Under the pieces are notes generated by a model. It was not told where the DNA came from. It saw only the letters and a program-made list of their open reading frames with translations, and did not search any database. 64,000 nucleotides of DNA from Candidatus Aenigmatarchaeota archaeon. Lineage in GTDB: Archaea > Aenigmatarchaeota > Aenigmatarchaeia > GW2011-AR5. Below are positions 1 through 64,000 of this stretch, piece by piece. The translations under genes and the position numbers were made by a program. The stretch is from assembly GCA_016193585.1 (NCBI GenBank), contig JACPRW010000006.1:293-64292 (forward strand), read 5' to 3'. Positions within the stretch are counted from its first letter, which is position 1; the number at the start of each line of letters is the position of its first letter.

Positions 1-49
1 CACGTTAGGCACAGCTGCTGGCATACAATCTATTTAGTTGGCATAAACG

Positions 50-268
50 CTTTTATAGTGAACCCAGAAAAGAATCTGGATATGATTTCTGGGTTCACAT
101 ATCCCCAGAAAGCACAGCTTTCTGGGATCTCGAAGAACCTCGGTTCTTCGCAGATAGCTCACAAGGAAGTAATACATGGTGGATTCCATGAATCCACCTG
201 TACAGGAGAATCTTCGATTCTCCTCGCATCCTGTTTATTTCCTTGTAGAGCTATAAAGTGTACTTGGT
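50..268. repeat. Cluster of palindromic hairpin units plus an inverted copy of the 'AGCTCTACAAGGAA...' element also present at 55196-55340
   Basis: Hairpins gtgaacccagaaa/tttctgggttcac, ggtggattccatgaatccacc, aggagaatcttcgattctcct; TATAG/CTATA flanks; near-identical inverted copy at 55196-55340. Confidence 0.7.
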
Positions 269-404
269 GACTTAATTCACTTTGTTTAAATACTCCTTTT
301 GTTTTAATCCACTACACCCAAAGATATGCAACTGGCTTCAGACCAGCAATGCCCCTACAGGCGAGAAATCCTATTGTTTGACTTGAAGCTGGACTCTCTG
401 GACA

Positions 405-535
405 GTATCATAGTATGTTCTGTTGATTAGTGAACATTTTATGCAGAACATACCGTATAGCAGGTTCGAATGAAAAGTTCCGATAGTATTCGAACCTACT
501 ATAACATGCACCACCGTTGTAGTAAGATATGGGAA
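405..535. repeat. Palindromic MITE-like repeat (family R2: atgttctg..cagaacat + atagcaggttcgaat..attcgaacctrctat)
   Basis: About 90% identical copy at 40413-40515, partial at 55148-55195. Confidence 0.75.
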
Positions 536-688
536 TTGTGACCCTCTTGCAATAGATAGTCTGCCGCGCAGCATAGACGATCTTCTTGAAGAAATATCAG
601 AAGCTTTTGGCGAAAATATTATGGCTTCGCCGGACATCACTATGGGATACCTGACGAGGGTGGTATAGCTATTAATTGATTAGCCTGT

Positions 689-958
689 CTATTTCGTCTC
701 AAGTGCCCACGCTTTGAGCTTCTCGTAGCTCGTCGAGCCGCATATCCACTTGCCGGTCTTCTTGTTGATGAAGAACGGCACGCCGCCGCAGTAGCCCTTG
801 TCCGTTTGCTCGAGCAGCCTCGCATTCGCCGCGTTGTGCCAGACCTCGATTTTCTGTATTTTCACGCCCTCTTCCTTCTCGAGGCGCTCGATGAGCGGCT
901 GCATCTCGATGCAGTGCCTGCACTCGGTGCCGTAGAACTCGATGAGGTCGTCTGTCAT
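689..958 (-). CDS. Glutaredoxin/thioredoxin-fold protein (CxxC = CRHC)
   Basis: 89 aa, YGTECRHC active-site-like motif, GGVPFF motif typical of glutaredoxins. Confidence 0.7.
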   Translation of the reverse strand: MTDDLIEFYGTECRHCIEMQPLIERLEKEEGVKIQKIEVWHNAANARLLEQTDKGYCGGVPFFINKKTGKWICGSTSYEKLKAWALETK

Positions 959-990
959 AATGGAGATATGTAAGTGATTGTATAAATAAA

Positions 991-1692
991 TTGATTTTCA
1001 ACAGTAACCAAATGGAGCATCTCACCGCAACGGTCAGGGAAGTCATTCACGAGACGTCGACTACATTCCTCGTCAGGCTTGCGCTGCCGGAGCCGCTTGT
1101 GTTCAAGCCTGGGCAGTATGTGATGGTGCAGATTGACGACGAGCACGTGAAGCCCTACTCCATCGCATCGCCGCCTTCGGAGAAGGCGTACATCGAGTTC
1201 TGCATCCGCCGCGTCGAAGGCGGCTACGTCTCCAGCTACATGTATAATCTCAAGCCGAACCAGAGGCTGAAGCTGATGGGGCCGGTGGGCTCGTTCGTCC
1301 TCAGGGAAGTGACAACCGATATCGTTTTCCTCGCGACCGGGACCGGCATTTCCTCGCTCAAGGGTATGATAGACACGATATTCGAACGAGGTACAGAAAA
1401 GGAAATATGGCTGTTCTTCGGCAACCGCACCGAGGACGAAATCATCTACCGGGAGCACTTCGAAGAACTGGCAAAACAACATAAAAACTTTCATTTCATT
1501 CCCTGCTTAAGCAGGGCCAGCGACATCTGGAAGGGCGAGCGCGGCTACGCGCAGGACGTCATGAAAAAGCACCTCGCGAACCCCAAGGAAAAGGATGTGT
1601 ACATCTGCGGCGTTGCGGCGATGGTCGAGCAGGCTGCGGGCGTGTGCAAGGCGATGGGATTCAGGAACGTTTATTTCGAGAAGTACGTGTAA
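991..1692 (+). CDS. FAD/NAD(P)-binding oxidoreductase, ferredoxin-NADP reductase-like
   Basis: RxYS-like FAD motif (KPYSIAS), GTGI NAD(P)-binding motif, no C-terminal FeS cysteines. Confidence 0.7.
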   Translation: MIFNSNQMEHLTATVREVIHETSTTFLVRLALPEPLVFKPGQYVMVQIDDEHVKPYSIASPPSEKAYIEFCIRRVEGGYVSSYMYNLKPNQRLKLMGPVGSFVLREVTTDIVFLATGTGISSLKGMIDTIFERGTEKEIWLFFGNRTEDEIIYREHFEELAKQHKNFHFIPCLSRASDIWKGERGYAQDVMKKHLANPKEKDVYICGVAAMVEQAAGVCKAMGFRNVYFEKYV

Positions 1693-2022
1693 TTAGACGA
1701 TGTACGCTTCAAGCGCTTCTGTAACCCCCTGCTCAGTTGATTCAACCCTTACATCAGTGTCCCAATAATGAAGCACTCCAACAACCGCTTCGCCCCTGCT
1801 GATAATTGTTGCATTGACGTCGAGAGTTCCATACAAAGCTGCGTCCTCTGCTATTGGCTTCTGCGTGCAGTAGCCTTGCGCTTCCAAGGCAGCTCGAAGG
1901 TCTGCTTCCTGAACGCCTGGCTTTAGCGGGTACACGCCAATTGACGGACCTTTTCGGTACATCCCGAGAATAGCGCCCATCCGTATATGCACAAGCATGC
2001 TGTTCAAGTCTTCCATGAGCAA
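1693..2022 (-). CDS. Hypothetical protein, paralog of 2247-2603
   Basis: Shared motifs EDxRxALExxGYC[TV]Q ... SRGEAV[VI]G with neighbouring ORF. Confidence 0.5.
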   Translation of the reverse strand: MLMEDLNSMLVHIRMGAILGMYRKGPSIGVYPLKPGVQEADLRAALEAQGYCTQKPIAEDAALYGTLDVNATIISRGEAVVGVLHYWDTDVRVESTEQGVTEALEAYIV

Positions 2023-2093
2023 TCATCTTCATTCTGAAGTCAGGCGGGATGCTTAATAGCAACATCGCAAGAATTCCCTTTGCTTTATAGTGG

Positions 2094-2245
2094 ACCAACA
2101 AAAGAATACCAACATATTACTTTTGTTGTCCGCTACACGCGGAAAACAAGGTTTTCCGGTGCACCAAAAAGCTTTGCTTTTTGCGTGTACGTGAACCAAG
2201 ATATAATACCTGATTGTTTACTTGGTTCACTATAACTGGGGGTTA
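2094..2245. repeat. Composite palindromic MITE (family R6: TAGTGGACCAAC...GGTTCACTA with internal hairpins)
   Basis: Related copies at 29548-29715 and 31638-31750; TATAG / CTATA flanks. Confidence 0.75.
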
Positions 2246-2246
2246 T

Positions 2247-2603
2247 TTAATCCTCTACAATGTGCTGCCCGAGTGCTTTTCTGATTTGTTCCTGTTCATG
2301 TGATTCAACTTTGAGCCCATCGCCCCGGCAGTATACGGTGCCGATGACTGCCTCTCCCCTGCTGACAATGGTTGTTCCCTCGGTAACGATTCCATATGCT
2401 GCTCCATAGAGCACAGCTTCTGCCCCGATCTGCTGCACGCAATATCCCGCTCGTTCCAATGCGCTTCTCACGTCTTCTTGCGTGGCTCCGGCAAGCTGAT
2501 AGCATTTAATAGGCGGACGGCTCGCATAGTGCCTCAGTACGGCATGTGTTACTGCGCCAATTCTCATGCGTTGAATTGTGTCATCCCATGAATCAGGGTG
2601 CAT
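2247..2603 (-). CDS. Hypothetical protein, paralog of 1693-2022
   Basis: Sequence similarity to adjacent ORF over about 70 aa. Confidence 0.5.
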   Translation of the reverse strand: MHPDSWDDTIQRMRIGAVTHAVLRHYASRPPIKCYQLAGATQEDVRSALERAGYCVQQIGAEAVLYGAAYGIVTEGTTIVSRGEAVIGTVYCRGDGLKVESHEQEQIRKALGQHIVED

Positions 2604-2653
2604 GGCGGTACTATTACAGAAAGCTTTTTAATTTCGTAGAGGAGTACTTAGCC

Positions 2654-3376
2654 ATGAGAGTTGTCTTCCTCGGGGTCGGCGAATCAACGGGGACTGAGCC
2701 GAACACCTCCCTGCTGGTCGAATCGTCGATGAACATCCTGCTCGACTGCGGGCCCACCGTGCCGCAGCAGCTCTGGCGCTACAACAGCGAACCGGATTTC
2801 CTCGATGCCGTCTATCTGACGCACCTGCACGGCGACCATGTGCTCGGCGTGCCCCTCCTGCTTCTGAGGATGTGGCAGGACAATCGGAAGAGAAAATTAA
2901 CCATCATCGGCCAGCATGCGATGTGGGAATTTCTCCAGCACCTCGTCGAGACCGTCTATCCGAAAATCATGAAGGCGCCGAAGTTTGAAATTGCATTCCT
3001 CGACCTGCCGCCAGCTTTTGGCAAGCTGAAGCTTGCGTTCGCGAAAACGTCCCATTCCATGAAGAACTATGCCATCCGCGTTTCCGAAGGGACGACGCAC
3101 CTGTGCTACAGCGGCGACGGGGCGCCGTCCGCCGACAGCCGTGCCCTGTACAAGAACGCCGCGCTCCTCGTGCACGAGGCGTACACGCTCAGGCAGGAGG
3201 GCGACAACCACGCGTCGGTCGATGGCGTGCTGCAGCTTGCCGAAGAAGCGAAAGCAAAGTCGCTCGCGCTCGTGCACTTGCACAGGAGCGTGCCACAAGA
3301 CGCAGTCCAGGAAACGGCGAAACGCTCGCGCATGAAAATTTTGGTCCCCAAACCAATGGAATCGGTAGAACTCTGA
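2654..3376 (+). CDS. MBL-fold metallo-hydrolase, RNase Z-like
   Basis: HLHGDH (HxHxDH) motif, YSGDG, LVHEAY motifs; start trimmed to MRVVFLGVGES. Confidence 0.55.
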   Translation: MRVVFLGVGESTGTEPNTSLLVESSMNILLDCGPTVPQQLWRYNSEPDFLDAVYLTHLHGDHVLGVPLLLLRMWQDNRKRKLTIIGQHAMWEFLQHLVETVYPKIMKAPKFEIAFLDLPPAFGKLKLAFAKTSHSMKNYAIRVSEGTTHLCYSGDGAPSADSRALYKNAALLVHEAYTLRQEGDNHASVDGVLQLAEEAKAKSLALVHLHRSVPQDAVQETAKRSRMKILVPKPMESVEL

Positions 3377-3378
3377 CT

Positions 3379-4737
3379 CTATTTCTTTATGTGATAACCG
3401 ACCAGCGCCCGCAACGCGCCCACCGCCTGCTCCGGGAAGGTGTAGCACGGGATGTTTTGCTCTTCGAGCTTCTTCTTGAGCAGCTCGGTAAACTCGCCGC
3501 CGGTTGAAACAACAGCAATCGGTTTCTTTTTGAGGTCGTTGGCTTCGATGATGACGTCAACGATATCCGTCGTGATGAGCGGCGTCTGGTACAGTACAAT
3601 AAGCAGAACCGCGTCCACGTTGCTGTCACTGAGCGCAGCATCAAGCGCAGCCTTATACCGCGCCGTAGTCGCATCGCCGACGAGGTCGAGGGGATTTGCA
3701 ATGGTGACGAGTGAGGGCATCGCCTTGCGCAGCTGCCGTGCCACCGGCGCGCTGAACGCTGCCATCTGCAGCCCGTTCCTGACAATCGCGTCGGTACTTA
3801 AAATCCCGTAGCCGCCGCCGTTCGTGATGACGAGCACTCGGTCGCCGGCTGGCCGCATGGACTTCTCGAGAATCTTTGCATAATTGAACATCTCCTCCAG
3901 GGAATGCGCCTGGATAACGCCCGCCTGCCTGAATGCGCCTGCATAGATTTCTGCCGAACCTGCCAGCGAGCCGGTGTGCGACAGCGTTGCCTTCGCGCCC
4001 TGCTCGGTGGTGCCGCCCTTTATTGCTATGACCGGTTTCTTTGCCGAAACTTTCTTTGCTGCCCGGAGGAATTTTTTTCCGTCCATGATGCCTTCGACGT
4101 AGAGGCAGATGACCTTGGTCTTCTCGTCAGTGCCGAGATATTCCATGATATCTGACTCGTCAACATTCATCGCGTTGCCGTAGCTGCAGAATTTCGCGAA
4201 GCCGTATCCCTCCTCGGTCGCCAGGTCAAGGATAGCCGAGCCGACGGCTCCTGACTGGCAGATGAAGCTGATGCCGCCTTCCTTCGGCCGCGTCAGGCGG
4301 TAGCGCGGCAGGAACAGCGAGTCCACCTTGGTGTGTGCATCGAAGCAGCCGAGGCAGTTGGGGCCGACGCACCTGATAGCGTACTTCGCGAGCATCTTTT
4401 CCAGCTTCCTATCGAGCACGTGGTTGCCGACTTCCCTGAAGCCCGATGTCACGATGATGACGTCGCGTATCCCTTTCTTGCCGCATTGCTCAACAACTTT
4501 GACGACTTCTTCGGTCGGCACCGCGATGATGGCAAGGTCGACAGCATCTTTTACATCAGTAATAGAAGCGTATGACGTGAACTGCAGTATCTCCTCTGCA
4601 TTCGGATTCACCACAAATATTTTTCCCTTAAACCCGCCGTCAATAAGGTTCCTCAGTATCACGTGCCCGACCTTTTCCGGGCTCCGCGAAACGCCGATGA
4701 CCGCGATGCTTTTGGGGCCGAAGAAGTTGCCGAGCAT
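3379..4737 (-). CDS. ADP-forming acetyl-CoA synthetase (NDP-forming acyl-CoA synthetase) alpha subunit
   Basis: CoA-binding N-terminus, succinyl-CoA synthetase-like flavodoxin/ligase domains, 452 aa. Confidence 0.8.
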   Translation of the reverse strand: MLGNFFGPKSIAVIGVSRSPEKVGHVILRNLIDGGFKGKIFVVNPNAEEILQFTSYASITDVKDAVDLAIIAVPTEEVVKVVEQCGKKGIRDVIIVTSGFREVGNHVLDRKLEKMLAKYAIRCVGPNCLGCFDAHTKVDSLFLPRYRLTRPKEGGISFICQSGAVGSAILDLATEEGYGFAKFCSYGNAMNVDESDIMEYLGTDEKTKVICLYVEGIMDGKKFLRAAKKVSAKKPVIAIKGGTTEQGAKATLSHTGSLAGSAEIYAGAFRQAGVIQAHSLEEMFNYAKILEKSMRPAGDRVLVITNGGGYGILSTDAIVRNGLQMAAFSAPVARQLRKAMPSLVTIANPLDLVGDATTARYKAALDAALSDSNVDAVLLIVLYQTPLITTDIVDVIIEANDLKKKPIAVVSTGGEFTELLKKKLEEQNIPCYTFPEQAVGALRALVGYHIKK

Positions 4738-4745
4738 AAAGGATA

Positions 4746-5417
4746 ATGTGCCAAACCAATATATATAACTGCAGCGAATGTATCCCTATGCGCGTTCTCA
4801 CCGAGTACGAGGCGATGCAATTCCTTGGCAGGCACGTGCCGGTTGCGCGAATCGTCGTCTGCAAGAATTCGGCAGAAGTTGTGCGGTGCGTCAAGCGGTT
4901 CAGATTTCCTGTTGTTCTGAAATTGGCTGGCGTACTCCACAAGACCGACGTCGGCGGCGTGAAAGTTGCAAGAAACTATCTTGAGCTGAGGAATGGTTAT
5001 ACGAAGCTGATGAAAACTGCCAGGAGCAAAAAGATACGACAAAAAGGGATCGTCGTTCAGGAGTTTGTGAAGGGGACAGAGGTCATCATCGGCATCAAAC
5101 GGGATGCGGCGTTCGGCCATGCGGTCATGGTCGGCATTGGCGGCATTCATGTTGAGTTGCTCAGGGACGTGTCGTTCAGGGTATGCCCGATAACCGGGAA
5201 GGACGCGGCATCGATGGTCGACGAGCTCCGGATGAAGCAGCTCCTGTTCGGCTTCCGCGGCAGCAGGCCTGCCAACGTGAAGCTGCTCACGTCGGTTCTC
5301 GTCAAGGTTTCACGGCTTCCTCTCAGGCGCAGGGACATAGAAGAACTCGATATCAACCCTTTCATGCTCAACGACAAGACGGGGAAAGTCGTGGACGCGC
5401 GGATTGTTCTCCGGTAG
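4746..5417 (+). CDS. ADP-forming acetyl-CoA synthetase beta subunit (ATP-grasp)
   Basis: ATP-grasp-like domain; divergent from alpha subunit gene; true start possibly at 4785 (MRVLTEYEA). Confidence 0.7.
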   Translation: MCQTNIYNCSECIPMRVLTEYEAMQFLGRHVPVARIVVCKNSAEVVRCVKRFRFPVVLKLAGVLHKTDVGGVKVARNYLELRNGYTKLMKTARSKKIRQKGIVVQEFVKGTEVIIGIKRDAAFGHAVMVGIGGIHVELLRDVSFRVCPITGKDAASMVDELRMKQLLFGFRGSRPANVKLLTSVLVKVSRLPLRRRDIEELDINPFMLNDKTGKVVDARIVLR

Positions 5418-5419
5418 GC

Positions 5420-6304
5420 TCAGGCTATCGATACCATGGATTTGGTTTTCTTAATTAACCCGTCTTTTTCAAGCTGCATTAAAATGATGCGCGCCTTTGC
5501 TGCCGGCACGCCGAGCTGTTCTGCCAGTTCTTTCATGCCCATCCTTTTCCTTTCTGTCAGCAGGCGTATCATCCGCCCCCTCAGCTGCCTGTCCGAGCCC
5601 TTGAACGGCTGCTGCCGGTGATAGTGGGCGCTCTTCCTGCTCAGGTTGCCGACGGTCCTCTTGAGCATAGCGCCGTAATCCATGAGCGCATAGTACCATT
5701 CGCGGGGGTTTTCCCTGTCGAGCGACTGCTCGAGCAGCGGCAGCAGTTCGGCGTCCTTCACCTCTTTCCTGCCACTGAAAAAGAAATGGATGAAGACGGT
5801 GCGGATGTTCGTTTCAATAAATACCACCGGCCTGTTGAACGCGAACGCGCACACCGCTGACGCCGTAGCCTTTCCGATGCCCGGGAACGATTCGAGTTCT
5901 TCGGCAGAATCGGGCAGCTGCCCGTTATAGTCGCGCATCGCCAGTTCGGCGCTTCGCTTGAGCGCAAGCGCGCGGCGGTTGTAGCCGAGACCCTGCCATG
6001 CCTTCAGAACGTCGCGCAGCGGTGCAGCGGCGAGCGAGGCGAAATCGGGAAACGCGGCGAGGAACTCATCGTACTTCTTGAGCACCCTGTCCACCTGCGT
6101 CTGCTGGAGCATGATTTCGGAGACAAGGATGCGGTACGGTTCCCTCGCCCTTCGCCACGGCAGGTCGCGTCCCTGCTTCCGGTAGTAGCTCCAGATAGAC
6201 GAGCGGAACAGTCCTAGAGATGGAGTTTCAGCATGGGCGCAGAGAGACCCTTGCGCATGGCTGCGGCTTCGCTGCTCGCTCATGGAAAAGATATACGGCA
6301 TCAT
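5420..6304 (-). CDS. HhH-GPD family DNA glycosylase-like protein fused to a C-terminal winged-helix domain
   Basis: LVSEIMLQQTQ ... GYNRRA ... FPGIGKATASAV HhH-GPD motifs; no FeS cysteines; C-terminal MarR-like wH. Confidence 0.65.
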   Translation of the reverse strand: MMPYIFSMSEQRSRSHAQGSLCAHAETPSLGLFRSSIWSYYRKQGRDLPWRRAREPYRILVSEIMLQQTQVDRVLKKYDEFLAAFPDFASLAAAPLRDVLKAWQGLGYNRRALALKRSAELAMRDYNGQLPDSAEELESFPGIGKATASAVCAFAFNRPVVFIETNIRTVFIHFFFSGRKEVKDAELLPLLEQSLDRENPREWYYALMDYGAMLKRTVGNLSRKSAHYHRQQPFKGSDRQLRGRMIRLLTERKRMGMKELAEQLGVPAAKARIILMQLEKDGLIKKTKSMVSIA

Positions 6305-6368
6305 TCTTTAATGCGTACTGCCTGCTGCTTGTGCACGCGTATTTAAGCAGCATTCCGCATTAATAATT

Positions 6369-6641
6369 ATGGAACTCAGAAAAATGACAGCCACAAGCCT
6401 CGTGCTTATTGGCGTCGCCTTCGTATCGCAGGGGATTCTGATGACGTTCGTCACCATGTCCCTCGGCGATGCGCTCGCCTCGCTGGCGCAGATGGCAGCC
6501 TTTAGCAACCAGCCGGTTCCTGATTACACCGCCCAACTGCTGGCACTGTGGGTTTTCACCGCCATCCAGTATGTCGCAGGGCTCGCCACGCTTGTCACCG
6601 GTGTAGCGCACTTCAGGGAAAAGGCGCAGCGGAAGAAATAG
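6369..6641 (+). CDS. Small membrane protein, hypothetical
   Basis: 90 aa, hydrophobic segments; coding status uncertain. Confidence 0.3.
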   Translation: MELRKMTATSLVLIGVAFVSQGILMTFVTMSLGDALASLAQMAAFSNQPVPDYTAQLLALWVFTAIQYVAGLATLVTGVAHFREKAQRKK

Positions 6642-6733
6642 TATGGGATACCGTGAAAAGCTTCGCTTTTCAGGGTGCCGGAAAGCTGATGCTTTCTGAG
6701 CACGGCACACGAGCGAAGCGAAGTGTGAGGTAT

Positions 6734-7474
6734 TCAGATTTTCACTATTTTTGCGTACTTTCTGCTTTTCCTTATTTTCACGCGGTCGCCTGTGCGAAGC
6801 CCGGTCATGCGGGGGTCGTTGTCTGCCGATAGAAGCGCCCTGTTCCGGACAACAGTCACCGTAACCACGGAATTTTCCTTGAGAACAAGATGCTTTGCTG
6901 GTTCGGTGAGGTTATTGAAGGCGACGCCGATTCCTTTTGCGAACCGTTTCCGGGTAATGGAGTAATAATATGCGCCTGAACCGAACGGCGTCGAAACCGT
7001 TACGCCGTCGCCGACAAGCAGGCCGTTCACCTGCCTGCCGTTCACTGCAACCTCGAACCGTATGCAATTCGTCTGCTGCTTGTTGCGTATGACGACGTCG
7101 TTGAGGCATGTCGCTCTCAGAAGCCTGCCCTTATTCCGCACAACCGCCTCAAGCTTCATGGCTTTTTCGATGCGGTATTTTCCTGCCCTGATGCCCGACA
7201 GGATGATTCCAAGCGAGTCCCAGTCGCAGACGTTGCATATGGATTTGTTCCGTATCGGCAGCTTCGGTACGCCGGGATACGCGCGCTCAGCGTACAGCAG
7301 CGTTCCGTCGCCTCCCAGCGAGATGACGATATCAGGTCTTTCCTTTGTGTACCGCATACCTGCTTTCCTGATGAGCCTGCGGTACTGCGTGATAACGTGC
7401 TTGTTCTTGCCGACGATGAAGAACCTCAATACCCTGCGTTTGACGCTTCGCGCATCAAACGCATCGTATCCCAT
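6734..7474 (-). CDS. nadK: NAD(+) kinase
   Basis: GGDGTLL signature, about 246 aa. Confidence 0.8.
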   Translation of the reverse strand: MGYDAFDARSVKRRVLRFFIVGKNKHVITQYRRLIRKAGMRYTKERPDIVISLGGDGTLLYAERAYPGVPKLPIRNKSICNVCDWDSLGIILSGIRAGKYRIEKAMKLEAVVRNKGRLLRATCLNDVVIRNKQQTNCIRFEVAVNGRQVNGLLVGDGVTVSTPFGSGAYYYSITRKRFAKGIGVAFNNLTEPAKHLVLKENSVVTVTVVRNRALLSADNDPRMTGLRTGDRVKIRKSRKYAKIVKI

Positions 7475-7475
7475 G

Positions 7476-8777
7476 TTATACGCCTCTTATAGAATCCTCG
7501 AACATATCCAGACCGTAGTCAGCCTGTGCTTTCGTGATGATGAGCGGCGGGCACATCCTGATGGATGATATGCCTGCGGGCAGGAGAAGAAGCCCTTTCT
7601 CGGCAGCGGCGCAGAGAATCCGCTGCCGCTCCTGAACACCGTACCGCTTTGTTTTCTTTTCTTTGACTATTTCAGCGCCAATCATCAGCCCAAGGCCGCG
7701 CACGTCGCCGATGATGTCGTACTGCTCTTTCATCACGCCGAGCCTCCTGAGCATATGCTTCCCGACACGCTCCGCGTTCCGGCCTAATTTCTTTTTCCGC
7801 ATGTACCCCAGCGTCGCGATGCCTGCTGCGCAGGCGAGCAGGTTGCCGCCGAACGTGTTGGCGTGCGAACCCGGCGGCCAGTCCATGACCTTCCTGTTCG
7901 CCATTGTCGCGCCGAGCGGAATGCCGCCGCCGATGGCTTTGCTCATGGAAACGATGTCAGCCTTGACGCCGAAATGCTCCAGCGCAAGGAATTTTCCCGT
8001 CCTGTAGCAGCCAGCCTGCACTTCATCATCGCACAACAGCGCCCCGTATTCGTCGCACAGCTTCCGCATCCCCTTCACGAAGTCCTTCGGCGGGACGATG
8101 TAACCAGCTTCCCCCGCAACCGGCTCGAAAAACACGGCAGCGACATCGCCATTGCACGATTTGATGGCGCTTTCGAGCTGGCTGAGGTACTGCCCGGAGC
8201 AACCACCGTGACCGCTCGTTCCGAAAGGGCAGCGATAGCAATACGGGTATGGCGCATGCTTCACCGGCATGAACGGGCCGAAACGCTCCCGCTGCACCCG
8301 CTTCGAGTTGGTGAGCGAGAGCGAACCCATCGTTCTCCCATGAAAGGACGGCTTGAATGCTATGGTCCATTTCCTGTTCGTATGCCACCGCGCCAGCTTG
8401 TACGCAGCCTCGATGCTCTCCGTGCCTGAGTTGGAAAGGAATGCGGCGTTGAGATGCTTTGGAAGAAACGTCAGAAGCTGCTCCACAAAACGGACAGGAA
8501 GCTCTGCGTAGAAATCACTGAAGCCGCAGTGGTATCCTCGCTTTGCCTGCTGCACTACTGCCTTGATGACCGCGGGGTTCGTGTGACCGATTCCCATGAC
8601 GGCGACGCCGGCTGCGAAATCCAGGTAGCGGCGGCCGTCCATGTCCCAGACATGACATCCTTTCGCTTTCTGGTAGACGAAGGAGTATTCGCGCGTCAGC
8701 GAAGGCGACATCACCCTGCGGTCGCGCCGTATGACCGCCTGCGATTTCTTTCCCGGAGGCCGGCAGATGAAGCGCAT
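7476..8777 (-). CDS. Class III (omega) aminotransferase, GABA/acetylornithine aminotransferase-like
   Basis: PLP-lysine region SMSKAIGGG, 433 aa, fold-type I AT-III motifs. Confidence 0.8.
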   Translation of the reverse strand: MRFICRPPGKKSQAVIRRDRRVMSPSLTREYSFVYQKAKGCHVWDMDGRRYLDFAAGVAVMGIGHTNPAVIKAVVQQAKRGYHCGFSDFYAELPVRFVEQLLTFLPKHLNAAFLSNSGTESIEAAYKLARWHTNRKWTIAFKPSFHGRTMGSLSLTNSKRVQRERFGPFMPVKHAPYPYCYRCPFGTSGHGGCSGQYLSQLESAIKSCNGDVAAVFFEPVAGEAGYIVPPKDFVKGMRKLCDEYGALLCDDEVQAGCYRTGKFLALEHFGVKADIVSMSKAIGGGIPLGATMANRKVMDWPPGSHANTFGGNLLACAAGIATLGYMRKKKLGRNAERVGKHMLRRLGVMKEQYDIIGDVRGLGLMIGAEIVKEKKTKRYGVQERQRILCAAAEKGLLLLPAGISSIRMCPPLIITKAQADYGLDMFEDSIRGV

Positions 8778-8892
8778 GAAGAATTATTTGCTTCAGACAC
8801 GATATAAAGGTGACCGATTATAATTAGTATCATGTTCTCTGTAGAACTATCCCGCATGGCCAAAAAAGAGCTTGACACCACAGATGACGGGA

Positions 8893-9013
8893 GAATGATA
8901 TGCCCCTATATACCACCGACTGAAGTCGGTGGTTTCAGTGGGGCATGTCATCCCGAATGCCTTGTGTTTTATCTGCTGCCTGAAGGCAGCAGTTTTCAAG
9001 GCATTCAAGATAA
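8893..9013. repeat. About 120-bp double-hairpin repeat (family R8), second copy inverted at 52868-52990
   Basis: About 90% identity; perfect 20-bp palindrome ccaccgactgaagtcggtgg plus gaatgccttg...gctgcctgaaggcagc...caaggcattc hairpin. Confidence 0.75.
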
Positions 9014-9201
9014 GAGAAATCCTAGAATATCTTAAGCTTGATCCTGTGCCAGCAAAAGTTTACGACCTGAAAAAATTAGAAGGCAGTAAAGATAGTTTCA
9101 GAATCCGTATTGGAAAAATGCGGATTCTTTACACAATCATATGGAAAGATAAAGTCATACTGGTTTCGAGAATAGAGAAAAGGGGGACTGTCTACGATTA
9201 A
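8929..9201 (+). CDS. relE: Archaeal RelE (RelE/ParE family toxin)
   Basis: ILEYLKLDPVPAKVYDLKKLEG...IRIGKMRILYTIIWKDKVILVSRIEKRGTVYD resembles aRelE; 5' portion overlaps repeat R8. Confidence 0.7.
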   Translation: MVSVGHVIPNALCFICCLKAAVFKAFKIREILEYLKLDPVPAKVYDLKKLEGSKDSFRIRIGKMRILYTIIWKDKVILVSRIEKRGTVYD

Positions 9202-9365
9202 AGCCTTGTTGTCTTTCCTTTCCTATAATCTTTCAGAGCCTCCTGGATGGCTTTTTTGTCCTCCTTGTTGGCTTTCTCGGTTTTGAGAATGGTTGTTTCT
9301 ATAGCAATCAGCCTCGTCTTGATTTCTTCTATTTCTTTCAACAGGCTCTGTGATTGTGCTGGCAT
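9198..9365 (-). CDS. Small coiled-coil ORF (55 aa), possible antitoxin-like partner, convergent to relE
   Basis: MPAQSQSLLKEIEEIKTRLIAIETTILKTEKANKEDKKAIQEALKDYRKGKTTRL; stop codon overlaps relE stop; not in supplied ORF track (<60 aa). Confidence 0.3.
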   Translation of the reverse strand: MPAQSQSLLKEIEEIKTRLIAIETTILKTEKANKEDKKAIQEALKDYRKGKTTRL

Positions 9366-9411
9366 AATTACAGTTCCTGCTGCAGATATATAAAGCCAAA
9401 GTATCGCGCCT

Positions 9412-10563
9412 CTATTTTGCCGCTTTCCGCTGCATTGCCTTCCTCACCCTCCCGATGGCAACCTGCATCGCTGCATCACGCGGCTTCACGCGTTCTTTCC
9501 TCGCCCTTGCGAGCACCGACTTCACGTTTTTCCGTATCCTGCGCTCGACGAGACCGAACATGCGCTTCGGGTTGTAGCCGCGATACTCGGCGTAGCTCGA
9601 GATGACGCCGCCGGCGTTCGCCACAAAATCAGGAACGACAAGAATGCCGCGTTTGTGCAAAATGTCCTCCATGTCCTCTGTCATCGGTATGTTCGCCGCC
9701 TCGACTACGATTTTTGCTTTGACGTTATGTACGTTATCTTTTGTGATGACGTCGGGCAGCGCAGAAGGAATAAGTATGTCAACAGGGAGCATGAAAATGT
9801 CTTTGTTCGGCAGCACTTTTCCATGTCTGTAGTTTATGACGCTGCCGCTCGAGCTTTTTACCCCAAGCAACTTTTTCACGTCAATGCCATCCACATCGTA
9901 GATGACGCCTTTGCTGTCGCTCACCGCCACAATCTTTGCGCCGAAATCTGCAAGGTGCTGCGCCGTGAACGTGCCGACGTTGCCGAAGCCTTCAATGGCA
10001 ATCGTTGCGCCCTTGATATCCACGCCAGCATGTTCCGCCGCAACAACCGCCGCATGCGCCACGCCGAAGCCGGTGCTGCCGTACTCGTGCGGTATGCCGC
10101 ATTTCTCTCCCGGCTTGCCGAACAGCTTCATGCACACGTTCGCCGGCTTGCCGGTGCATGAGCGCCAGTCGCCATTTGCTTCGGCGTACCATTTCATCTC
10201 TTCTTCAGAGGTGTTCACGTCAGGGCCGGCTATGTACTTTTTGGGAGAAAGCGGCTTCAGTGCTTTCGCAAACGCGTACATTAGCTCCTTCTTCTGCTCC
10301 TTCGTGATCTTTTTCGGGTCAGTTATGATGCCTGCCTTCGCCCCGCCGAACGGCAGCCCGGCGAGCGCGTTCTTCCACGTCATCGTCCGCGCAAGGCGGA
10401 ACACTTCCTCGACATCGACCGTCGGGGTCATACGTATGCCGCCTTTGCCGGGACCGAGCGCCGTGCTGTCGAGGACGAGCACACCTTTCAGCCCTGCCTT
10501 GTGGCTGTGCACCTCGACGATCATCTCAGGCCCGAATTCGTCGGCGAATGTTTCCAGTTCCAT
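9412..10563 (-). CDS. gdhA: Glutamate dehydrogenase (Glu/Leu/Phe/Val dehydrogenase family)
   Basis: GGAKAG and GFGNVG motifs; start trimmed to MELETFADEF because upstream ORF extension runs into a MITE. Confidence 0.85.
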   Translation of the reverse strand: MELETFADEFGPEMIVEVHSHKAGLKGVLVLDSTALGPGKGGIRMTPTVDVEEVFRLARTMTWKNALAGLPFGGAKAGIITDPKKITKEQKKELMYAFAKALKPLSPKKYIAGPDVNTSEEEMKWYAEANGDWRSCTGKPANVCMKLFGKPGEKCGIPHEYGSTGFGVAHAAVVAAEHAGVDIKGATIAIEGFGNVGTFTAQHLADFGAKIVAVSDSKGVIYDVDGIDVKKLLGVKSSSGSVINYRHGKVLPNKDIFMLPVDILIPSALPDVITKDNVHNVKAKIVVEAANIPMTEDMEDILHKRGILVVPDFVANAGGVISSYAEYRGYNPKRMFGLVERRIRKNVKSVLARARKERVKPRDAAMQVAIGRVRKAMQRKAAK

Positions 10564-10569
10564 GGTACC

Positions 10570-10672
10570 ACGACAATAATAGTAAAGAACATTGATTTTG
10601 GAACATTTTATGATGTTCTTTCCATATAGCAGATTGCAGCTAAAAGTTCCATTATTATTACAATCTGCTATA
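10570..10672. repeat. Palindromic MITE, family R1 (aagaacattg..caatgttctt + atagcagattg..caatctgctat)
   Basis: Copies at 32068-32159, 40497-40598, 49589-49680, 53171-53380, 57700-57795. Confidence 0.8.
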
Positions 10673-10706
10673 ACATACTTGCTCTTTGCCAAATAAAGCC
10701 GCGCAT

Positions 10707-12107
10707 TCATTGCTTTTTGACCACGCCGGGCTTCGTCAGCTTCCTGAGTTCGAGAATCCTGTCCAGGTCGCCTGCCGGCAGCAGGTTCATCGCGAGCACC
10801 ACGTCCCTGACGGTCTTATTCTCCCTGTATGCCTTCCTGGCGACTTCAGCCGCCTTCTCGTAGCCTATATACGGGTTGAGCGCGGTGACGACGATGGGAT
10901 TTTTCTCCAGATACTCTAGGCATTTCTTTTCGTCCGCTGTTATTCCCCTGATGCATTTTTCCGTGAACGCGCTTATGCCATGCGCAAGTATCTCTGTCGA
11001 GCCGACAAGGTTGTACGCAATCACCGGCATCATGACGTTGAGCTCGAGCTGCGATGCGCCCGTCGCGTTGGCGATGGTTACGTCGTTGCCCAGCACCTGA
11101 TACGCCGCCATGTTGAGCATCTCTGCCATGACGGGGTTCACTTTCGCCGGCATGATGCTCGAGCCGGGCTGCACCGGCGGCAGTTCTATTTCTGCCAATC
11201 CTGTGGAGGGCCCTGAAGCAAGCAGCCGCAGGTCGTTCGCAATCTTTGTCAGGGTGACTGCAAGATTGCGCAATGAAGCGCTTACCGTTACCTCGGCATA
11301 GGTATTCTGCATCTCCGCAAAGAGGGTAGGCGGCGTGCGGTACGATTTTCCGGTTATTCTGTTTATCTCTTCAATCACGTATGCAACGTATTCAGTCTCC
11401 GCGTTCATTCCAGTCCCTGCCGCGGTGCCGCCTGCCGGCAATTCCAGGAGCGAATCGGCGGCTGCCTGTACTTTCCTGATGTCCTGCGCGATCGCATACG
11501 CGTAGCCGGAAAACTCCTGCCCGAGCGTCATCGGCACGGCGTCCATCAGGTGGGTGCGCGCTGACTTCAGTACATCAGAAAATTCATTTGATTTCTCCTC
11601 AAGCGCGCCGTGCAGCTGTTCCAAGCTCTGTAGCAATCCGTCCAAGGCATCCAAGGCGGCTATGTGTATCGCCGCGTGGATGATGTCATTGGTCGACTGC
11701 GCCATGTTGACGTGGTCGTTCGGGTGGACGAGCTTGTACTCCCCCTTCGCTCCGCCCAGCAGCTCAGAGGCGCGGTTCGCCAGCACCTCATTCATGTTCA
11801 TGTTCTGCGACGTGCCGGCGCCTGCCTGGTAGACATCGACGACGAACTGGTCACGAAGCTCTCCGGCGATTACTTCATCCGCAGCTTTGACGATGGCATC
11901 TCCGATTCGCTTGTCGAGCCTGCCGGTCCGGATGTTCGCGAACGCCGCCGCCTTCTTCGTTATCGCCTGCGCCTTCACGAAGCGCTGCTGCAAGCGCAAC
12001 CCTGATATAGGAAAATTAGCAACCGCCCGCTGCGTCTGCACGCCGTAATACGCGCCAACCGGAACGCGGACTTCGCCGAGGTAGTCTTTTTCGGTGCGGA
12101 AGGACAT
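10707..12107 (-). CDS. Class II fumarate hydratase / aspartate ammonia-lyase family
   Basis: GSSIMPAKVNP signature (GSxxMxxKxN), 466 aa. Confidence 0.8.
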   Translation of the reverse strand: MSFRTEKDYLGEVRVPVGAYYGVQTQRAVANFPISGLRLQQRFVKAQAITKKAAAFANIRTGRLDKRIGDAIVKAADEVIAGELRDQFVVDVYQAGAGTSQNMNMNEVLANRASELLGGAKGEYKLVHPNDHVNMAQSTNDIIHAAIHIAALDALDGLLQSLEQLHGALEEKSNEFSDVLKSARTHLMDAVPMTLGQEFSGYAYAIAQDIRKVQAAADSLLELPAGGTAAGTGMNAETEYVAYVIEEINRITGKSYRTPPTLFAEMQNTYAEVTVSASLRNLAVTLTKIANDLRLLASGPSTGLAEIELPPVQPGSSIMPAKVNPVMAEMLNMAAYQVLGNDVTIANATGASQLELNVMMPVIAYNLVGSTEILAHGISAFTEKCIRGITADEKKCLEYLEKNPIVVTALNPYIGYEKAAEVARKAYRENKTVRDVVLAMNLLPAGDLDRILELRKLTKPGVVKKQ

Positions 12108-12163
12108 GGTATTTATTTGAACAAGAAGCGTTAAATGTTCTTATTCGTGCCGGAACAGTGGCG

Positions 12164-13120
12164 CTATGCTACACGCTGTCTTTTCTTTTTGGGTACAGGT
12201 TTATTTTCTCTTTTCTTTTTTGCCTGATCGAAATGTTCTAGTTCTTTTTCATAATAGTTACTTAAACCGATGTTGCCTTCGCTTTGCGCTTTTCGGAGCT
12301 TTAGCTTATGAATCTCTATTTGCCTTTCCAGTGACCTAATGCCCTTTTTTGCGCGCTTTTTCGTGACATAGGCTATCTTTCCCTCCAGAAAAGAAACCAG
12401 CTTCATTATGGTATCCTTCGCCAATGAATGTGCTGGAATTCTTTCCCCATCTCTCCCTGCTCTATACGCATTCATAATGACAGAAAATTCTTTCATAGTT
12501 ATTCCTTCGCTCAACATTTCTTTTTTCAGCGACTTGGTTGAATATTTTTTATTAGTTAGAAAATATTCTATTAGTAAAATCTCCTTCGAGTGCATCACGA
12601 GCGGGTAAACTATATTCGTCACGTTATCACTCGCTTTCAGTAGTTCCTTTGTTATATTTAGTGAAGATTCTATCAGTTCAACCCTTTTCTCCACTCCATA
12701 GAATTCTGCTTTTCCCATCTTTAACGTACTGAGAAATTGGTGATTTATGAAGGCTACGGCTTCATCATTAATCATTTTATAGAATATTGGATCATGCACT
12801 AAAGCATTTCTTACATCTTCTATGGTTTTTACCTGTATATCATATTTCTTCTTCAATTCTGCCGGGACTTTTATTTCAACATCACCGTCAGAAACTAGCA
12901 AAATGTCAATATCAGATTCGTCTGATAATTCTTTTCTTGCTGCCGAACCGTAGAGAATTCCGCTAATGATATGCTCCAGCGGCATTTTGCTCACAACATC
13001 CTTTACAGGGTCTTTAGGTTCCTCGAGTAATTCTATGCGTACTCTTCCGCCTATCCAGTCCTTAGGTACGTAAACCCCTCCAGAGTTTCCATACTTCTTT
13101 ACCGTTTTCATTATTGGCAT
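12164..13120 (-). CDS. Fusion protein: AbrB/MazE-like swapped-hairpin domain + minimal nucleotidyltransferase (MNT) domain + helical Lys-rich C-terminus
   Basis: N-terminal VKKYGNSGGVYVPKDWIGGRVRIEL (AbrB-like); YGSAARKELSDESDIDILLVSD (GS-x9-DxD NTase motif). Confidence 0.5.
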   Translation of the reverse strand: MPIMKTVKKYGNSGGVYVPKDWIGGRVRIELLEEPKDPVKDVVSKMPLEHIISGILYGSAARKELSDESDIDILLVSDGDVEIKVPAELKKKYDIQVKTIEDVRNALVHDPIFYKMINDEAVAFINHQFLSTLKMGKAEFYGVEKRVELIESSLNITKELLKASDNVTNIVYPLVMHSKEILLIEYFLTNKKYSTKSLKKEMLSEGITMKEFSVIMNAYRAGRDGERIPAHSLAKDTIMKLVSFLEGKIAYVTKKRAKKGIRSLERQIEIHKLKLRKAQSEGNIGLSNYYEKELEHFDQAKKKRENKPVPKKKRQRVA

Positions 13121-13184
13121 GTATATGTATATACATAGTATATACTTAAAAGTTTAATCCTAACTGGCTATCAAAAGAAAACTG

Positions 13185-14648
13185 CTATTCAATATCAATC
13201 TGCGCCCTCTGCAGCTTCCCGCTGTAATCGATGTACACGGTCTTCACTTCGCTGAACTCGTCGATGCCCATAATGCCAGCTTCACGGGTGCCATTGCCCG
13301 TCTGCTTGATGCCGCCGAACGGCAGGTGCGTCTCCGCGCCGATGGTGCTCGCGTTCACGTACGTGATGCCTGCATCTATCTTCTCTATTGCCTTGAACGC
13401 TACCCCGATGTCGTTCGTGTAGATAGACGAGCTGAGACCGTATTCGACGGCATTCATGGCGTCTATCGCTTCGTCGAGGCTTCTGACGGAAATCAGCGAA
13501 AGGACGGGACCGAATATCTCCTCCCGGGCGATGCGCATATCGATGGCAACATCGGTGAAAATCGTCGGCCTGAAGAAGAAGCCTTTCTTTCCGTATCTCT
13601 CTCCTCCGCATAGTATTTTCGCTCCCTCTTCCATGCCTATTGACGTGTAGCGCTCGGATTTTTCCAGCGCTGCCCTGTTGACCAGTGGACCAACGTCAGT
13701 TGCAGGGTTCATGCCGGAGCCAAGACGCAGTTTTCCAGCCCGCTTCACGAGGTGCTGCTCCAGCTTCTTCCGTACCTTCTCGTGCACGATGACGCGCGAC
13801 GCAGCGGTGCACCGCTGGCCCGTGGTACCGAAGGCTCCCCATACGACGCCGTCCACCGCGAGCCCGATGTCCGCGTCAGGCATGACGATGATGCCGTTCT
13901 TGCCGCCGAGCTCCAGACCGACGCGCTTGATGCCCGCGTGCTGCGTTATCCACAGGCCGGTGTCGCGGTTGCCGGTGAAGGAGATGCCGAGCACTTTTTT
14001 GTGCCTCACGAGTGCGGTGCCTGCAGGGTCTCCCGGGCCGGTAACGAGATTGACCACGCCTTTCGGCACGCCAGCCTTCTCGAGAATTCTAACAAGTTCA
14101 ACCGCGCACAGCGGCGTATCTGATGACGGCTTCCAGACGACGCTGTTGCCGCAGACAAGCGCGGGCGCGAGCTTCCACGCCGGTATGGCGATGGGGAAGT
14201 TCCACGGCGTTATGAGTCCGACCACGCCGACCGGACGCCGCACGGTCATGCAGAACTTGTTCCGCAGCTCGGACGGCGTCGTCGCACCGAAGAGCCTTCG
14301 CCCTTCGCCTGCCATGTATTCAAAAATGTCAATAGCTTCCTGCACATCACCGCGGGCTTCGGTGAGCACCTTGCCCATTTCAACGGTTTCCAGTCGCGCC
14401 AAACGCTCCTTGTTTTCTTTTAGAAGCTGTGCAATCCCCAGCACTATTTCTCCCCTTTTCGGCGCAGGGGACGAAGACCACGCTTCAAATGCGTCCCCGG
14501 CGGCGTCAACAGCTGCCGAGATGTCCTTTGCGTTGCTCTTCTGGAATCTCCCTATGGATTGTTCAGTCGCCGGATTAAGGGATGGAAAGGTTTCGCCAGC
14601 GGCAGATAGCACCCATCTGCCGGCGATGTAGTTTTTGTAGATTTGCAT
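13185..14648 (-). CDS. Aldehyde dehydrogenase family protein
   Basis: 487 aa, ELGGKN and catalytic Cys region (GQRCTAA) motifs. Confidence 0.85.
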   Translation of the reverse strand: MQIYKNYIAGRWVLSAAGETFPSLNPATEQSIGRFQKSNAKDISAAVDAAGDAFEAWSSSPAPKRGEIVLGIAQLLKENKERLARLETVEMGKVLTEARGDVQEAIDIFEYMAGEGRRLFGATTPSELRNKFCMTVRRPVGVVGLITPWNFPIAIPAWKLAPALVCGNSVVWKPSSDTPLCAVELVRILEKAGVPKGVVNLVTGPGDPAGTALVRHKKVLGISFTGNRDTGLWITQHAGIKRVGLELGGKNGIIVMPDADIGLAVDGVVWGAFGTTGQRCTAASRVIVHEKVRKKLEQHLVKRAGKLRLGSGMNPATDVGPLVNRAALEKSERYTSIGMEEGAKILCGGERYGKKGFFFRPTIFTDVAIDMRIAREEIFGPVLSLISVRSLDEAIDAMNAVEYGLSSSIYTNDIGVAFKAIEKIDAGITYVNASTIGAETHLPFGGIKQTGNGTREAGIMGIDEFSEVKTVYIDYSGKLQRAQIDIE

Positions 14649-14689
14649 ATGTAGATATTCACGGGCGTACTATAAATTATTTGTGCATC

Positions 14690-14790
14690 TATAGTCGATG
14701 ACATTAGTTTTCGTACAGTCCCTAATGTCATCTCCTCATAGCAAGGACAGAACTTTTTCTGAATAGTTCTGTCACTTGCTATATTGATGC
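14690..14790. repeat. Palindromic MITE, family R3 (tagcaagtgacagaac..gttctgtccttgcta + aggagatgacat..atgtcatcgacta)
   Basis: Copies at 18822-18925, 20091-20195, 37862-37960, 53379-53425, partials 29745-29800, 53020-53060. Confidence 0.75.
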
Positions 14791-15053
14791 GTGGTCGCAT
14801 GACGTTCCCTGCAGAACATTTCGGAACCGTGAAAAAAAGGACATGGTACAAGGTGCGGTGGAACGCTCAGGCGAATCCCGAACTTGCCGGGAAGGTGGAC
14901 CTGCTGCCTGAAGACGTATACCAGAAGCAGCAACGGCACGCTACCATTCTGGAAACCATTGAAACAGATACATGCAAGGGCGGCTCGCCGCTGCGGTTCG
15001 GCGCGTGGGACGAAGAAAAAATAGATGCGTGGATAAAGGAGAACAAAAAGTGA
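14784..15053 (+). CDS. Hypothetical protein
   Basis: 89-aa ORF, no recognisable motif. Confidence 0.3.
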   Translation: MMRGRMTFPAEHFGTVKKRTWYKVRWNAQANPELAGKVDLLPEDVYQKQQRHATILETIETDTCKGGSPLRFGAWDEEKIDAWIKENKK

Positions 15054-15059
15054 ATACCA

Positions 15060-15347
15060 ATGCCGCACGGCTATACCTTTTCGACTGGCCTAGCGCCGTG
15101 GCTGTCACGCCGGGACATACTGCACGATATAAGACAGTCGCTCGAGCCCTACCACGGGATTCTTGTGGAGGAGGGCGGGGATGAACGCGGAGGACAGTAT
15201 ATGCTCTATGAAATACCAGAGCAAGGTGCTGTGTGGATATGGAGCGACAATCCGGATTCCGTTCGCGTCAGCCTTCTCGGCTTCGCTGATGGTAATGCCG
15301 TCTATTGTGCTTTGGAAGGGTATTTCAGAGATCGCATTTCCCGATAG
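15060..15347 (+). CDS. Hypothetical protein
   Basis: 95-aa ORF 7 nt downstream of previous ORF. Confidence 0.3.
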   Translation: MPHGYTFSTGLAPWLSRRDILHDIRQSLEPYHGILVEEGGDERGGQYMLYEIPEQGAVWIWSDNPDSVRVSLLGFADGNAVYCALEGYFRDRISR

Positions 15348-15398
15348 CTACAACAGGGCAGATATTATTTGAAATGCTGAATGATTAGAGCTTCAGCT

Positions 15399-16979
15399 TT
15401 ATTCCCCGCCGAACAGCTTCAGATTCTCCTCCTTGTCGACGGGCACATCAATGATGCGGACGCCCTTCGCGCCGAGCGCTTCACGGTAGACCGCGTCAAG
15501 CTCGTTTGCGCTTTTCACTGCATAATACCCGCAGCCGAAGCTCTTTGCCAACAGCCCGAAATCAGGGTTGGCGAAGTCGGTGCCGAAGGTTTCCTTCCTC
15601 GAAGCGCGGAACTTGGCATCGATTAATGAGTACGAACTGTCGCTGAAGATGATGACGGCACAATCAAGCTTAAGGCGGACTGCGGTCTCCAGTTCCTGCA
15701 CGTTCATGAGGAAGCCGCCGTCGCCGGTCACGGCAACGACGTCCTTCTCAGGGGCGGCGAGCTTGGCGCCGAGCGCGCCGGGCAGCGCGATGCCCATGGA
15801 CGCGAGGCCGTTCGAGACGATAACGGAGCCGCGCTCGTATGCCGGGAAAGCGGCGCCAACCCACATCTTGTGCGAGCCGACATCGGAAATGACGATTGCA
15901 TCGTCATCCAGAACGGCTCGCAGCGCGACGAGCGCGTGTTTCGGGTGGAGAGGAAACTGCTCCGTCCGAAGCACACGCCGAGTAAGCAGCGACCGGTAGT
16001 CGCGGGCTTCAGGGAAATCGAACGTCTTCGTGACCATCTGGTTCAGGTGCCAGAGCGTATTCGAGATGTCTGCGACCAGTTCTATGTCAGGCTGGTAATA
16101 ATCATACACCTCTGAGGGAGAAAAATCAACGTGAATAATGCGCTTGCCGCTCCTGTTCCATTTCTGCGGGTCGAGCTCCGCTATGTCGTAGCCTATGGTG
16201 ACCACGAGGTCTGCGGCATCCAACACGCTATAGATTTCCTTCGGCGTCCCGATGCCCAGGCTCATGAGCGAATGCTCGCTCCGGTCGGATATCGCCCCCT
16301 TGCCCATGAACGTCGAAACGACCGGGACGCGCGTTCTCTCGACGAACATGCGCAGCTGGTTCGAAGCGAGCTTGCGGATGGCGCCGTTGCCGGCGAGGAT
16401 GAGCGGCTTCCTGCACGCCATGATGAACTCCACCGCTTTGTTGAGCGCCTTGTAATCAGGGGCAGGCCTGCGCACCTTCTCATGCCTGAGCACTGCGGCA
16501 TTTGTTTCGTGCGCGGCGATGTCCTCGGGGAATTCGATATGCGTGGCACCGGGCTTCTCGGTCTCGGCAACCTTGAACGCCTTCCTGACGACTTCCGGGA
16601 TGACGGCTGCGGTTGAAATGCGCGTGTTCCACTTGGTAATGGGCTTGAACATGGCGACAATGTCGATTATCTGATGCGACTCTTTATGGAGGCGCTCCAG
16701 GCTACCCTGCGCGGTTACGGCAACGAGCGGCGCGTGGTCGAGGTTTGCGTCAGCGATGCCGGTCACCAGGTTCGTCGCGCCGGGACCGAGCGTTGACATG
16801 CAGACGCCTGCCCTGCCTGAAACGCGGCCGTACACGTCAGCCATGAACGCGCTCCCCTGCTCGTGGCGCGTCGTCACGAACTGGATTCCCGACTCTTTGA
16901 TGGAGAACATGATGTCCTTCAATTCTTCTCCGGGCAGGCCGAAGACGTACTGCACGCCCTCGCTCTCGAGGCATTTCAC
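15399..16979 (-). CDS. Thiamine-pyrophosphate-dependent enzyme, acetolactate synthase large-subunit-like
   Basis: 526 aa, TPP-binding GDGG motif (VTGDGGFLMN), three-domain ALS/POX architecture. Confidence 0.8.
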   Translation of the reverse strand: MKCLESEGVQYVFGLPGEELKDIMFSIKESGIQFVTTRHEQGSAFMADVYGRVSGRAGVCMSTLGPGATNLVTGIADANLDHAPLVAVTAQGSLERLHKESHQIIDIVAMFKPITKWNTRISTAAVIPEVVRKAFKVAETEKPGATHIEFPEDIAAHETNAAVLRHEKVRRPAPDYKALNKAVEFIMACRKPLILAGNGAIRKLASNQLRMFVERTRVPVVSTFMGKGAISDRSEHSLMSLGIGTPKEIYSVLDAADLVVTIGYDIAELDPQKWNRSGKRIIHVDFSPSEVYDYYQPDIELVADISNTLWHLNQMVTKTFDFPEARDYRSLLTRRVLRTEQFPLHPKHALVALRAVLDDDAIVISDVGSHKMWVGAAFPAYERGSVIVSNGLASMGIALPGALGAKLAAPEKDVVAVTGDGGFLMNVQELETAVRLKLDCAVIIFSDSSYSLIDAKFRASRKETFGTDFANPDFGLLAKSFGCGYYAVKSANELDAVYREALGAKGVRIIDVPVDKEENLKLFGGE

Positions 16980-17106
16980 GAAGAGGTCAGAAGCTTTGAT
17001 GCTATCACCTTCGCTATGATATTCCAGAAAATTTTAAATTACCCCGTTTCATTCAGCCGCTTGCCGGCGCCAGCCTTACATTAAAGCTTTTCTTCAGAAA
17101 AGTAGT

Positions 17107-18483
17107 ATGGGTTCCTGCATGAAAGTCGTTTCCCTCAATCCTGCCACCGAATCGGTGAACAAAGAATTCGAGACCGCGCCAAAGCAGGAAGCGCTCAGGG
17201 CTGCGAGACAATCGAAATCAGGCTTCAAGCTCTGGTCGAAGCTCGACATCAAGGAGCGGGCCGTTTACCTGAAAAAGTTGGCCGGCGTCCTGCGCTCCCA
17301 CAAGGACGAGTACGCGAAGCTGATGACCACCGAGATGGGCAAGCCAATCAAGGAAGCGTTAGCCGAGGTGGAAAAGTGCGCATGGACCGCCGAGTTCTAT
17401 GCGGACAATGCAGAACGGTTTCTGGAAAAGGAGCTTGTTCAGACTGAAAACAGAAAAAGTTATGTCACGTTCGAGCCGCTCGGCGCCGTACTCGCCATCA
17501 TGCCGTGGAATTTTCCCTTCTGGCAGGCGCTGCGCTTTGGTATTCCGTCGCTCGCTGCAGGAAATGTCGTCCTCCTCAGGCACTCGAACGTCGTGCCGCA
17601 GTGCGCGCTCGCTATAGAAGCTGCATTCACCGAGGCGGGCTTTCCGGAGCACGTGTTCACAACGCTGATCACCGACCACGGCACCGTGAAAACGCTCATC
17701 CGTTCTGATTATGTCAACGGCGTTGCGCTCACTGGCAGCAATGCAGCCGGCGCTGCAGTCGCCCAGCTTGCAGGAAAGTATATGAAAAAGGCTGTCTTTG
17801 AGCTGGGCGGCAGCGACCCGTTCATCGTCCTTGACGATGCGGATATCGCGAAAGCCGCCGAGCATGCTGCAAAAGCGCGGACCATCAACGCCGGCCAGAG
17901 CTGCATTGCCGCAAAGCGCTTCATCGTCATGCACACTGTTGCTGACGAATTTGCGCGGCTGTTTGCGGAGCGCATGCAGCAGCTGAAGGTAGGCGACCCG
18001 CTCGACCCTGCGACAGACATCGGGCCGCTGGCACGGAGCGAGCAGCGGGCGCAGCTGGAGGCGCAGGTCGCGGATGCTGTCCAGAAGGGCGCAACAGTTG
18101 TATGCGGAGGGAAACGGATTGAAGGAAAGGGCTACTTCTACGAACCGACCGTGCTCACCGGCACAAAGCCATCAATGAGGGTTGTCAAGGAGGAGGTCTT
18201 CGGACCGGTGGCGCCGGTCATCGTCGTGAAAAATGAGGACCAAGCGCTTAAGGTAGCGAACGATTCCGAGTTTGGCCTGGGCGCGAGCATCTGGACGCGG
18301 AACGCAGAGAAGGGCGAGCGCATGGCACGCTTCATCGAGGCGGGGTTCGTTTCCGTCAACCAGATCGTCAAGAGCGACCCGCGCCTGCCGTTCGGCGGCA
18401 TCAAGAAGAGCGGCGTGGGCAGGGAGCTGTCACACTACGGCCTCAAGGAATTCGTGAACATCAAGACGGTGGTGGCGGGGTAA
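17107..18483 (+). CDS. Aldehyde dehydrogenase (succinate-semialdehyde dehydrogenase-like)
   Basis: 458 aa, ELGGSDP, catalytic GQSCIAA region. Confidence 0.85.
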   Translation: MGSCMKVVSLNPATESVNKEFETAPKQEALRAARQSKSGFKLWSKLDIKERAVYLKKLAGVLRSHKDEYAKLMTTEMGKPIKEALAEVEKCAWTAEFYADNAERFLEKELVQTENRKSYVTFEPLGAVLAIMPWNFPFWQALRFGIPSLAAGNVVLLRHSNVVPQCALAIEAAFTEAGFPEHVFTTLITDHGTVKTLIRSDYVNGVALTGSNAAGAAVAQLAGKYMKKAVFELGGSDPFIVLDDADIAKAAEHAAKARTINAGQSCIAAKRFIVMHTVADEFARLFAERMQQLKVGDPLDPATDIGPLARSEQRAQLEAQVADAVQKGATVVCGGKRIEGKGYFYEPTVLTGTKPSMRVVKEEVFGPVAPVIVVKNEDQALKVANDSEFGLGASIWTRNAEKGERMARFIEAGFVSVNQIVKSDPRLPFGGIKKSGVGRELSHYGLKEFVNIKTVVAG

Positions 18484-18486
18484 TTA

Positions 18487-18834
18487 TCAGTCAGGCTCGC
18501 ACGCCGTGCCATTCCAGCATTTGCCCTCACCGCAATCACAGCCGTAAGAGAGAGCTAGTGTGCAGTGTACTATTTTTTTTGATCTGACAATCCAGCACTC
18601 GTCATGACAGCCACTTCTAAATTCTTTCCACTGTGCGCCACCTGCTGCGCAGACATCCTCGCTTTGCCGCGGGTAGTCAGGCGGGCTTTGTTGAGTTTGA
18701 GGAGATGCAGTATACATGTAAACGCCGATTGCAACAAGAATCAGTGCAAGAAGAATCAGCGTATACTTCTGCGCATGCAATCGTTCTGTTTTTCTCATCA
18801 CATGAATGTATAATTCTTTCATTATATATAGCAA
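18487..18834 (-). CDS. Small secreted/membrane-anchored cysteine-rich protein
   Basis: N-terminal hydrophobic helix, 10 Cys in C-terminal 60 aa. Confidence 0.4.
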   Translation of the reverse strand: MLYIMKELYIHVMRKTERLHAQKYTLILLALILVAIGVYMYTASPQTQQSPPDYPRQSEDVCAAGGAQWKEFRSGCHDECWIVRSKKIVHCTLALSYGCDCGEGKCWNGTACEPD

Positions 18835-18925
18835 GTGACAGAACTATTCAGACAAAGTTCTGTCCTTGCTATAAGGAGATGACATTAGAAACTGTACAAA
18901 AACTAATGTCATCGACTATAAATCT
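18822..18925. repeat. Palindromic MITE, family R3
   Basis: See 14690-14790. Confidence 0.75.
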
Positions 18926-19068
18926 ATTTCGCAGCAATCAAAGTAAAACCCGCATTTCGCACACTGACCGAAGCCGAGAAACCGCTGTTCAGGGATTTCA
19001 GTCGCGCACCTAGGGCATTTCATACGCATCACCGATGCTATGCATCTATTTATTATTATCATCCAGTA

Positions 19069-19503
19069 ATGAATTTAAAACCTCTCGCGTGCAGTGGAAG
19101 CGCTATGGATCCTACAGAAAACGGCTGCATCACGCCTGCAGGCTTCACCGCAGGTATGGAGAGCCTCAGGGAACAGGAGCGTGCGTTGAAACAAGGGCTG
19201 GTTCAATACATACGCACCGGCTTAGCGCGACTTGCTGAAGCCGGGTATCCGGAGCGCATCCATTTGTGCACCGACGTGTTTGCCGTCCCTAACGGTCGTT
19301 ATGCATCACGAGAGCCAGGGGCTGTTTTCTACGAGGGCGGCGGCGTACATGCCGATCACCCGTACTATGACCGGCTTAATACGATCGCTTACCAACGGGA
19401 GCCACATGATATAGAAACAGTACCATTCCTGAAGTTCAAACCAGCTCACCTCGTGCGTATTGCCGGGGATATAGAGAACGCGCTAGGCGCAATCGGTGAT
19501 TAA
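19069..19503 (+). CDS. Hypothetical protein
   Basis: 144-aa ORF, overlaps start of M23 peptidase gene by 8 nt. Confidence 0.35.
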   Translation: MNLKPLACSGSAMDPTENGCITPAGFTAGMESLREQERALKQGLVQYIRTGLARLAEAGYPERIHLCTDVFAVPNGRYASREPGAVFYEGGGVHADHPYYDRLNTIAYQREPHDIETVPFLKFKPAHLVRIAGDIENALGAIGD

Positions 19504-19987
19504 CTATTCGTCAGTTTGCAACGCCATACAGGTTGCCATTTCCGCAAACAATGGAAAAGCAGGAAGTTCAGCCTACTGGCAGATATGCCATGCCAATTTC
19601 CCTGAATCGAAGTATGCAGTCGACTTTCTCCTGCCCTTAGGAACTCCTGTCCTTGCTGCGCGGAGAGGAAGTGTAGTTCTTGCAAAACATGAGTCCGATC
19701 TATACATCGGCTTGGCAGACATGGAACGCATGACCGACGAGGAGCTGCAGGCATTTGTAGCAGCACATACGAACGTCGTCTGCATTGCCCACGGCGACGG
19801 CACGTACGCCGAATACGCGCATCTGGACAGGGAGGCGGTTGTGCACAAAGGCCAGTCAGTAGAACAAGGCGACATCACCGGGTATTGCGGGATGTCCGGA
19901 GCAACAACGACGCCGCACCTGCACTTCAATGTTTTTAGAATGAAAGGCAAACAGGCGAGAAGTATACCGGTCGTATTCGAAGCGTAG
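19496..19987 (+). CDS. Peptidase M23 (LytM-like) domain protein
   Basis: AHGDGTYAEYAHL and GMSGATTTPHLHFNV motifs (HxxxD ... HxH). Confidence 0.7.
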   Translation: MINYSSVCNAIQVAISANNGKAGSSAYWQICHANFPESKYAVDFLLPLGTPVLAARRGSVVLAKHESDLYIGLADMERMTDEELQAFVAAHTNVVCIAHGDGTYAEYAHLDREAVVHKGQSVEQGDITGYCGMSGATTTPHLHFNVFRMKGKQARSIPVVFEA

Positions 19988-19995
19988 CGAGGTAT

Positions 19996-20195
19996 GGAGA
20001 AATGCACAGCATATGTCCTCAGAGGCTGCGCATTTCTCATCTAGCGAATTGCGTTTTCACAGGTCATAAGCAACGCAATTCTCTATACTATAGCAAGTGA
20101 CAGAACTATTTATACAAAATTCTGTCCTTGCTATAAGGAGATGACATCAGTAATATGTCTGAAAACGTATGTCAGCGACTATGTAACCCTTTCAC
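19996..20195. repeat. Two adjacent MITEs: family R5 (TGGAGAAATGC..GCAATTCTCTA) followed by family R3
   Basis: R5 copy also nested at 53186-53286; both flanked by TA. Confidence 0.75.
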
Positions 20196-20357
20196 TTTCT
20201 TGTAGAGTTCGACGTCCTGATTCGCCGTTCGCATGACCGAATTGATAAAGGCAGCTTGCTGTCGTGACCACTCCTCGTTCGGGTGGCTTTTGACGTACGC
20301 TGCCCAGAAACGTACGAATTCCAGCCTGCTCCTGAAATTTTTTTCCCTATCGAACAT
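20172..20357 (-). CDS. Hypothetical small protein (possible partner of upstream NTase-like ORF)
   Basis: 61 aa, overlaps 20347-20979 ORF by 11 nt. Confidence 0.3.
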   Translation of the reverse strand: MFDREKNFRSRLEFVRFWAAYVKSHPNEEWSRQQAAFINSVMRTANQDVELYKKVKGLHSR

Positions 20358-20979
20358 ACGTATTCATTGCCTCGAGGACATTTAACGCTTTGCATCTTTC
20401 CGCCAAAGTTTTCATGTCGAGCTTGTCCTTGAATAACTCATACAGATACACCGCATCCTCTATATCCTTTTCAGAGCCGAGGTATAGTTTGAATGCTATC
20501 TGGCTTTCGATGCGCGACGTGATAATGCTGGACTTGTTCACAACAACTTCGATGGTGTCTTTCCAGACACGTTCATCCCTGTTAATTTTCATTTCAATGT
20601 TTGGTATAGCTTGCTTTTCCTTGGCTATCCTTATAGCTTCGTCTTCCTTGAGCATTTGAAATGCCATCGCTCTATCAGAGGTGTTGAGTATCCATAACCC
20701 AGCCTTTTCCTCCTTTTCCGACAATTCATCAAATTTATTTTTGCCTATATCCTCGATAAACATATCAATATCCTCCGTGGACCGCGACCTGCCAAATAAA
20801 ATGGGCACATAGCCGCTGACAATGATGTACTTGATATGCAGTGAGTTCAAGATTTCGACAAATCGTAGAACAAACCTATCAATGTCCGAAAGCTCCTTCG
20901 AGAATGAAATTTTTCCTTCGGAAAATTCAAATTCCATGCTACAACTAAGGAGGCAAACTTTTAATGAACCATCAAACAA
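20347..20979 (-). CDS. Putative nucleotidyltransferase-fold protein
   Basis: SGYVPILFGRSRSTEDIDMFI resembles the G[SG]-x(9-13)-D-x-D nucleotidyltransferase motif; weak. Confidence 0.35.
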   Translation of the reverse strand: MFDGSLKVCLLSCSMEFEFSEGKISFSKELSDIDRFVLRFVEILNSLHIKYIIVSGYVPILFGRSRSTEDIDMFIEDIGKNKFDELSEKEEKAGLWILNTSDRAMAFQMLKEDEAIRIAKEKQAIPNIEMKINRDERVWKDTIEVVVNKSSIITSRIESQIAFKLYLGSEKDIEDAVYLYELFKDKLDMKTLAERCKALNVLEAMNTYVR

Positions 20980-21991
20980 GGCACACCTTCGGCGGGCTCT
21001 TGAGAAGCTGGTATAAAAGTTCGACCGTGTTTTCGATGTCCTTCATGCGTGCGACGCCGACCGTGGTGTGGATGTTCTTCACGGCGACGCCGACCGACGT
21101 TGTCGGGATGCCGCCGCGGGAAATGGAGATGTTGAGCGCATCGGTCATCCCAACGTCGCTCACGGCGAGCTGCACCGGGATCTTGTTTTTCTTTGCCAGG
21201 TCAAGCAGCCACTCATTGATGCATTTGTTCGACACCGTGCCTGCATCCTTGACGGTTATGCATGGTCCCTTACCGATGAGGCGAGCGTCGTCGGCTTCGT
21301 ATGTATTGATAACGTCAACCGCAATAGCCCAGTCAGGCTCGAGCGTATACGCCGATGTCTTGGCGCCGTACAGGCCTATCTCTTCCTGCACCGTGAACAC
21401 ATAGTACAATTCGTTCGAGCCTTTTGCAAGCCGCTTGGCAAGCTCGATAAGAATATAGCAGCCTATCCTGTCGTCAAGCGCTTTCCCGTAGATGACGTCC
21501 TCGTTGCCGAGGTAGTGGAGTTCCTGGTCGAGCGACATGACCGTCCCTATCGTTATGCCTGTCTTGGCAAGGTCTTCCCTGTCAAGGCCCGTATCGACGT
21601 ACATATCTTCGAGCCTCGGCATGTCAATGATGGGGTTGCCGTCATTCATGAGCGATGTCGTGACGATGCCGTGGACCGTTTTTTTCTGGGCGTGTATGTG
21701 CACGCGCTGGCCTAAGAGCGTTATGGGCTCGATGCCGCCGACGAGCGAGAAATAAATCCTTCCCGAACCAGAGATGCGCTTTGCCATGAGCCCGACCTCG
21801 TCCATGTGGGCAGCGATCATGACCTTCGGCTCCCCCCTGCCCTTCTCGCGCGCGATGAGGTTCCCGGAGCTGTCAACCTGCACGTCGTCGACATACGGCT
21901 TTATCTCATTGCGGATGATTGAGCGCACCTCCTCCTCGCTGCCGCTGATGCCGTGCGCGTGGACGAGCCGCTTGAGCAATTCGAGCGTCAT
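20972..21991 (-). CDS. M42 family (TET/FrvX-like) aminopeptidase
   Basis: MIAAHMDEVGLMAKRI, LVGGIEP motifs; start trimmed to MTLELLKRL (upstream in-frame extension contains a 24-bp tandem duplication). Confidence 0.8.
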   Translation of the reverse strand: MTLELLKRLVHAHGISGSEEEVRSIIRNEIKPYVDDVQVDSSGNLIAREKGRGEPKVMIAAHMDEVGLMAKRISGSGRIYFSLVGGIEPITLLGQRVHIHAQKKTVHGIVTTSLMNDGNPIIDMPRLEDMYVDTGLDREDLAKTGITIGTVMSLDQELHYLGNEDVIYGKALDDRIGCYILIELAKRLAKGSNELYYVFTVQEEIGLYGAKTSAYTLEPDWAIAVDVINTYEADDARLIGKGPCITVKDAGTVSNKCINEWLLDLAKKNKIPVQLAVSDVGMTDALNISISRGGIPTTSVGVAVKNIHTTVGVARMKDIENTVELLYQLLKSPPKVCLV

Positions 21992-21997
21992 ACTAAT

Positions 21998-22049
21998 ACC
22001 CCGCACTTCGTGCGTCGTAATACCCCGCACTTCGTGCGTCGTATCCCAT
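21998..22049. repeat. 24-bp perfect tandem duplication (ataccccgcacttcgtgcgtcgta x2) in 5' leader of M42 peptidase gene
   Basis: Direct reading of sequence. Confidence 0.8.
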
Positions 22050-22219
22050 TCTATAGAATAGTTTCTCGGCAGCGCCATATAAAGATTTTGTCCTTTTTCA
22101 GGTTCGGGAAGCGCTCGTGTAACCTTTATATACTACTAAATAGTAATAACTTATAGTCCCACTTTTGTGGGAATCGGCATATTAGAAAATTGTAGGTTAA
22201 ATGATACTGGTGTGATGGC

Positions 22220-22852
22220 ATGCAGATAAAGAAATTGTTATTGCCGGGAATTGCAGCAGGTTTGGTAGCGCTTATGCCATCAACCGCAGCAATGCAGAGA
22301 GTCGATGAGGTGGGGCATGAATACCGTCATGTTTCAGCTCAACAAAGACCGGTCACGCCGTATCGTACAGCTCATGCAAGCGATACCCAGCATGCCTGCA
22401 GACCTCTAACTGAGGAGGAAACGGTTGCCGTTGTGAATTATCTTAATGGTAGTGACCGGGCATATGAGCTTTACTGGGATACGCAGAGAGAAGCGCTTCA
22501 GCAACAGGGAGTAAGACCCCAGATTTATCCCTCCAATATCATTGGAGGTTTTGTAAAAGGGGATAAACTCATTTTTGCAGTCATAACCCCTCAGGATAAA
22601 AGCTACAGGGCTGAACTGTCTGTGCTGGATGGCGACGAAGTGACGTACCGGAGCGATGGCATATACACTCAGGGAGCATACGGAATTACGCAGCGTGATG
22701 ATTGCCAGACAATAAACATGATTCATAACGCAGCAGGTCCTGTAACCGAGACCTTTGAACAGCAAGGGGATACGTATCGGCATACAGGTTCCTATAGACG
22801 CTGTTCTCCTTCTGAACTGCAGGCCGCCAAGAGCATAGAAGACTGTTTCTAA
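22220..22852 (+). CDS. Secreted hypothetical protein
   Basis: N-terminal signal-like segment MQIKKLLLPGIAAGLVALMPSTAA. Confidence 0.5.
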   Translation: MQIKKLLLPGIAAGLVALMPSTAAMQRVDEVGHEYRHVSAQQRPVTPYRTAHASDTQHACRPLTEEETVAVVNYLNGSDRAYELYWDTQREALQQQGVRPQIYPSNIIGGFVKGDKLIFAVITPQDKSYRAELSVLDGDEVTYRSDGIYTQGAYGITQRDDCQTINMIHNAAGPVTETFEQQGDTYRHTGSYRRCSPSELQAAKSIEDCF

Positions 22853-22871
22853 AGTCAGTAGTGACGCTATC

Positions 22872-22886
22872 GAGCGGTGACACGCT
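22872..22886 (+). promoter_or_regulatory. Putative archaeal TATA box (TTATAAA) about 25 nt upstream of the giant ORF start (leaderless-type spacing)
   Basis: gacacgcTTATAAAccg preceded by purine-rich BRE-like bases. Confidence 0.3.
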
Positions 22887-22904
22887 TATAAACCGCATAA
22901 CCCA

Positions 22905-25900
22905 ATGTATTCTCAGATGCGCATGAGCAAAAGCCTGTTTGAAGTAGTTGTCATACTTGTATTCGTATTCTTCGTTCTTTTCCATTATCAGCTTTCTCCG
23001 ACGGCAAACGTTACTGCAGCAGCTTCTGCACGGAGCAAGCTCGGCCTCCACACCAGTTTCCAGAACGGTGATGCGTGGAGAACCATACAGGAAGCAAAGC
23101 CGGCTGTTGTCAAGCTTTTTGGCGAATACAGGCAAGCAGCTGAAATCAAACAGGTCTCGCCATGCACGTTTATTGTGGCAAGAACAACACAACCTCAGAA
23201 TAGCCAGCGCTATGATGGAGCCCCCGAAGACAGGGCCCAGGATTGGTTCAATACCTATAAGGATACCATACAAGCTTATCCACGTATTGATTGCTGGGAA
23301 GGGTACAACGAGCCGCCTGCCCAGAATGCCGACCAGATGCGGTGGATAGGGCTTTTTGAAAAGAAGCGCGTCGAGTTGCTTGCAACGATCAACGCCAAGG
23401 CGTGCATAGGTTCATTTCCTGTCGGCAATCCGTCGATACCTGACACATGGCGCGAATTCTATCCGGCGTTTCAGGCAGCGAAGGAGAAGGGCGGTTTCCT
23501 CGCCCTCCACGAATACGGTCCGCCGAGCAACATGCAATGCTATTTCAGCGGCGACGGGCCATGGCTCAATGGTAGATACCGGAAGGTATACAATCAGTAC
23601 CTCATCCCCGATGGCCTCGTCATACCGCTCGTCATGACTGAAGCAGGGATAGACGGCGGCTTATGCGACCAGCGTGGCTGCGAATGTAACCTATGTCGTG
23701 GTGATGCAGAGAATAAATGCGGCTGGAGAGCGTACGGAATAAGCACTGAGCGGTATATGAACGACCTCAGATGGTACGATTCTGTCATCAAGGAGGACAG
23801 CTACGTCATCGGCGCCACCATATATCAAACCGGCATTCCGGGGTGGAGGAGCTTTGAAACATCTCCTGAACTGACGCAGCCGCTCATCACCTACATCAAC
23901 CAGGTCCCTGCGCCGACGCCGCCGAATTGTCCTGTTACTAGTGCTCCGCCTCCCCCACCGCCTGTACAGAAAGGCACAGTCGCAGGCACGGTCACCGACG
24001 AGAACACGGGCTTTGGCATAGGGGAAGCAACGATACGCATCGTTAGTACTGGCATAACAGGTCGACCTATGTCCCCTGACGGCGAGTACACCATTCCCGA
24101 TGTCCCTGCCGGCACCTATACGGTCACTGCGTCTGCTTCAGGGTATCTGTCGCAGTCAAAGGACCTCCAGGAAGTGAGAAACGGGGAAACGACAACGGTT
24201 AACTTCGAGCTGATCCCCGTCCCTCCGCTTGAGGCGTGCTCGCCGAACTGTTACATTGGCGATGAAGCAGGTTATGATAAACTCTGTGCTGGCGGCACGC
24301 AGAATATCTGCGGCGGCACCAAGAACTACGGCGACGTCGTGAGCTGCAGCGAAGGCGCTGCTGAATTCGATGCTCTCTGCAGGCTCAACAGGGACGACCC
24401 GTTCATCACGTATCACACATGGTCTGAGTGCAACACTGATGCTCCGGAGAAAGGCGGGCCGAACGGCGACATTGCTGACGCAGGAACGGTGTGCGAGGCC
24501 AACGGTCGCTGCGGCGCTGGCGTGCAGGGTTCATACCTCTGCGCCCAGTTCAACGGAGCAGAGGATACGTGGGTTGCCTGCGGCACTGATGTCGCAAGCG
24601 GCGGCGATATTGTTGTTGGTTCAACAACATATAATTGCTGCAGCGGTGTCTGGCAGACAACGACATGCGGCGTAACGCCTCCTCCACCGCCTCCGCCGCC
24701 GACGCCGGTAAACAAATGCACCGCCTGCGGGAGGCCGTGCCTGCGGCTCGACAGGACTATCGGCCAGTGCACGGCTGCGCTCCAGTGCATCGGCGTGCAG
24801 TCATACGTTGACGGCAAGCGGTGCTGCGCTGACGAGGACTGTTCTCTGGGGCAACAATGCACCAACGGCGCGTGCGGCGCTGCGGTGAGTCCGGGATGCG
24901 CCAATCTCGCGGCGCGCTTCCAGCGCGACCTCAACGGCAACGGCCAGCCCGACGGCAGCGACGGGCCATGGGAGCAGAGCCTGCAGGCATCGTCCGGCGA
25001 TTCCATCAACGTCGGCCTCATCGACACGAACACCATGGGCTACCCGTCGGCAACGCTCCGCGCCAGCGGCCCTAGCTTCAGCCAAACATTCAGCAGCAAT
25101 CCTGCCAATTTCAGGCCACAGACAACAGGCACCTACACGCTCTCTGCGCAGTCAGGGTCGTGCACTGCGCAGGCGACGCTGACGGTGACAGGAACGAGCA
25201 CTGCGTGCGCTGACAGCACATCGCTCAGTGCGTGTTCGGCGACCAAGCCGAAGTACTGTGATGCTTCTGGAACACTCCAAGAAAACTACTGCTTCGGCCC
25301 TGACCGGGTCGCGGGCAACGCTGATGACTGCGGGTGCTCATCAGGGGCGTGTCAGGCAGACGGCAGGTGTGGCACAGCGCTCCCTCCGCCACCTGTTGCC
25401 GATGGCGGTCTCATCCGCGCCATACAGGACGAGTTCGGCGTCACCATGCAGGGCACCTGGAGTCCTTACCCGCAGCACCTGCGCTGGATCTATGAAAAGT
25501 TCTGGGAACTGAAGCAGACCAACCCAACGTTCATGCAGATGCTGCGCGGCAGGCCGATCTGGTGGGCAACCTGCTGCCCGAACCAACTGAGCGGCTACGT
25601 GCAGATGCCGACAACCGGCAGCTATGCGTACCGCGATGCCTTCATCACGACGCTGCTCCATGAACTGGGCCATGATATTTACTTCAATCGCCGCGATGCA
25701 GGGGCACTGACAGCGCGGTACGACGCGCACTTCGACGCGAACGGCAGGCAGGTCTTCACGAGCTACGCGAATTATTATGCAGCCGATTTCAACCGCCGGA
25801 CAGAGAATTACGCCGAGGTGATTGCGTACTGCCTCACCGGCGATGCAGTGGCATACCATTCCCGTGTGCAGCCGCAGTGGATCGACACAACAAAATGGCA

Positions 25901-28829
25901 GACCTATGAAGATCTCGCCAAGGAAATAACAGGCGGCTTGTGCAAGACGAGCGTGCCGCCGGATCCTGTATGCTCTGACGGCACGGCACTCGGCGCCTGC
26001 TCCTCGCAGAAGCCCCTCCACTGCATGTACCGGGGCGACCTCGTCGAGGACTGCGAACCATGCGGCTGCGCGGCAGGAAGGTGCGATACAACGAGTGGCA
26101 GGTGCATATCGTCATTCACCATTTCAGGCACGGTGAGCGACGTAAGCGGCAACCCGCTGCCGGATGCAGTACTTACGCTTACAGAAAATAGATTCTACGT
26201 CATTGCCAGATCTCGAACAGACGGTTCTGGCAGGTTTTCTATTCCTGATGTACCGCAAAGCACTTATGAATTGTTCTCTCGAAAAGAATGCTTTGAAAGC
26301 GCTTCTGAAACGATCGATCTGGCAGCCGACTACACCAAAAATTTCAGGCTGAACGATGCAGTGCTCGGCAGGGTTGAAATCAACCCTGCTTCTTCACAGA
26401 TCGAGGCTAATCAAAAAATGCAGTTTTCTGGCGCTGCATTTGATGCGAATAACAGGGGCATGCCTGCCCGCTTCAGCTGGAGCTCGGACAATACGAACAT
26501 CGGGACCGTGACCAGCACGGGCGAATTCGAAGGCAGAAACGAAGGCAGCACTACTGTCCGCGTCAGCGCCACGTGCGGCGCGACAACGCGGAGCGCTTCT
26601 GCGACGGTGACCGTACTGCCATCAGGGAGCATCGTGCTCAAACGATGCAGCGAAGCTGATGCGAGCACACCGACGAAAGTAGACTACGTGCTCATTCCGG
26701 AGCAGTCATACACCAGCATCGACGAATTCAAGCGGGATGTAGAAACAAACTATGTGCCAAAGCTCTTTTCGATATCCCCAATTGACGCGAACAAGCAGAA
26801 GTTCAACATATATTATTACGAAGAGAAGGCAGTATGCGACCGCGACGGCCCGAAGGGCACAAAACTCTGCACGCTGCCTTCAAATCTCGGCCATGACTGC
26901 CCGTTCGCAGACATAAAAGCTGTCATCCATAAAGGCACCTGGAGAGACTACGCGATGAGAGACCGTACCTTCACCGCCAACAGCCCCATAACGCAGGTGC
27001 ACGAGATCGGCCATGCGCTCTTTGATTTAGCCGATGAATACTGCTGCGATGGCGGCTACGAAATGCGCGAGCCATACCCGAACATATTCGTCGAGCAGAA
27101 CAGCTGCCAGCAGCAGCTCGACGACAACGGGATAGCGAAACGGTGCAAGCGGCTATGCAAGGACGAGGACCAGGGAGCGTCATGCATCCTCGGCTGCGAC
27201 TGCATTAACTGGTACCGCCAGGAAGGGAAAAGCATCATGAACAACCAGTTCATCTACGAACAGTTCAGCGAAAACAACCTGCTCAGGGTAAACGACGTGT
27301 TTGGGGTATATAGCTCTGGTTCTCAGACAACTCCACAACAAACTTCGCTCGCGAGCTGTATGGCAATTACCAGTCCGGGAACCTATGTGATCGGAGCAGA
27401 CCTGCGCTCAGGCGATACGTGCATGACAATCCAATCATCCGATGTTACGCTTGATTGCGCAGGCAAAAAACTCGAGGGCACGGGCTATAGAGGAAGCGGT
27501 ATCCGCATAGAGGGAAGCGGAACTATACGGAACGTAGAAGTAAAGAATTGCATCGTGAAAGGATATGAAACAGGCATTATCGCACTCAATGGAGAGACTA
27601 TACGGATAAAAGACAATGATGTATCTGATAATTACGATGATACGAAAGGCTGGACAATGAGCAAGTGCACTGAAGACTTAGCACGGATCGGTATCGCAGG
27701 CGAAACGGAACGGAATAGGAAATGTGACATCTGCTTCAAGGCAGGGCGGTGTGGTGTGTTTCTCGGCGACCCCGAAGGCACTGGCATCCACCTCAAGAAT
27801 ACGAAATCGAGTGTTATAGAAAACACTATAGCCCATAATACAGGAATTGGCATCTGGCTTGAAAGCAGCGACAGTAATCAGGTTAAAAATAACGACGTCT
27901 CGTACTCAACTGCATTCGGCATCTACCTACTGGGAGCCAGTAACAGCGTCGTCGAAAACAATATTGCAAATGACGTTACCCGTAACTGCGCGTACTGGTG
28001 CTCTGAAACCGGATGCATCAAAGGGTGCGATGCCACGGGCATCATACTCGAGTCGCGGTTTAGGGACAATGAAAATAACATTATCAGAAAGAATACAGTA
28101 CTGAGGGGAGGCGACGGCATTTTCCTGAAACCAGGCGGGACATTCTGCAGCAACAACAATGAGATCGCAGAAAATGATGTTTCAGGGGCGTTCACCAACT
28201 GCATCGAAGTGACCTTTTGCAACGGCAACAGAATCAAGAGCAACAAAGCCCACAACTGCCCTATCGGATTGTGGCTCGGGTACGCGACCAACACCCTGGT
28301 CGAGGGTAATGAATTCATAAGCAATGCAAATGATGCCATCAATGCTGAAAACAGCAAAGGCAATACCATAAAGCGTAACGTGATTAGGCGCGGCGGGAGG
28401 GGCATCTATCTCTGGAAAAATCCTGTCACTGACCCGATTATCGAAGGAAGGAAAGTAGCAAACCCGCAGCTCAGAGAGCCATTCCCATCTTCCAATCACA
28501 TCATAGAAAGGAATACAATAGAAAATGAGCGGGGGATAGAGTTCACCGATACCGACACAACAGAAATCAGGTACAATACCATTAAAACTAAGGAAAACAT
28601 CATGCTCACGAGGGGTTCAAGCGGGGTGAAGATTTTCAGCAACAACCTGCTCTGCGAAAACTGCCTGTTTTCAGTCAAAAATGACCAGGACATTACCGTG
28701 AATGCGCAATACGATTGGTGGGGCACCGCGGATACGGCCCAGATAGAGCGCATGGTGTACCACAAGACCGATAATACTGCCGTGGGAGAAGTATACTATA
28801 CGCCGACTTTGAGTGGCACCTATGTGTGA
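22905..28829 (+). CDS. Giant (1974 aa) secreted multidomain surface protein: GH-A-like TIM barrel, Pro-rich linkers, Cys-rich modules, CarboxypepD_reg-like domains, two HExxH zincin-like domains, Ig-like (Big_2) domain, C-terminal parallel beta-helix repeats
   Basis: N-terminal TM/signal; WEGYNEP + MTEAGID (GH-A acid/base and nucleophile-like); PPPPPP(V) and TPPPPPPPPTP linkers; LLHELGHD (25659-25673) and VHEIGHALFDLADEY (26999-27013); >15 PbH1-like repeats res about 1500-1960. Confidence 0.85.
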   Translation: MYSQMRMSKSLFEVVVILVFVFFVLFHYQLSPTANVTAAASARSKLGLHTSFQNGDAWRTIQEAKPAVVKLFGEYRQAAEIKQVSPCTFIVARTTQPQNSQRYDGAPEDRAQDWFNTYKDTIQAYPRIDCWEGYNEPPAQNADQMRWIGLFEKKRVELLATINAKACIGSFPVGNPSIPDTWREFYPAFQAAKEKGGFLALHEYGPPSNMQCYFSGDGPWLNGRYRKVYNQYLIPDGLVIPLVMTEAGIDGGLCDQRGCECNLCRGDAENKCGWRAYGISTERYMNDLRWYDSVIKEDSYVIGATIYQTGIPGWRSFETSPELTQPLITYINQVPAPTPPNCPVTSAPPPPPPVQKGTVAGTVTDENTGFGIGEATIRIVSTGITGRPMSPDGEYTIPDVPAGTYTVTASASGYLSQSKDLQEVRNGETTTVNFELIPVPPLEACSPNCYIGDEAGYDKLCAGGTQNICGGTKNYGDVVSCSEGAAEFDALCRLNRDDPFITYHTWSECNTDAPEKGGPNGDIADAGTVCEANGRCGAGVQGSYLCAQFNGAEDTWVACGTDVASGGDIVVGSTTYNCCSGVWQTTTCGVTPPPPPPPPTPVNKCTACGRPCLRLDRTIGQCTAALQCIGVQSYVDGKRCCADEDCSLGQQCTNGACGAAVSPGCANLAARFQRDLNGNGQPDGSDGPWEQSLQASSGDSINVGLIDTNTMGYPSATLRASGPSFSQTFSSNPANFRPQTTGTYTLSAQSGSCTAQATLTVTGTSTACADSTSLSACSATKPKYCDASGTLQENYCFGPDRVAGNADDCGCSSGACQADGRCGTALPPPPVADGGLIRAIQDEFGVTMQGTWSPYPQHLRWIYEKFWELKQTNPTFMQMLRGRPIWWATCCPNQLSGYVQMPTTGSYAYRDAFITTLLHELGHDIYFNRRDAGALTARYDAHFDANGRQVFTSYANYYAADFNRRTENYAEVIAYCLTGDAVAYHSRVQPQWIDTTKWQTYEDLAKEITGGLCKTSVPPDPVCSDGTALGACSSQKPLHCMYRGDLVEDCEPCGCAAGRCDTTSGRCISSFTISGTVSDVSGNPLPDAVLTLTENRFYVIARSRTDGSGRFSIPDVPQSTYELFSRKECFESASETIDLAADYTKNFRLNDAVLGRVEINPASSQIEANQKMQFSGAAFDANNRGMPARFSWSSDNTNIGTVTSTGEFEGRNEGSTTVRVSATCGATTRSASATVTVLPSGSIVLKRCSEADASTPTKVDYVLIPEQSYTSIDEFKRDVETNYVPKLFSISPIDANKQKFNIYYYEEKAVCDRDGPKGTKLCTLPSNLGHDCPFADIKAVIHKGTWRDYAMRDRTFTANSPITQVHEIGHALFDLADEYCCDGGYEMREPYPNIFVEQNSCQQQLDDNGIAKRCKRLCKDEDQGASCILGCDCINWYRQEGKSIMNNQFIYEQFSENNLLRVNDVFGVYSSGSQTTPQQTSLASCMAITSPGTYVIGADLRSGDTCMTIQSSDVTLDCAGKKLEGTGYRGSGIRIEGSGTIRNVEVKNCIVKGYETGIIALNGETIRIKDNDVSDNYDDTKGWTMSKCTEDLARIGIAGETERNRKCDICFKAGRCGVFLGDPEGTGIHLKNTKSSVIENTIAHNTGIGIWLESSDSNQVKNNDVSYSTAFGIYLLGASNSVVENNIANDVTRNCAYWCSETGCIKGCDATGIILESRFRDNENNIIRKNTVLRGGDGIFLKPGGTFCSNNNEIAENDVSGAFTNCIEVTFCNGNRIKSNKAHNCPIGLWLGYATNTLVEGNEFISNANDAINAENSKGNTIKRNVIRRGGRGIYLWKNPVTDPIIEGRKVANPQLREPFPSSNHIIERNTIENERGIEFTDTDTTEIRYNTIKTKENIMLTRGSSGVKIFSNNLLCENCLFSVKNDQDITVNAQYDWWGTADTAQIERMVYHKTDNTAVGEVYYTPTLSGTYV

Positions 28830-28833
28830 GCAT

Positions 28834-29439
28834 ATGAAAATTATATTCCTTATTGTCGGTCTTGCGCTGCTATGTTCTGTGTCACTTGCGCAGGCAGTGT
28901 TCTCTGAGCCCCAGAAAATTGTCATCCTGTCGCTCGCCTTCAAGGGCGGGACGCTTACTGCTGAGAAGGTGGACATAGCCTACGGCTCGCCGCCTGACCG
29001 GCTTTCGCCGGGCGAGCTCACCTTCACCATGCGCCCCAACAGCAACCGCGTGCTCGGTACCTACGGGATTCTCGACCCGCGCATGGTCTATGACGTCGGC
29101 TATATTGAAAACGTGAGCTTTATGGTTGTGCTGCCGTATCACCGCTCTACTGTATGGATCGATGTCGCTGAGCGTAACGCAACCATCGCGTCGTTCAGCA
29201 TCGCCGAAAGCTTTGCCGCTTTTTGCAGCACGCCCAACAATATCTGCGACCCGGACTGCGCGCAGGACGTGGACTGCCCGGCGAACGCAGAGCAGAAGCC
29301 AGAGAGCAAACAGCAGGATTATACGCTCCTTGCAGCAGCCCTTGTCCTCGTGCTGCTCGTCATTGCCGCATGGCTCGGCTACCGGAAGCTGAAGGAAGCG
29401 CGGATTCTGAAAGAAGTGCGCATGCGGCGGAGAGCCTGA
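28834..29439 (+). CDS. Secreted protein with C-terminal TM anchor and basic tail
   Basis: Signal peptide MKIIFLIVGLALLCSVSLAQA; C-terminal LLAAALVLVLLVIAAWLGY + RKLKEARILKEVRMRRRA; start overlaps giant ORF stop. Confidence 0.55.
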   Translation: MKIIFLIVGLALLCSVSLAQAVFSEPQKIVILSLAFKGGTLTAEKVDIAYGSPPDRLSPGELTFTMRPNSNRVLGTYGILDPRMVYDVGYIENVSFMVVLPYHRSTVWIDVAERNATIASFSIAESFAAFCSTPNNICDPDCAQDVDCPANAEQKPESKQQDYTLLAAALVLVLLVIAAWLGYRKLKEARILKEVRMRRRA

Positions 29440-29547
29440 AGGGTACTTTAAGGATCAATTAATTCCAGATATTCTTCCTATGAAAAGATAACAGAAAAGC
29501 AGTTGAGAGACGACTGAGAAAATCTATCAAAGAATGAACCTCTTGCA

Positions 29548-29800
29548 GCGCCATTCTATAGTGAACCAAGTAAACAATCATGTATTACATCTTGGTTCAC
29601 GTACACCCAAAAAGCAAAGCTTTTTGGTGCACCGGAAAACTTTGTTTTCCGCGTGTAGCGGACAACAAAAGTACTATGCCGGTATTCTTTTGTTGGTCCA
29701 CTATAACTCTGGTTTGTCCCCTTAAAACCTTGAAAAACGCATGTTGTATCAAATGACAGAATTTTGTATAAATATTTCTGTCACTTGCTGCAAGGAGATG
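29548..29800. repeat. Composite MITE (family R6) plus partial family R3 unit
   Basis: TAGTGAACCAAG...TTGGTCCACTA with TA flanks; similar to 2094-2245. Confidence 0.75.
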
Positions 29801-29866
29801 ACAGCACCACCTGAAAGCACCTTTATATACTACTTAAGAGTGAATACGTATAGAAACGGTGCTCAT

Positions 29867-30355
29867 ATGCGTGTTCGGAAGTACGTTAACCGGCAAACCG
29901 CTGCGCTCGGCATTGCAGCGCTTGGCGCAGCCGTTGCGCTGGTGTACGGGCCGCCGCAGCCGACACAACACGATGCACTCCCTGTCCAGGGAAACCGCTA
30001 CGAGCTGACACCCATACCACCATGGGACACGTCGGGCAGACAGAATCTCGCTATTCTCAAGTACCGCGTTGAAGGCGGCAGGTTTGTTCTTGATTGCGCC
30101 GATTATGTTCTCGGGTTCCCACCAGATCGTGTGAGAAATCAAGGCCTGACAGCAGAGGTTATCGGCGATCGAGGCATACTAAGATCGTATACCATAGACG
30201 ATCCGCGCGGCGTCGGCTACGATGCGCCGGTCGTGCTGACAGAATTTACGCTTGTTCTGCCTGTTCACGGAGTAAAAGAGAACATTGTGGGTATTTATGG
30301 CAAGGGGCAGCAACTGGCATACAACTGGCTATCTGACATAGCACCATGCCCTTGA
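29867..30355 (+). CDS. Secreted/membrane-anchored hypothetical protein
   Basis: MRVRKYVNRQTAALGIAALGAAVALVYG signal-anchor. Confidence 0.45.
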   Translation: MRVRKYVNRQTAALGIAALGAAVALVYGPPQPTQHDALPVQGNRYELTPIPPWDTSGRQNLAILKYRVEGGRFVLDCADYVLGFPPDRVRNQGLTAEVIGDRGILRSYTIDDPRGVGYDAPVVLTEFTLVLPVHGVKENIVGIYGKGQQLAYNWLSDIAPCP

Positions 30356-30532
30356 TAATCCAGCGTATCCCCTCATGAATCCGATTGTAGGTTACTACTT
30401 TCTTTAAATAGTTTCTTCTGCGAAAATGGGTACAAGGCTAGGATGAAGGATTATGGAAGGGGTTTCTTCTTTTATTGTCTTCATTATTCTTCTTTTCTAG
30501 CCTGACTACAATACAGTAGAGGTGCTACGGAC

Positions 30533-30961
30533 ATGAGAGAACGAAGAGGTTTCAGCCGCGGTGGCGGCGGTGGAGGTTTCGGAGGCGGCGGCTTCAGGGG
30601 CGGAGGCGGATTTCGGGATGACTTCGACAAGCCAAAGCCGGTAAAGCTCGGCGAGGAATACGACGTGGAAATCACCGATGTCGGCGCGAAAGGCGACGGC
30701 ATCACGAAGGTAGAGAACTTCATCGTGTTCGTCCCGAACGGGAAGAAAGGCGAGCACTGCCGCATCAAAATCAAGGAAGTCGCCAGCAGGTTCGCCATCG
30801 GCGAGAAAGTCGGCGAGGGCAAGAAGCAATCGCTGGACGAGGAAGAAACGCCTGAATCCGGTGAAACGGAATCATCCGATGAAAAGGAATCGTCGGACGA
30901 AGGCGCAGAAGCATCTTCCGAAGACGACTACCAGGAAGTCGGGGAAAGCGAGGAAGAGTAG
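30533..30961 (+). CDS. TRAM-domain protein with N-terminal RGG/Gly-rich region and acidic C-terminal tail
   Basis: GEEYDVEITDVGAKGDGITKVENFIVFVPNGKKGEHCRIKIKEV (TRAM fold). Confidence 0.75.
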   Translation: MRERRGFSRGGGGGGFGGGGFRGGGGFRDDFDKPKPVKLGEEYDVEITDVGAKGDGITKVENFIVFVPNGKKGEHCRIKIKEVASRFAIGEKVGEGKKQSLDEEETPESGETESSDEKESSDEGAEASSEDDYQEVGESEEE

Positions 30962-30963
30962 CG

Positions 30964-30992
30964 CCTCCCCGCGCTTTTTTATTTTTTTCAAT
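30964..30992 (+). terminator. Oligo-T tract (archaeal-type terminator) after TRAM gene
   Basis: gcgcTTTTTTaTTTTTTTc immediately after stop. Confidence 0.4.
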
Positions 30993-31106
30993 CTTTTCTT
31001 GACTTGAGAGAATGAAATCCCCCTTGTTTCCTTGCGGATTTCTTTCCGAATCCCCTAAGAGAGTTTTCTGAGGAATTCGAAAATAAAAGATAAGAAAAAA
31101 TATCGC

Positions 31107-31385
31107 TTACCCGAATACTTTAGCGATTCTGTCCAACAGCTCATCAGGATTCAAGCCTGTTTTCTGCTGGAATTGAGGATCCAGCGCTGCTCTCCCCGAA
31201 TACGTGAATTCCCGATCCGTTGCATACTGGCCAACTATCTCGTCTCCCATGAGAATGTTTCCTGGTTCTCGGTAATTTCCAGACCATCGCGCCGTCAATT
31301 GCGGAGGGAGCATTGCTTTCACTGCACTATCCAATCGCCGAGGCTCAGCTGATATCACATCCCTGATATATGGCGTGCTTGTCAT
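31107..31385 (-). CDS. Hypothetical protein
   Basis: 92-aa ORF. Confidence 0.3.
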   Translation of the reverse strand: MTSTPYIRDVISAEPRRLDSAVKAMLPPQLTARWSGNYREPGNILMGDEIVGQYATDREFTYSGRAALDPQFQQKTGLNPDELLDRIAKVFG

Positions 31386-31519
31386 TTTACCACCTCATAT
31401 TTATTACTTATTAATAGTAAATATTAGTATATAAAGTTATCTGTGCACTCCGCATACTTTCCCGTAGGCAACGAAATTGCATCTCCTTGCCTTGGTATTA
31501 AAAATATCGCTCTTCCCCT

Positions 31520-31800
31520 TTATAGCTGACCAACTTAATATTCAGGTATTACACAAGTTGGTCACCTATAGTGAACCAAGTTATAGATAATTGCGCAGCT
31601 TATGTCGTATTAACGCGCAATTTTCTATAGGTGAATTGCAAATAATATCAGGACATATAGTGAACCAAGTAAATAATCAGGTATTGTATCTTGGTTCACT
31701 TATAGCGGACAACAAAAGTAATATGTCGGTATTCTTTTGTTGGTCCACTATAACCAGTGCAATTCACCATATAATATCCGGATTCTTTACTTGGTTAACT
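31520..31800. repeat. Nested mosaic of palindromic MITEs (families R6, H3 aattgcgc..gcgcaatt, H4 ggtgaattgca..tgcaattcacc); a 113-bp R6 element (31638-31750) is inserted inside the H4 loop
   Basis: Uninterrupted H4 copies at 49711-49754 and 55401-55444 give the empty site ggacaTAaccag; TA duplicated at 31636-37 and 31751-52. Confidence 0.8.
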
Positions 31801-32578
31801 ATAACTGACTGATACAAAAACATGCTCCGTTAGAAAGAAATTCAAATATTTTGTTGCATCGCTGTTTCTGTTGTTGTATTTGTTTTCGTATAAAGAAACG
31901 TACAAATGCAGGTTCTTTTTGCACACGCCTTTGAACATCTCAAGAAAATGTCTCAATCCCTGAAACGCTCCTTCTATGGTGTTCGTATGAACGTCTCCAC
32001 GCACGTATTCTTTTAGCGAGTGATTGGCAGTGGCGTGTCTGTATCCTTTTTTCTTCAGCGAATTGTAATAGTAAAGAACATTGATTTTGGAACATTTTAT
32101 GATGTTCTTTCCCTATAGCAGATTGCAGCTAAAAGTTCCATTATTATTACAATCTGCTATAAGCTGTGAAATCGTCTGTGTACACAGACGATTTTTTGTC
32201 AATTCTTTTCGGCACTTTGTTAACGCTTCTCTTTCGCATGTTTGGCAAAACCCGCAATGTAATCTTTCCTTTTCTCTCCACGCTGCCAACAATCGGCGGC
32301 TTGTCTTTGTCGTATGTCCCGCGTCCGCGCAATTTCAGGCCGCGTTTTCTAGGCGGCCTTTTGAGCGTTTTGGAGCCTTTTTCGCCTGCTGCGATGTACA
32401 TCTCGTCGATTTCCACTTTTCCGGAAAGCGTTTCCAAGAAACGCTTTTCATAAACGTTGTTCATGATTTTCTTCGCTATTGTGTGGATGTTCTTGTACTC
32501 CCTGCCAAGCTCCTGGGTTATCTTGTTTATGGAAATTCCGCGTTTCAATTCCTTTGCAATGTAAACCCATTCCCGCAA
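31795..32578 (-). pseudogene. IS1595-family (ISXO2-like) transposase gene interrupted by a 92-bp MITE
   Basis: N-part ...VEIDEMYIAAGEKG...VYTDDFTAY | insertion | NSLKKKGYRHATANHSLKEYVRGDVHTNTIEGAFQ... C-part; removing 32068-32159 plus one TA restores an uninterrupted YTDDFTAYNSLKKKGY frame across the junction. Confidence 0.75.
32068..32159. mobile_element. MITE (family R1) inserted into IS1595-family transposase ORF with TA target-site duplication
   Basis: TA at 32066-67 and 32160-61; element termini ATAG...GCTA; deletion restores reading frame. Confidence 0.8.
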
Positions 32579-32791
32579 AGGAATTTTTGAGGCATCAAAA
32601 ATAGTTCCGGTCCTTTCTGTAAAAGATTTTCCGCAACTTCTATTACCCGTTAGCCTACGCGAGGATGACGCAAGGCGAACGAAACGTCCGCTGGCGTAGG
32701 AGAACCTCCGGTTCTCCTCACGTAGGCGACTTTTTCAACAAAGCCAATCGTGCAAGAATCTTTATATACTTTATATTAATATCATATTAAG

Positions 32792-33037
32792 GTGATGTAT
32801 ATGCCGCAGGCTATCGTGCGGATATCCGACAAGGCGAACAGGGTGCTGAATATTGTCAAAGCAAAATATGGATTACGCGATAAGTCCGAAGCCATAAACG
32901 TGGTGATAGAGGAATACGAAGCGGAGGTGATGGAACCGGAGCTTCGCCCTGAATACATCGAGAAGCTGGAGAAGATACGAAAAGAGAAGCCCATTAGGAT
33001 AGGAACGGCAAAAGACCTTAGAAAAAGGTACAAATGA
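32792..33037 (+). CDS. Ribbon-helix-helix (CopG-like) antitoxin
   Basis: IVRISDKANRVLNIVKAKYGLRDKSEAINVVIEEY beta-alpha-alpha pattern; 4-nt overlap with downstream toxin. Confidence 0.6.
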   Translation: MMYMPQAIVRISDKANRVLNIVKAKYGLRDKSEAINVVIEEYEAEVMEPELRPEYIEKLEKIRKEKPIRIGTAKDLRKRYK

Positions 33038-33303
33038 TGTACACGCTCTATATACGACCTTCACTGGATGAAAAATTAAGCAAACTTGCGGGAAGGAGTA
33101 GAAAGCAGTTTACGATAATCATGAAAAAGACGGAAGAAATACTACAGAGGCCGCATCATTACAAAAACTTGCATGCACCGTTGCAGCACCTGAAAAGAGT
33201 CCATATTGACAAGAGTTTTGTTCTGACATTTTCTATCGATGAAAAACGAAAGACGATAATCTTAGAAGATTACGACCACCACGACAAAATCTACAGAGGA
33301 TAG
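33034..33303 (+). CDS. RelE/ParE-family toxin
   Basis: ...LHAPLQHLKRVHIDKSFVLTFSIDEKRKTIILEDYDHHDKIY typical ParE/RelE C-terminal pattern. Confidence 0.65.
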   Translation: MMYTLYIRPSLDEKLSKLAGRSRKQFTIIMKKTEEILQRPHHYKNLHAPLQHLKRVHIDKSFVLTFSIDEKRKTIILEDYDHHDKIYRG

Positions 33304-33305
33304 CT

Positions 33306-33671
33306 ATGCAGCAAATCCTTCTCGACACCAACGTCCTGCTCCTGCCGGTGCAGCGCAAGGTTGACATTTTCGACGAGCTCAGGGATGCTGAGCTGCTCGT
33401 CTTGGCGAGCAGCATCAGGGAACTGGAGCAGCTGTCCAAGGGAAAAGGCAGGCCAGGAGCGCAGGCAAAAGCCACGCTGCAGCTGCTCCGCAGCAGGAAT
33501 ATCAGCATCCTACCGACAAAACTGCGGGGCGACAGCGCGATAATGCAGTATGCGCGCGCCAACCCGTCGGTGACCGTGGCGACCAACGACAAACAACTTA
33601 TTAAAGCATTGCAGGCGAAAGGGATTACCATCCTGCGCCTGAGGCAGAAGAAATACTTTATCGAGGAGTGA
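33306..33671 (+). CDS. PIN-domain protein (Fcf1/COG1412-like housekeeping PIN; VapC-like alternative)
   Basis: ILLDTNVLL ... VATNDKQLIKALQAKGITILRLRQKKY; starts 3 nt after ParE-like gene. Confidence 0.6.
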   Translation: MQQILLDTNVLLLPVQRKVDIFDELRDAELLVLASSIRELEQLSKGKGRPGAQAKATLQLLRSRNISILPTKLRGDSAIMQYARANPSVTVATNDKQLIKALQAKGITILRLRQKKYFIEE

Positions 33672-33774
33672 TGTTTGCGGTTCCTGTCGGAGGTGATAGG
33701 AACTGACTACATTCCAGCTTCGGAGAAGCTGATAAACACGAAGTGTTTATGGATAAAATGAATGGGTTCCTATT

Positions 33775-34299
33775 ATGGACATGAAGAAAGACGTGCCGCT
33801 TGGCAGGAAATCGCCTGACATCGTCAATGTTATCGTTGAAGTCCCTCTGGGAAGCCACGACAAGATTGAGTATGACGAAGAGCTGCACGTCTTTAAAGTC
33901 GACCGGACGCTCTACTCGCGGCTGACCTATCCGGGCAACTACGGCTTCCTGCCCCAGACGCTCGCCGGCGACGGCGACCCTCTCGATTGTATAATATTAG
34001 CGAACTGGCCGCTCTATCCCGGCGTTGCGGTCGCGGTGCGGCCGGTCGGCATGCTCGTCACCAAAGACGAGAAAGGGGAGGACGAGAAGCTGCTCGGCGT
34101 GCCTGACAAAGACCCGCGGTTCAGCGGCATCAAGGACATCGGCGACGTCGCCGAGCACACGAAGTCAGAAATAGCCCATTTCTTCGAGCAGTACAAGGCG
34201 CTCGAGCCCGGCAAGTGGGTCAAGGTGACCGGATGGCAGAACGCGGCTGACGCGAAACAACTCATCACGGAAGCGCATGCGGCGTTCAGGAAGCACTAG
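33775..34299 (+). CDS. ppa: Inorganic pyrophosphatase
   Basis: DGDPLDCIIL and family-I PPase motifs, 174 aa. Confidence 0.9.
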   Translation: MDMKKDVPLGRKSPDIVNVIVEVPLGSHDKIEYDEELHVFKVDRTLYSRLTYPGNYGFLPQTLAGDGDPLDCIILANWPLYPGVAVAVRPVGMLVTKDEKGEDEKLLGVPDKDPRFSGIKDIGDVAEHTKSEIAHFFEQYKALEPGKWVKVTGWQNAADAKQLITEAHAAFRKH

Positions 34300-34404
34300 C
34301 TGCATTCCCGATACGATTATATGCTTTTTATGCGTTTGCCCCACTATATTTATTCACTTTGCCGGCTAGTCTTTTGACTGCCCGCTTGTCATGGTGTTTT
34401 TGCA

Positions 34405-34959
34405 ATGTTCAAAATCATAACGGTCAAGGATGAAGTCCGCGTCCTGCCGACAAAATTCGGTCTCGAGCTCAACGATGCCATCAAGGAAAGCCTGCAGGAA
34501 ACCATCGAAGGCAAGCTCAATCCCGACATCGGCGTATTCCTCGCGGTGACCGAAATACTGAACATTGGAGAGGGGAAGATAATCCCCGAGGACGGGGCCA
34601 TCTACTATCCAGCCGAATTCAAGGTGCTCACCTACCGTCCTGAACTGAACGAGGTGGTATACGGCGAGGTCGTCGACATCACCGAGTTTGGCGCGTTCAC
34701 GCGCATCGGGCCGATAGACGCGCTCGTCCACGTGTCGCAGGTCATGGACGACAAGATAAGCTACGACCCGAAGAACGCGATATTCACCGGCAAGAAAAAC
34801 GGCTACAAGCTCCGCGAGGGAGACCTTGTCCGTTCCCGCATCGTCGGCGTGTCGCTCGGGAAAGGGCGGAACAAGATTTCGCTCACCATGCGCCAGCCGT
34901 GCCTCGGCAGCCTTGACTGGATAGACAAGGAGAAGAAAAAGAAGAAGGAGAAAAAATAG
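34405..34959 (+). CDS. rpoE: DNA-directed RNA polymerase subunit E' (Rpo7)
   Basis: N-terminal Rpb7-like fold plus S1 domain (GEVVDITEFGAFTRIGPIDALVHVSQV). Confidence 0.8.
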   Translation: MFKIITVKDEVRVLPTKFGLELNDAIKESLQETIEGKLNPDIGVFLAVTEILNIGEGKIIPEDGAIYYPAEFKVLTYRPELNEVVYGEVVDITEFGAFTRIGPIDALVHVSQVMDDKISYDPKNAIFTGKKNGYKLREGDLVRSRIVGVSLGKGRNKISLTMRQPCLGSLDWIDKEKKKKKEKK

Positions 34960-34977
34960 TTTTTCAAGGGGATACAC

Positions 34978-35244
34978 ATGACAACGGCACGGGAAATGAA
35001 TGCAGGCATGGGTGATATTTTGATTGCACGGACGCCCAACGGCTATAGGCGCGGGCGTACAGCTTACGCACACGGTGTTGTGGGGGCAAACAACACCTAT
35101 ATGCTGGTGGTACCTATCCAAGAAGGCGCCCCGTGGAGCGGCGAGCCGAGTATCATACCGGTGGCTGCTGACTTTTGGAAATCAAAAATAGGGGCAGACC
35201 TGCCCTCCTGTTTTGTGTACCGCAAGGAACATGGTGTTTCGTAA
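34978..35244 (+). CDS. Hypothetical ORF between rpoE' and spt4
   Basis: 88-aa ORF filling the gap; no motif. Confidence 0.2.
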   Translation: MTTAREMNAGMGDILIARTPNGYRRGRTAYAHGVVGANNTYMLVVPIQEGAPWSGEPSIIPVAADFWKSKIGADLPSCFVYRKEHGVS

Positions 35245-35420
35245 TGGCCCGACGCGCATGCAAAACGTGCAAACGCATCGTGAAGACGAACCAGTGCCCG
35301 GTCTGCAAAGCCGAGACGACGACGAACTTCCAAGGAGCTGTCGTCATCATCGATGCTGAATCAGAACTCGCCAAAAAACTTGGCATCACCGCGCCGGGCA
35401 CGTACGCAATCAAGGTGTGA
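35245..35420 (+). CDS. spt4: Transcription elongation factor Spt4 (RpoE'')
   Basis: MARRACKTCKRIVKTNQCPVCKAE zinc ribbon, about 58 aa, conserved position after rpoE'. Confidence 0.75.
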
Positions 35421-35638
35421 GCATGACCGAAGCATACAGGCGCGAAAAACTTCCCTGGCCCCCATCAGAAGGAGCCCGTGCCATTCTCCGGCTCGGAAGG
35501 GATGCACTGCATGTTACTGTCCGTGTCACACGCGTTAACGACGGGATATTGTACGAAGGGCTCAGTGGTGGCGGGCTGTATCTCCTCACTCCTGAAAGCG
35601 AATTGTACGCCGGCGAGTTATGTACTGCTACAAGGTAA
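35417..35638 (+). CDS. Hypothetical protein
   Basis: 73-aa ORF overlapping spt4 stop. Confidence 0.3.
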   Translation: MSMTEAYRREKLPWPPSEGARAILRLGRDALHVTVRVTRVNDGILYEGLSGGGLYLLTPESELYAGELCTATR

Positions 35639-35645
35639 TTGACGA

Positions 35646-35960
35646 ATGAAGCTTGAAATTTCAGAGGAGCGGGCGAACCCGCTACTGAAGCGGACGGAGC
35701 TGGTCGTTGCCATAGAGCACGGCAGCGAAGCGACGCCGTCGAAGGCAGCGCTCCAGCAGCTGCTCGCCAAGCATCTCAAGAAGGACGTTGCGCACATTGA
35801 TATACGGAACATCTTTTCGCTCGGCGGCACAGCCCAGTCGCACGCGAAGGTGTTCGTCTGGCAGGAAAAAATGGCAAAGGACCTCTCGAAACCGGCAGAA
35901 AAGAAGGAAGCAATGAAGCAGGAAGGCGGCCAGCCGCCTGCTCCAGCAACGAACGCATAA
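35646..35960 (+). CDS. rps24e: Ribosomal protein S24e
   Basis: NPLLKRTELVVAIEHGSEATPSKAALQQLLAKHL pattern of S24e. Confidence 0.8.
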   Translation: MKLEISEERANPLLKRTELVVAIEHGSEATPSKAALQQLLAKHLKKDVAHIDIRNIFSLGGTAQSHAKVFVWQEKMAKDLSKPAEKKEAMKQEGGQPPAPATNA

Positions 35961-35968
35961 GGTGAACA

Positions 35969-36286
35969 TTGATGGCAAAAGCTCCAGCACCGAAAAAGGA
36001 AGCGCCTGCACCGGCTGCGCCGGCGAAGGGAGGGAAACCAGCTCCTGCAGCAGAGCCGGCGCCTGCACCGAAAGAGAAGAAGGAGAAGAAGTCGCAGAAG
36101 GAGCGGCCGAAGTCGAAGAAGAAGCACACCAAGGTGCAGGTGTGGAAGCTCTACGACGTGAAGGGCGGCGCGCTCACGCGCAAGAACCAGGCATGCCCGC
36201 GCTGCGGTCCGGGTACGTTCCTCGCATCGTACAAAAATAGGAAGTACTGCGGCAAGTGCGGCTTTGCCGAGATTCAGAAGGTCTAG
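35969..36286 (+). CDS. rps27ae: Ribosomal protein S27ae with Ala/Pro/Lys-rich N-terminal extension
   Basis: C-terminal CPRCGPGTFLASYKNRKYCGKCGF zinc ribbon. Confidence 0.8.
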   Translation: MMAKAPAPKKEAPAPAAPAKGGKPAPAAEPAPAPKEKKEKKSQKERPKSKKKHTKVQVWKLYDVKGGALTRKNQACPRCGPGTFLASYKNRKYCGKCGFAEIQKV

Positions 36287-36412
36287 TTCAGGCTTTTCCC
36301 ACTATTGCAAAATATCCATGAGGAGTTTGCGCATTATTGTTTTCAGCACGAAGGAAATTAAGAGAATGAGCCTAAATAGGCATCTGCACAAAAATTCAGA
36401 TAGGTGTAGTGT

Positions 36413-36757
36413 ATGACAAAGACGGGAAGAAGTACTCCGGGAACCCTTGATACGATACCAAAACCAGAAATTTCTCAGAGAGCACTCAGAAGCTACTTAG
36501 GAGATAAAACAATGGAATCATGGGAACTATACGGCTTACCATCCAGAAGCAGGGGCGTTAACAGAACTGGCGTGTTTTTTGGCGGCAGGGACTTCATGAC
36601 CAACCAGCCGACATTTTTTAGCAACGTGCCAGGAGAGCCATACCCGATACCGTCGGTATACAAGACGGGAATGTCAACCATCACATCATCCGTAGAAGAG
36701 GAGACAGGAGACGGCCCTGAGATAGATGTAGTCTACACGTTGCGGTTGCTGGAGTAA
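36413..36757 (+). CDS. Hypothetical protein
   Basis: 114-aa ORF. Confidence 0.3.
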   Translation: MTKTGRSTPGTLDTIPKPEISQRALRSYLGDKTMESWELYGLPSRSRGVNRTGVFFGGRDFMTNQPTFFSNVPGEPYPIPSVYKTGMSTITSSVEEETGDGPEIDVVYTLRLLE

Positions 36758-36814
36758 TCTGAACTGTTGCTGTGACGCTTGTGAAAACCTATTTGAAACT
36801 TTTTCATGCTGTCG

Positions 36815-36920
36815 GTTATAGCTCTACAAGGAAACAAACAGGATATTATTTCCTTGTGAGCTATAGGTGAAACCAGTTGTAACATATCCAGATTATTTAC
36901 TGGTTTCACTATAACAACTA
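36815..36920. repeat. Palindromic hairpin repeats (agctctacaaggaaa..tttccttgtgagct; ggtgaaaccag..ctggtttcac) with TATAG/CTATA flanks
   Basis: Direct reading; related to units at 55196 and 88-268. Confidence 0.7.
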
Positions 36921-36937
36921 TTTAAGAAAACTGCATG

Positions 36938-37513
36938 TCACAACGTTAGTTTATAGAAGATCGTGTCCCCAAAACCCGGCAAATCATCCGGTAACTTCTC
37001 GATTCTTTCAAATCCGTTTTTCTTATAGAATTTGTTTGCCGCACCCATGCCTTCAATTGTTCCCAAGAATATTACTTTAATACCTGAGGCTCTGGCATAT
37101 TTTACAGCAGTGCCCAGCAATCTTTTTGCCAAGCCGCTCCCGCGATATTCCTTATCAACATACATCCTTTTTAGATAACCCCGCTTATTGCCGTAATTTA
37201 TAATAGCAACAGAACCAATGACCTTATTGTTTTCAACTGCAATCCAGAAATTGCTCCCGCCTTCCTGATAAACACTTCTGATAGCATCGAGATCTGGCCT
37301 TTCAAAAGTATCCAAACCGAATTCTTCGATTAGTATTCTTAGAATAAATTTTTTTGTTTGCGCCTTGTACAAATCATTATACTCTATTATTTTAGCCATA
37401 TTCCAATTACTGGCGAGAAGCATTAAAATTCTTTTGAAATGCTGCAAAAGCAATTCTAAGGGATTTTCGGCAGTGGCTCGCCATGCAAGCGTCTCAGAGG
37501 TTGTAGAAAACAA
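36938..37513 (-). CDS. GNAT family N-acetyltransferase
   Basis: RGSGLAKRLL / acetyl-CoA binding motif A-like. Confidence 0.75.
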   Translation of the reverse strand: MFSTTSETLAWRATAENPLELLLQHFKRILMLLASNWNMAKIIEYNDLYKAQTKKFILRILIEEFGLDTFERPDLDAIRSVYQEGGSNFWIAVENNKVIGSVAIINYGNKRGYLKRMYVDKEYRGSGLAKRLLGTAVKYARASGIKVIFLGTIEGMGAANKFYKKNGFERIEKLPDDLPGFGDTIFYKLTL

Positions 37514-37514
37514 T

Positions 37515-37853
37515 TTACCCGACGTACGGCTGGTTCTGCCTCATCCGGGGGATGCTCTGCTGGACGTTCCGCTTCTTGTGGTGGTCCTTGTACGTGCCCC
37601 ACATGTTCTTTGCTACGGCGCCTTTCAGGACCTTGACAACGGTCATCTTCGGCACGGGCCTGTTCGCCATTGGCCGGTAGTCAACGAGCACGATGTCGTC
37701 CTTCTTCACCTTGTCGCCGAGATGCGGCTCGACAAGGACGGTGATGAGATTGTCATCCCACATCTCAAGCATCACCTGCGTGCTGTTGTCCACAGCCTCG
37801 ATAGCCTTGTCCTTTGAGTTGAATATTTCGATAACTTTGCCGGGATGATACAC
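37515..37853 (-). CDS. Hypothetical protein
   Basis: 112-aa ORF abutting GNAT gene. Confidence 0.35.
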   Translation of the reverse strand: MYHPGKVIEIFNSKDKAIEAVDNSTQVMLEMWDDNLITVLVEPHLGDKVKKDDIVLVDYRPMANRPVPKMTVVKVLKGAVAKNMWGTYKDHHKKRNVQQSIPRMRQNQPYVG

Positions 37854-37861
37854 GCTATCAC

Positions 37862-37960
37862 AACAGATATAGCAGGTGACAGAACTATTCAGACAACGTT
37901 CTGTCCTTGCTGCAAGGAGATGACATTAGGAACTGTATGAAAACTAATGCCATCGACTAG
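37862..37960. repeat. Palindromic MITE, family R3
   Basis: See 14690-14790. Confidence 0.75.
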
Positions 37961-38053
37961 AGTATCGTGTGAAACAAACCTTTTAAAGAGCATTTCCAGA
38001 ACAACACATGCCTACCAATTAATTTAATTACTGCCATCATGCAATAAGTATAC

Positions 38054-38248
38054 ATGACGGATGTATTCGGTCCCCTCCTTGACATGTCATTCCTGTGGGT
38101 GGTGGTCGCCATCGTGCTTCTCGGCACGATTGGCGAGCTTTTTTCGTACGGGAGGCGCCGCGACGTGCTGAAAAAAGACCGGCGTCTTTGTTTCACGTGT
38201 TTCGTTTTCTTCAAAGGCTCCAGGTGCCCGAAGTGCAGGGACTGGTAA
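38054..38248 (+). CDS. Small membrane protein with C-terminal CxxC...CxxC zinc-ribbon
   Basis: TM helix WVVVAIVLLGTIGELF; CFTCF...CPKC. Confidence 0.4.
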   Translation: MTDVFGPLLDMSFLWVVVAIVLLGTIGELFSYGRRRDVLKKDRRLCFTCFVFFKGSRCPKCRDW

Positions 38249-38286
38249 CTGCTTCATTATAAAATCTTTATGCACTATGTCTACGC

Positions 38287-39273
38287 ATGATTGCATTGGG
38301 CATCGAAGGCACCGCACACACATTCGGCGTGGGCATTGTCGAGGATACAACAATTCTTGCAAACGCGAAGCGGATGTACGCCCCGCCGAAAGGCACCGGC
38401 ATCCATCCTGCACTCGCGGCACAGCATCACCAGAACGCAGCTGCCGAGGTTCTCGAAACTGCGATTCGGGAGGCAGGTGTCGCGCTCGATGCGATAGACG
38501 TCCTTGCCTATGCTGCCGGGCCCGGCTTGCCGCCGTGCCTGAAAGTGACGTCAGATTTCGCAGGCGCATTGCAGCAGAAGACAGGAAAACCGCTCATGGC
38601 CGTGAACCACTGCATCGCCCATATAGAAATAGGCCGGATGCTCTGCGGCGCAACGGACCCGATAGTCATGTATGTATCAGGCGGCAACACGCAGATTCTC
38701 GGCTATAGCCAGGAACGGTACCGCGTCTTCGGCGAGACGCAGGACATCGCCATCGGCAACGCAATCGATACGTTCATGCGGCATGCCACCGGCGAGTTTC
38801 CCGGCGGCCCGCCGTTCGACAAGCTGGCTGCAGAAGGCACTACGTACGTGGAGCTCCCCTACATCGTCAAAGGCATGGACCTTTCTTTTTCAGGCATGCT
38901 CACGGCAGCGCTCAGGAAGCACCGTCAGGGCGCCAGCCTTGCGGACGTGTGCTACTCGATGCAGGAGACGGCATTCGCCATGCTCACCGAAGTGACTGAA
39001 CGCGCGCTTGCCCACGCCGGCAAGAACGAGGTGCTCGTCGCCGGCGGCGTTGCTGCCTCACAACGGTTCAACGAGATGCTGCGCATCATGTGCAGCGAAC
39101 GCGGGGCGTCGTGCTTTTCGGTATCTGCAGACTATGCGCGCGACAACGGCGCGATGATTGCATGGACCGGCCTGCTCGCGCACCGCCACGGGCAGCAGCC
39201 TGTGGAAAGGGCTGATTTCTTTTCCCGCTGGCGGACGGACGAAGTTGAGGTGTTGTGGTTTCCTGAACGGTGA
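38287..39273 (+). CDS. kae1: tRNA N6-adenosine threonylcarbamoyltransferase Kae1 (KEOPS subunit)
   Basis: MIALGIEGTAHTFGVGIV ... ASKH-fold with His/His/Tyr metal ligands; 328 aa (no Bud32 fusion). Confidence 0.9.
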   Translation: MIALGIEGTAHTFGVGIVEDTTILANAKRMYAPPKGTGIHPALAAQHHQNAAAEVLETAIREAGVALDAIDVLAYAAGPGLPPCLKVTSDFAGALQQKTGKPLMAVNHCIAHIEIGRMLCGATDPIVMYVSGGNTQILGYSQERYRVFGETQDIAIGNAIDTFMRHATGEFPGGPPFDKLAAEGTTYVELPYIVKGMDLSFSGMLTAALRKHRQGASLADVCYSMQETAFAMLTEVTERALAHAGKNEVLVAGGVAASQRFNEMLRIMCSERGASCFSVSADYARDNGAMIAWTGLLAHRHGQQPVERADFFSRWRTDEVEVLWFPER

Positions 39274-39311
39274 GATGATCTTCGGCATGCTCGCCGGGAG
39301 CATTTAAGCTT

Positions 39312-40400
39312 TTGATGAATTTTACTCATATGCGCATCATCCTTCATCTTGATTTGGATGCGTTCTTCGCCGCGTGCGAGGTCAGGGAGAAACCTGAGCT
39401 CAAGGGAAAGCCCGTCGTCATCGGCGCCGACCCGAAAGGCGGCAGGGGAAGGGGCGTCGTATCCACGTGCAATTATAGTGCCCGCGAGTACGGCATCCAT
39501 TCCGGCATGCCCATCTCGCAGGCGCACCGCCTGTGCCCCCATGCGGCCTTTCTGCCGGTGAACTTCCGCCTCTATTGGCAGGTATCAGAACGCGTCATGA
39601 TGATAGCACGAAAATATTCCGAGAAGTTCCAGCAATCGAGCATCGACGAGGCGTTCCTCGACGTGAGCTCATGCAGCAGCTTCGAGCAGGCAGAGCAACT
39701 GGCACAGCGGCTGAAGCAGGAAATTTCGGATAACGAGGGCATCACCAGCAGCATCGGCATCGGCGAGAACAAGCTCGTTGCGAAAATTGCTTCCGATTAC
39801 CGGAAGCCTGACGGCCTTACTGCAGTGCGGCCTGAACAAACCAAGGAATTCCTGTTCCCCCTCCCGGTGAGAAAATTGTACGGCGTCGGCAGGAAGACGG
39901 AACAGCTGCTGCAGACACTCGACATCAGCACCGTCGGCGACCTTGCGGCGTACGACGTGCAGAGCCTCACGAGCTTGTTCGGCAAATGGGGGTTGCAGCT
40001 TCATCTGTTCTCAAACGGCATCGATGAAAGCGCTGTCGAAGAAGTTGAGGGCATCCAGTCAATAGGCAGGGAGGTCACGTTCGAGGAAGACACCAATGAC
40101 CTCATGCTGCTCAACGAGACCATCGACGCGATTGCCGGCGACATCGCCGAAACCCTGCAGGAGGAGCGCATACGGTTCCGCACCGTCACGCTCAAGGTCC
40201 GCTTCGAGAACTTCGAGACGCACACGCGCCAGCTGACGCTCGGCAGGGATGCGGCTGACAAGGAAACGCTGCAGGCAGCCGCACAAGAGCTGCTTCTGAA
40301 GTTTGCGGACAGCAAGAAGAAGGTGCGGCTCATCGGCGTCAGGATCTCGAACTTAAGCTTCGGCGGGAAGCAGAAGAGCCTGAATGAATATGGCACTTAG
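39312..40400 (+). CDS. dinB: Y-family DNA polymerase IV (DinB/Dbh)
   Basis: ILHLDLDAFFAACE, SIDEAFLD motifs. Confidence 0.9.
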   Translation: MMNFTHMRIILHLDLDAFFAACEVREKPELKGKPVVIGADPKGGRGRGVVSTCNYSAREYGIHSGMPISQAHRLCPHAAFLPVNFRLYWQVSERVMMIARKYSEKFQQSSIDEAFLDVSSCSSFEQAEQLAQRLKQEISDNEGITSSIGIGENKLVAKIASDYRKPDGLTAVRPEQTKEFLFPLPVRKLYGVGRKTEQLLQTLDISTVGDLAAYDVQSLTSLFGKWGLQLHLFSNGIDESAVEEVEGIQSIGREVTFEEDTNDLMLLNETIDAIAGDIAETLQEERIRFRTVTLKVRFENFETHTRQLTLGRDAADKETLQAAAQELLLKFADSKKKVRLIGVRISNLSFGGKQKSLNEYGT

Positions 40401-40412
40401 ATGCTTATCTTA

Positions 40413-40598
40413 ATAGTATGTTCTGTTGATTAGTGAACATTTCATGCAGAACATACCGTATAGCAGGTTCAGGTGAAAAGTTTGGTTATTACGTGAACCT
40501 GCTATAATAGCAGATTGTAATAATAATGGAACTTTTAGCCGCAATCTGTATATGGAAAGAACATTGTAAAATGTTCCAAAATCAATGTTCTTTACTAT
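40413..40598. repeat. Two adjacent MITEs: family R2 then family R1 (inverted)
   Basis: See 405-535 and 10570-10672. Confidence 0.8.
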
Positions 40599-40750
40599 AA
40601 GATGAACATTGAAAACACGTGACTTTAGCCGTGTGATGAAACTCAATGTATGGTGGAACAACGTTCCACCTGCATAGGTGGAATTCTCAATTCCGCCATA
40701 TGTTCATCTGGATCCCATCTTCTCACAAACTACCGGCTTCAGCCGGTGAT

Positions 40751-41323
40751 TTATAAAGAAGATGTGATGATGCCCATTATAATATCCCTGAAAAGGACGA
40801 TGATGGCTACATTCGAAATGACGCTGAAAAACATCTTATAGTCGAATGGCTGCTGTGTGTACACGCGCAGCTTGATGACATGGAATAGAAAGTTCAGCGT
40901 GTATTTCAGCGCAAGGCAAGCAAGCATGATGTACAGCAAGTCAAAGCCCATCAGAAACCATGCTGCAACCGCCACAAGCCCGTCGATTACATTTGCGAAG
41001 CCGGGGATGAACGGCGGCCATTCTATATTTACCTTGATGAAAAATATTTTTATTCCGTCAAGCAGGGGAATGAGGAAGAGTGAAAAGAAAAAGCCGAATA
41101 TAGGCCCGTAGACGATGCCTATGATGATCGTTGAAACCGTCGTGAATTCCACGATGCTGTTTATCCTCAGAATGCCGAAAATAACCTTGTCTATCCAGAG
41201 AAATACGAAAACTATTCCCAAACCGAGCCCATTGGCCAGGCTGGATACCAAGAATCCTCCGATCAGGCTCAGTACCAATGCTGTAATTTTTGCATCCAAG
41301 AGAAACACACTCCAGCAACACAA
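40751..41323 (-). CDS. Polytopic membrane protein, hypothetical
   Basis: 190 aa, about 5 hydrophobic helices. Confidence 0.45.
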   Translation of the reverse strand: MCCWSVFLLDAKITALVLSLIGGFLVSSLANGLGLGIVFVFLWIDKVIFGILRINSIVEFTTVSTIIIGIVYGPIFGFFFSLFLIPLLDGIKIFFIKVNIEWPPFIPGFANVIDGLVAVAAWFLMGFDLLYIMLACLALKYTLNFLFHVIKLRVYTQQPFDYKMFFSVISNVAIIVLFRDIIMGIITSSL

Positions 41324-41372
41324 AAGCGATTCGTGAGCTCACGTGAATACAGGGAGTGTGCTGCTTGATCCA

Positions 41373-42587
41373 CTATTTTTTCTTCTCAACGAGTTCATTC
41401 CTGAAATGCACATTTGTGGCAGGATACGAGATTTCGATGCCTTCCTTATCGTAGCGCTCCTTGAGATGCTTGATAAACTCGTGCTTGATAAGGTACTGAT
41501 CCACAAACGTTTTTACCCTCAGAATAACAGTAAAGTTAATGTTAGAACTTCCAAATTCGTTGAATCTGATGAATGGCTCGAACTCGGGAACGCCACCGGC
41601 AATTTCCTTCATAACTCCCCTGCCAACGTCAATGGTCACCTTTTCTACCTTTTGCAGGTCGCTGTCGTAGCTTACGCCTACCTGCACTAAAACTGCCATC
41701 TCTTGATCAGGCGAATAATAGTTGGTTATCATAGTGTCGGCAAGCTTGGCATTGGGTATAATCAAGGTATTGTTTGGCAGCGTCCTTATTTTTGTGCTTC
41801 TCGAACCTATCTCCTCAACGTACCCTTTCGCCCCGTTTTCCAGCTCAATAAAATCACCAACCTTTATCGCACCTTCCGACATGATGTACGTGCCGGCGAA
41901 GAAATTCGACAGCGTCGGTTGCAACGCCAGCGCAATGGCAAGGCCGCCGATGCCAAGGCTCGCGACGAGCGGCGTGATTTCAACACCGAAGTGGTCGAGT
42001 ACGAGGATGAGCACGATTGCGTAGACAAGTACCTTGATGATTTTATTAAGCAGCGGCAGCAGCTTGTCGTCTATTTTCGCGTGCGTCTTGTGGGCGATCT
42101 CCTCCTGGTACCAGCGAAGCATAACAGAAATGATTTTTGTGGCAGTAAATGCAACAAATAAAGCGCCTATGAGAAAATAGGCGTTTCGAATCATGTCCAG
42201 ATAAGGAGCCAGAAAATCTATACCGATAAGCGCAAAATATGATCCCGCGATTATGACTGCAAAGTATATTGGTTTTTCAAGAGCAGCTACGATTTTATCG
42301 TCAAGTGTTGTCTCGGTTTTTTTCGTCAGATGGTGGACAACTCTTTTGAAAACCGGATAGATTATGCGGGCAGCGATAAGCGTCGCTGCCACAACAGCCA
42401 GTGCCCAGTATACGTCGCCATAGGTGACGTCCCTGAAGACCTCAAGAACCATGAATACTGATACCCCACTAAAGCTTATTAATGTTTCATTTGTGTATGT
42501 AAGAAACATGACGAAAACACTGATAATGAAATCAAGTGATACGAAAGCAATCACTGCATCTGTACATATCCTGAAAAACGGCGGCAT
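41373..42587 (-). CDS. mscS: Mechanosensitive ion channel, MscS family
   Basis: N-terminal TM helices + MscS beta-domain pattern (GTYIMSEGAIKVGDFIELENGAKGYVEEIGSRSTKIRT). Confidence 0.8.
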   Translation of the reverse strand: MPPFFRICTDAVIAFVSLDFIISVFVMFLTYTNETLISFSGVSVFMVLEVFRDVTYGDVYWALAVVAATLIAARIIYPVFKRVVHHLTKKTETTLDDKIVAALEKPIYFAVIIAGSYFALIGIDFLAPYLDMIRNAYFLIGALFVAFTATKIISVMLRWYQEEIAHKTHAKIDDKLLPLLNKIIKVLVYAIVLILVLDHFGVEITPLVASLGIGGLAIALALQPTLSNFFAGTYIMSEGAIKVGDFIELENGAKGYVEEIGSRSTKIRTLPNNTLIIPNAKLADTMITNYYSPDQEMAVLVQVGVSYDSDLQKVEKVTIDVGRGVMKEIAGGVPEFEPFIRFNEFGSSNINFTVILRVKTFVDQYLIKHEFIKHLKERYDKEGIEISYPATNVHFRNELVEKKK

Positions 42588-43116
42588 ACTTGTGTATCCG
42601 ACAGAAACGAGCTACGGGCTGGGCTGCGATGCCACCAACGAACGGGCGGTCAGGAAAATATTCCTCGCCAAAAAGAGGGGCAGCGAAAAATTCCTGCCGG
42701 TAATCGTTTCGAGCGCCTCGATGGCAGGAAAATTCTACCGCATAGGGGACGAAGCACGCGCGCTCATCGGCAAATTCATGCCCGGGCCGCTCACTCTTGT
42801 CGCGCCGAAAAGGAAACTGCCGAAGCGCATCGGCGGATTCAGGATTTCCTCAGGTGCCTTCGCGAGACCGCTGGCGCGCCGCCTCGGCAGGCCCGTCGTT
42901 GCAACGAGCGCAAATATTTCCGGGCAGAAGCCGTCGTACAGCGCGCGGGAAGCTGCTGCGCTTTTCAAGGGGAAGGTGGATATGATAATCGACGGGGGAA
43001 ACCTACGGCGCAGGAACGCGAGCACAATTTTTAACGCGGAAACGATGGAAGTGCTCCGCAGAGGGCCGGTCACTCGGAAGGACATCGCAGCAGTTCTCAG
43101 ATGTTCTTCTGCCTGA
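42526..43116 (+). CDS. tsaC: L-threonylcarbamoyladenylate synthase (Sua5/YrdC/TsaC family)
   Basis: VYPTETSYGLGCDA motif; start trimmed to MKSSDTKAI. Confidence 0.8.
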   Translation: MKSSDTKAITASVHILKNGGILVYPTETSYGLGCDATNERAVRKIFLAKKRGSEKFLPVIVSSASMAGKFYRIGDEARALIGKFMPGPLTLVAPKRKLPKRIGGFRISSGAFARPLARRLGRPVVATSANISGQKPSYSAREAAALFKGKVDMIIDGGNLRRRNASTIFNAETMEVLRRGPVTRKDIAAVLRCSSA

Positions 43117-43485
43117 AAGCAGCTTTCGTCCCGTACTCCCCGAATTTTTTTATCCGCACCACCCTGATAGCAAGCTGCTTGAGTAGTTCCCTCGTGACGT
43201 CTTTCGGCAGCTGCTGGTCGTAGCCCAGCGCGATGATATCCGGCTTTTCCTCGAGCACCGTCTGCACAAAGCTGTCCGGATGCCCGGTGAGAACCTTGTT
43301 TGCTATGCCGAGCTTTTCGATGTTTTTCTTTCTTTTCTCTGCCGGTACCGCGTACGGCTTTCCGTTGTGCCTGTCATGCGCAAGCACCACCACCAGCATG
43401 CTGCCGAGCGCCTTTGCCTGCTGCAATAGGTAGACGTGCCCGGGGTGGATGCTGTTGAACTTGCCGCCGGTGAGGACTTTTTTCA
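43097..43485 (-). CDS. Cytidylyltransferase-like nucleotidyltransferase, FAD synthase RibL-like
   Basis: GGKFNSIHPGH (GxFDxxHxGH-type) and PDIIALGYDQ motifs; start trimmed to MKKVLTGG. Confidence 0.6.
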
Positions 43486-43623
43486 TAAAACCCACATAAA
43501 GACAGCAAGCAGCAGGAACAGCCCTGCGAGAGTCGCTCCGACAATAAGCGCAAGCCTTCGGTATCGCTTGTCCATATGCCCATCCACAGCATTTGTAAAT
43601 TTCATAGAAAACAAACGGGTTTC

Positions 43624-45273
43624 CTATTCGTGGGCAAACGCGGCAGTGATGCTGCCTGCTCCCTTCTTTTCTATCCTTACGAAGCCGAACCTCTCGAACT
43701 GGACGATAGCTCCTACCTTTTCCTTGAGGAGGTTCGTTTCGCCATACCCCTTTATCTCCTTGCCTGGCTTGAAGATGCGGACCTGGATGTGCTTTGCAGG
43801 GACCCACTGGATTTTCGGTATCGCCTTCAGCTCCCTGCTGGTGAATTCGCACTTCTCGCCAAGCTTGATGTTGCACAGGTCCTTGAGCCGTATCTCGAGG
43901 CTCTTGTACCGCTCAAAATCCTTGAGGTCGATGTAAAACGTGCTGGTGATGGAAAATTTCCGCGCGTTGCCCTTCTTATCAGGATGAAGCCCGACCGACA
44001 CGCTCTTCATCTTCATGCCGCCAACTATGATTTTTTTTGGGTTTGGGATGAAGAAGTAACGGTGCGCAAGCTTGTCGATAATTTTCCTGTTGTACGCCGC
44101 CAGATTCTCGAGCGAAATGGTTATGTCGTTGGGCTTCGGCCCTATCTCGGTTACAATGGTCCTGATTGCTTCGGGCTGGAAGCCGCGCCTGCGCAGCGCG
44201 CGCAGCGTTCCCAGCCGGAGGTCGGTCCATCCGTTGTACTCGTGATTCAAGATGCCTTCGCGGATGGTACTCTTGCTCAGCACCATGTCGGAAAGCGAAA
44301 ACCTGCCGAGGGTGATGACGAACGGATATGACCACCTGAAATGCTGGTACAGGAACCGCTGCTTCACCTCATTAGTCGAGTGTTCCTGACCCCTAAATAT
44401 ATGCGTGACCTTGGCAAGATAATCGTCTATCGCCGAGGCAAAGTTGTACAGCGGCCACACCTTCTTCCTTTTCTCGAGGGGATGCCGGGGGACATCGACA
44501 ATCCTGAACGCCGCCCAGTCGCGGACCGCGGGATTTTTTGCGTCGAGGTCTGTCTTGATGCGCAGCACCGCCTCCCCTTCCCTGAACTTGTGGGCAAGCA
44601 TCCGCTTCCATTTCTTGAGCTGCGCTTTCGGCTCAAGGTTCCTGCACGGGCATGCTTTTCCCTGGTCGCGGAGCGCCTTCCACGCATCGCCGCAGGTGCA
44701 CACGTACGCGCCATTGAGCTGCATGAGCTTTTCTGCATGCTTGTAGTACAGGGGCAGGCGCTTCGAAGCAATCATCTCGACTGTCCACTTGATGCCGAGC
44801 CATCTGAGGTCCTCCCGTATCCACTCATAAAACTGCTTCTCAGGCACCTTCACTTTGGGGTCGGTGTCGTCAAACCTGAGAATGAACGAGCCATTGTATT
44901 TCTTGGCGTATTCGTATGACAGGACGGCAGGCCGCGCGTTGCCCAAGTGCAACGCCCCGTCAGGATTGGGCGCAAAGCGCACGACGAACTTTTCCCTCGT
45001 AAGGTCGAGCTCGGGCAGACCTTTTCTCTCCTCCTGCTTTGCCCTCGCCGGCAGCTCGCCCAGCTCAGCCCGCTGCTTCTGGATGCCGAGGCGATTCACA
45101 TCGTCGACAACCAGCTCAACCGCAGACCGAATTTCAAGGACACGAGAACGCAAATCGGGGTGCTCCGCAAGAACCTTGCCGAGCACGCTCTTTGGCTGCG
45201 CGGTGCCGTCATGCTCAACGGCGTTTATAAGCGCGTAGCGGCGTATAACCCCGTCGACATCCATAACAATCAT
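43624..45273 (-). CDS. gltX: Glutamyl-tRNA synthetase (archaeal/eukaryotic type)
   Basis: HIGH-class motif (ALHLGNARPAV), VLSKS (KMSKS-like), 549 aa. Confidence 0.85.
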   Translation of the reverse strand: MIVMDVDGVIRRYALINAVEHDGTAQPKSVLGKVLAEHPDLRSRVLEIRSAVELVVDDVNRLGIQKQRAELGELPARAKQEERKGLPELDLTREKFVVRFAPNPDGALHLGNARPAVLSYEYAKKYNGSFILRFDDTDPKVKVPEKQFYEWIREDLRWLGIKWTVEMIASKRLPLYYKHAEKLMQLNGAYVCTCGDAWKALRDQGKACPCRNLEPKAQLKKWKRMLAHKFREGEAVLRIKTDLDAKNPAVRDWAAFRIVDVPRHPLEKRKKVWPLYNFASAIDDYLAKVTHIFRGQEHSTNEVKQRFLYQHFRWSYPFVITLGRFSLSDMVLSKSTIREGILNHEYNGWTDLRLGTLRALRRRGFQPEAIRTIVTEIGPKPNDITISLENLAAYNRKIIDKLAHRYFFIPNPKKIIVGGMKMKSVSVGLHPDKKGNARKFSITSTFYIDLKDFERYKSLEIRLKDLCNIKLGEKCEFTSRELKAIPKIQWVPAKHIQVRIFKPGKEIKGYGETNLLKEKVGAIVQFERFGFVRIEKKGAGSITAAFAHE

Positions 45274-45300
45274 ATGCCGTGTGCATCTTTAAGAAACGAG

Positions 45301-46074
45301 TCACAGTCTTTTCTTTTTCGCATGCCGGTAATAGAAAACCGTCTTTGTTATCGCGGCGAGCGCCGAGGTGAACAACGCGGCTACGAGGCTCAGGAGGTAG
45401 CCCACCTGTGGTATCGCCTCGAAGGCAGCAGCCACCACCATGATGATGACGACCACGAGGGCAATCACGCCGAGCGCTTGCCAGAACGCATGGCGCGCTA
45501 TACCGAAGCTACGCCGCAGCGCCTGTATGCCACCCTGCCGCTCGATGACCACCACGGGCTCGAGTTGCCAGGAACCGAGCACGGCAACGAATACGAGCGC
45601 GACGATACCTATGACGGCGGTGATGACGCCCAACGGGCCTGCGAGCATGAGCAGGACGAGCGGTACGCATGCCACCAGAACAAGGGTGATCAACAGGAAA
45701 TAAGCCCAGAGAAGGGACAGAAACCGTTCCCTGGCGGTGCCGAACGCAGCGGAAAGCATGACCGGCTTCCGTCTTATTGCCTGCTGCACGAGCGGAGGGT
45801 AAGCTGCATTGATGAACGTGTTCACCAGAACGGCGAACACCATGAGCGCTGCGAATGCTGCAAGGTACGGCATGACTGCATTGAGCGTTGCCTGCATATT
45901 GGACAAAGCTTCCGTGAAGCTCCTCATGGTGAAATGCTTTGCGAACGCTGCCATGCCAGAAGCAAACAGCAGGCTGAAGAGGGCTGTCGGAATCCAGGCG
46001 AGCACCTGCGGCAGCACCACTTTTGGATAGCGCCTGATTATTCTGGCCGCATATTCCATGACCTCGAGAACCAT
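45301..46074 (-). CDS. Polytopic membrane protein, hypothetical
   Basis: 257 aa, 6+ hydrophobic helices. Confidence 0.45.
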   Translation of the reverse strand: MVLEVMEYAARIIRRYPKVVLPQVLAWIPTALFSLLFASGMAAFAKHFTMRSFTEALSNMQATLNAVMPYLAAFAALMVFAVLVNTFINAAYPPLVQQAIRRKPVMLSAAFGTARERFLSLLWAYFLLITLVLVACVPLVLLMLAGPLGVITAVIGIVALVFVAVLGSWQLEPVVVIERQGGIQALRRSFGIARHAFWQALGVIALVVVIIMVVAAAFEAIPQVGYLLSLVAALFTSALAAITKTVFYYRHAKKKRL

Positions 46075-46108
46075 AGGTATATATGCTTCATAGCGTTAAT
46101 AAATCCGT

Positions 46109-46498
46109 ATGAGAGAATCCACTGTAGTGCACCTGCTTGCCGGCGTCGGGCTGGTGTCATTCGCCGTCATCGCGTATGCGACCGCGGTGTCGACGCCGCT
46201 CGTGACCGAGGCATTCGGCGGATTTCTTGTAGAAGCGACCTGTTTCGACACCGACGAGCTGCTCGACACGTCATCGAAAAGCTGCAGGGATGCGCTTGAA
46301 ATGAAAGACATCATGGAGACGGACGTGTGCGGCCGCTACGCCGCCGAGCAGCACGGTGCCTGCCATACCGTACAGGAAGCGGCCAATAAAAAGATAGCGT
46401 ACTGCTCGGACATCACTAATGTCCTGCAGGACAGGGAGCTGTACATAGATATCGGCGAGGTCGACGCGCAGTGCGCTGTCCTTCTCGGCGAAGCATAG
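46109..46498 (+). CDS. Secreted/anchored Cys-containing hypothetical protein
   Basis: N-terminal hydrophobic helix; 6 Cys. Confidence 0.35.
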   Translation: MRESTVVHLLAGVGLVSFAVIAYATAVSTPLVTEAFGGFLVEATCFDTDELLDTSSKSCRDALEMKDIMETDVCGRYAAEQHGACHTVQEAANKKIAYCSDITNVLQDRELYIDIGEVDAQCAVLLGEA

Positions 46499-46499
46499 A

Positions 46500-46600
46500 T
46501 AACTGCGTAGTTTATGTGACGTATTATTAGCAGTTATCTATATGCAAACTGCGTTGTATCATGTAACCTAAGTAACGCAGTTTACTATATGATATGCTCC
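46500..46600. repeat. Double-hairpin palindromic unit (tagataactgc..gcagttatcta; caaactgcgtt..aacgcagtttac) with TATA flanks; single copy in window
   Basis: Direct reading. Confidence 0.6.
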
Positions 46601-46648
46601 TCTATAAAAGATATTTAAACTACATTTGACAAGTACTACTGATACCCC

Positions 46649-47230
46649 ATGGCATTAAGCAAAGGAAAAGTGCCGATGAGCTTCGTTGAAAAGATAAAGG
46701 AAGTGCTCCTCTCGCCTACTGCTTTCTTCACCGCCATCAAGCGCGAGCAAGGCATCAAAGAAGCGCTTGTCTATGTTTCCATCCTGTCGCTCGTCTCCAT
46801 CATTCTCAACTACGCAATCAACCCGAAGGTCTTCAGCGAACTGGCGGCACTCGGGCTACCATCCTCAATCGGCATCGGCATCATCGCCCTCATCTGGGTG
46901 CTCGGCATACTCCTCAACTTCCTTGTGGTAGGGTTCTTCCACATCTTCGTGATGCTGCTCGGCGGCAAGGAAGGCTACGGCGCGACGTACCGGGCGTTTG
47001 CCTACGCGGCAACACCCACGAATCTTTTTGGCTGGATCCCGCTCATCGGCATCCTTTTCAGTCTCTGGTCGCTGTACCTCAACGTGAAAGGGCTTTCCAT
47101 TCTTCAGCACATGAGTACCGGCAGGGCGCTGGCGGCAATCGTCATCCCGATTGCCATCATCCTGATACTCATCTTCACATTTGCCTTCGCAATTTTAGCT
47201 GCAATCCTCTACGGCGCTGCCCGGCAATGA
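46649..47230 (+). CDS. Yip1-domain membrane protein
   Basis: 5 TM helices in Yip1-like arrangement. Confidence 0.5.
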   Translation: MALSKGKVPMSFVEKIKEVLLSPTAFFTAIKREQGIKEALVYVSILSLVSIILNYAINPKVFSELAALGLPSSIGIGIIALIWVLGILLNFLVVGFFHIFVMLLGGKEGYGATYRAFAYAATPTNLFGWIPLIGILFSLWSLYLNVKGLSILQHMSTGRALAAIVIPIAIILILIFTFAFAILAAILYGAARQ

Positions 47231-47255
47231 GCGTTTAAGCACTGCGGCTCTATTT

Positions 47256-47864
47256 TTGACTATGAAATTCTTTTACGGTGACATCATTCTCGACATCCCT
47301 CTGTCAGTGTACTGCCCTGAAGAGGATTCGCTTCTTCTGGCAAAGGTGCTCGAACAGGAAACGCTCGAAGGGAAAACAGCACTAGACATGGGCTGCGGCT
47401 CCGGTTTCCTTGCCGTGCTCATGGCGCAGAAGGGCGCTGACGTCACTGCCTGCGACAGCGACGAAGCGTCTGTGGCAGCGACGAAGCGCAACGCGGCGAC
47501 GAACAACACCAGCATAAAGGCAGTCCTGTCAGACTTGTTTTCTCATATCGACGGAACATTCGACCTCATCGCCTTCAATCCGCCGTACCTTCCAGAAGGC
47601 GAGGATGAACATGTGGTGAAGGATGCGGTGCTGCTCCGGCAGTGGCAGGGCGGGGAACAGGGAAGAACCAGTATCGAATTGTTCATTGCCCAGGCGAAGC
47701 AGCACCTTAACGAGGGTGGCAGGATACTCATGCTCATTTCGTCGGCAACAGGGGAGCAGGAAGTAGGTGACCTGTTCAAAGCGGATGGATTTACCGCAAC
47801 AATTGCAGCGCGGCAGAAGATTCCATGGGAGGAGCTCATGGTTATTGAGGCGCATAATCCTTGA
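47256..47864 (+). CDS. HemK/Mtq2-like N5-glutamine methyltransferase (class I SAM MTase)
   Basis: LDMGCGSGFLAV (motif I), FNPPY (NPPY motif). Confidence 0.7.
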   Translation: MTMKFFYGDIILDIPLSVYCPEEDSLLLAKVLEQETLEGKTALDMGCGSGFLAVLMAQKGADVTACDSDEASVAATKRNAATNNTSIKAVLSDLFSHIDGTFDLIAFNPPYLPEGEDEHVVKDAVLLRQWQGGEQGRTSIELFIAQAKQHLNEGGRILMLISSATGEQEVGDLFKADGFTATIAARQKIPWEELMVIEAHNP

Positions 47865-48264
47865 ACCGGCGCGCGACATACCTGGCGTTGTCCATGTCTT
47901 TCTGGTAGAATTCAGCCCCTGTTGCGCCAAGGAAAGCGTCAAGCGACATGCCATGCTCCCGCTTCAGGTACTCATCTGCCCCCTCCCGGTCGTTTGACGA
48001 GAGCACCACAATCGCTCCCCTGTAGCCGCGCCTTCTGGCTTCCTCGACAAACTCCTTGCCGTCCATGACTGGCATGTCGAGGTCTGACGCCACAACCGCG
48101 TACGTGCCGTCCAGCTGTTCCAGCCCGTCGGGAGCGTGCGTATATATGACAACCTCGTAGCCCTCGCGATCAAATCCTAAGCCGACCAGTTCTGCAAGGC
48201 CGGGGTTGTCGTCAACGATGAGCACTCTCTGTTTATTGCCGGGATGCATGTTTCTTACTCTCAC
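47842..48264 (-). CDS. Response-regulator receiver domain protein (CheY-like)
   Basis: RVLIVDDNPGLAEL ... DLDMPVMDG phospho-acceptor Asp. Confidence 0.8.
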   Translation of the reverse strand: MRVRNMHPGNKQRVLIVDDNPGLAELVGLGFDREGYEVVIYTHAPDGLEQLDGTYAVVASDLDMPVMDGKEFVEEARRRGYRGAIVVLSSNDREGADEYLKREHGMSLDAFLGATGAEFYQKDMDNARYVARRFKDYAPQ

Positions 48265-48308
48265 CGGAAACTATAAAACTTTTAACTTCTCGAAACCGTT
48301 ATCTATGC

Positions 48309-49100
48309 ATGCCTGTCAATGCGCCAGCGGAATATTTCAAGGCCGAGGAGCGGTTCAAAGCGGCAAAATCAAAGGAAGAGCGCATCGTCGCGCTGGAAGA
48401 AATGATACGGCTTCTGCCGCGCCACCACGGCAGCGAGCAGATGATAGCGCAGCTCAAATCGCGGCTCGCAAAGCTCAGGCGGGAATCAGAATCGAAACGC
48501 GGGCCGAAAAAGACCGGCATCGCGAAGGAAGGCGACGCGCAGGTCTGCCTGATCGGCTTCACGCAGTCAGGCAAATCGACGCTGCTTGCCAGCTTGACCG
48601 GCGCCAAGCCGCGCATCTCGCCGCATCCGTACACCACCACAACGCCGGAAATCGGCATGATGGACTATATGGGCGTCAAGGTGCAGCTCGTTGAAATACC
48701 ATCCTCGTTCAGGCACGAACATCTGAGCATCGCGCGCACCGCGGACCTCGTCGTGCTCGTCGGCGACAAGGAGAGGGAACTGAAGCAGCTGATCGAGGAC
48801 AACTTCGTCCGCACCAGGAGCATTGCCGCGAACCCGCGCGAGCACCTTCCCGGCGACATAAAGGAGCGGATATGGAAGTCGCTCGGGCTCATTGTTGTAT
48901 ACACGAAGATGAAATCGAAGGCGGTCTCTCCCATGGCGCTCAGGAAAGGGTCGACGGTCAGGGATTTTGCGCTGCGCATTCACAAGGACTTCGTCGCGAA
49001 CTTCCGCTTCGCGAGGCTCTGGCGCCACACGGCAATCAAGCAGGTCGGGCTGAACTACACGCTCGAGCACGGCGACATCGTGGAGCTCCATGCGAAATGA
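48309..49100 (+). CDS. DRG/Obg-like GTP-binding protein with C-terminal TGS domain (short, possibly degenerate G domain)
   Basis: GFTQSGKSTLL P-loop; C-terminal TGS-like VVYTKMK...YTLEHGDIVEL; G3/G4 motifs weak. Confidence 0.55.
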   Translation: MPVNAPAEYFKAEERFKAAKSKEERIVALEEMIRLLPRHHGSEQMIAQLKSRLAKLRRESESKRGPKKTGIAKEGDAQVCLIGFTQSGKSTLLASLTGAKPRISPHPYTTTTPEIGMMDYMGVKVQLVEIPSSFRHEHLSIARTADLVVLVGDKERELKQLIEDNFVRTRSIAANPREHLPGDIKERIWKSLGLIVVYTKMKSKAVSPMALRKGSTVRDFALRIHKDFVANFRFARLWRHTAIKQVGLNYTLEHGDIVELHAK

Positions 49101-49229
49101 GATGCCCTAGGTACAGGTGAAATGGAGCTTCGCATAGCATCGGTGGGCATCTCAAGTGAAAAGTACAACCCGGAAGTTGCAGTATCATACTTTTCACAAT
49201 GATTTAAGCAGGGCACGCGAACATATCGT

Positions 49230-49586
49230 ATGTCATTCCATGAGGCACTCGGCCAGTCGGGCATCCTCGTCATCATCCTTTTCATCCTCTTCGTGATTGC
49301 CATCAAGAAATCGTATGAGATACTGAAGAACGTAATCCTCATCGCGGGCGCTGCCATCCTGTTCCCCCTTGTCATGAACAACATGCTCGGCTTCTCGCTC
49401 AGTACGAGCGCAGACGCGGTGGTGATGTACATAACCGCCGGCGTCGGCTTGTACCTGCTCTACCTCTTCGCCAAGTCAATCTACACGTTCCTCGGCATCG
49501 TTGAGAAGTCGGCGAAAGCTGCTGCCTCTCCGGTACGCAAAGTTATCAAGAAAAAAAGCGCGGCGCAGGACAATGATGCAGACTAA
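49230..49586 (+). CDS. Small membrane protein, hypothetical
   Basis: 3 hydrophobic helices. Confidence 0.4.
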   Translation: MSFHEALGQSGILVIILFILFVIAIKKSYEILKNVILIAGAAILFPLVMNNMLGFSLSTSADAVVMYITAGVGLYLLYLFAKSIYTFLGIVEKSAKAAASPVRKVIKKKSAAQDNDAD

Positions 49587-49588
49587 TA

Positions 49589-49790
49589 GTAAAGAACATT
49601 GATTTTGGAACATTTTACAATGTTCTTTCCCTATAGCAGATTGTGGTTAAAAGTTCCATTATTATTACAATCTGCTATAGATAATTGCGCAGCTTATGTC
49701 GTATTAACGCGCAATTTTCTATAGGTGAATCGCAAATAATATCAGAACATAACCAGTGCAATTCACCATATAATGTCAAACAAGAAATAA
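49589..49790. repeat. MITE family R1 followed by H3/H4 hairpin units
   Basis: See 10570-10672; intact H4 at 49711-49754. Confidence 0.8.
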
Positions 49791-49820
49791 AAATAATCGG
49801 TATCATTTATTTGATTCACA

Positions 49821-50444
49821 TTAGCCCGTTGCCGACAGTTCCAGCCTGATGTCGGGGACGCTGAGGGATGCCGCTGCACCGGTTATCATTATCCCATCGG
49901 CAATCTCGACAGTGCCGAGGACGTCCTGCAGCACGACAAGCTTGTCTGCGAGCCTCAGCTCAGCTCCGCGGGCGGACAGCACCGCATTGCCGGCAACAGA
50001 GAGCTCCGCTATCGTGACGTTATCCATGACGAGCGTCCCGAATGACCCGGAGCCGCTGATGGAACCTTCTGCGAACATCGCTCCGGCAACCTCAATTTTC
50101 TTGTACGTTCCCTGCAGTTCGAGCGTCTTCCCGGAGAGCGTCCCTGCGCCCCTGAAACCCTGTACCGCTATGCTGCCGTTTGTTTCAATCCTGCCGCCTT
50201 TCACGTCAGCCGTGAATGCCTGCGGCTGCAGGATGAGACGTGCATTCGTGCCGCTGAACGTTACATTGCCGTAGCTGTCGGCTGCGAGTTCAAAAGAAAC
50301 GTTGCGGGCTGGCTGTATATCAGGAAGACTGAAGGACACCTTCTCGCCGAGAGCGTTAGCGAATTCAGCAAAAGGCCCCAGCGAGAACCCTGCCGCAAGA
50401 ACAATGCCCATGATGAGAACCGTTGCCACGATTTTCCAGTCCAT
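49821..50444 (-). CDS. Secreted beta-rich repeat protein (signal-anchored), hypothetical
   Basis: N-terminal TM; Gly/Ser/Thr-rich repetitive beta-strand pattern. Confidence 0.45.
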   Translation of the reverse strand: MDWKIVATVLIMGIVLAAGFSLGPFAEFANALGEKVSFSLPDIQPARNVSFELAADSYGNVTFSGTNARLILQPQAFTADVKGGRIETNGSIAVQGFRGAGTLSGKTLELQGTYKKIEVAGAMFAEGSISGSGSFGTLVMDNVTIAELSVAGNAVLSARGAELRLADKLVVLQDVLGTVEIADGIMITGAAASLSVPDIRLELSATG

Positions 50445-50491
50445 ATACCCCGCCTTTGCTTCGCAAACTCGTCCCTAGTATTGAATGTAAG

Positions 50492-50624
50492 GGCTCTGTA
50501 GAAACCCTAGGTAAAAGCACCCGTGGAGACCTGTTCATCCTTTTGATGAACAGGTCAGCTAGAGGTATCGTCAACAGACGATACCTCTCCCGCGGGTGCT
50601 TTTCTTGAGCATTTCTACAGAGCT
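50492..50624. mobile_element. 133-bp MITE with 13-bp terminal inverted repeats (GGCTCTGTAGAAA / TTTCTACAGAGCT) and perfect 8-bp target-site duplication AATGTAAG
   Basis: TSD at 50484-50491 and 50625-50632; internal nested perfect hairpins (aaaagcacccgtgg/ccgcgggtgctttt; gacctgttcatc/gatgaacaggtc; gaggtatcgtc/gacgatacctc). Confidence 0.7.
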
Positions 50625-50811
50625 AATGTAAGTTATCGTTCAGTATCCCATTCTATACATCTGGCGGCTTGCTTAAAAGGTTTGGAAGATTGTAAAAATG
50701 GCGGAGGGGTTCCGGTAACCGTTCAAAATTTTTGAAAAAAACTCAAAACATACTTTTAAAGTTTTCGGTACATTGTTCCCTTGTTGCTTCCCGTCATTCT
50801 GGTGATATCAC

Positions 50812-51972
50812 ATGCAACTTATGCAGTCTGACATTTTCGGCATGGTCGTCTGGTTTGTCATGCTCTTCGTATTCTTCTTCTTCTACCCGCGCCTCATGCT
50901 GGCGCAGCTCATCTTCAAGATCGAGCAGTCCGCGCGCAAGATGGAAATAATGTCGGAACACGCGAACGCGATGGCGGCCAGGAAAATAAACAAGCGCCCG
51001 CATCGGGAACTGAAGCAGTCGGTAGACAACTTCACCGACATCTTCGTCGTCGAGCCGTCAGCCATCGACCCGTACGGGCTTGTCAGGAAGGTCGACCAGA
51101 CCATCAGGCAGATGGAAACGAGGTTCGACTATTTCGTCGACGAAGTCGCAAAGGACAAGAGCTACGAGGAAAAACAGGAAATAAACTATGGCCTGCGGGC
51201 TGCAGTCGGCCTGCGGCAGATATCGAAGATGGTACGCCACTTCGTGGAAATCGCGAAGAAGTTCAAAAATCTCCAGATAGCGATGATTCTCCAGATGCAG
51301 CTCCCCATCATCGAGAAAATAGCAGAATCAGAGCTGCATGGCACGGAAGCGTTCGTCAATGGCTGGCCTATCGGCGATTCCATCGGCCCGCTCGTCGCGG
51401 CGTCACTCATCGACAAGAGCAAGGAACTGGCGGAAGACGTGTACATGGGCGAGAAGGTGATCGATGGCAGGAGGTGCTTCGTCCTCAAAGCGAACGGCCC
51501 TGCGCCGCACCTCGGAAGAATCGACGAAGCTATGGAGGCAGTCATGAAAAAGCACCGCATAGCCCGTGTCATCACGATTGACGCTGCGCAGAAGCTCGAA
51601 GGGGAAAAAACGGGGAGCGTCGCCGAAGGCATCGGCTTTGCGATGGGCGGCATAGGCCAGCGGGAGCTCATAGAAAACGTTCTGCTGCCGAAGCGAATAC
51701 CGATAGACAGCATCGTGATCAAGGTCGGGATGGCCGAAGCGATAGAGCCGATGCGGAAAAGCATCTACCACGCGGTCCCGAAAGCGGTCGCTGCAGTCGA
51801 GAAAGCTGCCGGCAGGGCAAAACGAGGGGAAAAAGTTATCGTCATTGGTGTCGGCAATTCATGCGGCATCGGCAACAGCAAGAAAGAGCTTGACGGCCTC
51901 AAGGACATTGTCACCGAGCTTGACAAAAAGATAAAGGAGGCGGAGGCGCAGAAGAAAGGCGGCTGGTTCTGA
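50812..51972 (+). CDS. Conserved archaeal membrane-anchored protein, DUF1512-like
   Basis: N-terminal TM, 386 aa; family assignment from memory, unverified. Confidence 0.4.
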   Translation: MQLMQSDIFGMVVWFVMLFVFFFFYPRLMLAQLIFKIEQSARKMEIMSEHANAMAARKINKRPHRELKQSVDNFTDIFVVEPSAIDPYGLVRKVDQTIRQMETRFDYFVDEVAKDKSYEEKQEINYGLRAAVGLRQISKMVRHFVEIAKKFKNLQIAMILQMQLPIIEKIAESELHGTEAFVNGWPIGDSIGPLVAASLIDKSKELAEDVYMGEKVIDGRRCFVLKANGPAPHLGRIDEAMEAVMKKHRIARVITIDAAQKLEGEKTGSVAEGIGFAMGGIGQRELIENVLLPKRIPIDSIVIKVGMAEAIEPMRKSIYHAVPKAVAAVEKAAGRAKRGEKVIVIGVGNSCGIGNSKKELDGLKDIVTELDKKIKEAEAQKKGGWF

Positions 51973-52047
51973 ACCGTCTTCAAAACGTCACCGTTCAGAA
52001 ATAACATTTATATAGTTTGTTAATCGAGTAGATACGGAGGAGAAACT

Positions 52048-52869
52048 ATGGTTGCTTCGGCTAAGACCCTTGACGCGCTCAAAACGATAGGCCTGAACAA
52101 ATACGAACGAAACCTGTGGGTCGCGCTGCTTTCCCGGGGCGCTTCAACCGCCGGAGAACTCTCCGATATTTCTAACGTCCCCCGCTCCCGCTGTTATGAT
52201 GTCTTAGAATCACTGGCAGACCGCGGCTTCACGGTCATTCAGCCTGGCAAGCCGCTCAAATACGTCGCCATCCACCCGAAAGAGGCACTGGAGCGGGCGA
52301 AAAAGAAGATCATCGAGAACGCGCAGGAGACCGGCGAGAAGATCGACCGCCTCGTGAAAAGCGACGCGATAAAGGAACTGGAACGCCTGCACAAGGAGAA
52401 CATCAGGACGGTGAAACCCGAAGACCTTGCCGGCGCGCTCAAGGGCAGATACGCCATGCACCAGCAGATAGAATCAATGCTCAAAAAGGCGAAGAAGTCG
52501 GTAAAGGTCGTGACGACCGAGTCCGGCCTGCTCGAGATTGCCGAGAACCACCTTAACCATATCAAGCGCGCGTCGGAGAACGGCGTCAGGATACAACTTG
52601 CAGCGCCAGTGGGCAAAACAACCGCCGAGACGGTGAAGGAGCTCGGCAAGTACGCGCAGATACGCTCGATGGAAACCGAGCGCCCGAACGGAATGCTCGG
52701 CAGGCTCTGCGTCGTCGACGGCGAAGAATTCCTCCTCGGACTGACCGATGACCAGAAAACACACCCGACGCAGGACGTCACCTTCTGGAGCCAGAGCAAT
52801 CATGCCGCTTCCAACTTCATCGAGCCCATGTTCGAGGTCGTCTGGCAGAACTCGAAGCCGGTGAAATGA
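52048..52869 (+). CDS. trmB: TrmB-family transcriptional regulator
   Basis: N-terminal TrmB wHTH (NKYERNLWVALLSRGASTAGELSDISNVPRSRCYDVLESLADRGF). Confidence 0.75.
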   Translation: MVASAKTLDALKTIGLNKYERNLWVALLSRGASTAGELSDISNVPRSRCYDVLESLADRGFTVIQPGKPLKYVAIHPKEALERAKKKIIENAQETGEKIDRLVKSDAIKELERLHKENIRTVKPEDLAGALKGRYAMHQQIESMLKKAKKSVKVVTTESGLLEIAENHLNHIKRASENGVRIQLAAPVGKTTAETVKELGKYAQIRSMETERPNGMLGRLCVVDGEEFLLGLTDDQKTHPTQDVTFWSQSNHAASNFIEPMFEVVWQNSKPVK

Positions 52870-52990
52870 TTTTTCTTTATCTTGAATGCCTTGAAAACTG
52901 CTGCCTTCAGGCAGCAGATGCAACACAAGGCATTCGGGATGCCATGCTCCACGGAAACCACCGACTTCAGTCGGTGGTATACAGGAGCAT
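52868..52990. repeat. Second copy (inverted) of about 120-bp repeat R8
   Basis: See 8893-9013. Confidence 0.75.
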
Positions 52991-53149
52991 ATCATTTGGC
53001 TTTAGAAATATAGCCGATGACATTGGTTTTCGTACAGTTTCTCATGTCATCTGTAGAGCCTATCCCAGTAGATAGAAAACCGTGTACCAGAGCCTGACAC
53101 GCCTAGAGGTTTGCGATGGAAAATCACTACGGCATTAACCAAAGATAAT

Positions 53150-53425
53150 TGACAAATGACCTTAATGGGATAGACGCTTATAGCAGATTGTAATATGGAG
53201 AAATGCGCAGCATATGTCCTTAGAGGCTGCGCATTTCTCATCTAGCGAATTGCGTTTTCATAGGTCATAAGCAACGCAATTCTCTATAATAATGGAACTT
53301 TTAACCACAATCTGCTATAGGGAAAGAACATTGTAAAATGTTCCAAAATCAATGTTCTTTACTATTAATTATAGCAAGGACAGAACTTTGTCTGAATAGT
53401 TCTGTCACTTGCTATAGTATTCAGC
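53150..53425. repeat. MITE family R1 carrying a nested 101-bp family-R5 element (53186-53286) in its hairpin loop, followed by a family-R3 unit
   Basis: Empty site gtaaTAataatgg present in other R1 copies; TA duplicated at 53184-85 and 53287-88. Confidence 0.8.
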
Positions 53426-53810
53426 CATTATGATAATGAATGCTTCCTTTACAGCCGGCAGCACGCATGGCATCCTTTATTTCTTTTTGCTGCCGCGGGC
53501 CCACAATTGTACTGACCACCAACGGCTTGTAGAGAACAGGAACGTCATCCGCTGACTGAGGTACACGTGCATCCCCTTCCATAACACCGTACACAATAGT
53601 CGCATGTCTCGGCCTGTTGAGCAATGGAATCCGTTCCAATAGTCTATCAAGAAATCCATGACCTGTTTGCCAACCTGACGGAATCATCCGGGTTTCATAC
53701 AGCAAAACCCTGCCCTGAGGCGTATCAACAGCCCTGACATTTCCACGCCTGTATAAAGACCGAAGCGTTCCGTCGGGAATTTGGTATTGTGCCATATGAT
53801 AAGCTCGCAA
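53421..53810 (-). CDS. Hypothetical protein
   Basis: 129-aa ORF, co-oriented and 6 nt from next ORF. Confidence 0.35.
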   Translation of the reverse strand: MRAYHMAQYQIPDGTLRSLYRRGNVRAVDTPQGRVLLYETRMIPSGWQTGHGFLDRLLERIPLLNRPRHATIVYGVMEGDARVPQSADDVPVLYKPLVVSTIVGPRQQKEIKDAMRAAGCKGSIHYHNG

Positions 53811-53816
53811 ACATGT

Positions 53817-54620
53817 TTATTCGGCTACATGCGTCCTTTGCGGCAGCGCACCAAGTTGCATGAGCTGCTTACCCACATGAAGCGTGTTTCCCAATCCAGA
53901 ATCCGCATACGAGCGCTCGGCTATCTCTGCGTACCGTTCTACTCTTTTTCCTTCTCTGCCTGCCCTGAGAACAGCATCGCCAAAACCGACCAAGCCCAAC
54001 CCTATGTCTGGCGCGAGATAGAATGACTGCCGTGGAGCGACCGTAGTCCCTTCGCATGCTACTACCTCTTCCTCGATTCTCCTTTCGAGCGCGTCGAGGT
54101 ACGCCTCCAGGGCACTTGCTCCATCATGTTCAAGCTGTTTGCCTCTTTGGAGTAAACCAAACATGCGGGTCGGCGTGAGAACTTTGCGGGTAGCCCTGAG
54201 CGGCTCTGGTGAAATGACAAATGTTTCATTGTACCCTGAGAGAAATAGCTCCTCTGGATTATTGTTGTACCGTCCGCCGCTCCGTGAAGGATTGAACACC
54301 AAGGTTGCCGCATTGGAAAAACCAGAGGCATACGGGTCTTCCTCCCCGCCTGCCCGATCGTACGTATTGTGGGGATAGAATAGTGTTGCTGCTCTTTCCA
54401 AAGGAACGCGCTGCCAGTGATGCAGTATGGCGTATGCCAAGGCGTTTCCGTACGCAGGTTTCCGTGCATCTTCAGGCCGTGTCTCGAGTGCTGCCCGCAC
54501 CCATACCAACCTTTTCCGGTAATCAAGGAGATGACTTCTATACGCTTTCGGCATCCCTGCTTCCAGTTCAGCGACCGTCGCATTGAATAAAGCAGTGAGA
54601 TTTTGCTTTCCGGCTTTCAT
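53817..54620 (-). CDS. Hypothetical protein
   Basis: 267-aa ORF. Confidence 0.4.
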   Translation of the reverse strand: MKAGKQNLTALFNATVAELEAGMPKAYRSHLLDYRKRLVWVRAALETRPEDARKPAYGNALAYAILHHWQRVPLERAATLFYPHNTYDRAGGEEDPYASGFSNAATLVFNPSRSGGRYNNNPEELFLSGYNETFVISPEPLRATRKVLTPTRMFGLLQRGKQLEHDGASALEAYLDALERRIEEEVVACEGTTVAPRQSFYLAPDIGLGLVGFGDAVLRAGREGKRVERYAEIAERSYADSGLGNTLHVGKQLMQLGALPQRTHVAE

Positions 54621-54651
54621 AGAATCATTTTACTACCGAAAAGTATTAAAA

Positions 54652-55071
54652 TTATGCTCTCCGTACCACTTTCTTCTCCAGCAGCTTTCCCGGCACCAGC
54701 AGCAGGAAGACGAGGGCTGTCGTTGCCAGCGCAACCACGTAGAAGCCGGTGCCGACCGCGATGCCGATGGCGGCAAGGACCCACATCTCCGCCGCGGTGG
54801 TGAGGCCGTGTATCTTGTCCTTTGCCATGAATATGGTGCCTGCGCCAAGAAAGCCTATGCCCGTCACGACGCCTGCTGCTATCCTCGTCGGGTCGACGCT
54901 GCCGCCTGCGATCATGACCGAAACGAGCGCGAAGAGGCAGGAACCCAGACAGACGAGCGCGTGCGTCCGCATGCCCGCCGGCTTGCCGTGCAATTCACGC
55001 TCGATGCCGATGATACTGCCGAGCAGCGCAGCCACCACCAGCCGCACAACAAGCTCGGCTTCTGCGACCAT
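54652..55071 (-). CDS. mgtC: MgtC/SapB family membrane protein
   Basis: AALLGSIIGIERE...GIGFLGAGTIF MgtC signature. Confidence 0.75.
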   Translation of the reverse strand: MVAEAELVVRLVVAALLGSIIGIERELHGKPAGMRTHALVCLGSCLFALVSVMIAGGSVDPTRIAAGVVTGIGFLGAGTIFMAKDKIHGLTTAAEMWVLAAIGIAVGTGFYVVALATTALVFLLLVPGKLLEKKVVRRA

Positions 55072-55147
55072 GATACTATTTGGTCGGCGCGGTTAATAAG
55101 CATGACTGTTGTAAACGACCAAATCGATAGCGTGCTACCATCATCTG

Positions 55148-55450
55148 CACAAGTCTTATAGCAGGTTCGAATGAAAAGTTCCAGTAGTATTCGAACCTGC
55201 TATAGCTCTACAAGGAAATAAACACGATACGAGGAGAATCGAAGATTCTCCTGTACAGGTGGATTCATGGAATCCACCTTGTATTACTTCCTTGTTTGCT
55301 ATACATGGTGAAACAACGTTTCACCTGTACAGGTAAAGCTTTGCTTTGCCATGTAGGTGACGCAAATGTATAATATCGGTATTATTTATTTGCTTCACTA
55401 TAACGCGCAATTTTCTATAGGTGAATTGCAAATAATATCAGGACATAACC
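55148..55450. repeat. Tandem array of MITEs: R2 unit, AGCTCTACAAGGAA-type element (copy of 157-265), H4 unit
   Basis: Direct comparison with copies elsewhere in window. Confidence 0.8.
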
Positions 55451-55528
55451 AGTGCAATTCACCATATAAAGCAAACACAGAAACAGCCGAACGGCAAATC
55501 TCAAAAAGTTGAAGAACATACATGGCTC

Positions 55529-56200
55529 GTGGTACTTGCTTTTGGAGAACACCTGTACAGGGAACTCGAAGTCCTGCTCCGCAGGACACTTCCTGATTTT
55601 GATGAGCCGTCGGTGCGGTATCTCGCCTGCCGTCTTGCAACAGCAGAAAATGTGCCATTCGAAGTAATCAGGCTGTACCGGACCGGCCTGGAGGCGGAAA
55701 TGGTGCCAGAAACACCGAGGCAGGAAGCATACAAAAGAAAACTTGGGCTTTCCCAAAGGATTGGCGATGGTTGCCTCGTTCATTGCATCTTCTACGATGA
55801 AGATAGGGACCCTGAGAGAACAATGAGCATGCAGAGAGGCCGCCCCATAAGGCCAGCACCTGCATCGTATGAAGTGCCTTCTGTAGACAGGAGAAGCTCT
55901 GCTCATGAGAAGCCTCCTGGTGTGCCATCGGCATCAAAAACACCGATTCAGCCGGGAATAATACTGATGAACGTGGGTAAATCTGGCTATCATATGGCAG
56001 AGCTCTACGCAGCATTGCTGGACCTCCCAGAACGTTCCGTATACGCGCGCCTCGCAGACAATTTCCCTGAGATAATCGCACGAGTCGGCCCGCACCTGCA
56101 AAGAGAGTATCTCGGAGTCACTGAACCACCGCAACGTGTAGTGCTGCATAAACCAGGGGGCGGGAAGACCCTTTTGAGGGTGAGGATGTCGGCGAATTAA
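55529..56200 (+). CDS. Hypothetical protein
   Basis: 223-aa ORF. Confidence 0.4.
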   Translation: MVLAFGEHLYRELEVLLRRTLPDFDEPSVRYLACRLATAENVPFEVIRLYRTGLEAEMVPETPRQEAYKRKLGLSQRIGDGCLVHCIFYDEDRDPERTMSMQRGRPIRPAPASYEVPSVDRRSSAHEKPPGVPSASKTPIQPGIILMNVGKSGYHMAELYAALLDLPERSVYARLADNFPEIIARVGPHLQREYLGVTEPPQRVVLHKPGGGKTLLRVRMSAN

Positions 56201-56207
56201 TTGCGTA

Positions 56208-57656
56208 TTATCCCTTCACATTCCCAATAGGCGCAAGCTTCACGACCTTCTTCGAGATGCCTGCCTGGTGTACGGCGTTGATGACCTCATCGATGTCCTT
56301 GTACGCTCCGCCTGCCTCCTCGGCGACGCCCGACATGCTCACGCTCTTCACATAGATGCCGCGCTTCGCCATGTCCTGAATGAGCCGGTCGCCGCGGTAG
56401 AGCTGCTTTGCCCGTGCCCTGCTCATGGTGCGGCCGCTGCCATGACAGGTCGAGCCGAACGTTTCCTCCATCGCCTTGCTCGTGCCAGCAAGTAGGTACG
56501 ACCCTGTTTCCATCGAGCCGCCGATGATAATCGGCTGCCCGACGCTGCGGTATTTTTCAGGCACCTCTTCCCTGCCAGGGCCGAAAGCCCTGGTAGAGCC
56601 TTTGCGGTGGACAAGCACTTCCTTCGTCTGACCGTCGAGCTTGTGCTTCTCCAGCTTCGCGGTGTTGTGCGCCACGTCATAGACCTGGTGCATGCCCATG
56701 TCCTCGGCGCTTCTGCCAAAAACTTTCGAAAACACTTCACGAATGCGATGAAGTATTACCTGACGGTTTGCAAACGACATATTGATGCCGCACTGCATGG
56801 CGGCGAAGTAATCCTGCCCTTCCCTGCTCCTGAACGGCGCGCATGCGAGCTCGCGGTCCAGCACCTTGATGCCATACTTCGGCATGACGTTGAGGAACGT
56901 CTGCAGGTAGTCGGTGCCGATCTGATGGCCAAAGCCGCGGCTGCCGCAGTGAAACATTATTACAATCTGTTCAGTCTCGGTGATGCCGAACGCCTTCGCT
57001 GTCTCGGCATCATTGATGTCCTTGGCGTACTGTATCTCAAGGTAATGGTTTCCTGAGCCAAGCGTGCCGATCTGTTCCATGCCGCGCTTGATGGCACGGT
57101 CGCTCACCTTTGATGCGTCGGCGCCCTTCATGACGCCGTCCTCCTCGGTCATCTTCAGGTCTTCTTCCCAGCCGTAGCCCTGCTCGATGCACCACCGCGC
57201 ACCGGTTTCGGTAATTTCTCGGAACTGCTGCCTGTTCAGCTTGACAAAGCCTGTTGAACCAACGCCGGCAGGGACGCGCTGGAAGAGGTTATCGACTAAT
57301 TCTTTGATTCTGGGGCGGACATCTTTCAGTGTGAGGTTTGTCGTGAGAAGCCTCATGCCGCAATTGATGTCGAATCCAATCCCGCCAGGAGAAATGATAC
57401 CTTTCTCTACATCAAACGCCGCGACGCCGCCTATGGGAAATCCGTAGCCCCAGTGACCGTCAGGCATGCAATACGCATACTTGAGAATGCCCGGCAGGCA
57501 CGCAACGTTAGTGACCTGATTGTACACGCCGTCGTCCATTTCCTTGACGAGCTTCTCGGTCGCGTATATGCGCGCAGGCACGTGCATGCCCTGCTTGAAG
57601 GTTTTTGGTATTTCCCATACCGTGTCGGATACTTTTTTCAGCTCTGGTGGAGCCAT
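56208..57656 (-). CDS. rtcB: RNA-splicing ligase RtcB
   Basis: 482 aa, conserved metal-binding His/Cys blocks (HCGSRGFGHQ, catalytic His region). Confidence 0.85.
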   Translation of the reverse strand: MAPPELKKVSDTVWEIPKTFKQGMHVPARIYATEKLVKEMDDGVYNQVTNVACLPGILKYAYCMPDGHWGYGFPIGGVAAFDVEKGIISPGGIGFDINCGMRLLTTNLTLKDVRPRIKELVDNLFQRVPAGVGSTGFVKLNRQQFREITETGARWCIEQGYGWEEDLKMTEEDGVMKGADASKVSDRAIKRGMEQIGTLGSGNHYLEIQYAKDINDAETAKAFGITETEQIVIMFHCGSRGFGHQIGTDYLQTFLNVMPKYGIKVLDRELACAPFRSREGQDYFAAMQCGINMSFANRQVILHRIREVFSKVFGRSAEDMGMHQVYDVAHNTAKLEKHKLDGQTKEVLVHRKGSTRAFGPGREEVPEKYRSVGQPIIIGGSMETGSYLLAGTSKAMEETFGSTCHGSGRTMSRARAKQLYRGDRLIQDMAKRGIYVKSVSMSGVAEEAGGAYKDIDEVINAVHQAGISKKVVKLAPIGNVKG

Positions 57657-57699
57657 CCCTTGTCATTCACCTCATTTTCTCTGAGTATTACTAGGAGCC

Positions 57700-57795
57700 T
57701 TCTTATAGCAGATTGTAATAATAATGGAACTTTTTACCACAATCTGCTATAGGGAAAGAACATTGTAAAATGTTCCAAAATCAATGTTCTTTACT
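57700..57795. repeat. Palindromic MITE, family R1
   Basis: See 10570-10672. Confidence 0.8.
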
Positions 57796-57978
57796 ATTAA
57801 TTGCAATAATTCCGATCTGTTCAAGTATCTTTGCTTCTGCGAGAACAAGTGTGCCAAACCGGCGCGCAGTGCGCGCCATTTCGCTTCTTGTCCACGCATA
57901 CCTTTTTCCTGTGCGGGACTCTTACTTCTCGCATCACTGGCAGGTATGCATGAATATGCTAGATTCGGGGGAACGGAT

Positions 57979-58287
57979 TTAAAGGTTGTCGGTTTCGTCG
58001 TCTGCAGGCTGTTTCCACTGGCAGCACATGCGCCGGATACCCTCTGCATACCTTAGTGACACATCGAGGCACGGCGGACATTGCGTCGATGACTTGTCAT
58101 AGGTTATATCGTTCCATCTGCCGTACGTCTGCTCGATTTGTGTTCTGGGAAAAAAACCGATGTGGAGCTCGGGATGCTGCATCCTGCTCCCGAGTTCCTT
58201 TACAAGGCGGTACATGGCATCAGGGCATGGTTCCATGTTCCCGTCAGGGGTATACCGGCCGATGCAGTTGAGCGCCTGGAGCTTCAT
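57979..58287 (-). CDS. Small Cys-rich protein, paralog of 58284-58529
   Basis: Shared pattern MKL.A..C.GR..PDG....CP..MY....GRWNDIT....CP.C; start trimmed to MKLQALNC. Confidence 0.5.
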   Translation of the reverse strand: MKLQALNCIGRYTPDGNMEPCPDAMYRLVKELGSRMQHPELHIGFFPRTQIEQTYGRWNDITYDKSSTQCPPCLDVSLRYAEGIRRMCCQWKQPADDETDNL

Positions 58288-58529
58288 AGCTTTCCCTCTG
58301 CTCTCTGCTGATAATACGCGAAGCATGCAGGGCACACCGTATGCGACCCTGTGTCAGTGATGTCGTTCCACCGTCCTATCTCGCGGATTTGGGCACCACG
58401 GTAAAATTCGTCGGATGTTCCCTCCGCCCCGCTGCGCATCTTGCTGAGCCAATACATGTCACCGGGGCATGCAAGTTGCGTGCCGTCCGGCAGCGCCCTG
58501 CCCATGCAGGGGAATGCATAGAGTTTCAT
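58284..58529 (-). CDS. Small Cys-rich protein, paralog of 57979-58287
   Basis: As above; stop overlaps paralog start (ATGA). Confidence 0.5.
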   Translation of the reverse strand: MKLYAFPCMGRALPDGTQLACPGDMYWLSKMRSGAEGTSDEFYRGAQIREIGRWNDITDTGSHTVCPACFAYYQQRAEGKL

Positions 58530-58564
58530 GAGTACGTGAATGACCGGAAAGGATTAAAAAGAAT

Positions 58565-58885
58565 TTACTCCTTCAGTATCTCCGCGAGCCGCTCGGAGAA
58601 GAAGGCGCGGCTGACCACCATACAGCCCGCCTGCTGCGCCTGCTGCCGGAGTTCGGTGTTCGCGTGCGAGAGGAAGCCGATGACCTGCGCACCGCGCGCT
58701 TTCAGGGAAGGAACCATGGCTATAGTGCCGGGGAACGTTTCGAGGTCGATGACGGCAAGCTGCGCTTCCTTTGCTTTCTCTACCAGGTCATGTTCGTTGC
58801 AGAACGTTACCCTGCTGTTCACGTACTTGGCGATGCCGTCTATCTTCGCCTGAAAGTACAGGTCAACGCATGCAACAACGCGCAT
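58565..58885 (-). CDS. Hypothetical Rossmann-like small protein
   Basis: 106 aa; MRVVACVDLYF beta-alpha start. Confidence 0.35.
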   Translation of the reverse strand: MRVVACVDLYFQAKIDGIAKYVNSRVTFCNEHDLVEKAKEAQLAVIDLETFPGTIAMVPSLKARGAQVIGFLSHANTELRQQAQQAGCMVVSRAFFSERLAEILKE

Positions 58886-58973
58886 AGAAGCACCTGCTTC
58901 TACTGGGGAACGAAAGGATTAATATGGCAGCCATCCCAGCAGTATCGATGAAGTGGAAGATGTAATGGGTTCG

Positions 58974-59804
58974 TTAGTAGATTGCCGTTGTGCATGAGAG
59001 AAGCGGCTTGCGGTCCACCATAGCGACCCAGCCAGCGTCGCTCAGGTGCGCATCCCACAGTTCTCCGTAGTCTCGTTCATCAACCTGCTTGGGGTAGCGG
59101 ATGACCCTGGTGATTCCGGGGCCCACAGCCGTGACAGTAAAGTTGTCGTCACCATCGCCAGCGATCGAATAGGCAGTACCATTGTGCGTGAACGGCAGTT
59201 CTTTTCTTTTATTGTTCATCCAGACCGTGCCCCAGACATCATCGCCTTTTAGTTCCGCGTATACGACAAGATGGTCCAGTGCATTGTCCCACGCCTCAAG
59301 AAAAGGGAAGAACGCCGACTCCCGCATTCGCCGGTACGTTACCGTTACGTCACCTCTTCCGTACAGAAACGGAGGGCTCAAAAGTTTCAAGCAGGTTTCC
59401 GGCGTTCCGGCATCCTGCACGAGCGTCCCGCGGTCGCAGCCGCCCCATGCGCTTACCGAGAAATTCTGCTTGCATTCGAAACCTCCGTAATTTCTAGGCG
59501 GGTTCAATTCATAGCCCACGATATGCTTGCCAACAAGAACAGAACTGAGGGTTTCGGGAGCCCCGCCGTTTCGTGTGCTTGCAACCGGATGCTCTATTTT
59601 AACTCCGCGCAATTCCCTGTCCGGCGACAGGACAAGGGACACATCCCTGAAGTAGCCGTCCGGCCATCTCGGTTTCGGTTCTATCACTTTCAGTTCGACG
59701 AGGATGACGCCGTCAGAAGCCCGTTCAGTGAGCGTGCAGCCCTTGCTGCTCAAATCGTCCAGAAAGCCTGCGAAGCCGTAGTCAGGCTGTTTGATTACCA
59801 ACAT
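58974..59804 (-). CDS. Hypothetical protein
   Basis: 276-aa ORF. Confidence 0.4.
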   Translation of the reverse strand: MLVIKQPDYGFAGFLDDLSSKGCTLTERASDGVILVELKVIEPKPRWPDGYFRDVSLVLSPDRELRGVKIEHPVASTRNGGAPETLSSVLVGKHIVGYELNPPRNYGGFECKQNFSVSAWGGCDRGTLVQDAGTPETCLKLLSPPFLYGRGDVTVTYRRMRESAFFPFLEAWDNALDHLVVYAELKGDDVWGTVWMNNKRKELPFTHNGTAYSIAGDGDDNFTVTAVGPGITRVIRYPKQVDERDYGELWDAHLSDAGWVAMVDRKPLLSCTTAIY

Positions 59805-59895
59805 GTTGCCATCGGATAACGCCTAGCGGGTACGTATTTAAACACGTTCAACGCTGCTTCGTCACGCCCTTCTTCGGGCATACTTCTGTTCAGCA

Positions 59896-60234
59896 TCAAC
59901 TTCTTTGAACAAGTTTCAGAATTTCTTCTACGAGTAAATCGAATGTCTTGTCATCAAGCCGTGCAAATGACTTGATAACAAGCCCCTTTTCCATTTGAAG
60001 TATCTTGTCGGCACGCACGCGGGATTTTATAGGCAAATCTCCTTTTGAAAGGTTCTTGTTATCGATCAAAATGCTATACTGCTTCCCTTCAAGCTTTGAT
60101 GTAATAGCACACACTATGATATCGCTGCTTCCCTTGTTATATTCGCTGTTTGAAACGACAACAGCTGGCCTTACCTTACTTTCCCTGAAGTTTGAAAAAG
60201 GCAGCCTGACCCAGACCAAATCCTGCTGGTTCAC
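59896..60234 (-). CDS. mazF: MazF/PemK-family toxin (mRNA interferase)
   Basis: VWVRLPFSNFRESKVRPAVVVS pattern. Confidence 0.75.
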   Translation of the reverse strand: MNQQDLVWVRLPFSNFRESKVRPAVVVSNSEYNKGSSDIIVCAITSKLEGKQYSILIDNKNLSKGDLPIKSRVRADKILQMEKGLVIKSFARLDDKTFDLLVEEILKLVQRS

Positions 60235-60506
60235 TTGCTCCCCTCTCTGTATATTTTATCCCAGATAGCGTCTTCCTTACCCCAGGCTCTTTTCATCGTA
60301 CCTCTGGACAAGGATTTCCAGAATTTATCTTCGTCGTATACTGCTTCCAGAACGTCCGCTTCCCTTTTCAGCACTATTTCATCCGTTCTCTCTATCAATA
60401 CCAGAGTCGATGCTTCACTGATTCCGAAGTCTTTTCTAATGTCATCTGGAATAACTATCTGCCCGCGCCCATTTACACTAACGGTTCTTATTTTCCTATT
60501 ATTCAT
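60231..60506 (-). CDS. mazE: MazE/AbrB-like antitoxin
   Basis: VSVNGRGQIVIPDDIRKDFGI swapped-hairpin motif; 4-nt overlap with mazF. Confidence 0.65.
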   Translation of the reverse strand: MNNRKIRTVSVNGRGQIVIPDDIRKDFGISEASTLVLIERTDEIVLKREADVLEAVYDEDKFWKSLSRGTMKRAWGKEDAIWDKIYREGSK

Positions 60507-60541
60507 ACTATTCACCTTAATCTGATTATTATGATAATTAC

Positions 60542-61216
60542 TTAAAGCTTCTTCGTCACGCCCTGCTTCGGGCATGTTTTGTTGAGGAAGCATTGGGAAC
60601 ATTGCGGCACCGGCGCCCTGCACACTGCCCTGCCGTGGTCCTTGAGCAGGTACGGAACCTTTTTCCAGTCCACCTTCGGCACCAGCTGCATGAGGTCCTG
60701 CTCAATTTTGTCTGGATTGGTGTTCTTCGTCCAGCCCAAGCGATAACTGAGCCTGATGACGTGCGTGTCGCACGGTATGCCCTCGACTATGTCAAAGCCG
60801 TTGATGAGGATGGTGTTCGCGGTCTTCCTGCCGATGCCCGGCAGCTCGGTCAACGCTTCCATTGTGTTTGGCACCTTTCCGCCGTGCTTCTCGACAAGAA
60901 TCGTGCACGCTGCCTTGATGTTTTTTGCTTTGTTCCCTGCGAATGACACATTTTTTATGTGGCCGATCAATTCCTTGATGTCTGCCTCTGCATAGTCCTT
61001 GGCAGTTTTATACCGCCTGAAGAGCGCCGGCGTTGCTGCATTGACGACTTCATCACGCACCTGCGCCGACAGGATGGCAGCGACCATGAGCTCAAGCGGG
61101 TTCGAGAAATCGAGATAGTAGTGTGCGTGCGGGTAGTGCCTTTTCAGCAGATGAAGCTGCTCCTGTACGGGTGCCGGCATGAGTATATTGTGCCGCCAGC
61201 CTAGATAAGCCTGCAA
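60542..61216 (-). CDS. nth: Endonuclease III (Nth) with 4Fe-4S cluster
   Basis: HhH-GPD motifs, LPGIGRKTA, C-terminal C-x6-C-x2-C-x5-C. Confidence 0.85.
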   Translation of the reverse strand: MQAYLGWRHNILMPAPVQEQLHLLKRHYPHAHYYLDFSNPLELMVAAILSAQVRDEVVNAATPALFRRYKTAKDYAEADIKELIGHIKNVSFAGNKAKNIKAACTILVEKHGGKVPNTMEALTELPGIGRKTANTILINGFDIVEGIPCDTHVIRLSYRLGWTKNTNPDKIEQDLMQLVPKVDWKKVPYLLKDHGRAVCRAPVPQCSQCFLNKTCPKQGVTKKL

Positions 61217-61307
61217 TAAGGTGGCGGCAGGCTTCTAATCCCCACTACGTGCCACGCGTGCGCCGGTACAAAAGCTTTTTTAAGAGTTCTGGGGGAATGT
61301 TCAGCTT

Positions 61308-63839
61308 ATGAAAAGCCTCAGGCTTCCAGCCTTCATAAAGCCGATGCATTACAGCCTTTTTTTTGACATCGACCTGAAGCAGTGCGCATTTGCCGGAAAG
61401 GAAACGATTGACATTGAGATTACCAAACCGACAAAGGCAATTGTTGTGCATGCTTCCGGGCTGAACATACAAAGCGCCCTGCTTGTTCACGGCGGCGAAA
61501 GGAAAAAGCCAAAGACGACCGTGCACGCCCGGCAGGAAACAGTGACCCTGCAGCTAAACACCGCAGTGAAAGGCAAGGCACAGCTCTGCATCGAATTCAC
61601 CGGCAGGCTCAACGATGACCTGCTCGGCTTCTACCGGAGCGCGTACGTGAAAGACGGGAAGAAATGCTACCTGGCGACGACGCAGTTCGAGGCGCCGTAC
61701 GCGCGCAGGGCGTTCCCGTGTTTCGACGAGCCCGAATTGAAGGCGACGTTTGACGTTTCGCTCGCTACCGACAGGAACCTGCAGGCGCTGTCCAACATGC
61801 CGGTGAGGAGCGAAGTTGTCGATGGCGACAGGAAAATTGTCGCATTCGAAAGGACGCCGCGGATGTCAACCTACCTGCTCTACATGGCAGCCGGCGAGTT
61901 CGAATTTCTCGAAGGCAGCAGCCGCGGAACGAAGATGCGCATCGTGACGCTGCCTGGAAAAAAGGAACAGGCAGCATTCGCGCTCGACATAGCAAAAAAG
62001 TTCCTTGGTTATTTCGAAGATTACTCAGGCATACGGTACCCGCTGCCGAAGCTGGACATGATAGCCTTGCCTGACTTCGCGGCAGGCGCGATGGAGAACT
62101 GGGGCGCAATCACGTACCGCGAGGTCTACCTTCTGTTCGATCCTTCCATGACATCCACGGCAATCAAGCAGCGCATAGCCATGATCATCGCCCACGAGCT
62201 GTGGCACATGTGGTCCGGCGACCTCGTCACCATGGAATGGTGGGATGACCTGTGGCTCAACGAGAGCTTTGCGACATACATGGCGTATAAGGCGGTCGAT
62301 CATTTCTTCCCTGAATGGCGGCTGTGGAACGACTTCATCAGGGACGAGATGGAGCGGGCGTTCGACGACGACTCGCTCAAGACAACGCACCCGGTTGCAG
62401 TTTCGGTGAAAGACCCGCACCAGATAGAGGAGATATTCGATGCCATTAGCTATGCAAAGGGCGGCAGCGTTCTCAGGATGCTCGAGCGCTACGTTGGCGA
62501 GAAGCAGTTCAGGAGCGGCGTGAGCGCGTACCTCAAGAAGCATCAGTACGGCAATGCGACGTCCGAGAACTTGTGGGATGCGCTTGCCGAAGCCTCGGAA
62601 AAGCCGATCAGAAAGGTGGCTATGCACTGGATAAAGCAGGCGGGCCATCCCCTCATCGAGGTCAGCAGAAACAAGAACCTGCTGCTGAGGCAGCGGCAGT
62701 TTGTTTTCGGCAAGGCCAGCCGTAGCACGTGGTCGATTCCGTTGCTCATAAAGTCCGGCAGCGCGGTAACGAGCGGACTTTTCGAGGGCGCGAAAAAGGG
62801 ATTGCCTGCGACCGACAGCTGGTGCAAGGTGAATTACGGCCAGGCTGGCTTTTATCGCGTGCAATACAGCGACGACCTCATGGAACAGCTCGCAGCAGCG
62901 TGCACGCAACTTCCGGTTGCCGACCGGTGGGGCCTGCAGAGCGACCTGTTCAGCCTCTGCATGAACGGCGATGTCGGCATCGATTCATACTTCAGATTCA
63001 TTGCAGCATATGGCCAGGAGCGCGAGTATCTTGTGCTGAGCAGCCTGTATGGAAGCATGAAAAGCATCTGGTACGTCTTTTTCCATGAAAAATTCTGGAA
63101 GGAAACCTGGCCTGCTTTCAAGAAGCTGCACGATACGGCATTCAGGAGCGCATTGGACAGGCTCGGCTGGGATCCTCGCCAAGGGGAAAGCAAACAGGAC
63201 GCGCTGCTCCGCGACCTCGCCCTGCGCTATCTCGGCTTTGCCGAAGACAGCGGCGTCATCACGCAAGCCAACGAAAAATTTGAGGCGTACCGGACCAACA
63301 AGGCGAAGCTCCATCCTGACATAAAGGCGTCTGTATTCATTACAGTTGCTGCACAGGGAAACGAGGAAACGTATGAGTGCATGCTCAGTCTGTATCGTGA
63401 ATTCCGCAGCCCTGAGGAAGCACGAACCATTTTGGTCTCTCTGGGGCAGTTCAGGAACGAGCGCCTGCTGCAGAAAACGCTTGATTTTGCGGTCAGCGCT
63501 GAAGTCCGGACGCAGGACGTGCCCATCGTATTCGCTTCGGTCGCGGCGAACCCGCTCTCGCGGCGCATCCTTCTGCCATGGGTGAAGAAAAACTGGAAGA
63601 AACTTGAGCGATACAAGAAGAGCGGCAAGATTTTTATCCACCTGCTCGAGACGCTCATCGGTTCACGTGCGAGCAGGGAAGAAGAGCGTGAATTGCGCAG
63701 CTTCTTTAAAACGCATCCACTCGCCTATCGGATGACGCTTGCCCGCTCGTTCGAGCGCCTGAAGCGGACCATCGCATGGCGTGAGAAGAACAGAAAAGCA
63801 CTTGCCGCGTACTTTCTTGCCGGTGCAACTAATGCTTAA
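61308..63839 (+). CDS. pepN: M1-family aminopeptidase N
   Basis: GAMENWG exopeptidase motif, HELWHMW...WLNESFA (HExxH-x18-E). Confidence 0.9.
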   Translation: MKSLRLPAFIKPMHYSLFFDIDLKQCAFAGKETIDIEITKPTKAIVVHASGLNIQSALLVHGGERKKPKTTVHARQETVTLQLNTAVKGKAQLCIEFTGRLNDDLLGFYRSAYVKDGKKCYLATTQFEAPYARRAFPCFDEPELKATFDVSLATDRNLQALSNMPVRSEVVDGDRKIVAFERTPRMSTYLLYMAAGEFEFLEGSSRGTKMRIVTLPGKKEQAAFALDIAKKFLGYFEDYSGIRYPLPKLDMIALPDFAAGAMENWGAITYREVYLLFDPSMTSTAIKQRIAMIIAHELWHMWSGDLVTMEWWDDLWLNESFATYMAYKAVDHFFPEWRLWNDFIRDEMERAFDDDSLKTTHPVAVSVKDPHQIEEIFDAISYAKGGSVLRMLERYVGEKQFRSGVSAYLKKHQYGNATSENLWDALAEASEKPIRKVAMHWIKQAGHPLIEVSRNKNLLLRQRQFVFGKASRSTWSIPLLIKSGSAVTSGLFEGAKKGLPATDSWCKVNYGQAGFYRVQYSDDLMEQLAAACTQLPVADRWGLQSDLFSLCMNGDVGIDSYFRFIAAYGQEREYLVLSSLYGSMKSIWYVFFHEKFWKETWPAFKKLHDTAFRSALDRLGWDPRQGESKQDALLRDLALRYLGFAEDSGVITQANEKFEAYRTNKAKLHPDIKASVFITVAAQGNEETYECMLSLYREFRSPEEARTILVSLGQFRNERLLQKTLDFAVSAEVRTQDVPIVFASVAANPLSRRILLPWVKKNWKKLERYKKSGKIFIHLLETLIGSRASREEERELRSFFKTHPLAYRMTLARSFERLKRTIAWREKNRKALAAYFLAGATNA

Positions 63840-64000
63840 ATAAATGCTTAAATAACTGTGCCATAAAGTGAGTGCCATTAGAAAATATACAGCAGCGGAA
63901 GTAAGGCTGGTAGCTGTCCAGATATACGGGGAAATGAGACATGCTCTGGGAAATAACCCATTCCTGATTAATGAATTGGTGCGGTACCAATTGGATTATT

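Follow-up and report, generated by a model that had tools for sequence, protein, structure and literature searches.

A probable MITE with a T-shaped, covarying palindromic core in Aenigmatarchaeota

The sequence at positions 50484-50632 of the window (the whole analysed stretch of 64,000 nucleotides from a Candidatus Aenigmatarchaeota archaeon) raises the question of which kind of element is inserted there, which transposase moved it and why it is so strongly folded. The initial annotation described a MITE with 13-bp terminal inverted repeats (TIRs) and a perfect 8-bp target-site duplication, and this description holds. The element itself occupies 50492-50624 (133 bp), starts with GGCTCTGTAGAAA and ends with TTTCTACAGAGCT. 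Its 13-nt TIRs are complementary at 12 of 13 positions, the sole mismatch being the outermost base pair (G versus T). The left TIR, GGCTCTGTAGAAA, lies on the plus strand at 50492-50504, and this type of 13-mer ends more than 120 other elements among the matches listed; the right TIR at 50612-50624 reads AGCTCTGTAGAAA on the minus strand. Both are flanked by an exact 8-bp direct repeat, AATGTAAG, at 50484-50491 and 50625-50632. Due to mismatches of the neighbouring bases on both sides (50483 g versus 50624 t, and 50492 G versus 50633 t), the repeat does not continue into a wider duplication. With 8 bp duplicated instead of TA, the element is also distinct from the TA-type elements, as had been noted. 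Coding content is limited to overlapping chance ORFs of 61-69 aa which match no protein family.

All internal features are given for the plus strand. Next to the left TIR, an asymmetric spacer (CCCTAGGT, 50505-50512) forms a mostly unpaired internal loop and sets the orientation of the element; its counterpart on the right is CTTGAGCA (50604-50611). The inner stem consists of a left arm (AAAAGCACCCGTGG, 50513-50526), of which the base AAAAGCA is invariant in the subfamily described below and the distal part covaries, and a right arm (CCGCGGGTGCTTTT, 50590-50603). Its 14 bp (13 Watson-Crick pairs and one T.G) enclose hairpin X (50528-50556), with a perfect 12-bp stem GACCTGTTCATC/GATGAACAGGTC and the loop CTTTT, and hairpin Y (50561-50588), with a perfect 12-bp stem AGAGGTATCGTC/GACGATACCTCT and the loop AACA. 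Between them lies a central AGCT (50557-50560), which is invariant throughout the subfamily. The inner stem is in turn enclosed by the stem of the two element ends, resulting in an overall T or Y shape. Instead of the three nested hairpins initially proposed, the fold thus contains two side-by-side perfect hairpins around AGCT, enclosed by stems.

The element is best explained as derived from a DDE-type insertion sequence; its 133 bp are non-coding, and it is immobile by itself. We are confident that it is a real non-autonomous MITE inserted at a staggered 8-bp cut. A transposase encoded elsewhere would recognise its GGCTCTGT(A/T)GAAA ends, excise or copy the element and insert it at such a cut, the repair of which would yield the AATGTAAG duplication. 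As a MITE it is an ordinary element of a known kind and adds little by itself.

A scan with the TIR pattern revealed more than 120 similar elements of 118-147 bp in archaea and Planctomycetota/Verrucomicrobia among the matches listed, a count which is a lower bound. The class is characterised by the ends GGCTCTGT(A/T)GAAA. Of 125 elements listed, 40 are flanked by perfect 8-bp and approximately 18 by perfect 9-bp duplications; other registers are rare, and the duplicated sequences differ from element to element. The A+T content of the perfect duplications is 72.5% versus 56% for the loci. Hosts comprise methanogens, haloarchaea, many DPANN lineages and Planctomycetota/Verrucomicrobia, and unannotated copies are carried by Haloferax volcanii plasmids. 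None of the relevant papers found contains the TIR sequence. The class thus defined by its ends and a length of 118-147 bp appears to be very widespread and undescribed so far. Its simple end pattern would allow annotators to flag these MITEs. In DPANN archaea, MITEs of any kind are barely documented.

A search for further copies had been suggested. It was successful in other genomes; of the present genome the 64 kb of the window were covered, which contain a single complete copy and one fragment. In the assembly CAYJUT01, seven copies of the subfamily are 100% identical and located at different sites, and six are flanked by perfect 8-bp duplications which differ in sequence. The subfamily is also present in the assemblies CAYJTG01 and JACPJX01. 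Three further copies are located on contig L146 and two on L114.

What is new is an Aenigmatarchaeota-specific subfamily with a T-shaped core composed of the inner stem and two perfect 12-bp hairpins around AGCT. Across the subfamily, a small sample of 9-10 distinct sequences, 98.3% of cells in the core are paired, and both sides have changed in 23 of 51 pairs, a number reached by none of 500 shuffles; slid controls gave 0-3 such pairs. In case of hairpin X, two-sided changes affect 10 of 12 pairs with 100% of cells paired, and in case of hairpin Y 7 of 12 pairs with 99.1% of cells paired. A G-U pair occurs only once in the three inner helices. RNAalifold independently recovers the same fold. 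A minimum of 8 genomes or assemblies retain the architecture of 12-bp and 12-bp stems around AGCT despite turnover of the stem sequences; the hairpin bases GACC and AGAG are conserved and the loops are variable. Mismatches are present in the decayed copy L143. The two-sided changes with almost no G-U indicate palindromes maintained at the DNA level.

The core also occurs in two orientations relative to its surroundings. Copies L145 and L150 are identical over a 35-nt prefix and a 36-nt suffix and differ only in the 62 nt in between, which in one copy are the exact reverse complement of those in the other. Likewise, the core in the window (50527-50588) is identical to the inverted L146 core at 57 of 62 positions. 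An assembly artefact is an unlikely source of these flip and flop forms, considering that the 14-bp arms are shorter than assembler k-mers (at least 21) and read lengths. In one copy, the same core is flanked by unrelated termini. A covariance model of the core matched the known subfamily loci exclusively. When viral contigs were scanned for the core pattern, 8 matches were obtained, all by chance and without hairpins.

It is tempting to speculate that the core folds in vivo as DNA, either as a cruciform or by single-strand snap-back during replication, and that the fold has been retained since it helps a short, stiff element to join its two ends for the transposase. Such folding would also account for an inversion of the 62-bp core, linked to replication, between the two 14-bp arms of the inner stem. 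Evidence for folding in vivo is provided by the compensatory changes without G-U and by the exact 62-bp inversion, which is informative because the 14-bp arms are too close to each other to recombine as stiff duplex DNA. We put this forward tentatively, as a reading that could well be wrong. If it applies, the subfamily represents unusually clean evidence for an internal MITE fold that is kept at the DNA level and formed in vivo, and it makes testable how elements shorter than the DNA persistence length join their two ends.

A competing explanation, itself quite possible, is that perfect hairpins and flip and flop forms are functionless and arise neutrally wherever inverted repeats are present. 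In quasi-palindromes, one arm would be copied to the other by template switching, and the spacer would be inverted by a strand switch between the 14-bp arms. Strictly Watson-Crick changes in both arms with almost no G-U are what arm-to-arm copying predicts, and neutrality would also agree with the mismatches of L143 and with subfamilies that have the same ends and good duplications and yet are poorly structured. Against this stand the persistence of the architecture across these 8 or more genomes or assemblies despite stem turnover, with AGCT, GACC and AGAG kept, as well as the recurrence of the same core between unrelated termini; such a pattern is difficult to obtain without some filter on the copies being amplified. 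The same-end subfamilies in question fold with a median of -0.35 kcal/mol per nt, Methanosarcina copies with approximately -0.2. Due to this weak folding of many relatives, a T-shaped core is not generally required by the transposase class. Going further than folding that assists end joining, the core could be a self-contained DNA module for which folding, as a cruciform or by single-strand snap-back, is obligatory for propagation, which inverts by hairpin-mediated synthesis in a manner similar to parvoviral terminal repeats, is swappable between MITE scaffolds whose ends are unrelated and is itself selected. We consider this doubtful. If true, it would represent structure-dependent mobilisation or copying of MITEs in DPANN archaea, undescribed for DDE transposons.

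Regarding the transposase, the ends begin with GGCTCTGT, the same 8 nt as in two annotated IS1595-family elements, ISSag10, which starts with GGCTCTGTCACAA, and ISCaje6 (GGCTCTGTTAGAC). ISSag10 has the ends GGCTCTGTCACAAC and an 8-bp duplication, TTATAAAA. ISAma5 and ISBth19 begin with GGCTATGT (in longer form GGCTATGTTCTGC and GGCTATGTTTTAAA, respectively), so that GGCT(C/A)TGT is the common start of the MITE termini and all four elements. ISPna2-type ends follow the pattern GGCnnTG in the ISfinder/Siguier classification, which was checked here on annotated elements, and the MITE start GGCTCTGTAGAAA conforms to it. Ends of the other IS1595 subgroups checked differ (CCTGATTAGCCC, GCCTATCCGG and CGCTCTT). 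The 8-bp duplication agrees with IS1595 as well, a feature that is not exclusive to this family. Neither parent sequence beyond the extreme termini nor a DDE_Tnp_IS1595 gene between the same ends was found in the window and the loci searched. Since a full-length partner is missing, the assignment to IS1595 rests on eight shared terminal bases and the duplication length. On these grounds the mobilising transposase is probably, with some reserve, of the IS1595 family and the ISPna2/ISSag10/ISCaje6 type.

A different DDE family with 8-bp duplications is a rather unlikely but credible mobiliser, mainly ISL3 and, as a second candidate, an ISH4-like IS1595 element with variant ends. ISL3 elements generate 8-bp duplications and start with GGCTCTT; one of them, ISArsp7, has inverted repeats starting with GGCTCTTCGCGG and an 8-bp direct repeat (PMC6305408). 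The part of the initial annotation that linked the element to IS1595 is upheld by the termini, which fit ISSag10 and ISCaje6; the 8-bp duplication it had called characteristic is not diagnostic of this family. The GGCTCT shared with the MITE ends also speaks for ISL3. In a comparison based on the published inverted repeat of ISArsp7 (the plasmid inspected has no ISL3 element), the MITE ends share 6 of 8 nt with the ISL3 start GGCTCTTC and 8 of 8 with ISSag10 and ISCaje6. An ISH4-like mobiliser is suggested by the variable ends of such relatives (CGCTCTTCTGTAG, CGCTCATCTGTAG and GGCTCATGTTTC) and their partial resemblance to GGCTCTGTAG, but every element examined has 2-3 extra bases before the TGTAG or ATGT motif. 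That no partner element was found in the sequence searched leaves room for either candidate.

An IS1595-family transposase remnant in the window had been proposed to mobilise the MITE in trans. This remnant, the only IS1595 gene of the window, is ISH4-like and 5'-truncated; it covers 31806-32641 on the minus strand, to which homology to intact relatives is confined, and is split by a 97-bp TA-type element at 32066-32162. Its intact relatives have 8-bp duplications of their own and end with CGCTCTTCC.. or CGCTCAT.. (CGCTC[T/A]T), not with GGCTCTGTAGAAA. Truncated, interrupted and with different ends in its relatives, it was rejected as source or mobiliser. It is abutted by a fragment at 32642-32745 which retains one end of another element with TIRs of this class; the fragment reads GGCTTTGTTGAAAAAGTCGCC... 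on the minus strand, and its terminal 17-18 nt are identical to DPANN MITE ends or differ by one mismatch. Because homology to the insertion sequence stops at 32641, the TIR-like sequence at 32733-32745 is, as judged from these alignments, part of this separate MITE-class fragment and not of the insertion sequence.

The suggested search for a full-length insertion sequence with these TIRs likewise gave no partner: none with GGCTCTGT(A/T)GAAA ends is present in approximately 0.9 Mb of loci around the MITEs, plasmids and viral contigs, and no TIR pairs spaced 0.5-3 kb were detected in 120 loci. Searches for IS1595 transposases as partners in all loci (tblastn and HMM) were negative, and eight more IS1595 homologues with flanking sequence all have ISH4-type or GGCTCAT ends. 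Among solitary TIRs beside long ORFs, the lone candidate was an antiporter gene next to a 47-bp remnant, and partial matches on haloarchaeal plasmids turned out to be other MITEs.

Concerning the stability of the fold, RNA folding of the two strands yielded -87.1 and -86.6 kcal/mol (z = -12.4 and -13.2), and folding with DNA parameters -51 kcal/mol (z = -12.7); none of the shuffled sequences reached the stability of the element. No tight perfect hairpin in the 64-kb window is longer than X and Y; the window contains 6 distinct hairpins with a stem length of 10 bp or more, versus 0-2 per shuffled window. Hairpin repeats are abundant in the host genome.

The initial annotation had regarded the element as a highly structured RNA if transcribed and had asked for a known ncRNA to be excluded. 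A structured ncRNA or transcription signal, such as a small RNA, a terminator or an RNA-stability element, as the cause of fold conservation appears improbable. It would fit the very stable predicted RNA fold, the terminator-like TTTT after the inner stem on both strands and the gene start only 40 bp downstream, and stable stem-loops as well as, in some cases, small RNAs are known from transcripts of MITEs (review PMC10969869). On the other hand, no Rfam family accounts for the fold: the whole window gave 0 matches at the gathering threshold, and under relaxed conditions the best match was sR17 with 12.6 bits (threshold 36; E = 1.5). No tRNA or tmRNA was predicted by ARAGORN, and nothing was detected in a terminator and promoter scan. 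Moreover, G-U is nearly missing among the covarying pairs, the loop sequences are unconserved, and insertion in both orientations together with core flips would not preserve an RNA of one strand. Watson-Crick covariation that is strict on both strands, together with the flips in orientation, points to palindromes at the DNA level and disfavours the RNA idea.

The genomic context is in agreement with an insertion. The start codon of a gene encoding a 207-aa membrane protein is situated 40 bp downstream of the element in a divergent promoter region, and the promoter of this gene may have been rewired by the insertion. The intergenic region has 367 bp, or 226 bp after removal of the element and one repeat copy; in the orthologous gene triplets of two relatives it has 100 and 135 bp without such an element. 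These shorter regions favour insertion. An empty site (...TATTGAATGTAAGTTATCG... / ...CCCTAGTATTGAATGTAAGTTATCGTTCAG..., without the 141 bp) was not recovered, the closest orthologous loci, with 73% identity in the flanking protein, being too divergent. The sequence of the window is identical in three independent assemblies of the strain, all of which contain the element in the same orientation, and neither polymorphism nor an in-situ flip was observed among them. A coincidence of inverted ends and 8-bp repeat or a local segmental duplication, for which the single full copy in the window could be cited, is of negligible probability in view of a repeat of exactly 8 bp with mismatched neighbours, dozens of related elements which are each flanked, in the same register, by a distinct 8-9-bp repeat, and seven identical copies at separate loci of one genome.

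Compared to known systems, the REP/REPIN and PATE palindromes moved by Y1/HUH enzymes are similarly short, abundant and hairpin-forming intergenic repeats with structure kept at the DNA level. In contrast to the present element, they lack such TIRs and a target duplication. A palindrome mobilised by HUH/Y1 enzymes (REP/REPIN, PATE or an IS200/IS605 derivative), which would have neither feature and would insert beside a specific short motif, does not fit the inverted ends and the variable 8-9-bp duplications.

Bacterial MITEs such as Correia (CREE/NEMIS), RUP, BOX, ERIC and QMITE are intergenic, form strong stem-loops, occur near gene starts and may alter expression (PMC10969869). The Correia elements of Neisseria and the other families named resemble the present element in their size of approximately 100-150 bp, inverted ends and stem-loops. 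Correia elements duplicate TA, and their transcripts are RNA hairpins cleaved by RNase III. The present element differs from them by its 8-bp duplication, strict Watson-Crick pairing on both strands and a DPANN archaeal host.

The inverted terminal repeats of adeno-associated virus and other parvoviruses are T-shaped and occur in 'flip' and 'flop' forms. Common to both are a long stem with two small internal hairpins, a total of approximately 125-135 nt and two isomers which differ by inverted internal arms relative to the outer sequence. Unlike these repeats, the element is not located at the end of a linear genome, has no Rep/HUH nuclease nearby and possesses a target duplication and inverted ends of the DDE type. 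The two are alike in shape only, which serves as an analogy for hairpin-mediated core inversion and is not a sign of membership.

Closest are MITEs of the IS1595 family (ISPna2 group: ISSag10, ISCaje6, ISAma5), which are likewise small and non-coding with TIRs and an 8-bp duplication. An archaeal precedent is the Haloquadratum walsbyi MITE assigned to ISHwa6, with 165 bp, 25-nt inverted repeats and 8-bp direct repeats (PMC3852290). Unlike these, the present MITE has no full-length parent among the sequences searched, its core occurs once between different termini, and its interior does not consist of two insertion sequence end fragments but of a covarying, flipping T-shaped palindromic core.

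The 133-bp element (50492-50624) starts with GGCTCTGTAGAAA, ends with TTTCTACAGAGCT and is bordered on both sides by exact copies of the 8-bp repeat AATGTAAG (50484-50491 and 50625-50632), as described in the initial annotation. The inverted ends reported there as 13-bp TIRs are present, but are complementary at 12 of 13 positions. Since the neighbouring bases mismatch at both sides, the repeat is exactly 8 bp long and no part of a more extended duplication, which supports its reading as a target-site duplication. Both strands fold into exceptionally stable structures; RNA parameters resulted in -87.1 and -86.6 kcal/mol for the two strands (z = -12.4 and -13.2), and with DNA parameters in -51 kcal/mol (z = -12.7). 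Instead of the three nested hairpins proposed initially, the predicted fold has the shape of a T, in which an asymmetric internal loop with CCCTAGGT as its left and CTTGAGCA as its right side parts the terminal stem from a 14-bp inner stem, and both stems together carry two perfect 12-bp hairpins side by side, X (50528-50556) and Y (50561-50588), linked by a central AGCT. These are the longest tight perfect hairpins within the 64-kb window.

One genome per prokaryotic species was scanned with the pattern GGCTYTGTWGAAA-N(92-122)-TTTCWACARAGC, so that the sample of the TIR class consists only of exact-TIR elements with interiors of 92-122 nt. At least 120 loci matched, compared to approximately 0.1-2 expected by chance according to our estimate. 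Among the matches listed, archaeal hosts are Methanosarcinales, Methanomicrobiales, Halobacteria, and Bathyarchaeia as well as many DPANN lineages (Aenigmat-, Woese-, Pace-, Micr-, Nano-, and Nanohaloarchaeota), bacterial hosts are Planctomycetota and Verrucomicrobiae, and the copy in the window has its closest relatives in Aenigmatarchaeota-type assemblies. Perfect flanking duplications of 8 bp and 9 bp were observed for 40 and about 18, respectively, of the 125 listed elements with readable flanks, other registers being rare. Every duplicated target site among the matches listed differs in sequence, and the A+T content of these sites is 72.5%, compared to 56% for the surrounding loci. Seven 100% identical copies are located on seven contigs of the assembly CAYJUT01, six of them with differing perfect 8-bp duplications; this pattern marks a MITE with recent activity, and the earlier proposal of a non-autonomous MITE is borne out by these copies. 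With the left end of the subfamily, i.e., the Aenigmatarchaeota-type MITEs sharing the T-shaped core, as query, nine further loci were found in a metagenome scan. A haloarchaeal MITE family of 124-125 bp with GGCTCTGTTGAAA ends occurs on 44 plasmid records, where most copies have no listed gene beneath them and a few are situated under a hypothetical protein or in unannotated records. Copies of this family are found at L042 5686-5810 and, in Haloferax volcanii DS2, at NC_013966.1 129837-129961 and NC_013968.1 46921-47041. A 3-kb contig labelled Bacteroidales bacterium UBA2030 (L034, DDBO01000088.1) carries a Methanosarcina-type 120-bp variant, whose terminal ~30 nt are the same as in copies of Methanosarcina/Methanosarcinaceae MAGs, which suggests mis-binning of the contig rather than occurrence of the element in a bacterium.

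The architecture is common to nine distinct members of the subfamily, which come from at least eight assemblies and differ in their stem sequences. Covariation was scored for the 51 pairs of a named structure in an alignment of 9-10 distinct sequences. Standard pairs occupy 98.3% of the cells, and 23 of the 51 pairs are changed on both sides, compared to a mean of 11.2 in shuffles (0 of 500 reach 23) and 0-3 in slid-partner controls. In hairpins X and Y, covariation affects 17 of 24 pairs and one-sided changes are absent; RNAalifold recovers the same core fold unaided. The inner stem is conserved at its base (AAAAGCA/TGCTTTT), as are the bases of the hairpins (GACC.. and AGAG..) and the AGCT in the centre; the upper stems and loops are variable. 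Due to the fact that a single G-U occurs across the three inner helices, both strands show Watson-Crick complementarity, as would be expected from DNA-level palindromes but not from selection on an RNA transcribed from one strand. A covariance model of the core found about 22 copies, every one in the subfamily, and none in other lineages with the same ends, many of which fold weakly; thus the core is a lineage-specific feature rather than a general requirement of the transposase.

Relative to the asymmetric spacers of the outer part, the core is present in both orientations, X-AGCT-Y in the window and the related loci L049, L114, and L145, and Y-AGCT-X in L012, L014, L143, L146, L149, and L150. 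L145 and L150, which originate from one metagenome and occupy different insertion sites, agree completely in their first 35 nt and last 36 nt, and the 62 nt in between are exact reverse complements of each other. The window core and the inverted L146 core are identical at 57 of 62 positions, with the differences situated in the loops. An assembly artefact is an unlikely cause, because the 14-bp arms are shorter than assembler k-mers. The inversion endpoints lie within the arms of the inner stem, 62 bp apart and too close for looping of a stiff duplex, which points to a switch of strand or template on folded DNA, in replication or copying. The core fold may form in vivo and may be retained for helping so short an element to propagate; a neutral origin of the fold by palindrome-correcting template switching is about as likely. 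The element would be highly structured if transcribed, as initially noted and in agreement with its z-scores, but an RNA role is unlikely, since Rfam, tRNA, and terminator searches gave no match, G-U pairs are nearly absent, both insertion orientations exist, and the core itself flips.

The T-shaped core with its inner stem, both 12-bp hairpins and central AGCT was found once with other termini. At L114 3467-3597 (uncultured archaeon ERP125453_co1_24), it is framed by the inverted ends GGATAGAATTCCAT...ATGGAATTCTATC, which are unrelated to those of the MITE, and is flanked by a repeat of about 7-9 bp; a normal GGCTCTGT-type copy is located 1.5 kb away. Three copies (L144 2-112, L146 1382-1496, and L146 2037-2151) contain an extra small hairpin ATGGACGTGC-TNT-GCACGTCAT nested in the loop of X or Y. 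The inserts have a length of 34 nt, except for one of the two L146 copies with 35 nt, and represent hairpin-within-loop growth of the element.

Concerning the transposase, the degraded IS1595 gene noted initially at 31.8-32.6 kb is real. This ISH4-like remnant is confirmed by PF12762, shows DNA homology to intact relatives over 31806-32641 (minus strand) and has 90% protein identity to an intact 297-aa relative (P0001). As the partner of the MITE it was rejected: it lacks the first ~55 codons (5' end) and the left end, is interrupted by a 97-bp double-hairpin repeat with TA flanks (32066-32162), and its intact relatives differ in their ends, which read CGCTCTTCCCC.. or CGCTCAT.. and are accompanied by separate 8-bp duplications, e.g., AATCCTTT and GCCCATTT, while haloarchaeal relatives end with CGCTCTT(A/C)TGTAG. 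Directly joined to its truncation point is a hairpin-rich, one-ended 104-bp fragment of a second element of the MITE TIR class (32642-32745, minus strand, GGCTTTGTTGAAAAAGTCGCC...), which includes the TIR-like 13-mer at 32733-32745, is separate from the IS and may mark the truncating event. Further copies of the 97-bp repeat are located at 10577-10673, 49584-49680, and 57703-57799. Units of 48-50 nt (TATAG-stem-loop-stem-CTATA) crowd the window; they vary widely in sequence, occur in either orientation and are located, e.g., at 456-503, 10625-10672, 31521-31629, 40459-40506, 49632-49723, 55157-55204, and 57704-57751, frequently as head-to-tail chains with TATA in common; larger composites are 2085-2234/29557-29706, 8894-9013/52877-52996, and 154-255/55201-55302. 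This system is separate from the 133-bp element and far more abundant in the window.

Among annotated members of the IS1595 family, the ISSag10/ISCaje6 type resembles the MITE at its start: ISSag10 (8-bp duplication TTATAAAA) starts with GGCTCTGTCACAAC and ISCaje6 with GGCTCTGTTAGAC; ISAma5 and ISBth19 start with GGCTATGTTCTGC and GGCTATGTTTTAAA, respectively. The ends of the MITE and of the ISSag10/ISCaje6 type fit GGCnnTG, the end consensus of the ISPna2 group in the ISfinder classification, and the consensus ends of two other IS1595 subgroups were borne out on annotated elements. No full-length element with the exact MITE ends was found in MITE-bearing loci, haloarchaeal plasmids, viral contigs, or further IS1595 homologues. 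On balance, an ISPna2-type IS1595 transposase acting in trans is the probable mobiliser of the element. The 8-bp duplication, from which IS1595 was initially deduced, also occurs in ISL3, a weaker candidate whose ends start with GGCTCTTCG (PMC6305408).

NCBI assigns proteins of the window to a Candidatus Aenigmarchaeota (DPANN) MAG, with a contig of 195.8 kb. The element is located between divergent genes encoding a predicted membrane protein of 207 aa (49821-50444, minus strand) and a DUF1512 protein (50812-51972), the latter followed by a TrmB regulator gene. The same three genes are kept in two relatives (DUF1512 73% identical) with intergenic regions of 100 and 135 bp that lack such an element; the window has 367 bp, or 226 bp minus the element and one repeat copy. 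The locus is identical in three independent assemblies of the same strain, and no empty site was recovered among these and the two relatives. Whereas the relatives have an A/T-rich TATA-like box ~20-30 bp upstream of the start of the 207-aa gene, none is visible in the 39 bp remaining between this gene and the element, which is situated 40 bp upstream of the ATG; thus the insertion may have displaced or replaced the promoter. On the opposite side, comparing window 50764-50812 with the relatives' loci L152 1478-1500 and L153 1478-1500, a conserved TATA-like box CTTTT(T)AAAG ends ~8-10 nt upstream of the DUF1512 ATG in the relatives and is separated by about 40 nt from the called ATG (50812) in the window. 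The true start or transcript leader of this gene may differ in the window.

Since a literature search with the TIR sequence gave no match and none of the plasmid copies in the 44 haloarchaeal records is under an annotated repeat or mobile-element feature, the TIR class appears to be undescribed so far, as do its occurrence in DPANN archaea and the conservation of a T-shaped DNA core that exists as flip and flop isomers. As a class, the element is of a known kind. MITEs typically have stable folds (PMC10969869), and MITEs derived from IS1595 and flanked by 8-bp duplications are already known from archaea, e.g., the Haloquadratum MITE assigned to ISHwa6 (PMC3852290), which has the 8-bp duplication in common with the window element.

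Follow-up and report, generated by a model that had tools for sequence, protein, structure and literature searches.

At positions 53150–53425 of the window, the whole 64-kb stretch of archaeal DNA analysed here, one short palindromic repeat appears to interrupt another. The locus raises the question as to whether the inner repeat is a mobile element, and how elements of this kind may move. A sequence-only reading had described a copy of one repeat family (R5) nested in a hairpin loop of another (R1), with the target TA duplicated. R1, a double-hairpin repeat of 96 nt, occurs six times in the window; its copies are 90–100% identical, are all flanked by TA and lie in unrelated surroundings. In the five uninterrupted copies hairpin-a reads TATAGCAGATTGTAA-TA-ATAATGG...CAATCTGCTATA, and the stretch across the target reads ...TATAGCAGATTGTAA-TA-ATAATGGAAC... 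These empty copies, compared with the interrupted site after restoration, are:

57704–57799, plus strand: empty R1, 95/96 identical to the restored site
49584–49679, minus strand: empty R1, 96/96 identical to the restored site
40506–40600, plus strand: empty R1, 90/96 identical to the restored site
10577–10672, minus strand: empty R1, 90/96 identical to the restored site
32066–32161, minus strand: empty R1, 91/96 identical to the restored site

The sixth, filled copy (53179–53367) is built from the following parts:

53179–53195, plus strand: left part of R1 hairpin-a with the flanking TA, the stem TAGCAGATTG, the first loop bases and the target TA (53194–53195); identical to the empty copies
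53196–53286, plus strand: R5 element, non-coding, 91 bp, 88/91 identical to 19995–20085; its excision with one TA restores R1
53198–53239, plus strand: hairpin A of R5, with a perfect 14-bp stem (GAGAAATGCGCAGC/GCTGCGCATTTCTC) and a 14-nt loop
53243–53286, plus strand: hairpin B of R5, with the stem TAGCGAATTGCGTT/AACGCAATTCTCTA (13/14) and a 16-nt loop
53287–53288, plus strand: right copy of the duplicated TA
53289–53367, plus strand: remainder of R1, comprising the rest of the hairpin-a loop, the right arm (to 53319), hairpin-b (AAAGAACATTG/CAATGTTCTTT) and the flanking TA (53366–53367)

In silico deletion of 53196–53288 leaves a 96-nt R1 that equals the reverse complement of 49584–49679 at every position and 57704–57799 at all but one. 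Apart from the insert and one TA, the R1 sequences on both sides of R5 are perfectly colinear with the empty copies, and the TA that occurs once in each of the five empty copies occurs twice at the filled site. Both the nesting and the doubled TA of the sequence-only reading are borne out by this restoration, as is the colinearity of the flanks with other R1 copies. Its measurements needed correction. The insert spans 91 bp rather than 101, the proposed start at 53184 falls in the left arm of R1 whereas the insert proper begins at 53196, and the ends (TGGAGAAATGC...GCAATTCTCTA) form better TIRs (9/11 and 12/16 matches) than the 7-bp imperfect repeat that had been recognised. A three-way structure is predicted for the filled R1, with a folding energy of −42 kcal/mol (z = −8.5) and with R5 placed in the loop of hairpin-a.

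Since a 91-nt match at 97% identity is combined with a perfectly restored host element, we can exclude chance as the origin of this arrangement. The sequence comparison supports the interpretation that R5 is a mobile element with TA-specific insertion, nested here within an R1 hairpin loop. We also considered a 3-bp (ATA) duplication and rejected it: the free-standing R5 copy is preceded by GTA and followed by ATA, and the ends of the element are symmetric only under TA duplication. The junctions cannot separate two routes to this outcome. Duplication of TA by a staggered cut, as made by a DDE transposase, and integration 3' of a TA, as in HUH-type systems, by an element whose own end supplies the second TA, would leave the same sequence.

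An assembly artefact, in which R5-in-R1 would be a chimeric repeat join in a metagenome contig, is extremely improbable. The source is indeed a MAG, and k=31 Logan contigs of the same organism (SRR12113428 and related runs) have both ends inside hairpin modules, which indicates that short-read assemblies of this lineage are fragmented by the hairpin repeats. These assemblies break exactly at the repeats, so the R5/R1 junction is spanned by no independent contig. Against a misjoin, R1 and R5 have no sequence in common beyond TA, so that a k-mer-based join would not be expected; both junctions are exact and leave the host fully restorable; and TA-flanked nesting recurs at several loci and in an independently assembled second MAG. 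One of the Logan contigs also carries an extra F11 hairpin, a member of another family described below, just past the right end of the window.

The second R5 copy in the window is not nested:

19993–20087, plus strand: second R5 copy; element at 19995–20085, TAs at 19993–19994 and 20086–20087

A free-standing, TA-flanked copy had been noted before at 19996–20090; the copy is real and the boundaries shift to those given here. The two copies found in the 64-kb window are 97% identical, differ at 53207, 53221 and 53261, and are both flanked by TA. The free-standing one begins 5 nt past the stop codon of a peptidase M23 gene and lies one base from an element of the D3 family. Hairpins A and B are paralogues of each other and of the TAGATAATTGCGC hairpin found at 49678–49721 and 31584–31627. 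R5 (91 bp) and R1 (96 bp) are too small for any ORF, and both are intergenic. They show features by which MITEs are recognised: small size, lack of coding sequence, TIRs, a target duplication visible in filled and empty sites, and dispersed similar copies. R5 is best explained as a non-autonomous transposable element of 91 bp that has no coding sequence and is made of two paralogous hairpins.

R5 in R1 is part of a larger nest. At 53009–53416, a D3 unit is split by approximately 317 bp that contain first a 126-nt hairpin, here called X, and then the R1 copy carrying R5. The separated halves are:

53009–53052, plus strand: GATGACAT hairpin, which forms one half of a double hairpin of the D3 family; in the copy at 14690–14784 the two halves are contiguous
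53370–53416, plus strand: TATAGCAAGGACAGAAC hairpin, the other D3 half, 45/46 identical to 14738–14783

Hairpin X is a single-copy segment (53053–53178) with imperfect inverted arms (TAGAGCCTATCCCA / TGGGATAGACGCTTA); it is probably a further hairpin element whose loop contains an insert that escaped recognition.

Comparable insertions occur elsewhere in the window. The two-hairpin unit E2 (31658–31752) lies inside the loop of a GGTGAATTGC hairpin, where the filled site reads ...GGACA-TA-[unit]-TA-ACCAG... and the empty sites (55411–55471 and 49715–49775) read ...GGACA-TA-ACCAG... The mini-hairpin pair E5 (55230–55281) occupies the loop of a TAGCTCTACAAGG hairpin that is empty at 36814–36867 (GGA-TA-TTA). 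The E5-filled composite is found in two places, 159–258 and 55199–55297, which are 96% identical; in one of them the left TA has become TG. Since the composite is present twice, the nest must have been copied later as a unit. The E2 unit also belongs to a three-level nest (31521–31803) in which an outer TATAGTGAACCAAGT hairpin encloses the TAGATAATTGCGC and GGTGAATTGC hairpins, the loop of the latter carrying E2, and in which all junctions are flanked by TA. Nests in the window are three to four levels deep, and all nested insertions are found in loops.

At least three clean filled/empty pairs, R5/R1, E2 and E5, thus show one TA becoming two, and to this extent the earlier suggestion of several independent pairs in support of TA-specificity stands. 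E4 deviates from simple TA duplication. This 52-nt G+C-rich double mini-hairpin (CACCC...GCGTG) is found at 29603–29654 (TA-flanked span 29601–29656) and, on the minus strand, at approximately 2136–2187 (span 2134–2189). A composite with two class-I hairpins (a module type defined below) carries it between them in two of its copies and lacks it in a third (31700–31703). The filled sequence GTA[52]TAG compares with TTATAG at the putative empty site, and a net TA duplication is absent; judged from these sequences, the junction may be an excision footprint or the result of TA slippage. Nested hairpins also mark a 120-nt repeat present at 8894–9013 and, inverted, at 52877–52995 (93% identical); both of its hairpins are G+C-rich and enclose a smaller one. 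The motif GCTGCCTGAA, considered as a variant of the Neisseriaceae DUS, is merely part of this repeat.

These nests are drawn from a dense population of hairpins. Perfect hairpins with a stem of 10 bp or more number 39 in the window, compared with 0–3 in five shuffled versions. Reading 20 repeat clusters by eye (rigid gap-free scans for TA-palindromes were too noisy or too strict), we counted approximately 56 class-I and 20 class-II modules, together about 3.4 kb or 5% of 64 kb. Class-I modules are near-perfect palindromes of 44–50 nt with the layout TA|TAG-stem-loop-stem-CTA|TA; class-II modules are mini hairpins of 21–26 nt with 3-nt loops and the ends TA|CA...TG|TA. The recurring units are mostly double hairpins (R1, R1', R5, D3, F11+F12, D6+F10, E5, E7 and pairs of mini hairpins). 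They are mostly AT-rich in a background of 52% GC, and have inserted in both orientations into spacers that look untranscribed. Long-range inverted repeats that could be taken for IS borders are just pairs of hairpin copies around housekeeping genes. In a published census archaeal genomes reach at most 146 MITEs per Mb, as counted by another detection method (PMC11602168); the window holds more than one module per kb.

Unrelated stems distinguish at least six families, within each of which the copies are 93–100% identical. The elements have been active recently. At least 20 distinct stem (TIR) sequences are present, which have in common TA and approximately two to three terminal bases only; among ten flanks examined, TA is the sole common sequence. 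What is conserved between subfamilies is found in the loops and tips. In the group with TATAG-GTGAAC ends, the loop motif (~AATAATCAGGTATT) and the tips are kept while the inner stems differ, with compensation in six of the seven predicted pairs. R1 and its relative R1' (10577–10673 compared with 40411–40507 and 408–504) are 71% identical, retaining loops and tips while both stems are replaced. In hairpin-b of this pair the arms GAACAT/ATGTTC swap sides, and a third GAACAT is kept in the loop.

The same superfamily is present in other assemblies. A scan with the F11 hairpin led to the JGI contig Ga0209211_10262610, where two class-I modules (795–905) adjoin rpS19e. The S19e protein encoded there is 92% identical to that of JACRMW010000034.1, a contig of a second Aenigmarchaeota MAG (GCA_016219465.1, 37% GC). 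This contig carries an F11-like hairpin and many mini hairpins, which form pairs and arrays with a single TA between neighbours (...CTG-TA-CAG...) and also occur nested inside a class-I loop. The modules are located as follows:

35–300, 4690–4960, 14990–15140, 15970–16050 and 17680–17790 of JACRMW010000034.1: hairpin modules

Alignment of F11 from the three sources gives a mean column identity of 85%, and one stem pair changes from AAG/CTT to AAC/GTT between genomes. The 48-nt hairpin is thus approximately 85–90% conserved across genomes of 52% and 37% GC, which suggests that it has either spread horizontally or is under sequence constraint. No member of the superfamily was found in 20 kb from each of two Aenigmarchaeota with a GltX that is 68% identical. 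Pattern searches gave 0 matches to the R5 junction in genome contigs and in viral contigs, 0 to R1 in metagenome contigs and in viral contigs, and 0 to a relaxed F11 pattern in viral contigs.

We then turn to the question as to which enzyme may move these elements. The genes of the window are archaeal (TrmB, RtcB, DUF1512, Kae1), and its GltX is identical to MBI2971658.1, a protein from a Candidatus Aenigmarchaeota MAG encoded on a contig of 195,805 bp, the nearest others being approximately 70% identical. RtcB is a poor guide to taxonomy here: its best match among genome contigs reached just 74% identity, and the protein is scattered by horizontal transfer. None of the 72 window ORFs of at least 80 aa contains a transposase, integrase, HUH or reverse transcriptase domain according to Pfam and NCBIfam; this includes DDE_3, HTH_Tnp and Y1_Tnp/RAYT domains. 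Searches of unannotated window ORFs with Pfam, NCBIfam and PDB sequences likewise revealed no hidden transposase. With 72 of 72 ORFs lacking a transposase, the elements are non-autonomous within these 64 kb. The window has no match to Rfam families or tRNAs. In JACRMW010000034.1, a 201-aa ORF enclosed between the arms of a 16-nt inverted repeat was considered as a transposase and dismissed, as nothing marks it as such: Pfam does not recognise it, and the window encodes no homologue of it.

Further loci of the window deserve mention in their own right. The first 30 residues of the ORF at 12164–13120 (minus strand) match the NCBIfam model "DUF2080 family transposase-associated protein" (41 bits, cutoff 22); this part is fused in frame to a nucleotidyltransferase domain, and no transposase adjoins it. 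Toxin-antitoxin modules are also present in this small DPANN genome: a PemK/MazF toxin gene preceded by a MazE-like gene (59896–60525), and a weak ParE-like ORF (8929–9201). Finally, the product of 22905–28829 (plus strand) is 1974 aa long and combines CarboxypepD_reg, Big_2, NosD and beta-helix domains; it is probably a surface protein of giant size.

The elements integrate precisely at TA, occur in multiple copies, have been re-mobilised as composites and lack coding capacity. Leaving aside the identity of the enzyme, we consider it very probable that R5 is a TA-specific, MITE-like element mobilised in trans. R5 would have entered the TA within the loop of R1 hairpin-a, leaving a TA on either side, and R5, R1 and the rest of the TA-flanked palindromic superfamily would be moved by an enzyme encoded outside the window. 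The ends of each element (...CTA|TA or ...TG|TA) and its AT-rich loop supply new TA targets, which would explain both why neighbours in tandem arrays share a single TA and why elements nest in loops.

Our first choice for the putative enzyme, a tentative one held at somewhat less than even confidence, is an IS630/Tc1-mariner-type DDE transposase that makes a 2-nt staggered cut at TA. This choice is favoured by the TA duplication, the likeness to Correia elements, the presence of IS630 in archaea and the mariner-like tips. Many ends have the form TA|YAGGTG (for example TA|TAGGTGAA and TA|CAGGTGGA), which we take to resemble the tips of mariner TIRs (CCAGGTG, TTAGGTTGG). Sulfolobus SM1/ISC1048 and the Stowaway elements of plants are MITEs derived from IS630/Tc1-mariner elements. 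MITEs of the IS630 type, among them RUP of Streptococcus pneumoniae, are characterised by duplication of TA; they are likewise small and non-coding, have TIRs and a TA on both sides, and insert into other mobile elements to form nests (PMC2229807); IS630 itself occurs in archaea (PMC13343696). Unlike these MITEs, the elements described here have a DPANN archaeal host and no cognate IS or transposase in the window, and consist of 21–97-bp units that are nearly all hairpin, with dozens of unrelated "TIRs" that have two to three terminal bases in common and with conserved loops and covarying stems.

Correia elements of Neisseria share the TATAG...CTATA termini, the TA target duplication, the intergenic location and the ability to form hairpins, and the enzyme that mobilises them is likewise an open question (PMC2649163). 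They differ in having a 26-bp TIR (TATAG[CT]GGATTAA(CAAAAA/ATTTAAA)...) around a 50–100-bp core, for a total of 104–157 bp (PMC2649163), compared with 45–97 bp here. Termini in the window such as TATAGCAGATTG and TATAGTGAACC agree with the published Correia pattern in TATAG only. A Neisseria/Correia origin, considered in view of the TATAG ends and the 52% GC, was rejected: the genes of the window are archaeal, the canonical DUS is absent, and so is the body of the Correia TIR.

Several observations speak against mobilisation in trans by a DDE transposase. No autonomous partner or transposase was found in the 64-kb window. At least 20 stems, several of them recently active, are hard to reconcile with one sequence-specific DDE enzyme in a small genome; judged by sequence, the TIRs vary too widely to suit a single cognate enzyme. 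The 21–26-nt modules are shorter than any duplex able to loop into a classical paired-end complex. Covarying stems with conserved loops are the reverse of the classical MITE pattern, and E4 shows no net TA duplication. The diversity of the stems, the coexistence of at least six families of near-identical copies and the stem covariation make a route via single-stranded hairpins a serious rival.

The rival that we rank close behind the DDE transposase, possible although on balance unlikely, is an enzyme of the HUH/Y1 type, akin to IS200/IS605 TnpA or to a RAYT, that would "peel and paste" folded single-stranded hairpins. Such an enzyme would cut after the TA at the foot of a hairpin and insert 3' of any single-stranded TA; the right-hand TA would be the element's own, and the duplication merely apparent. 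A route of this kind would account for mobile units that are typically double hairpins, comparable to the LE and RE hairpins of such elements, for modules as short as 21 nt, and for the placement of every nested insertion in a loop. It would also suit stems that vary between subfamilies and genomes and stay paired, loops and two to three terminal bases that are conserved while the stems change, and many unrelated stems that are active concurrently. IS200/IS605 is the commonest IS family of archaea (PMC13343696). Against it stands the lack of a Y1/HUH domain in the window ORFs; moreover, the perfect symmetry of TA|TAG...CTA|TA is what would be expected of a DDE element with TA duplication, and palindromy could persist through quasi-palindrome correction, for which selection is not needed. 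Known IS200/IS605 elements also argue against this route, as their hairpins are subterminal and set back from the ends, their targets measure 4–5 nt and they have no TIRs.

The derivatives of such systems, REP/REPIN-RAYT and the PATEs of IS200/IS605, resemble the present elements as short extragenic palindromes that often occur as doublets, are recognised as hairpins and can have covarying stems. The window differs from REP/REPIN in that its elements lack a one-ended GTAG/CGTC tag and have symmetric ends (TA|TAG...CTA|TA) with TA on both sides; Y1_Tnp/RAYT is absent among the window ORFs. RAYTs are described from bacteria with GTAG/CGTC-tagged REPs (PMC3733652). The double-hairpin layout of an IS200/IS605 PATE fits, but here the hairpins reach the very ends and TIRs are present.

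Somewhat less likely again is a structure-guided system in which TA|YA...TR|TA hairpins, usually in pairs, would be excised and inserted at TA whatever the sequence of their stems, by an enzyme that would recognise the fold, for instance an HUH-like one or a structure-specific nuclease or ligase, instead of a sequence-specific DDE transposase. Class-I modules could additionally be recognised by their conserved loop motif.

RNA offers another route, in which the hairpins would be transcribed, processed and re-inserted. Such RNA-mediated spread has been proposed for the GC clusters of yeast mitochondria, 42-nt hairpins whose mechanism is also unsettled and alongside which a double-hairpin element of Allomyces is cited (PMC4478555). 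The analogy to these GC42 clusters is close: they are hairpins of approximately 40 nt with a constraint on the stem and a putative duplication of a dinucleotide, AG, and their units merge and shuffle (PMC4478555). Stem covariation would suit an RNA structure as well. GC42 clusters differ in that they reside in organelle genomes and are GC-rich in an AT-rich background with AG flanks, whereas the present elements are chromosomal, archaeal, mostly AT-rich and flanked by TA. We consider the RNA route very unlikely here, given that Pfam identifies no reverse transcriptase in the window, that insertions occur in both orientations in untranscribed-looking spacers, that poly-A-like or 3'-end signatures are absent, and that Rfam matches number zero.

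Nested TA-specific insertion of MITEs is known. An ultra-short modular hairpin superfamily of Aenigmarchaeota with many stems and conserved loops appears to be undescribed, and literature searches found no description of one. DPANN genomes are small and streamlined, yet approximately 5% of these 64 kb is recently active selfish hairpin DNA. Perfect filled/empty pairs, three-to-four-level nests and re-amplified composites provide unusually clean natural experiments. The structure-guided reading, if true, would constitute a mode of transposition not yet described for chromosomal elements, acting on units from 21 nt upwards. If mobilisation depends on structure rather than on TIRs, these elements would offer a tractable system for learning how very short palindromic elements move, a question that they share with Correia elements, organelle GC clusters and double-hairpin elements.
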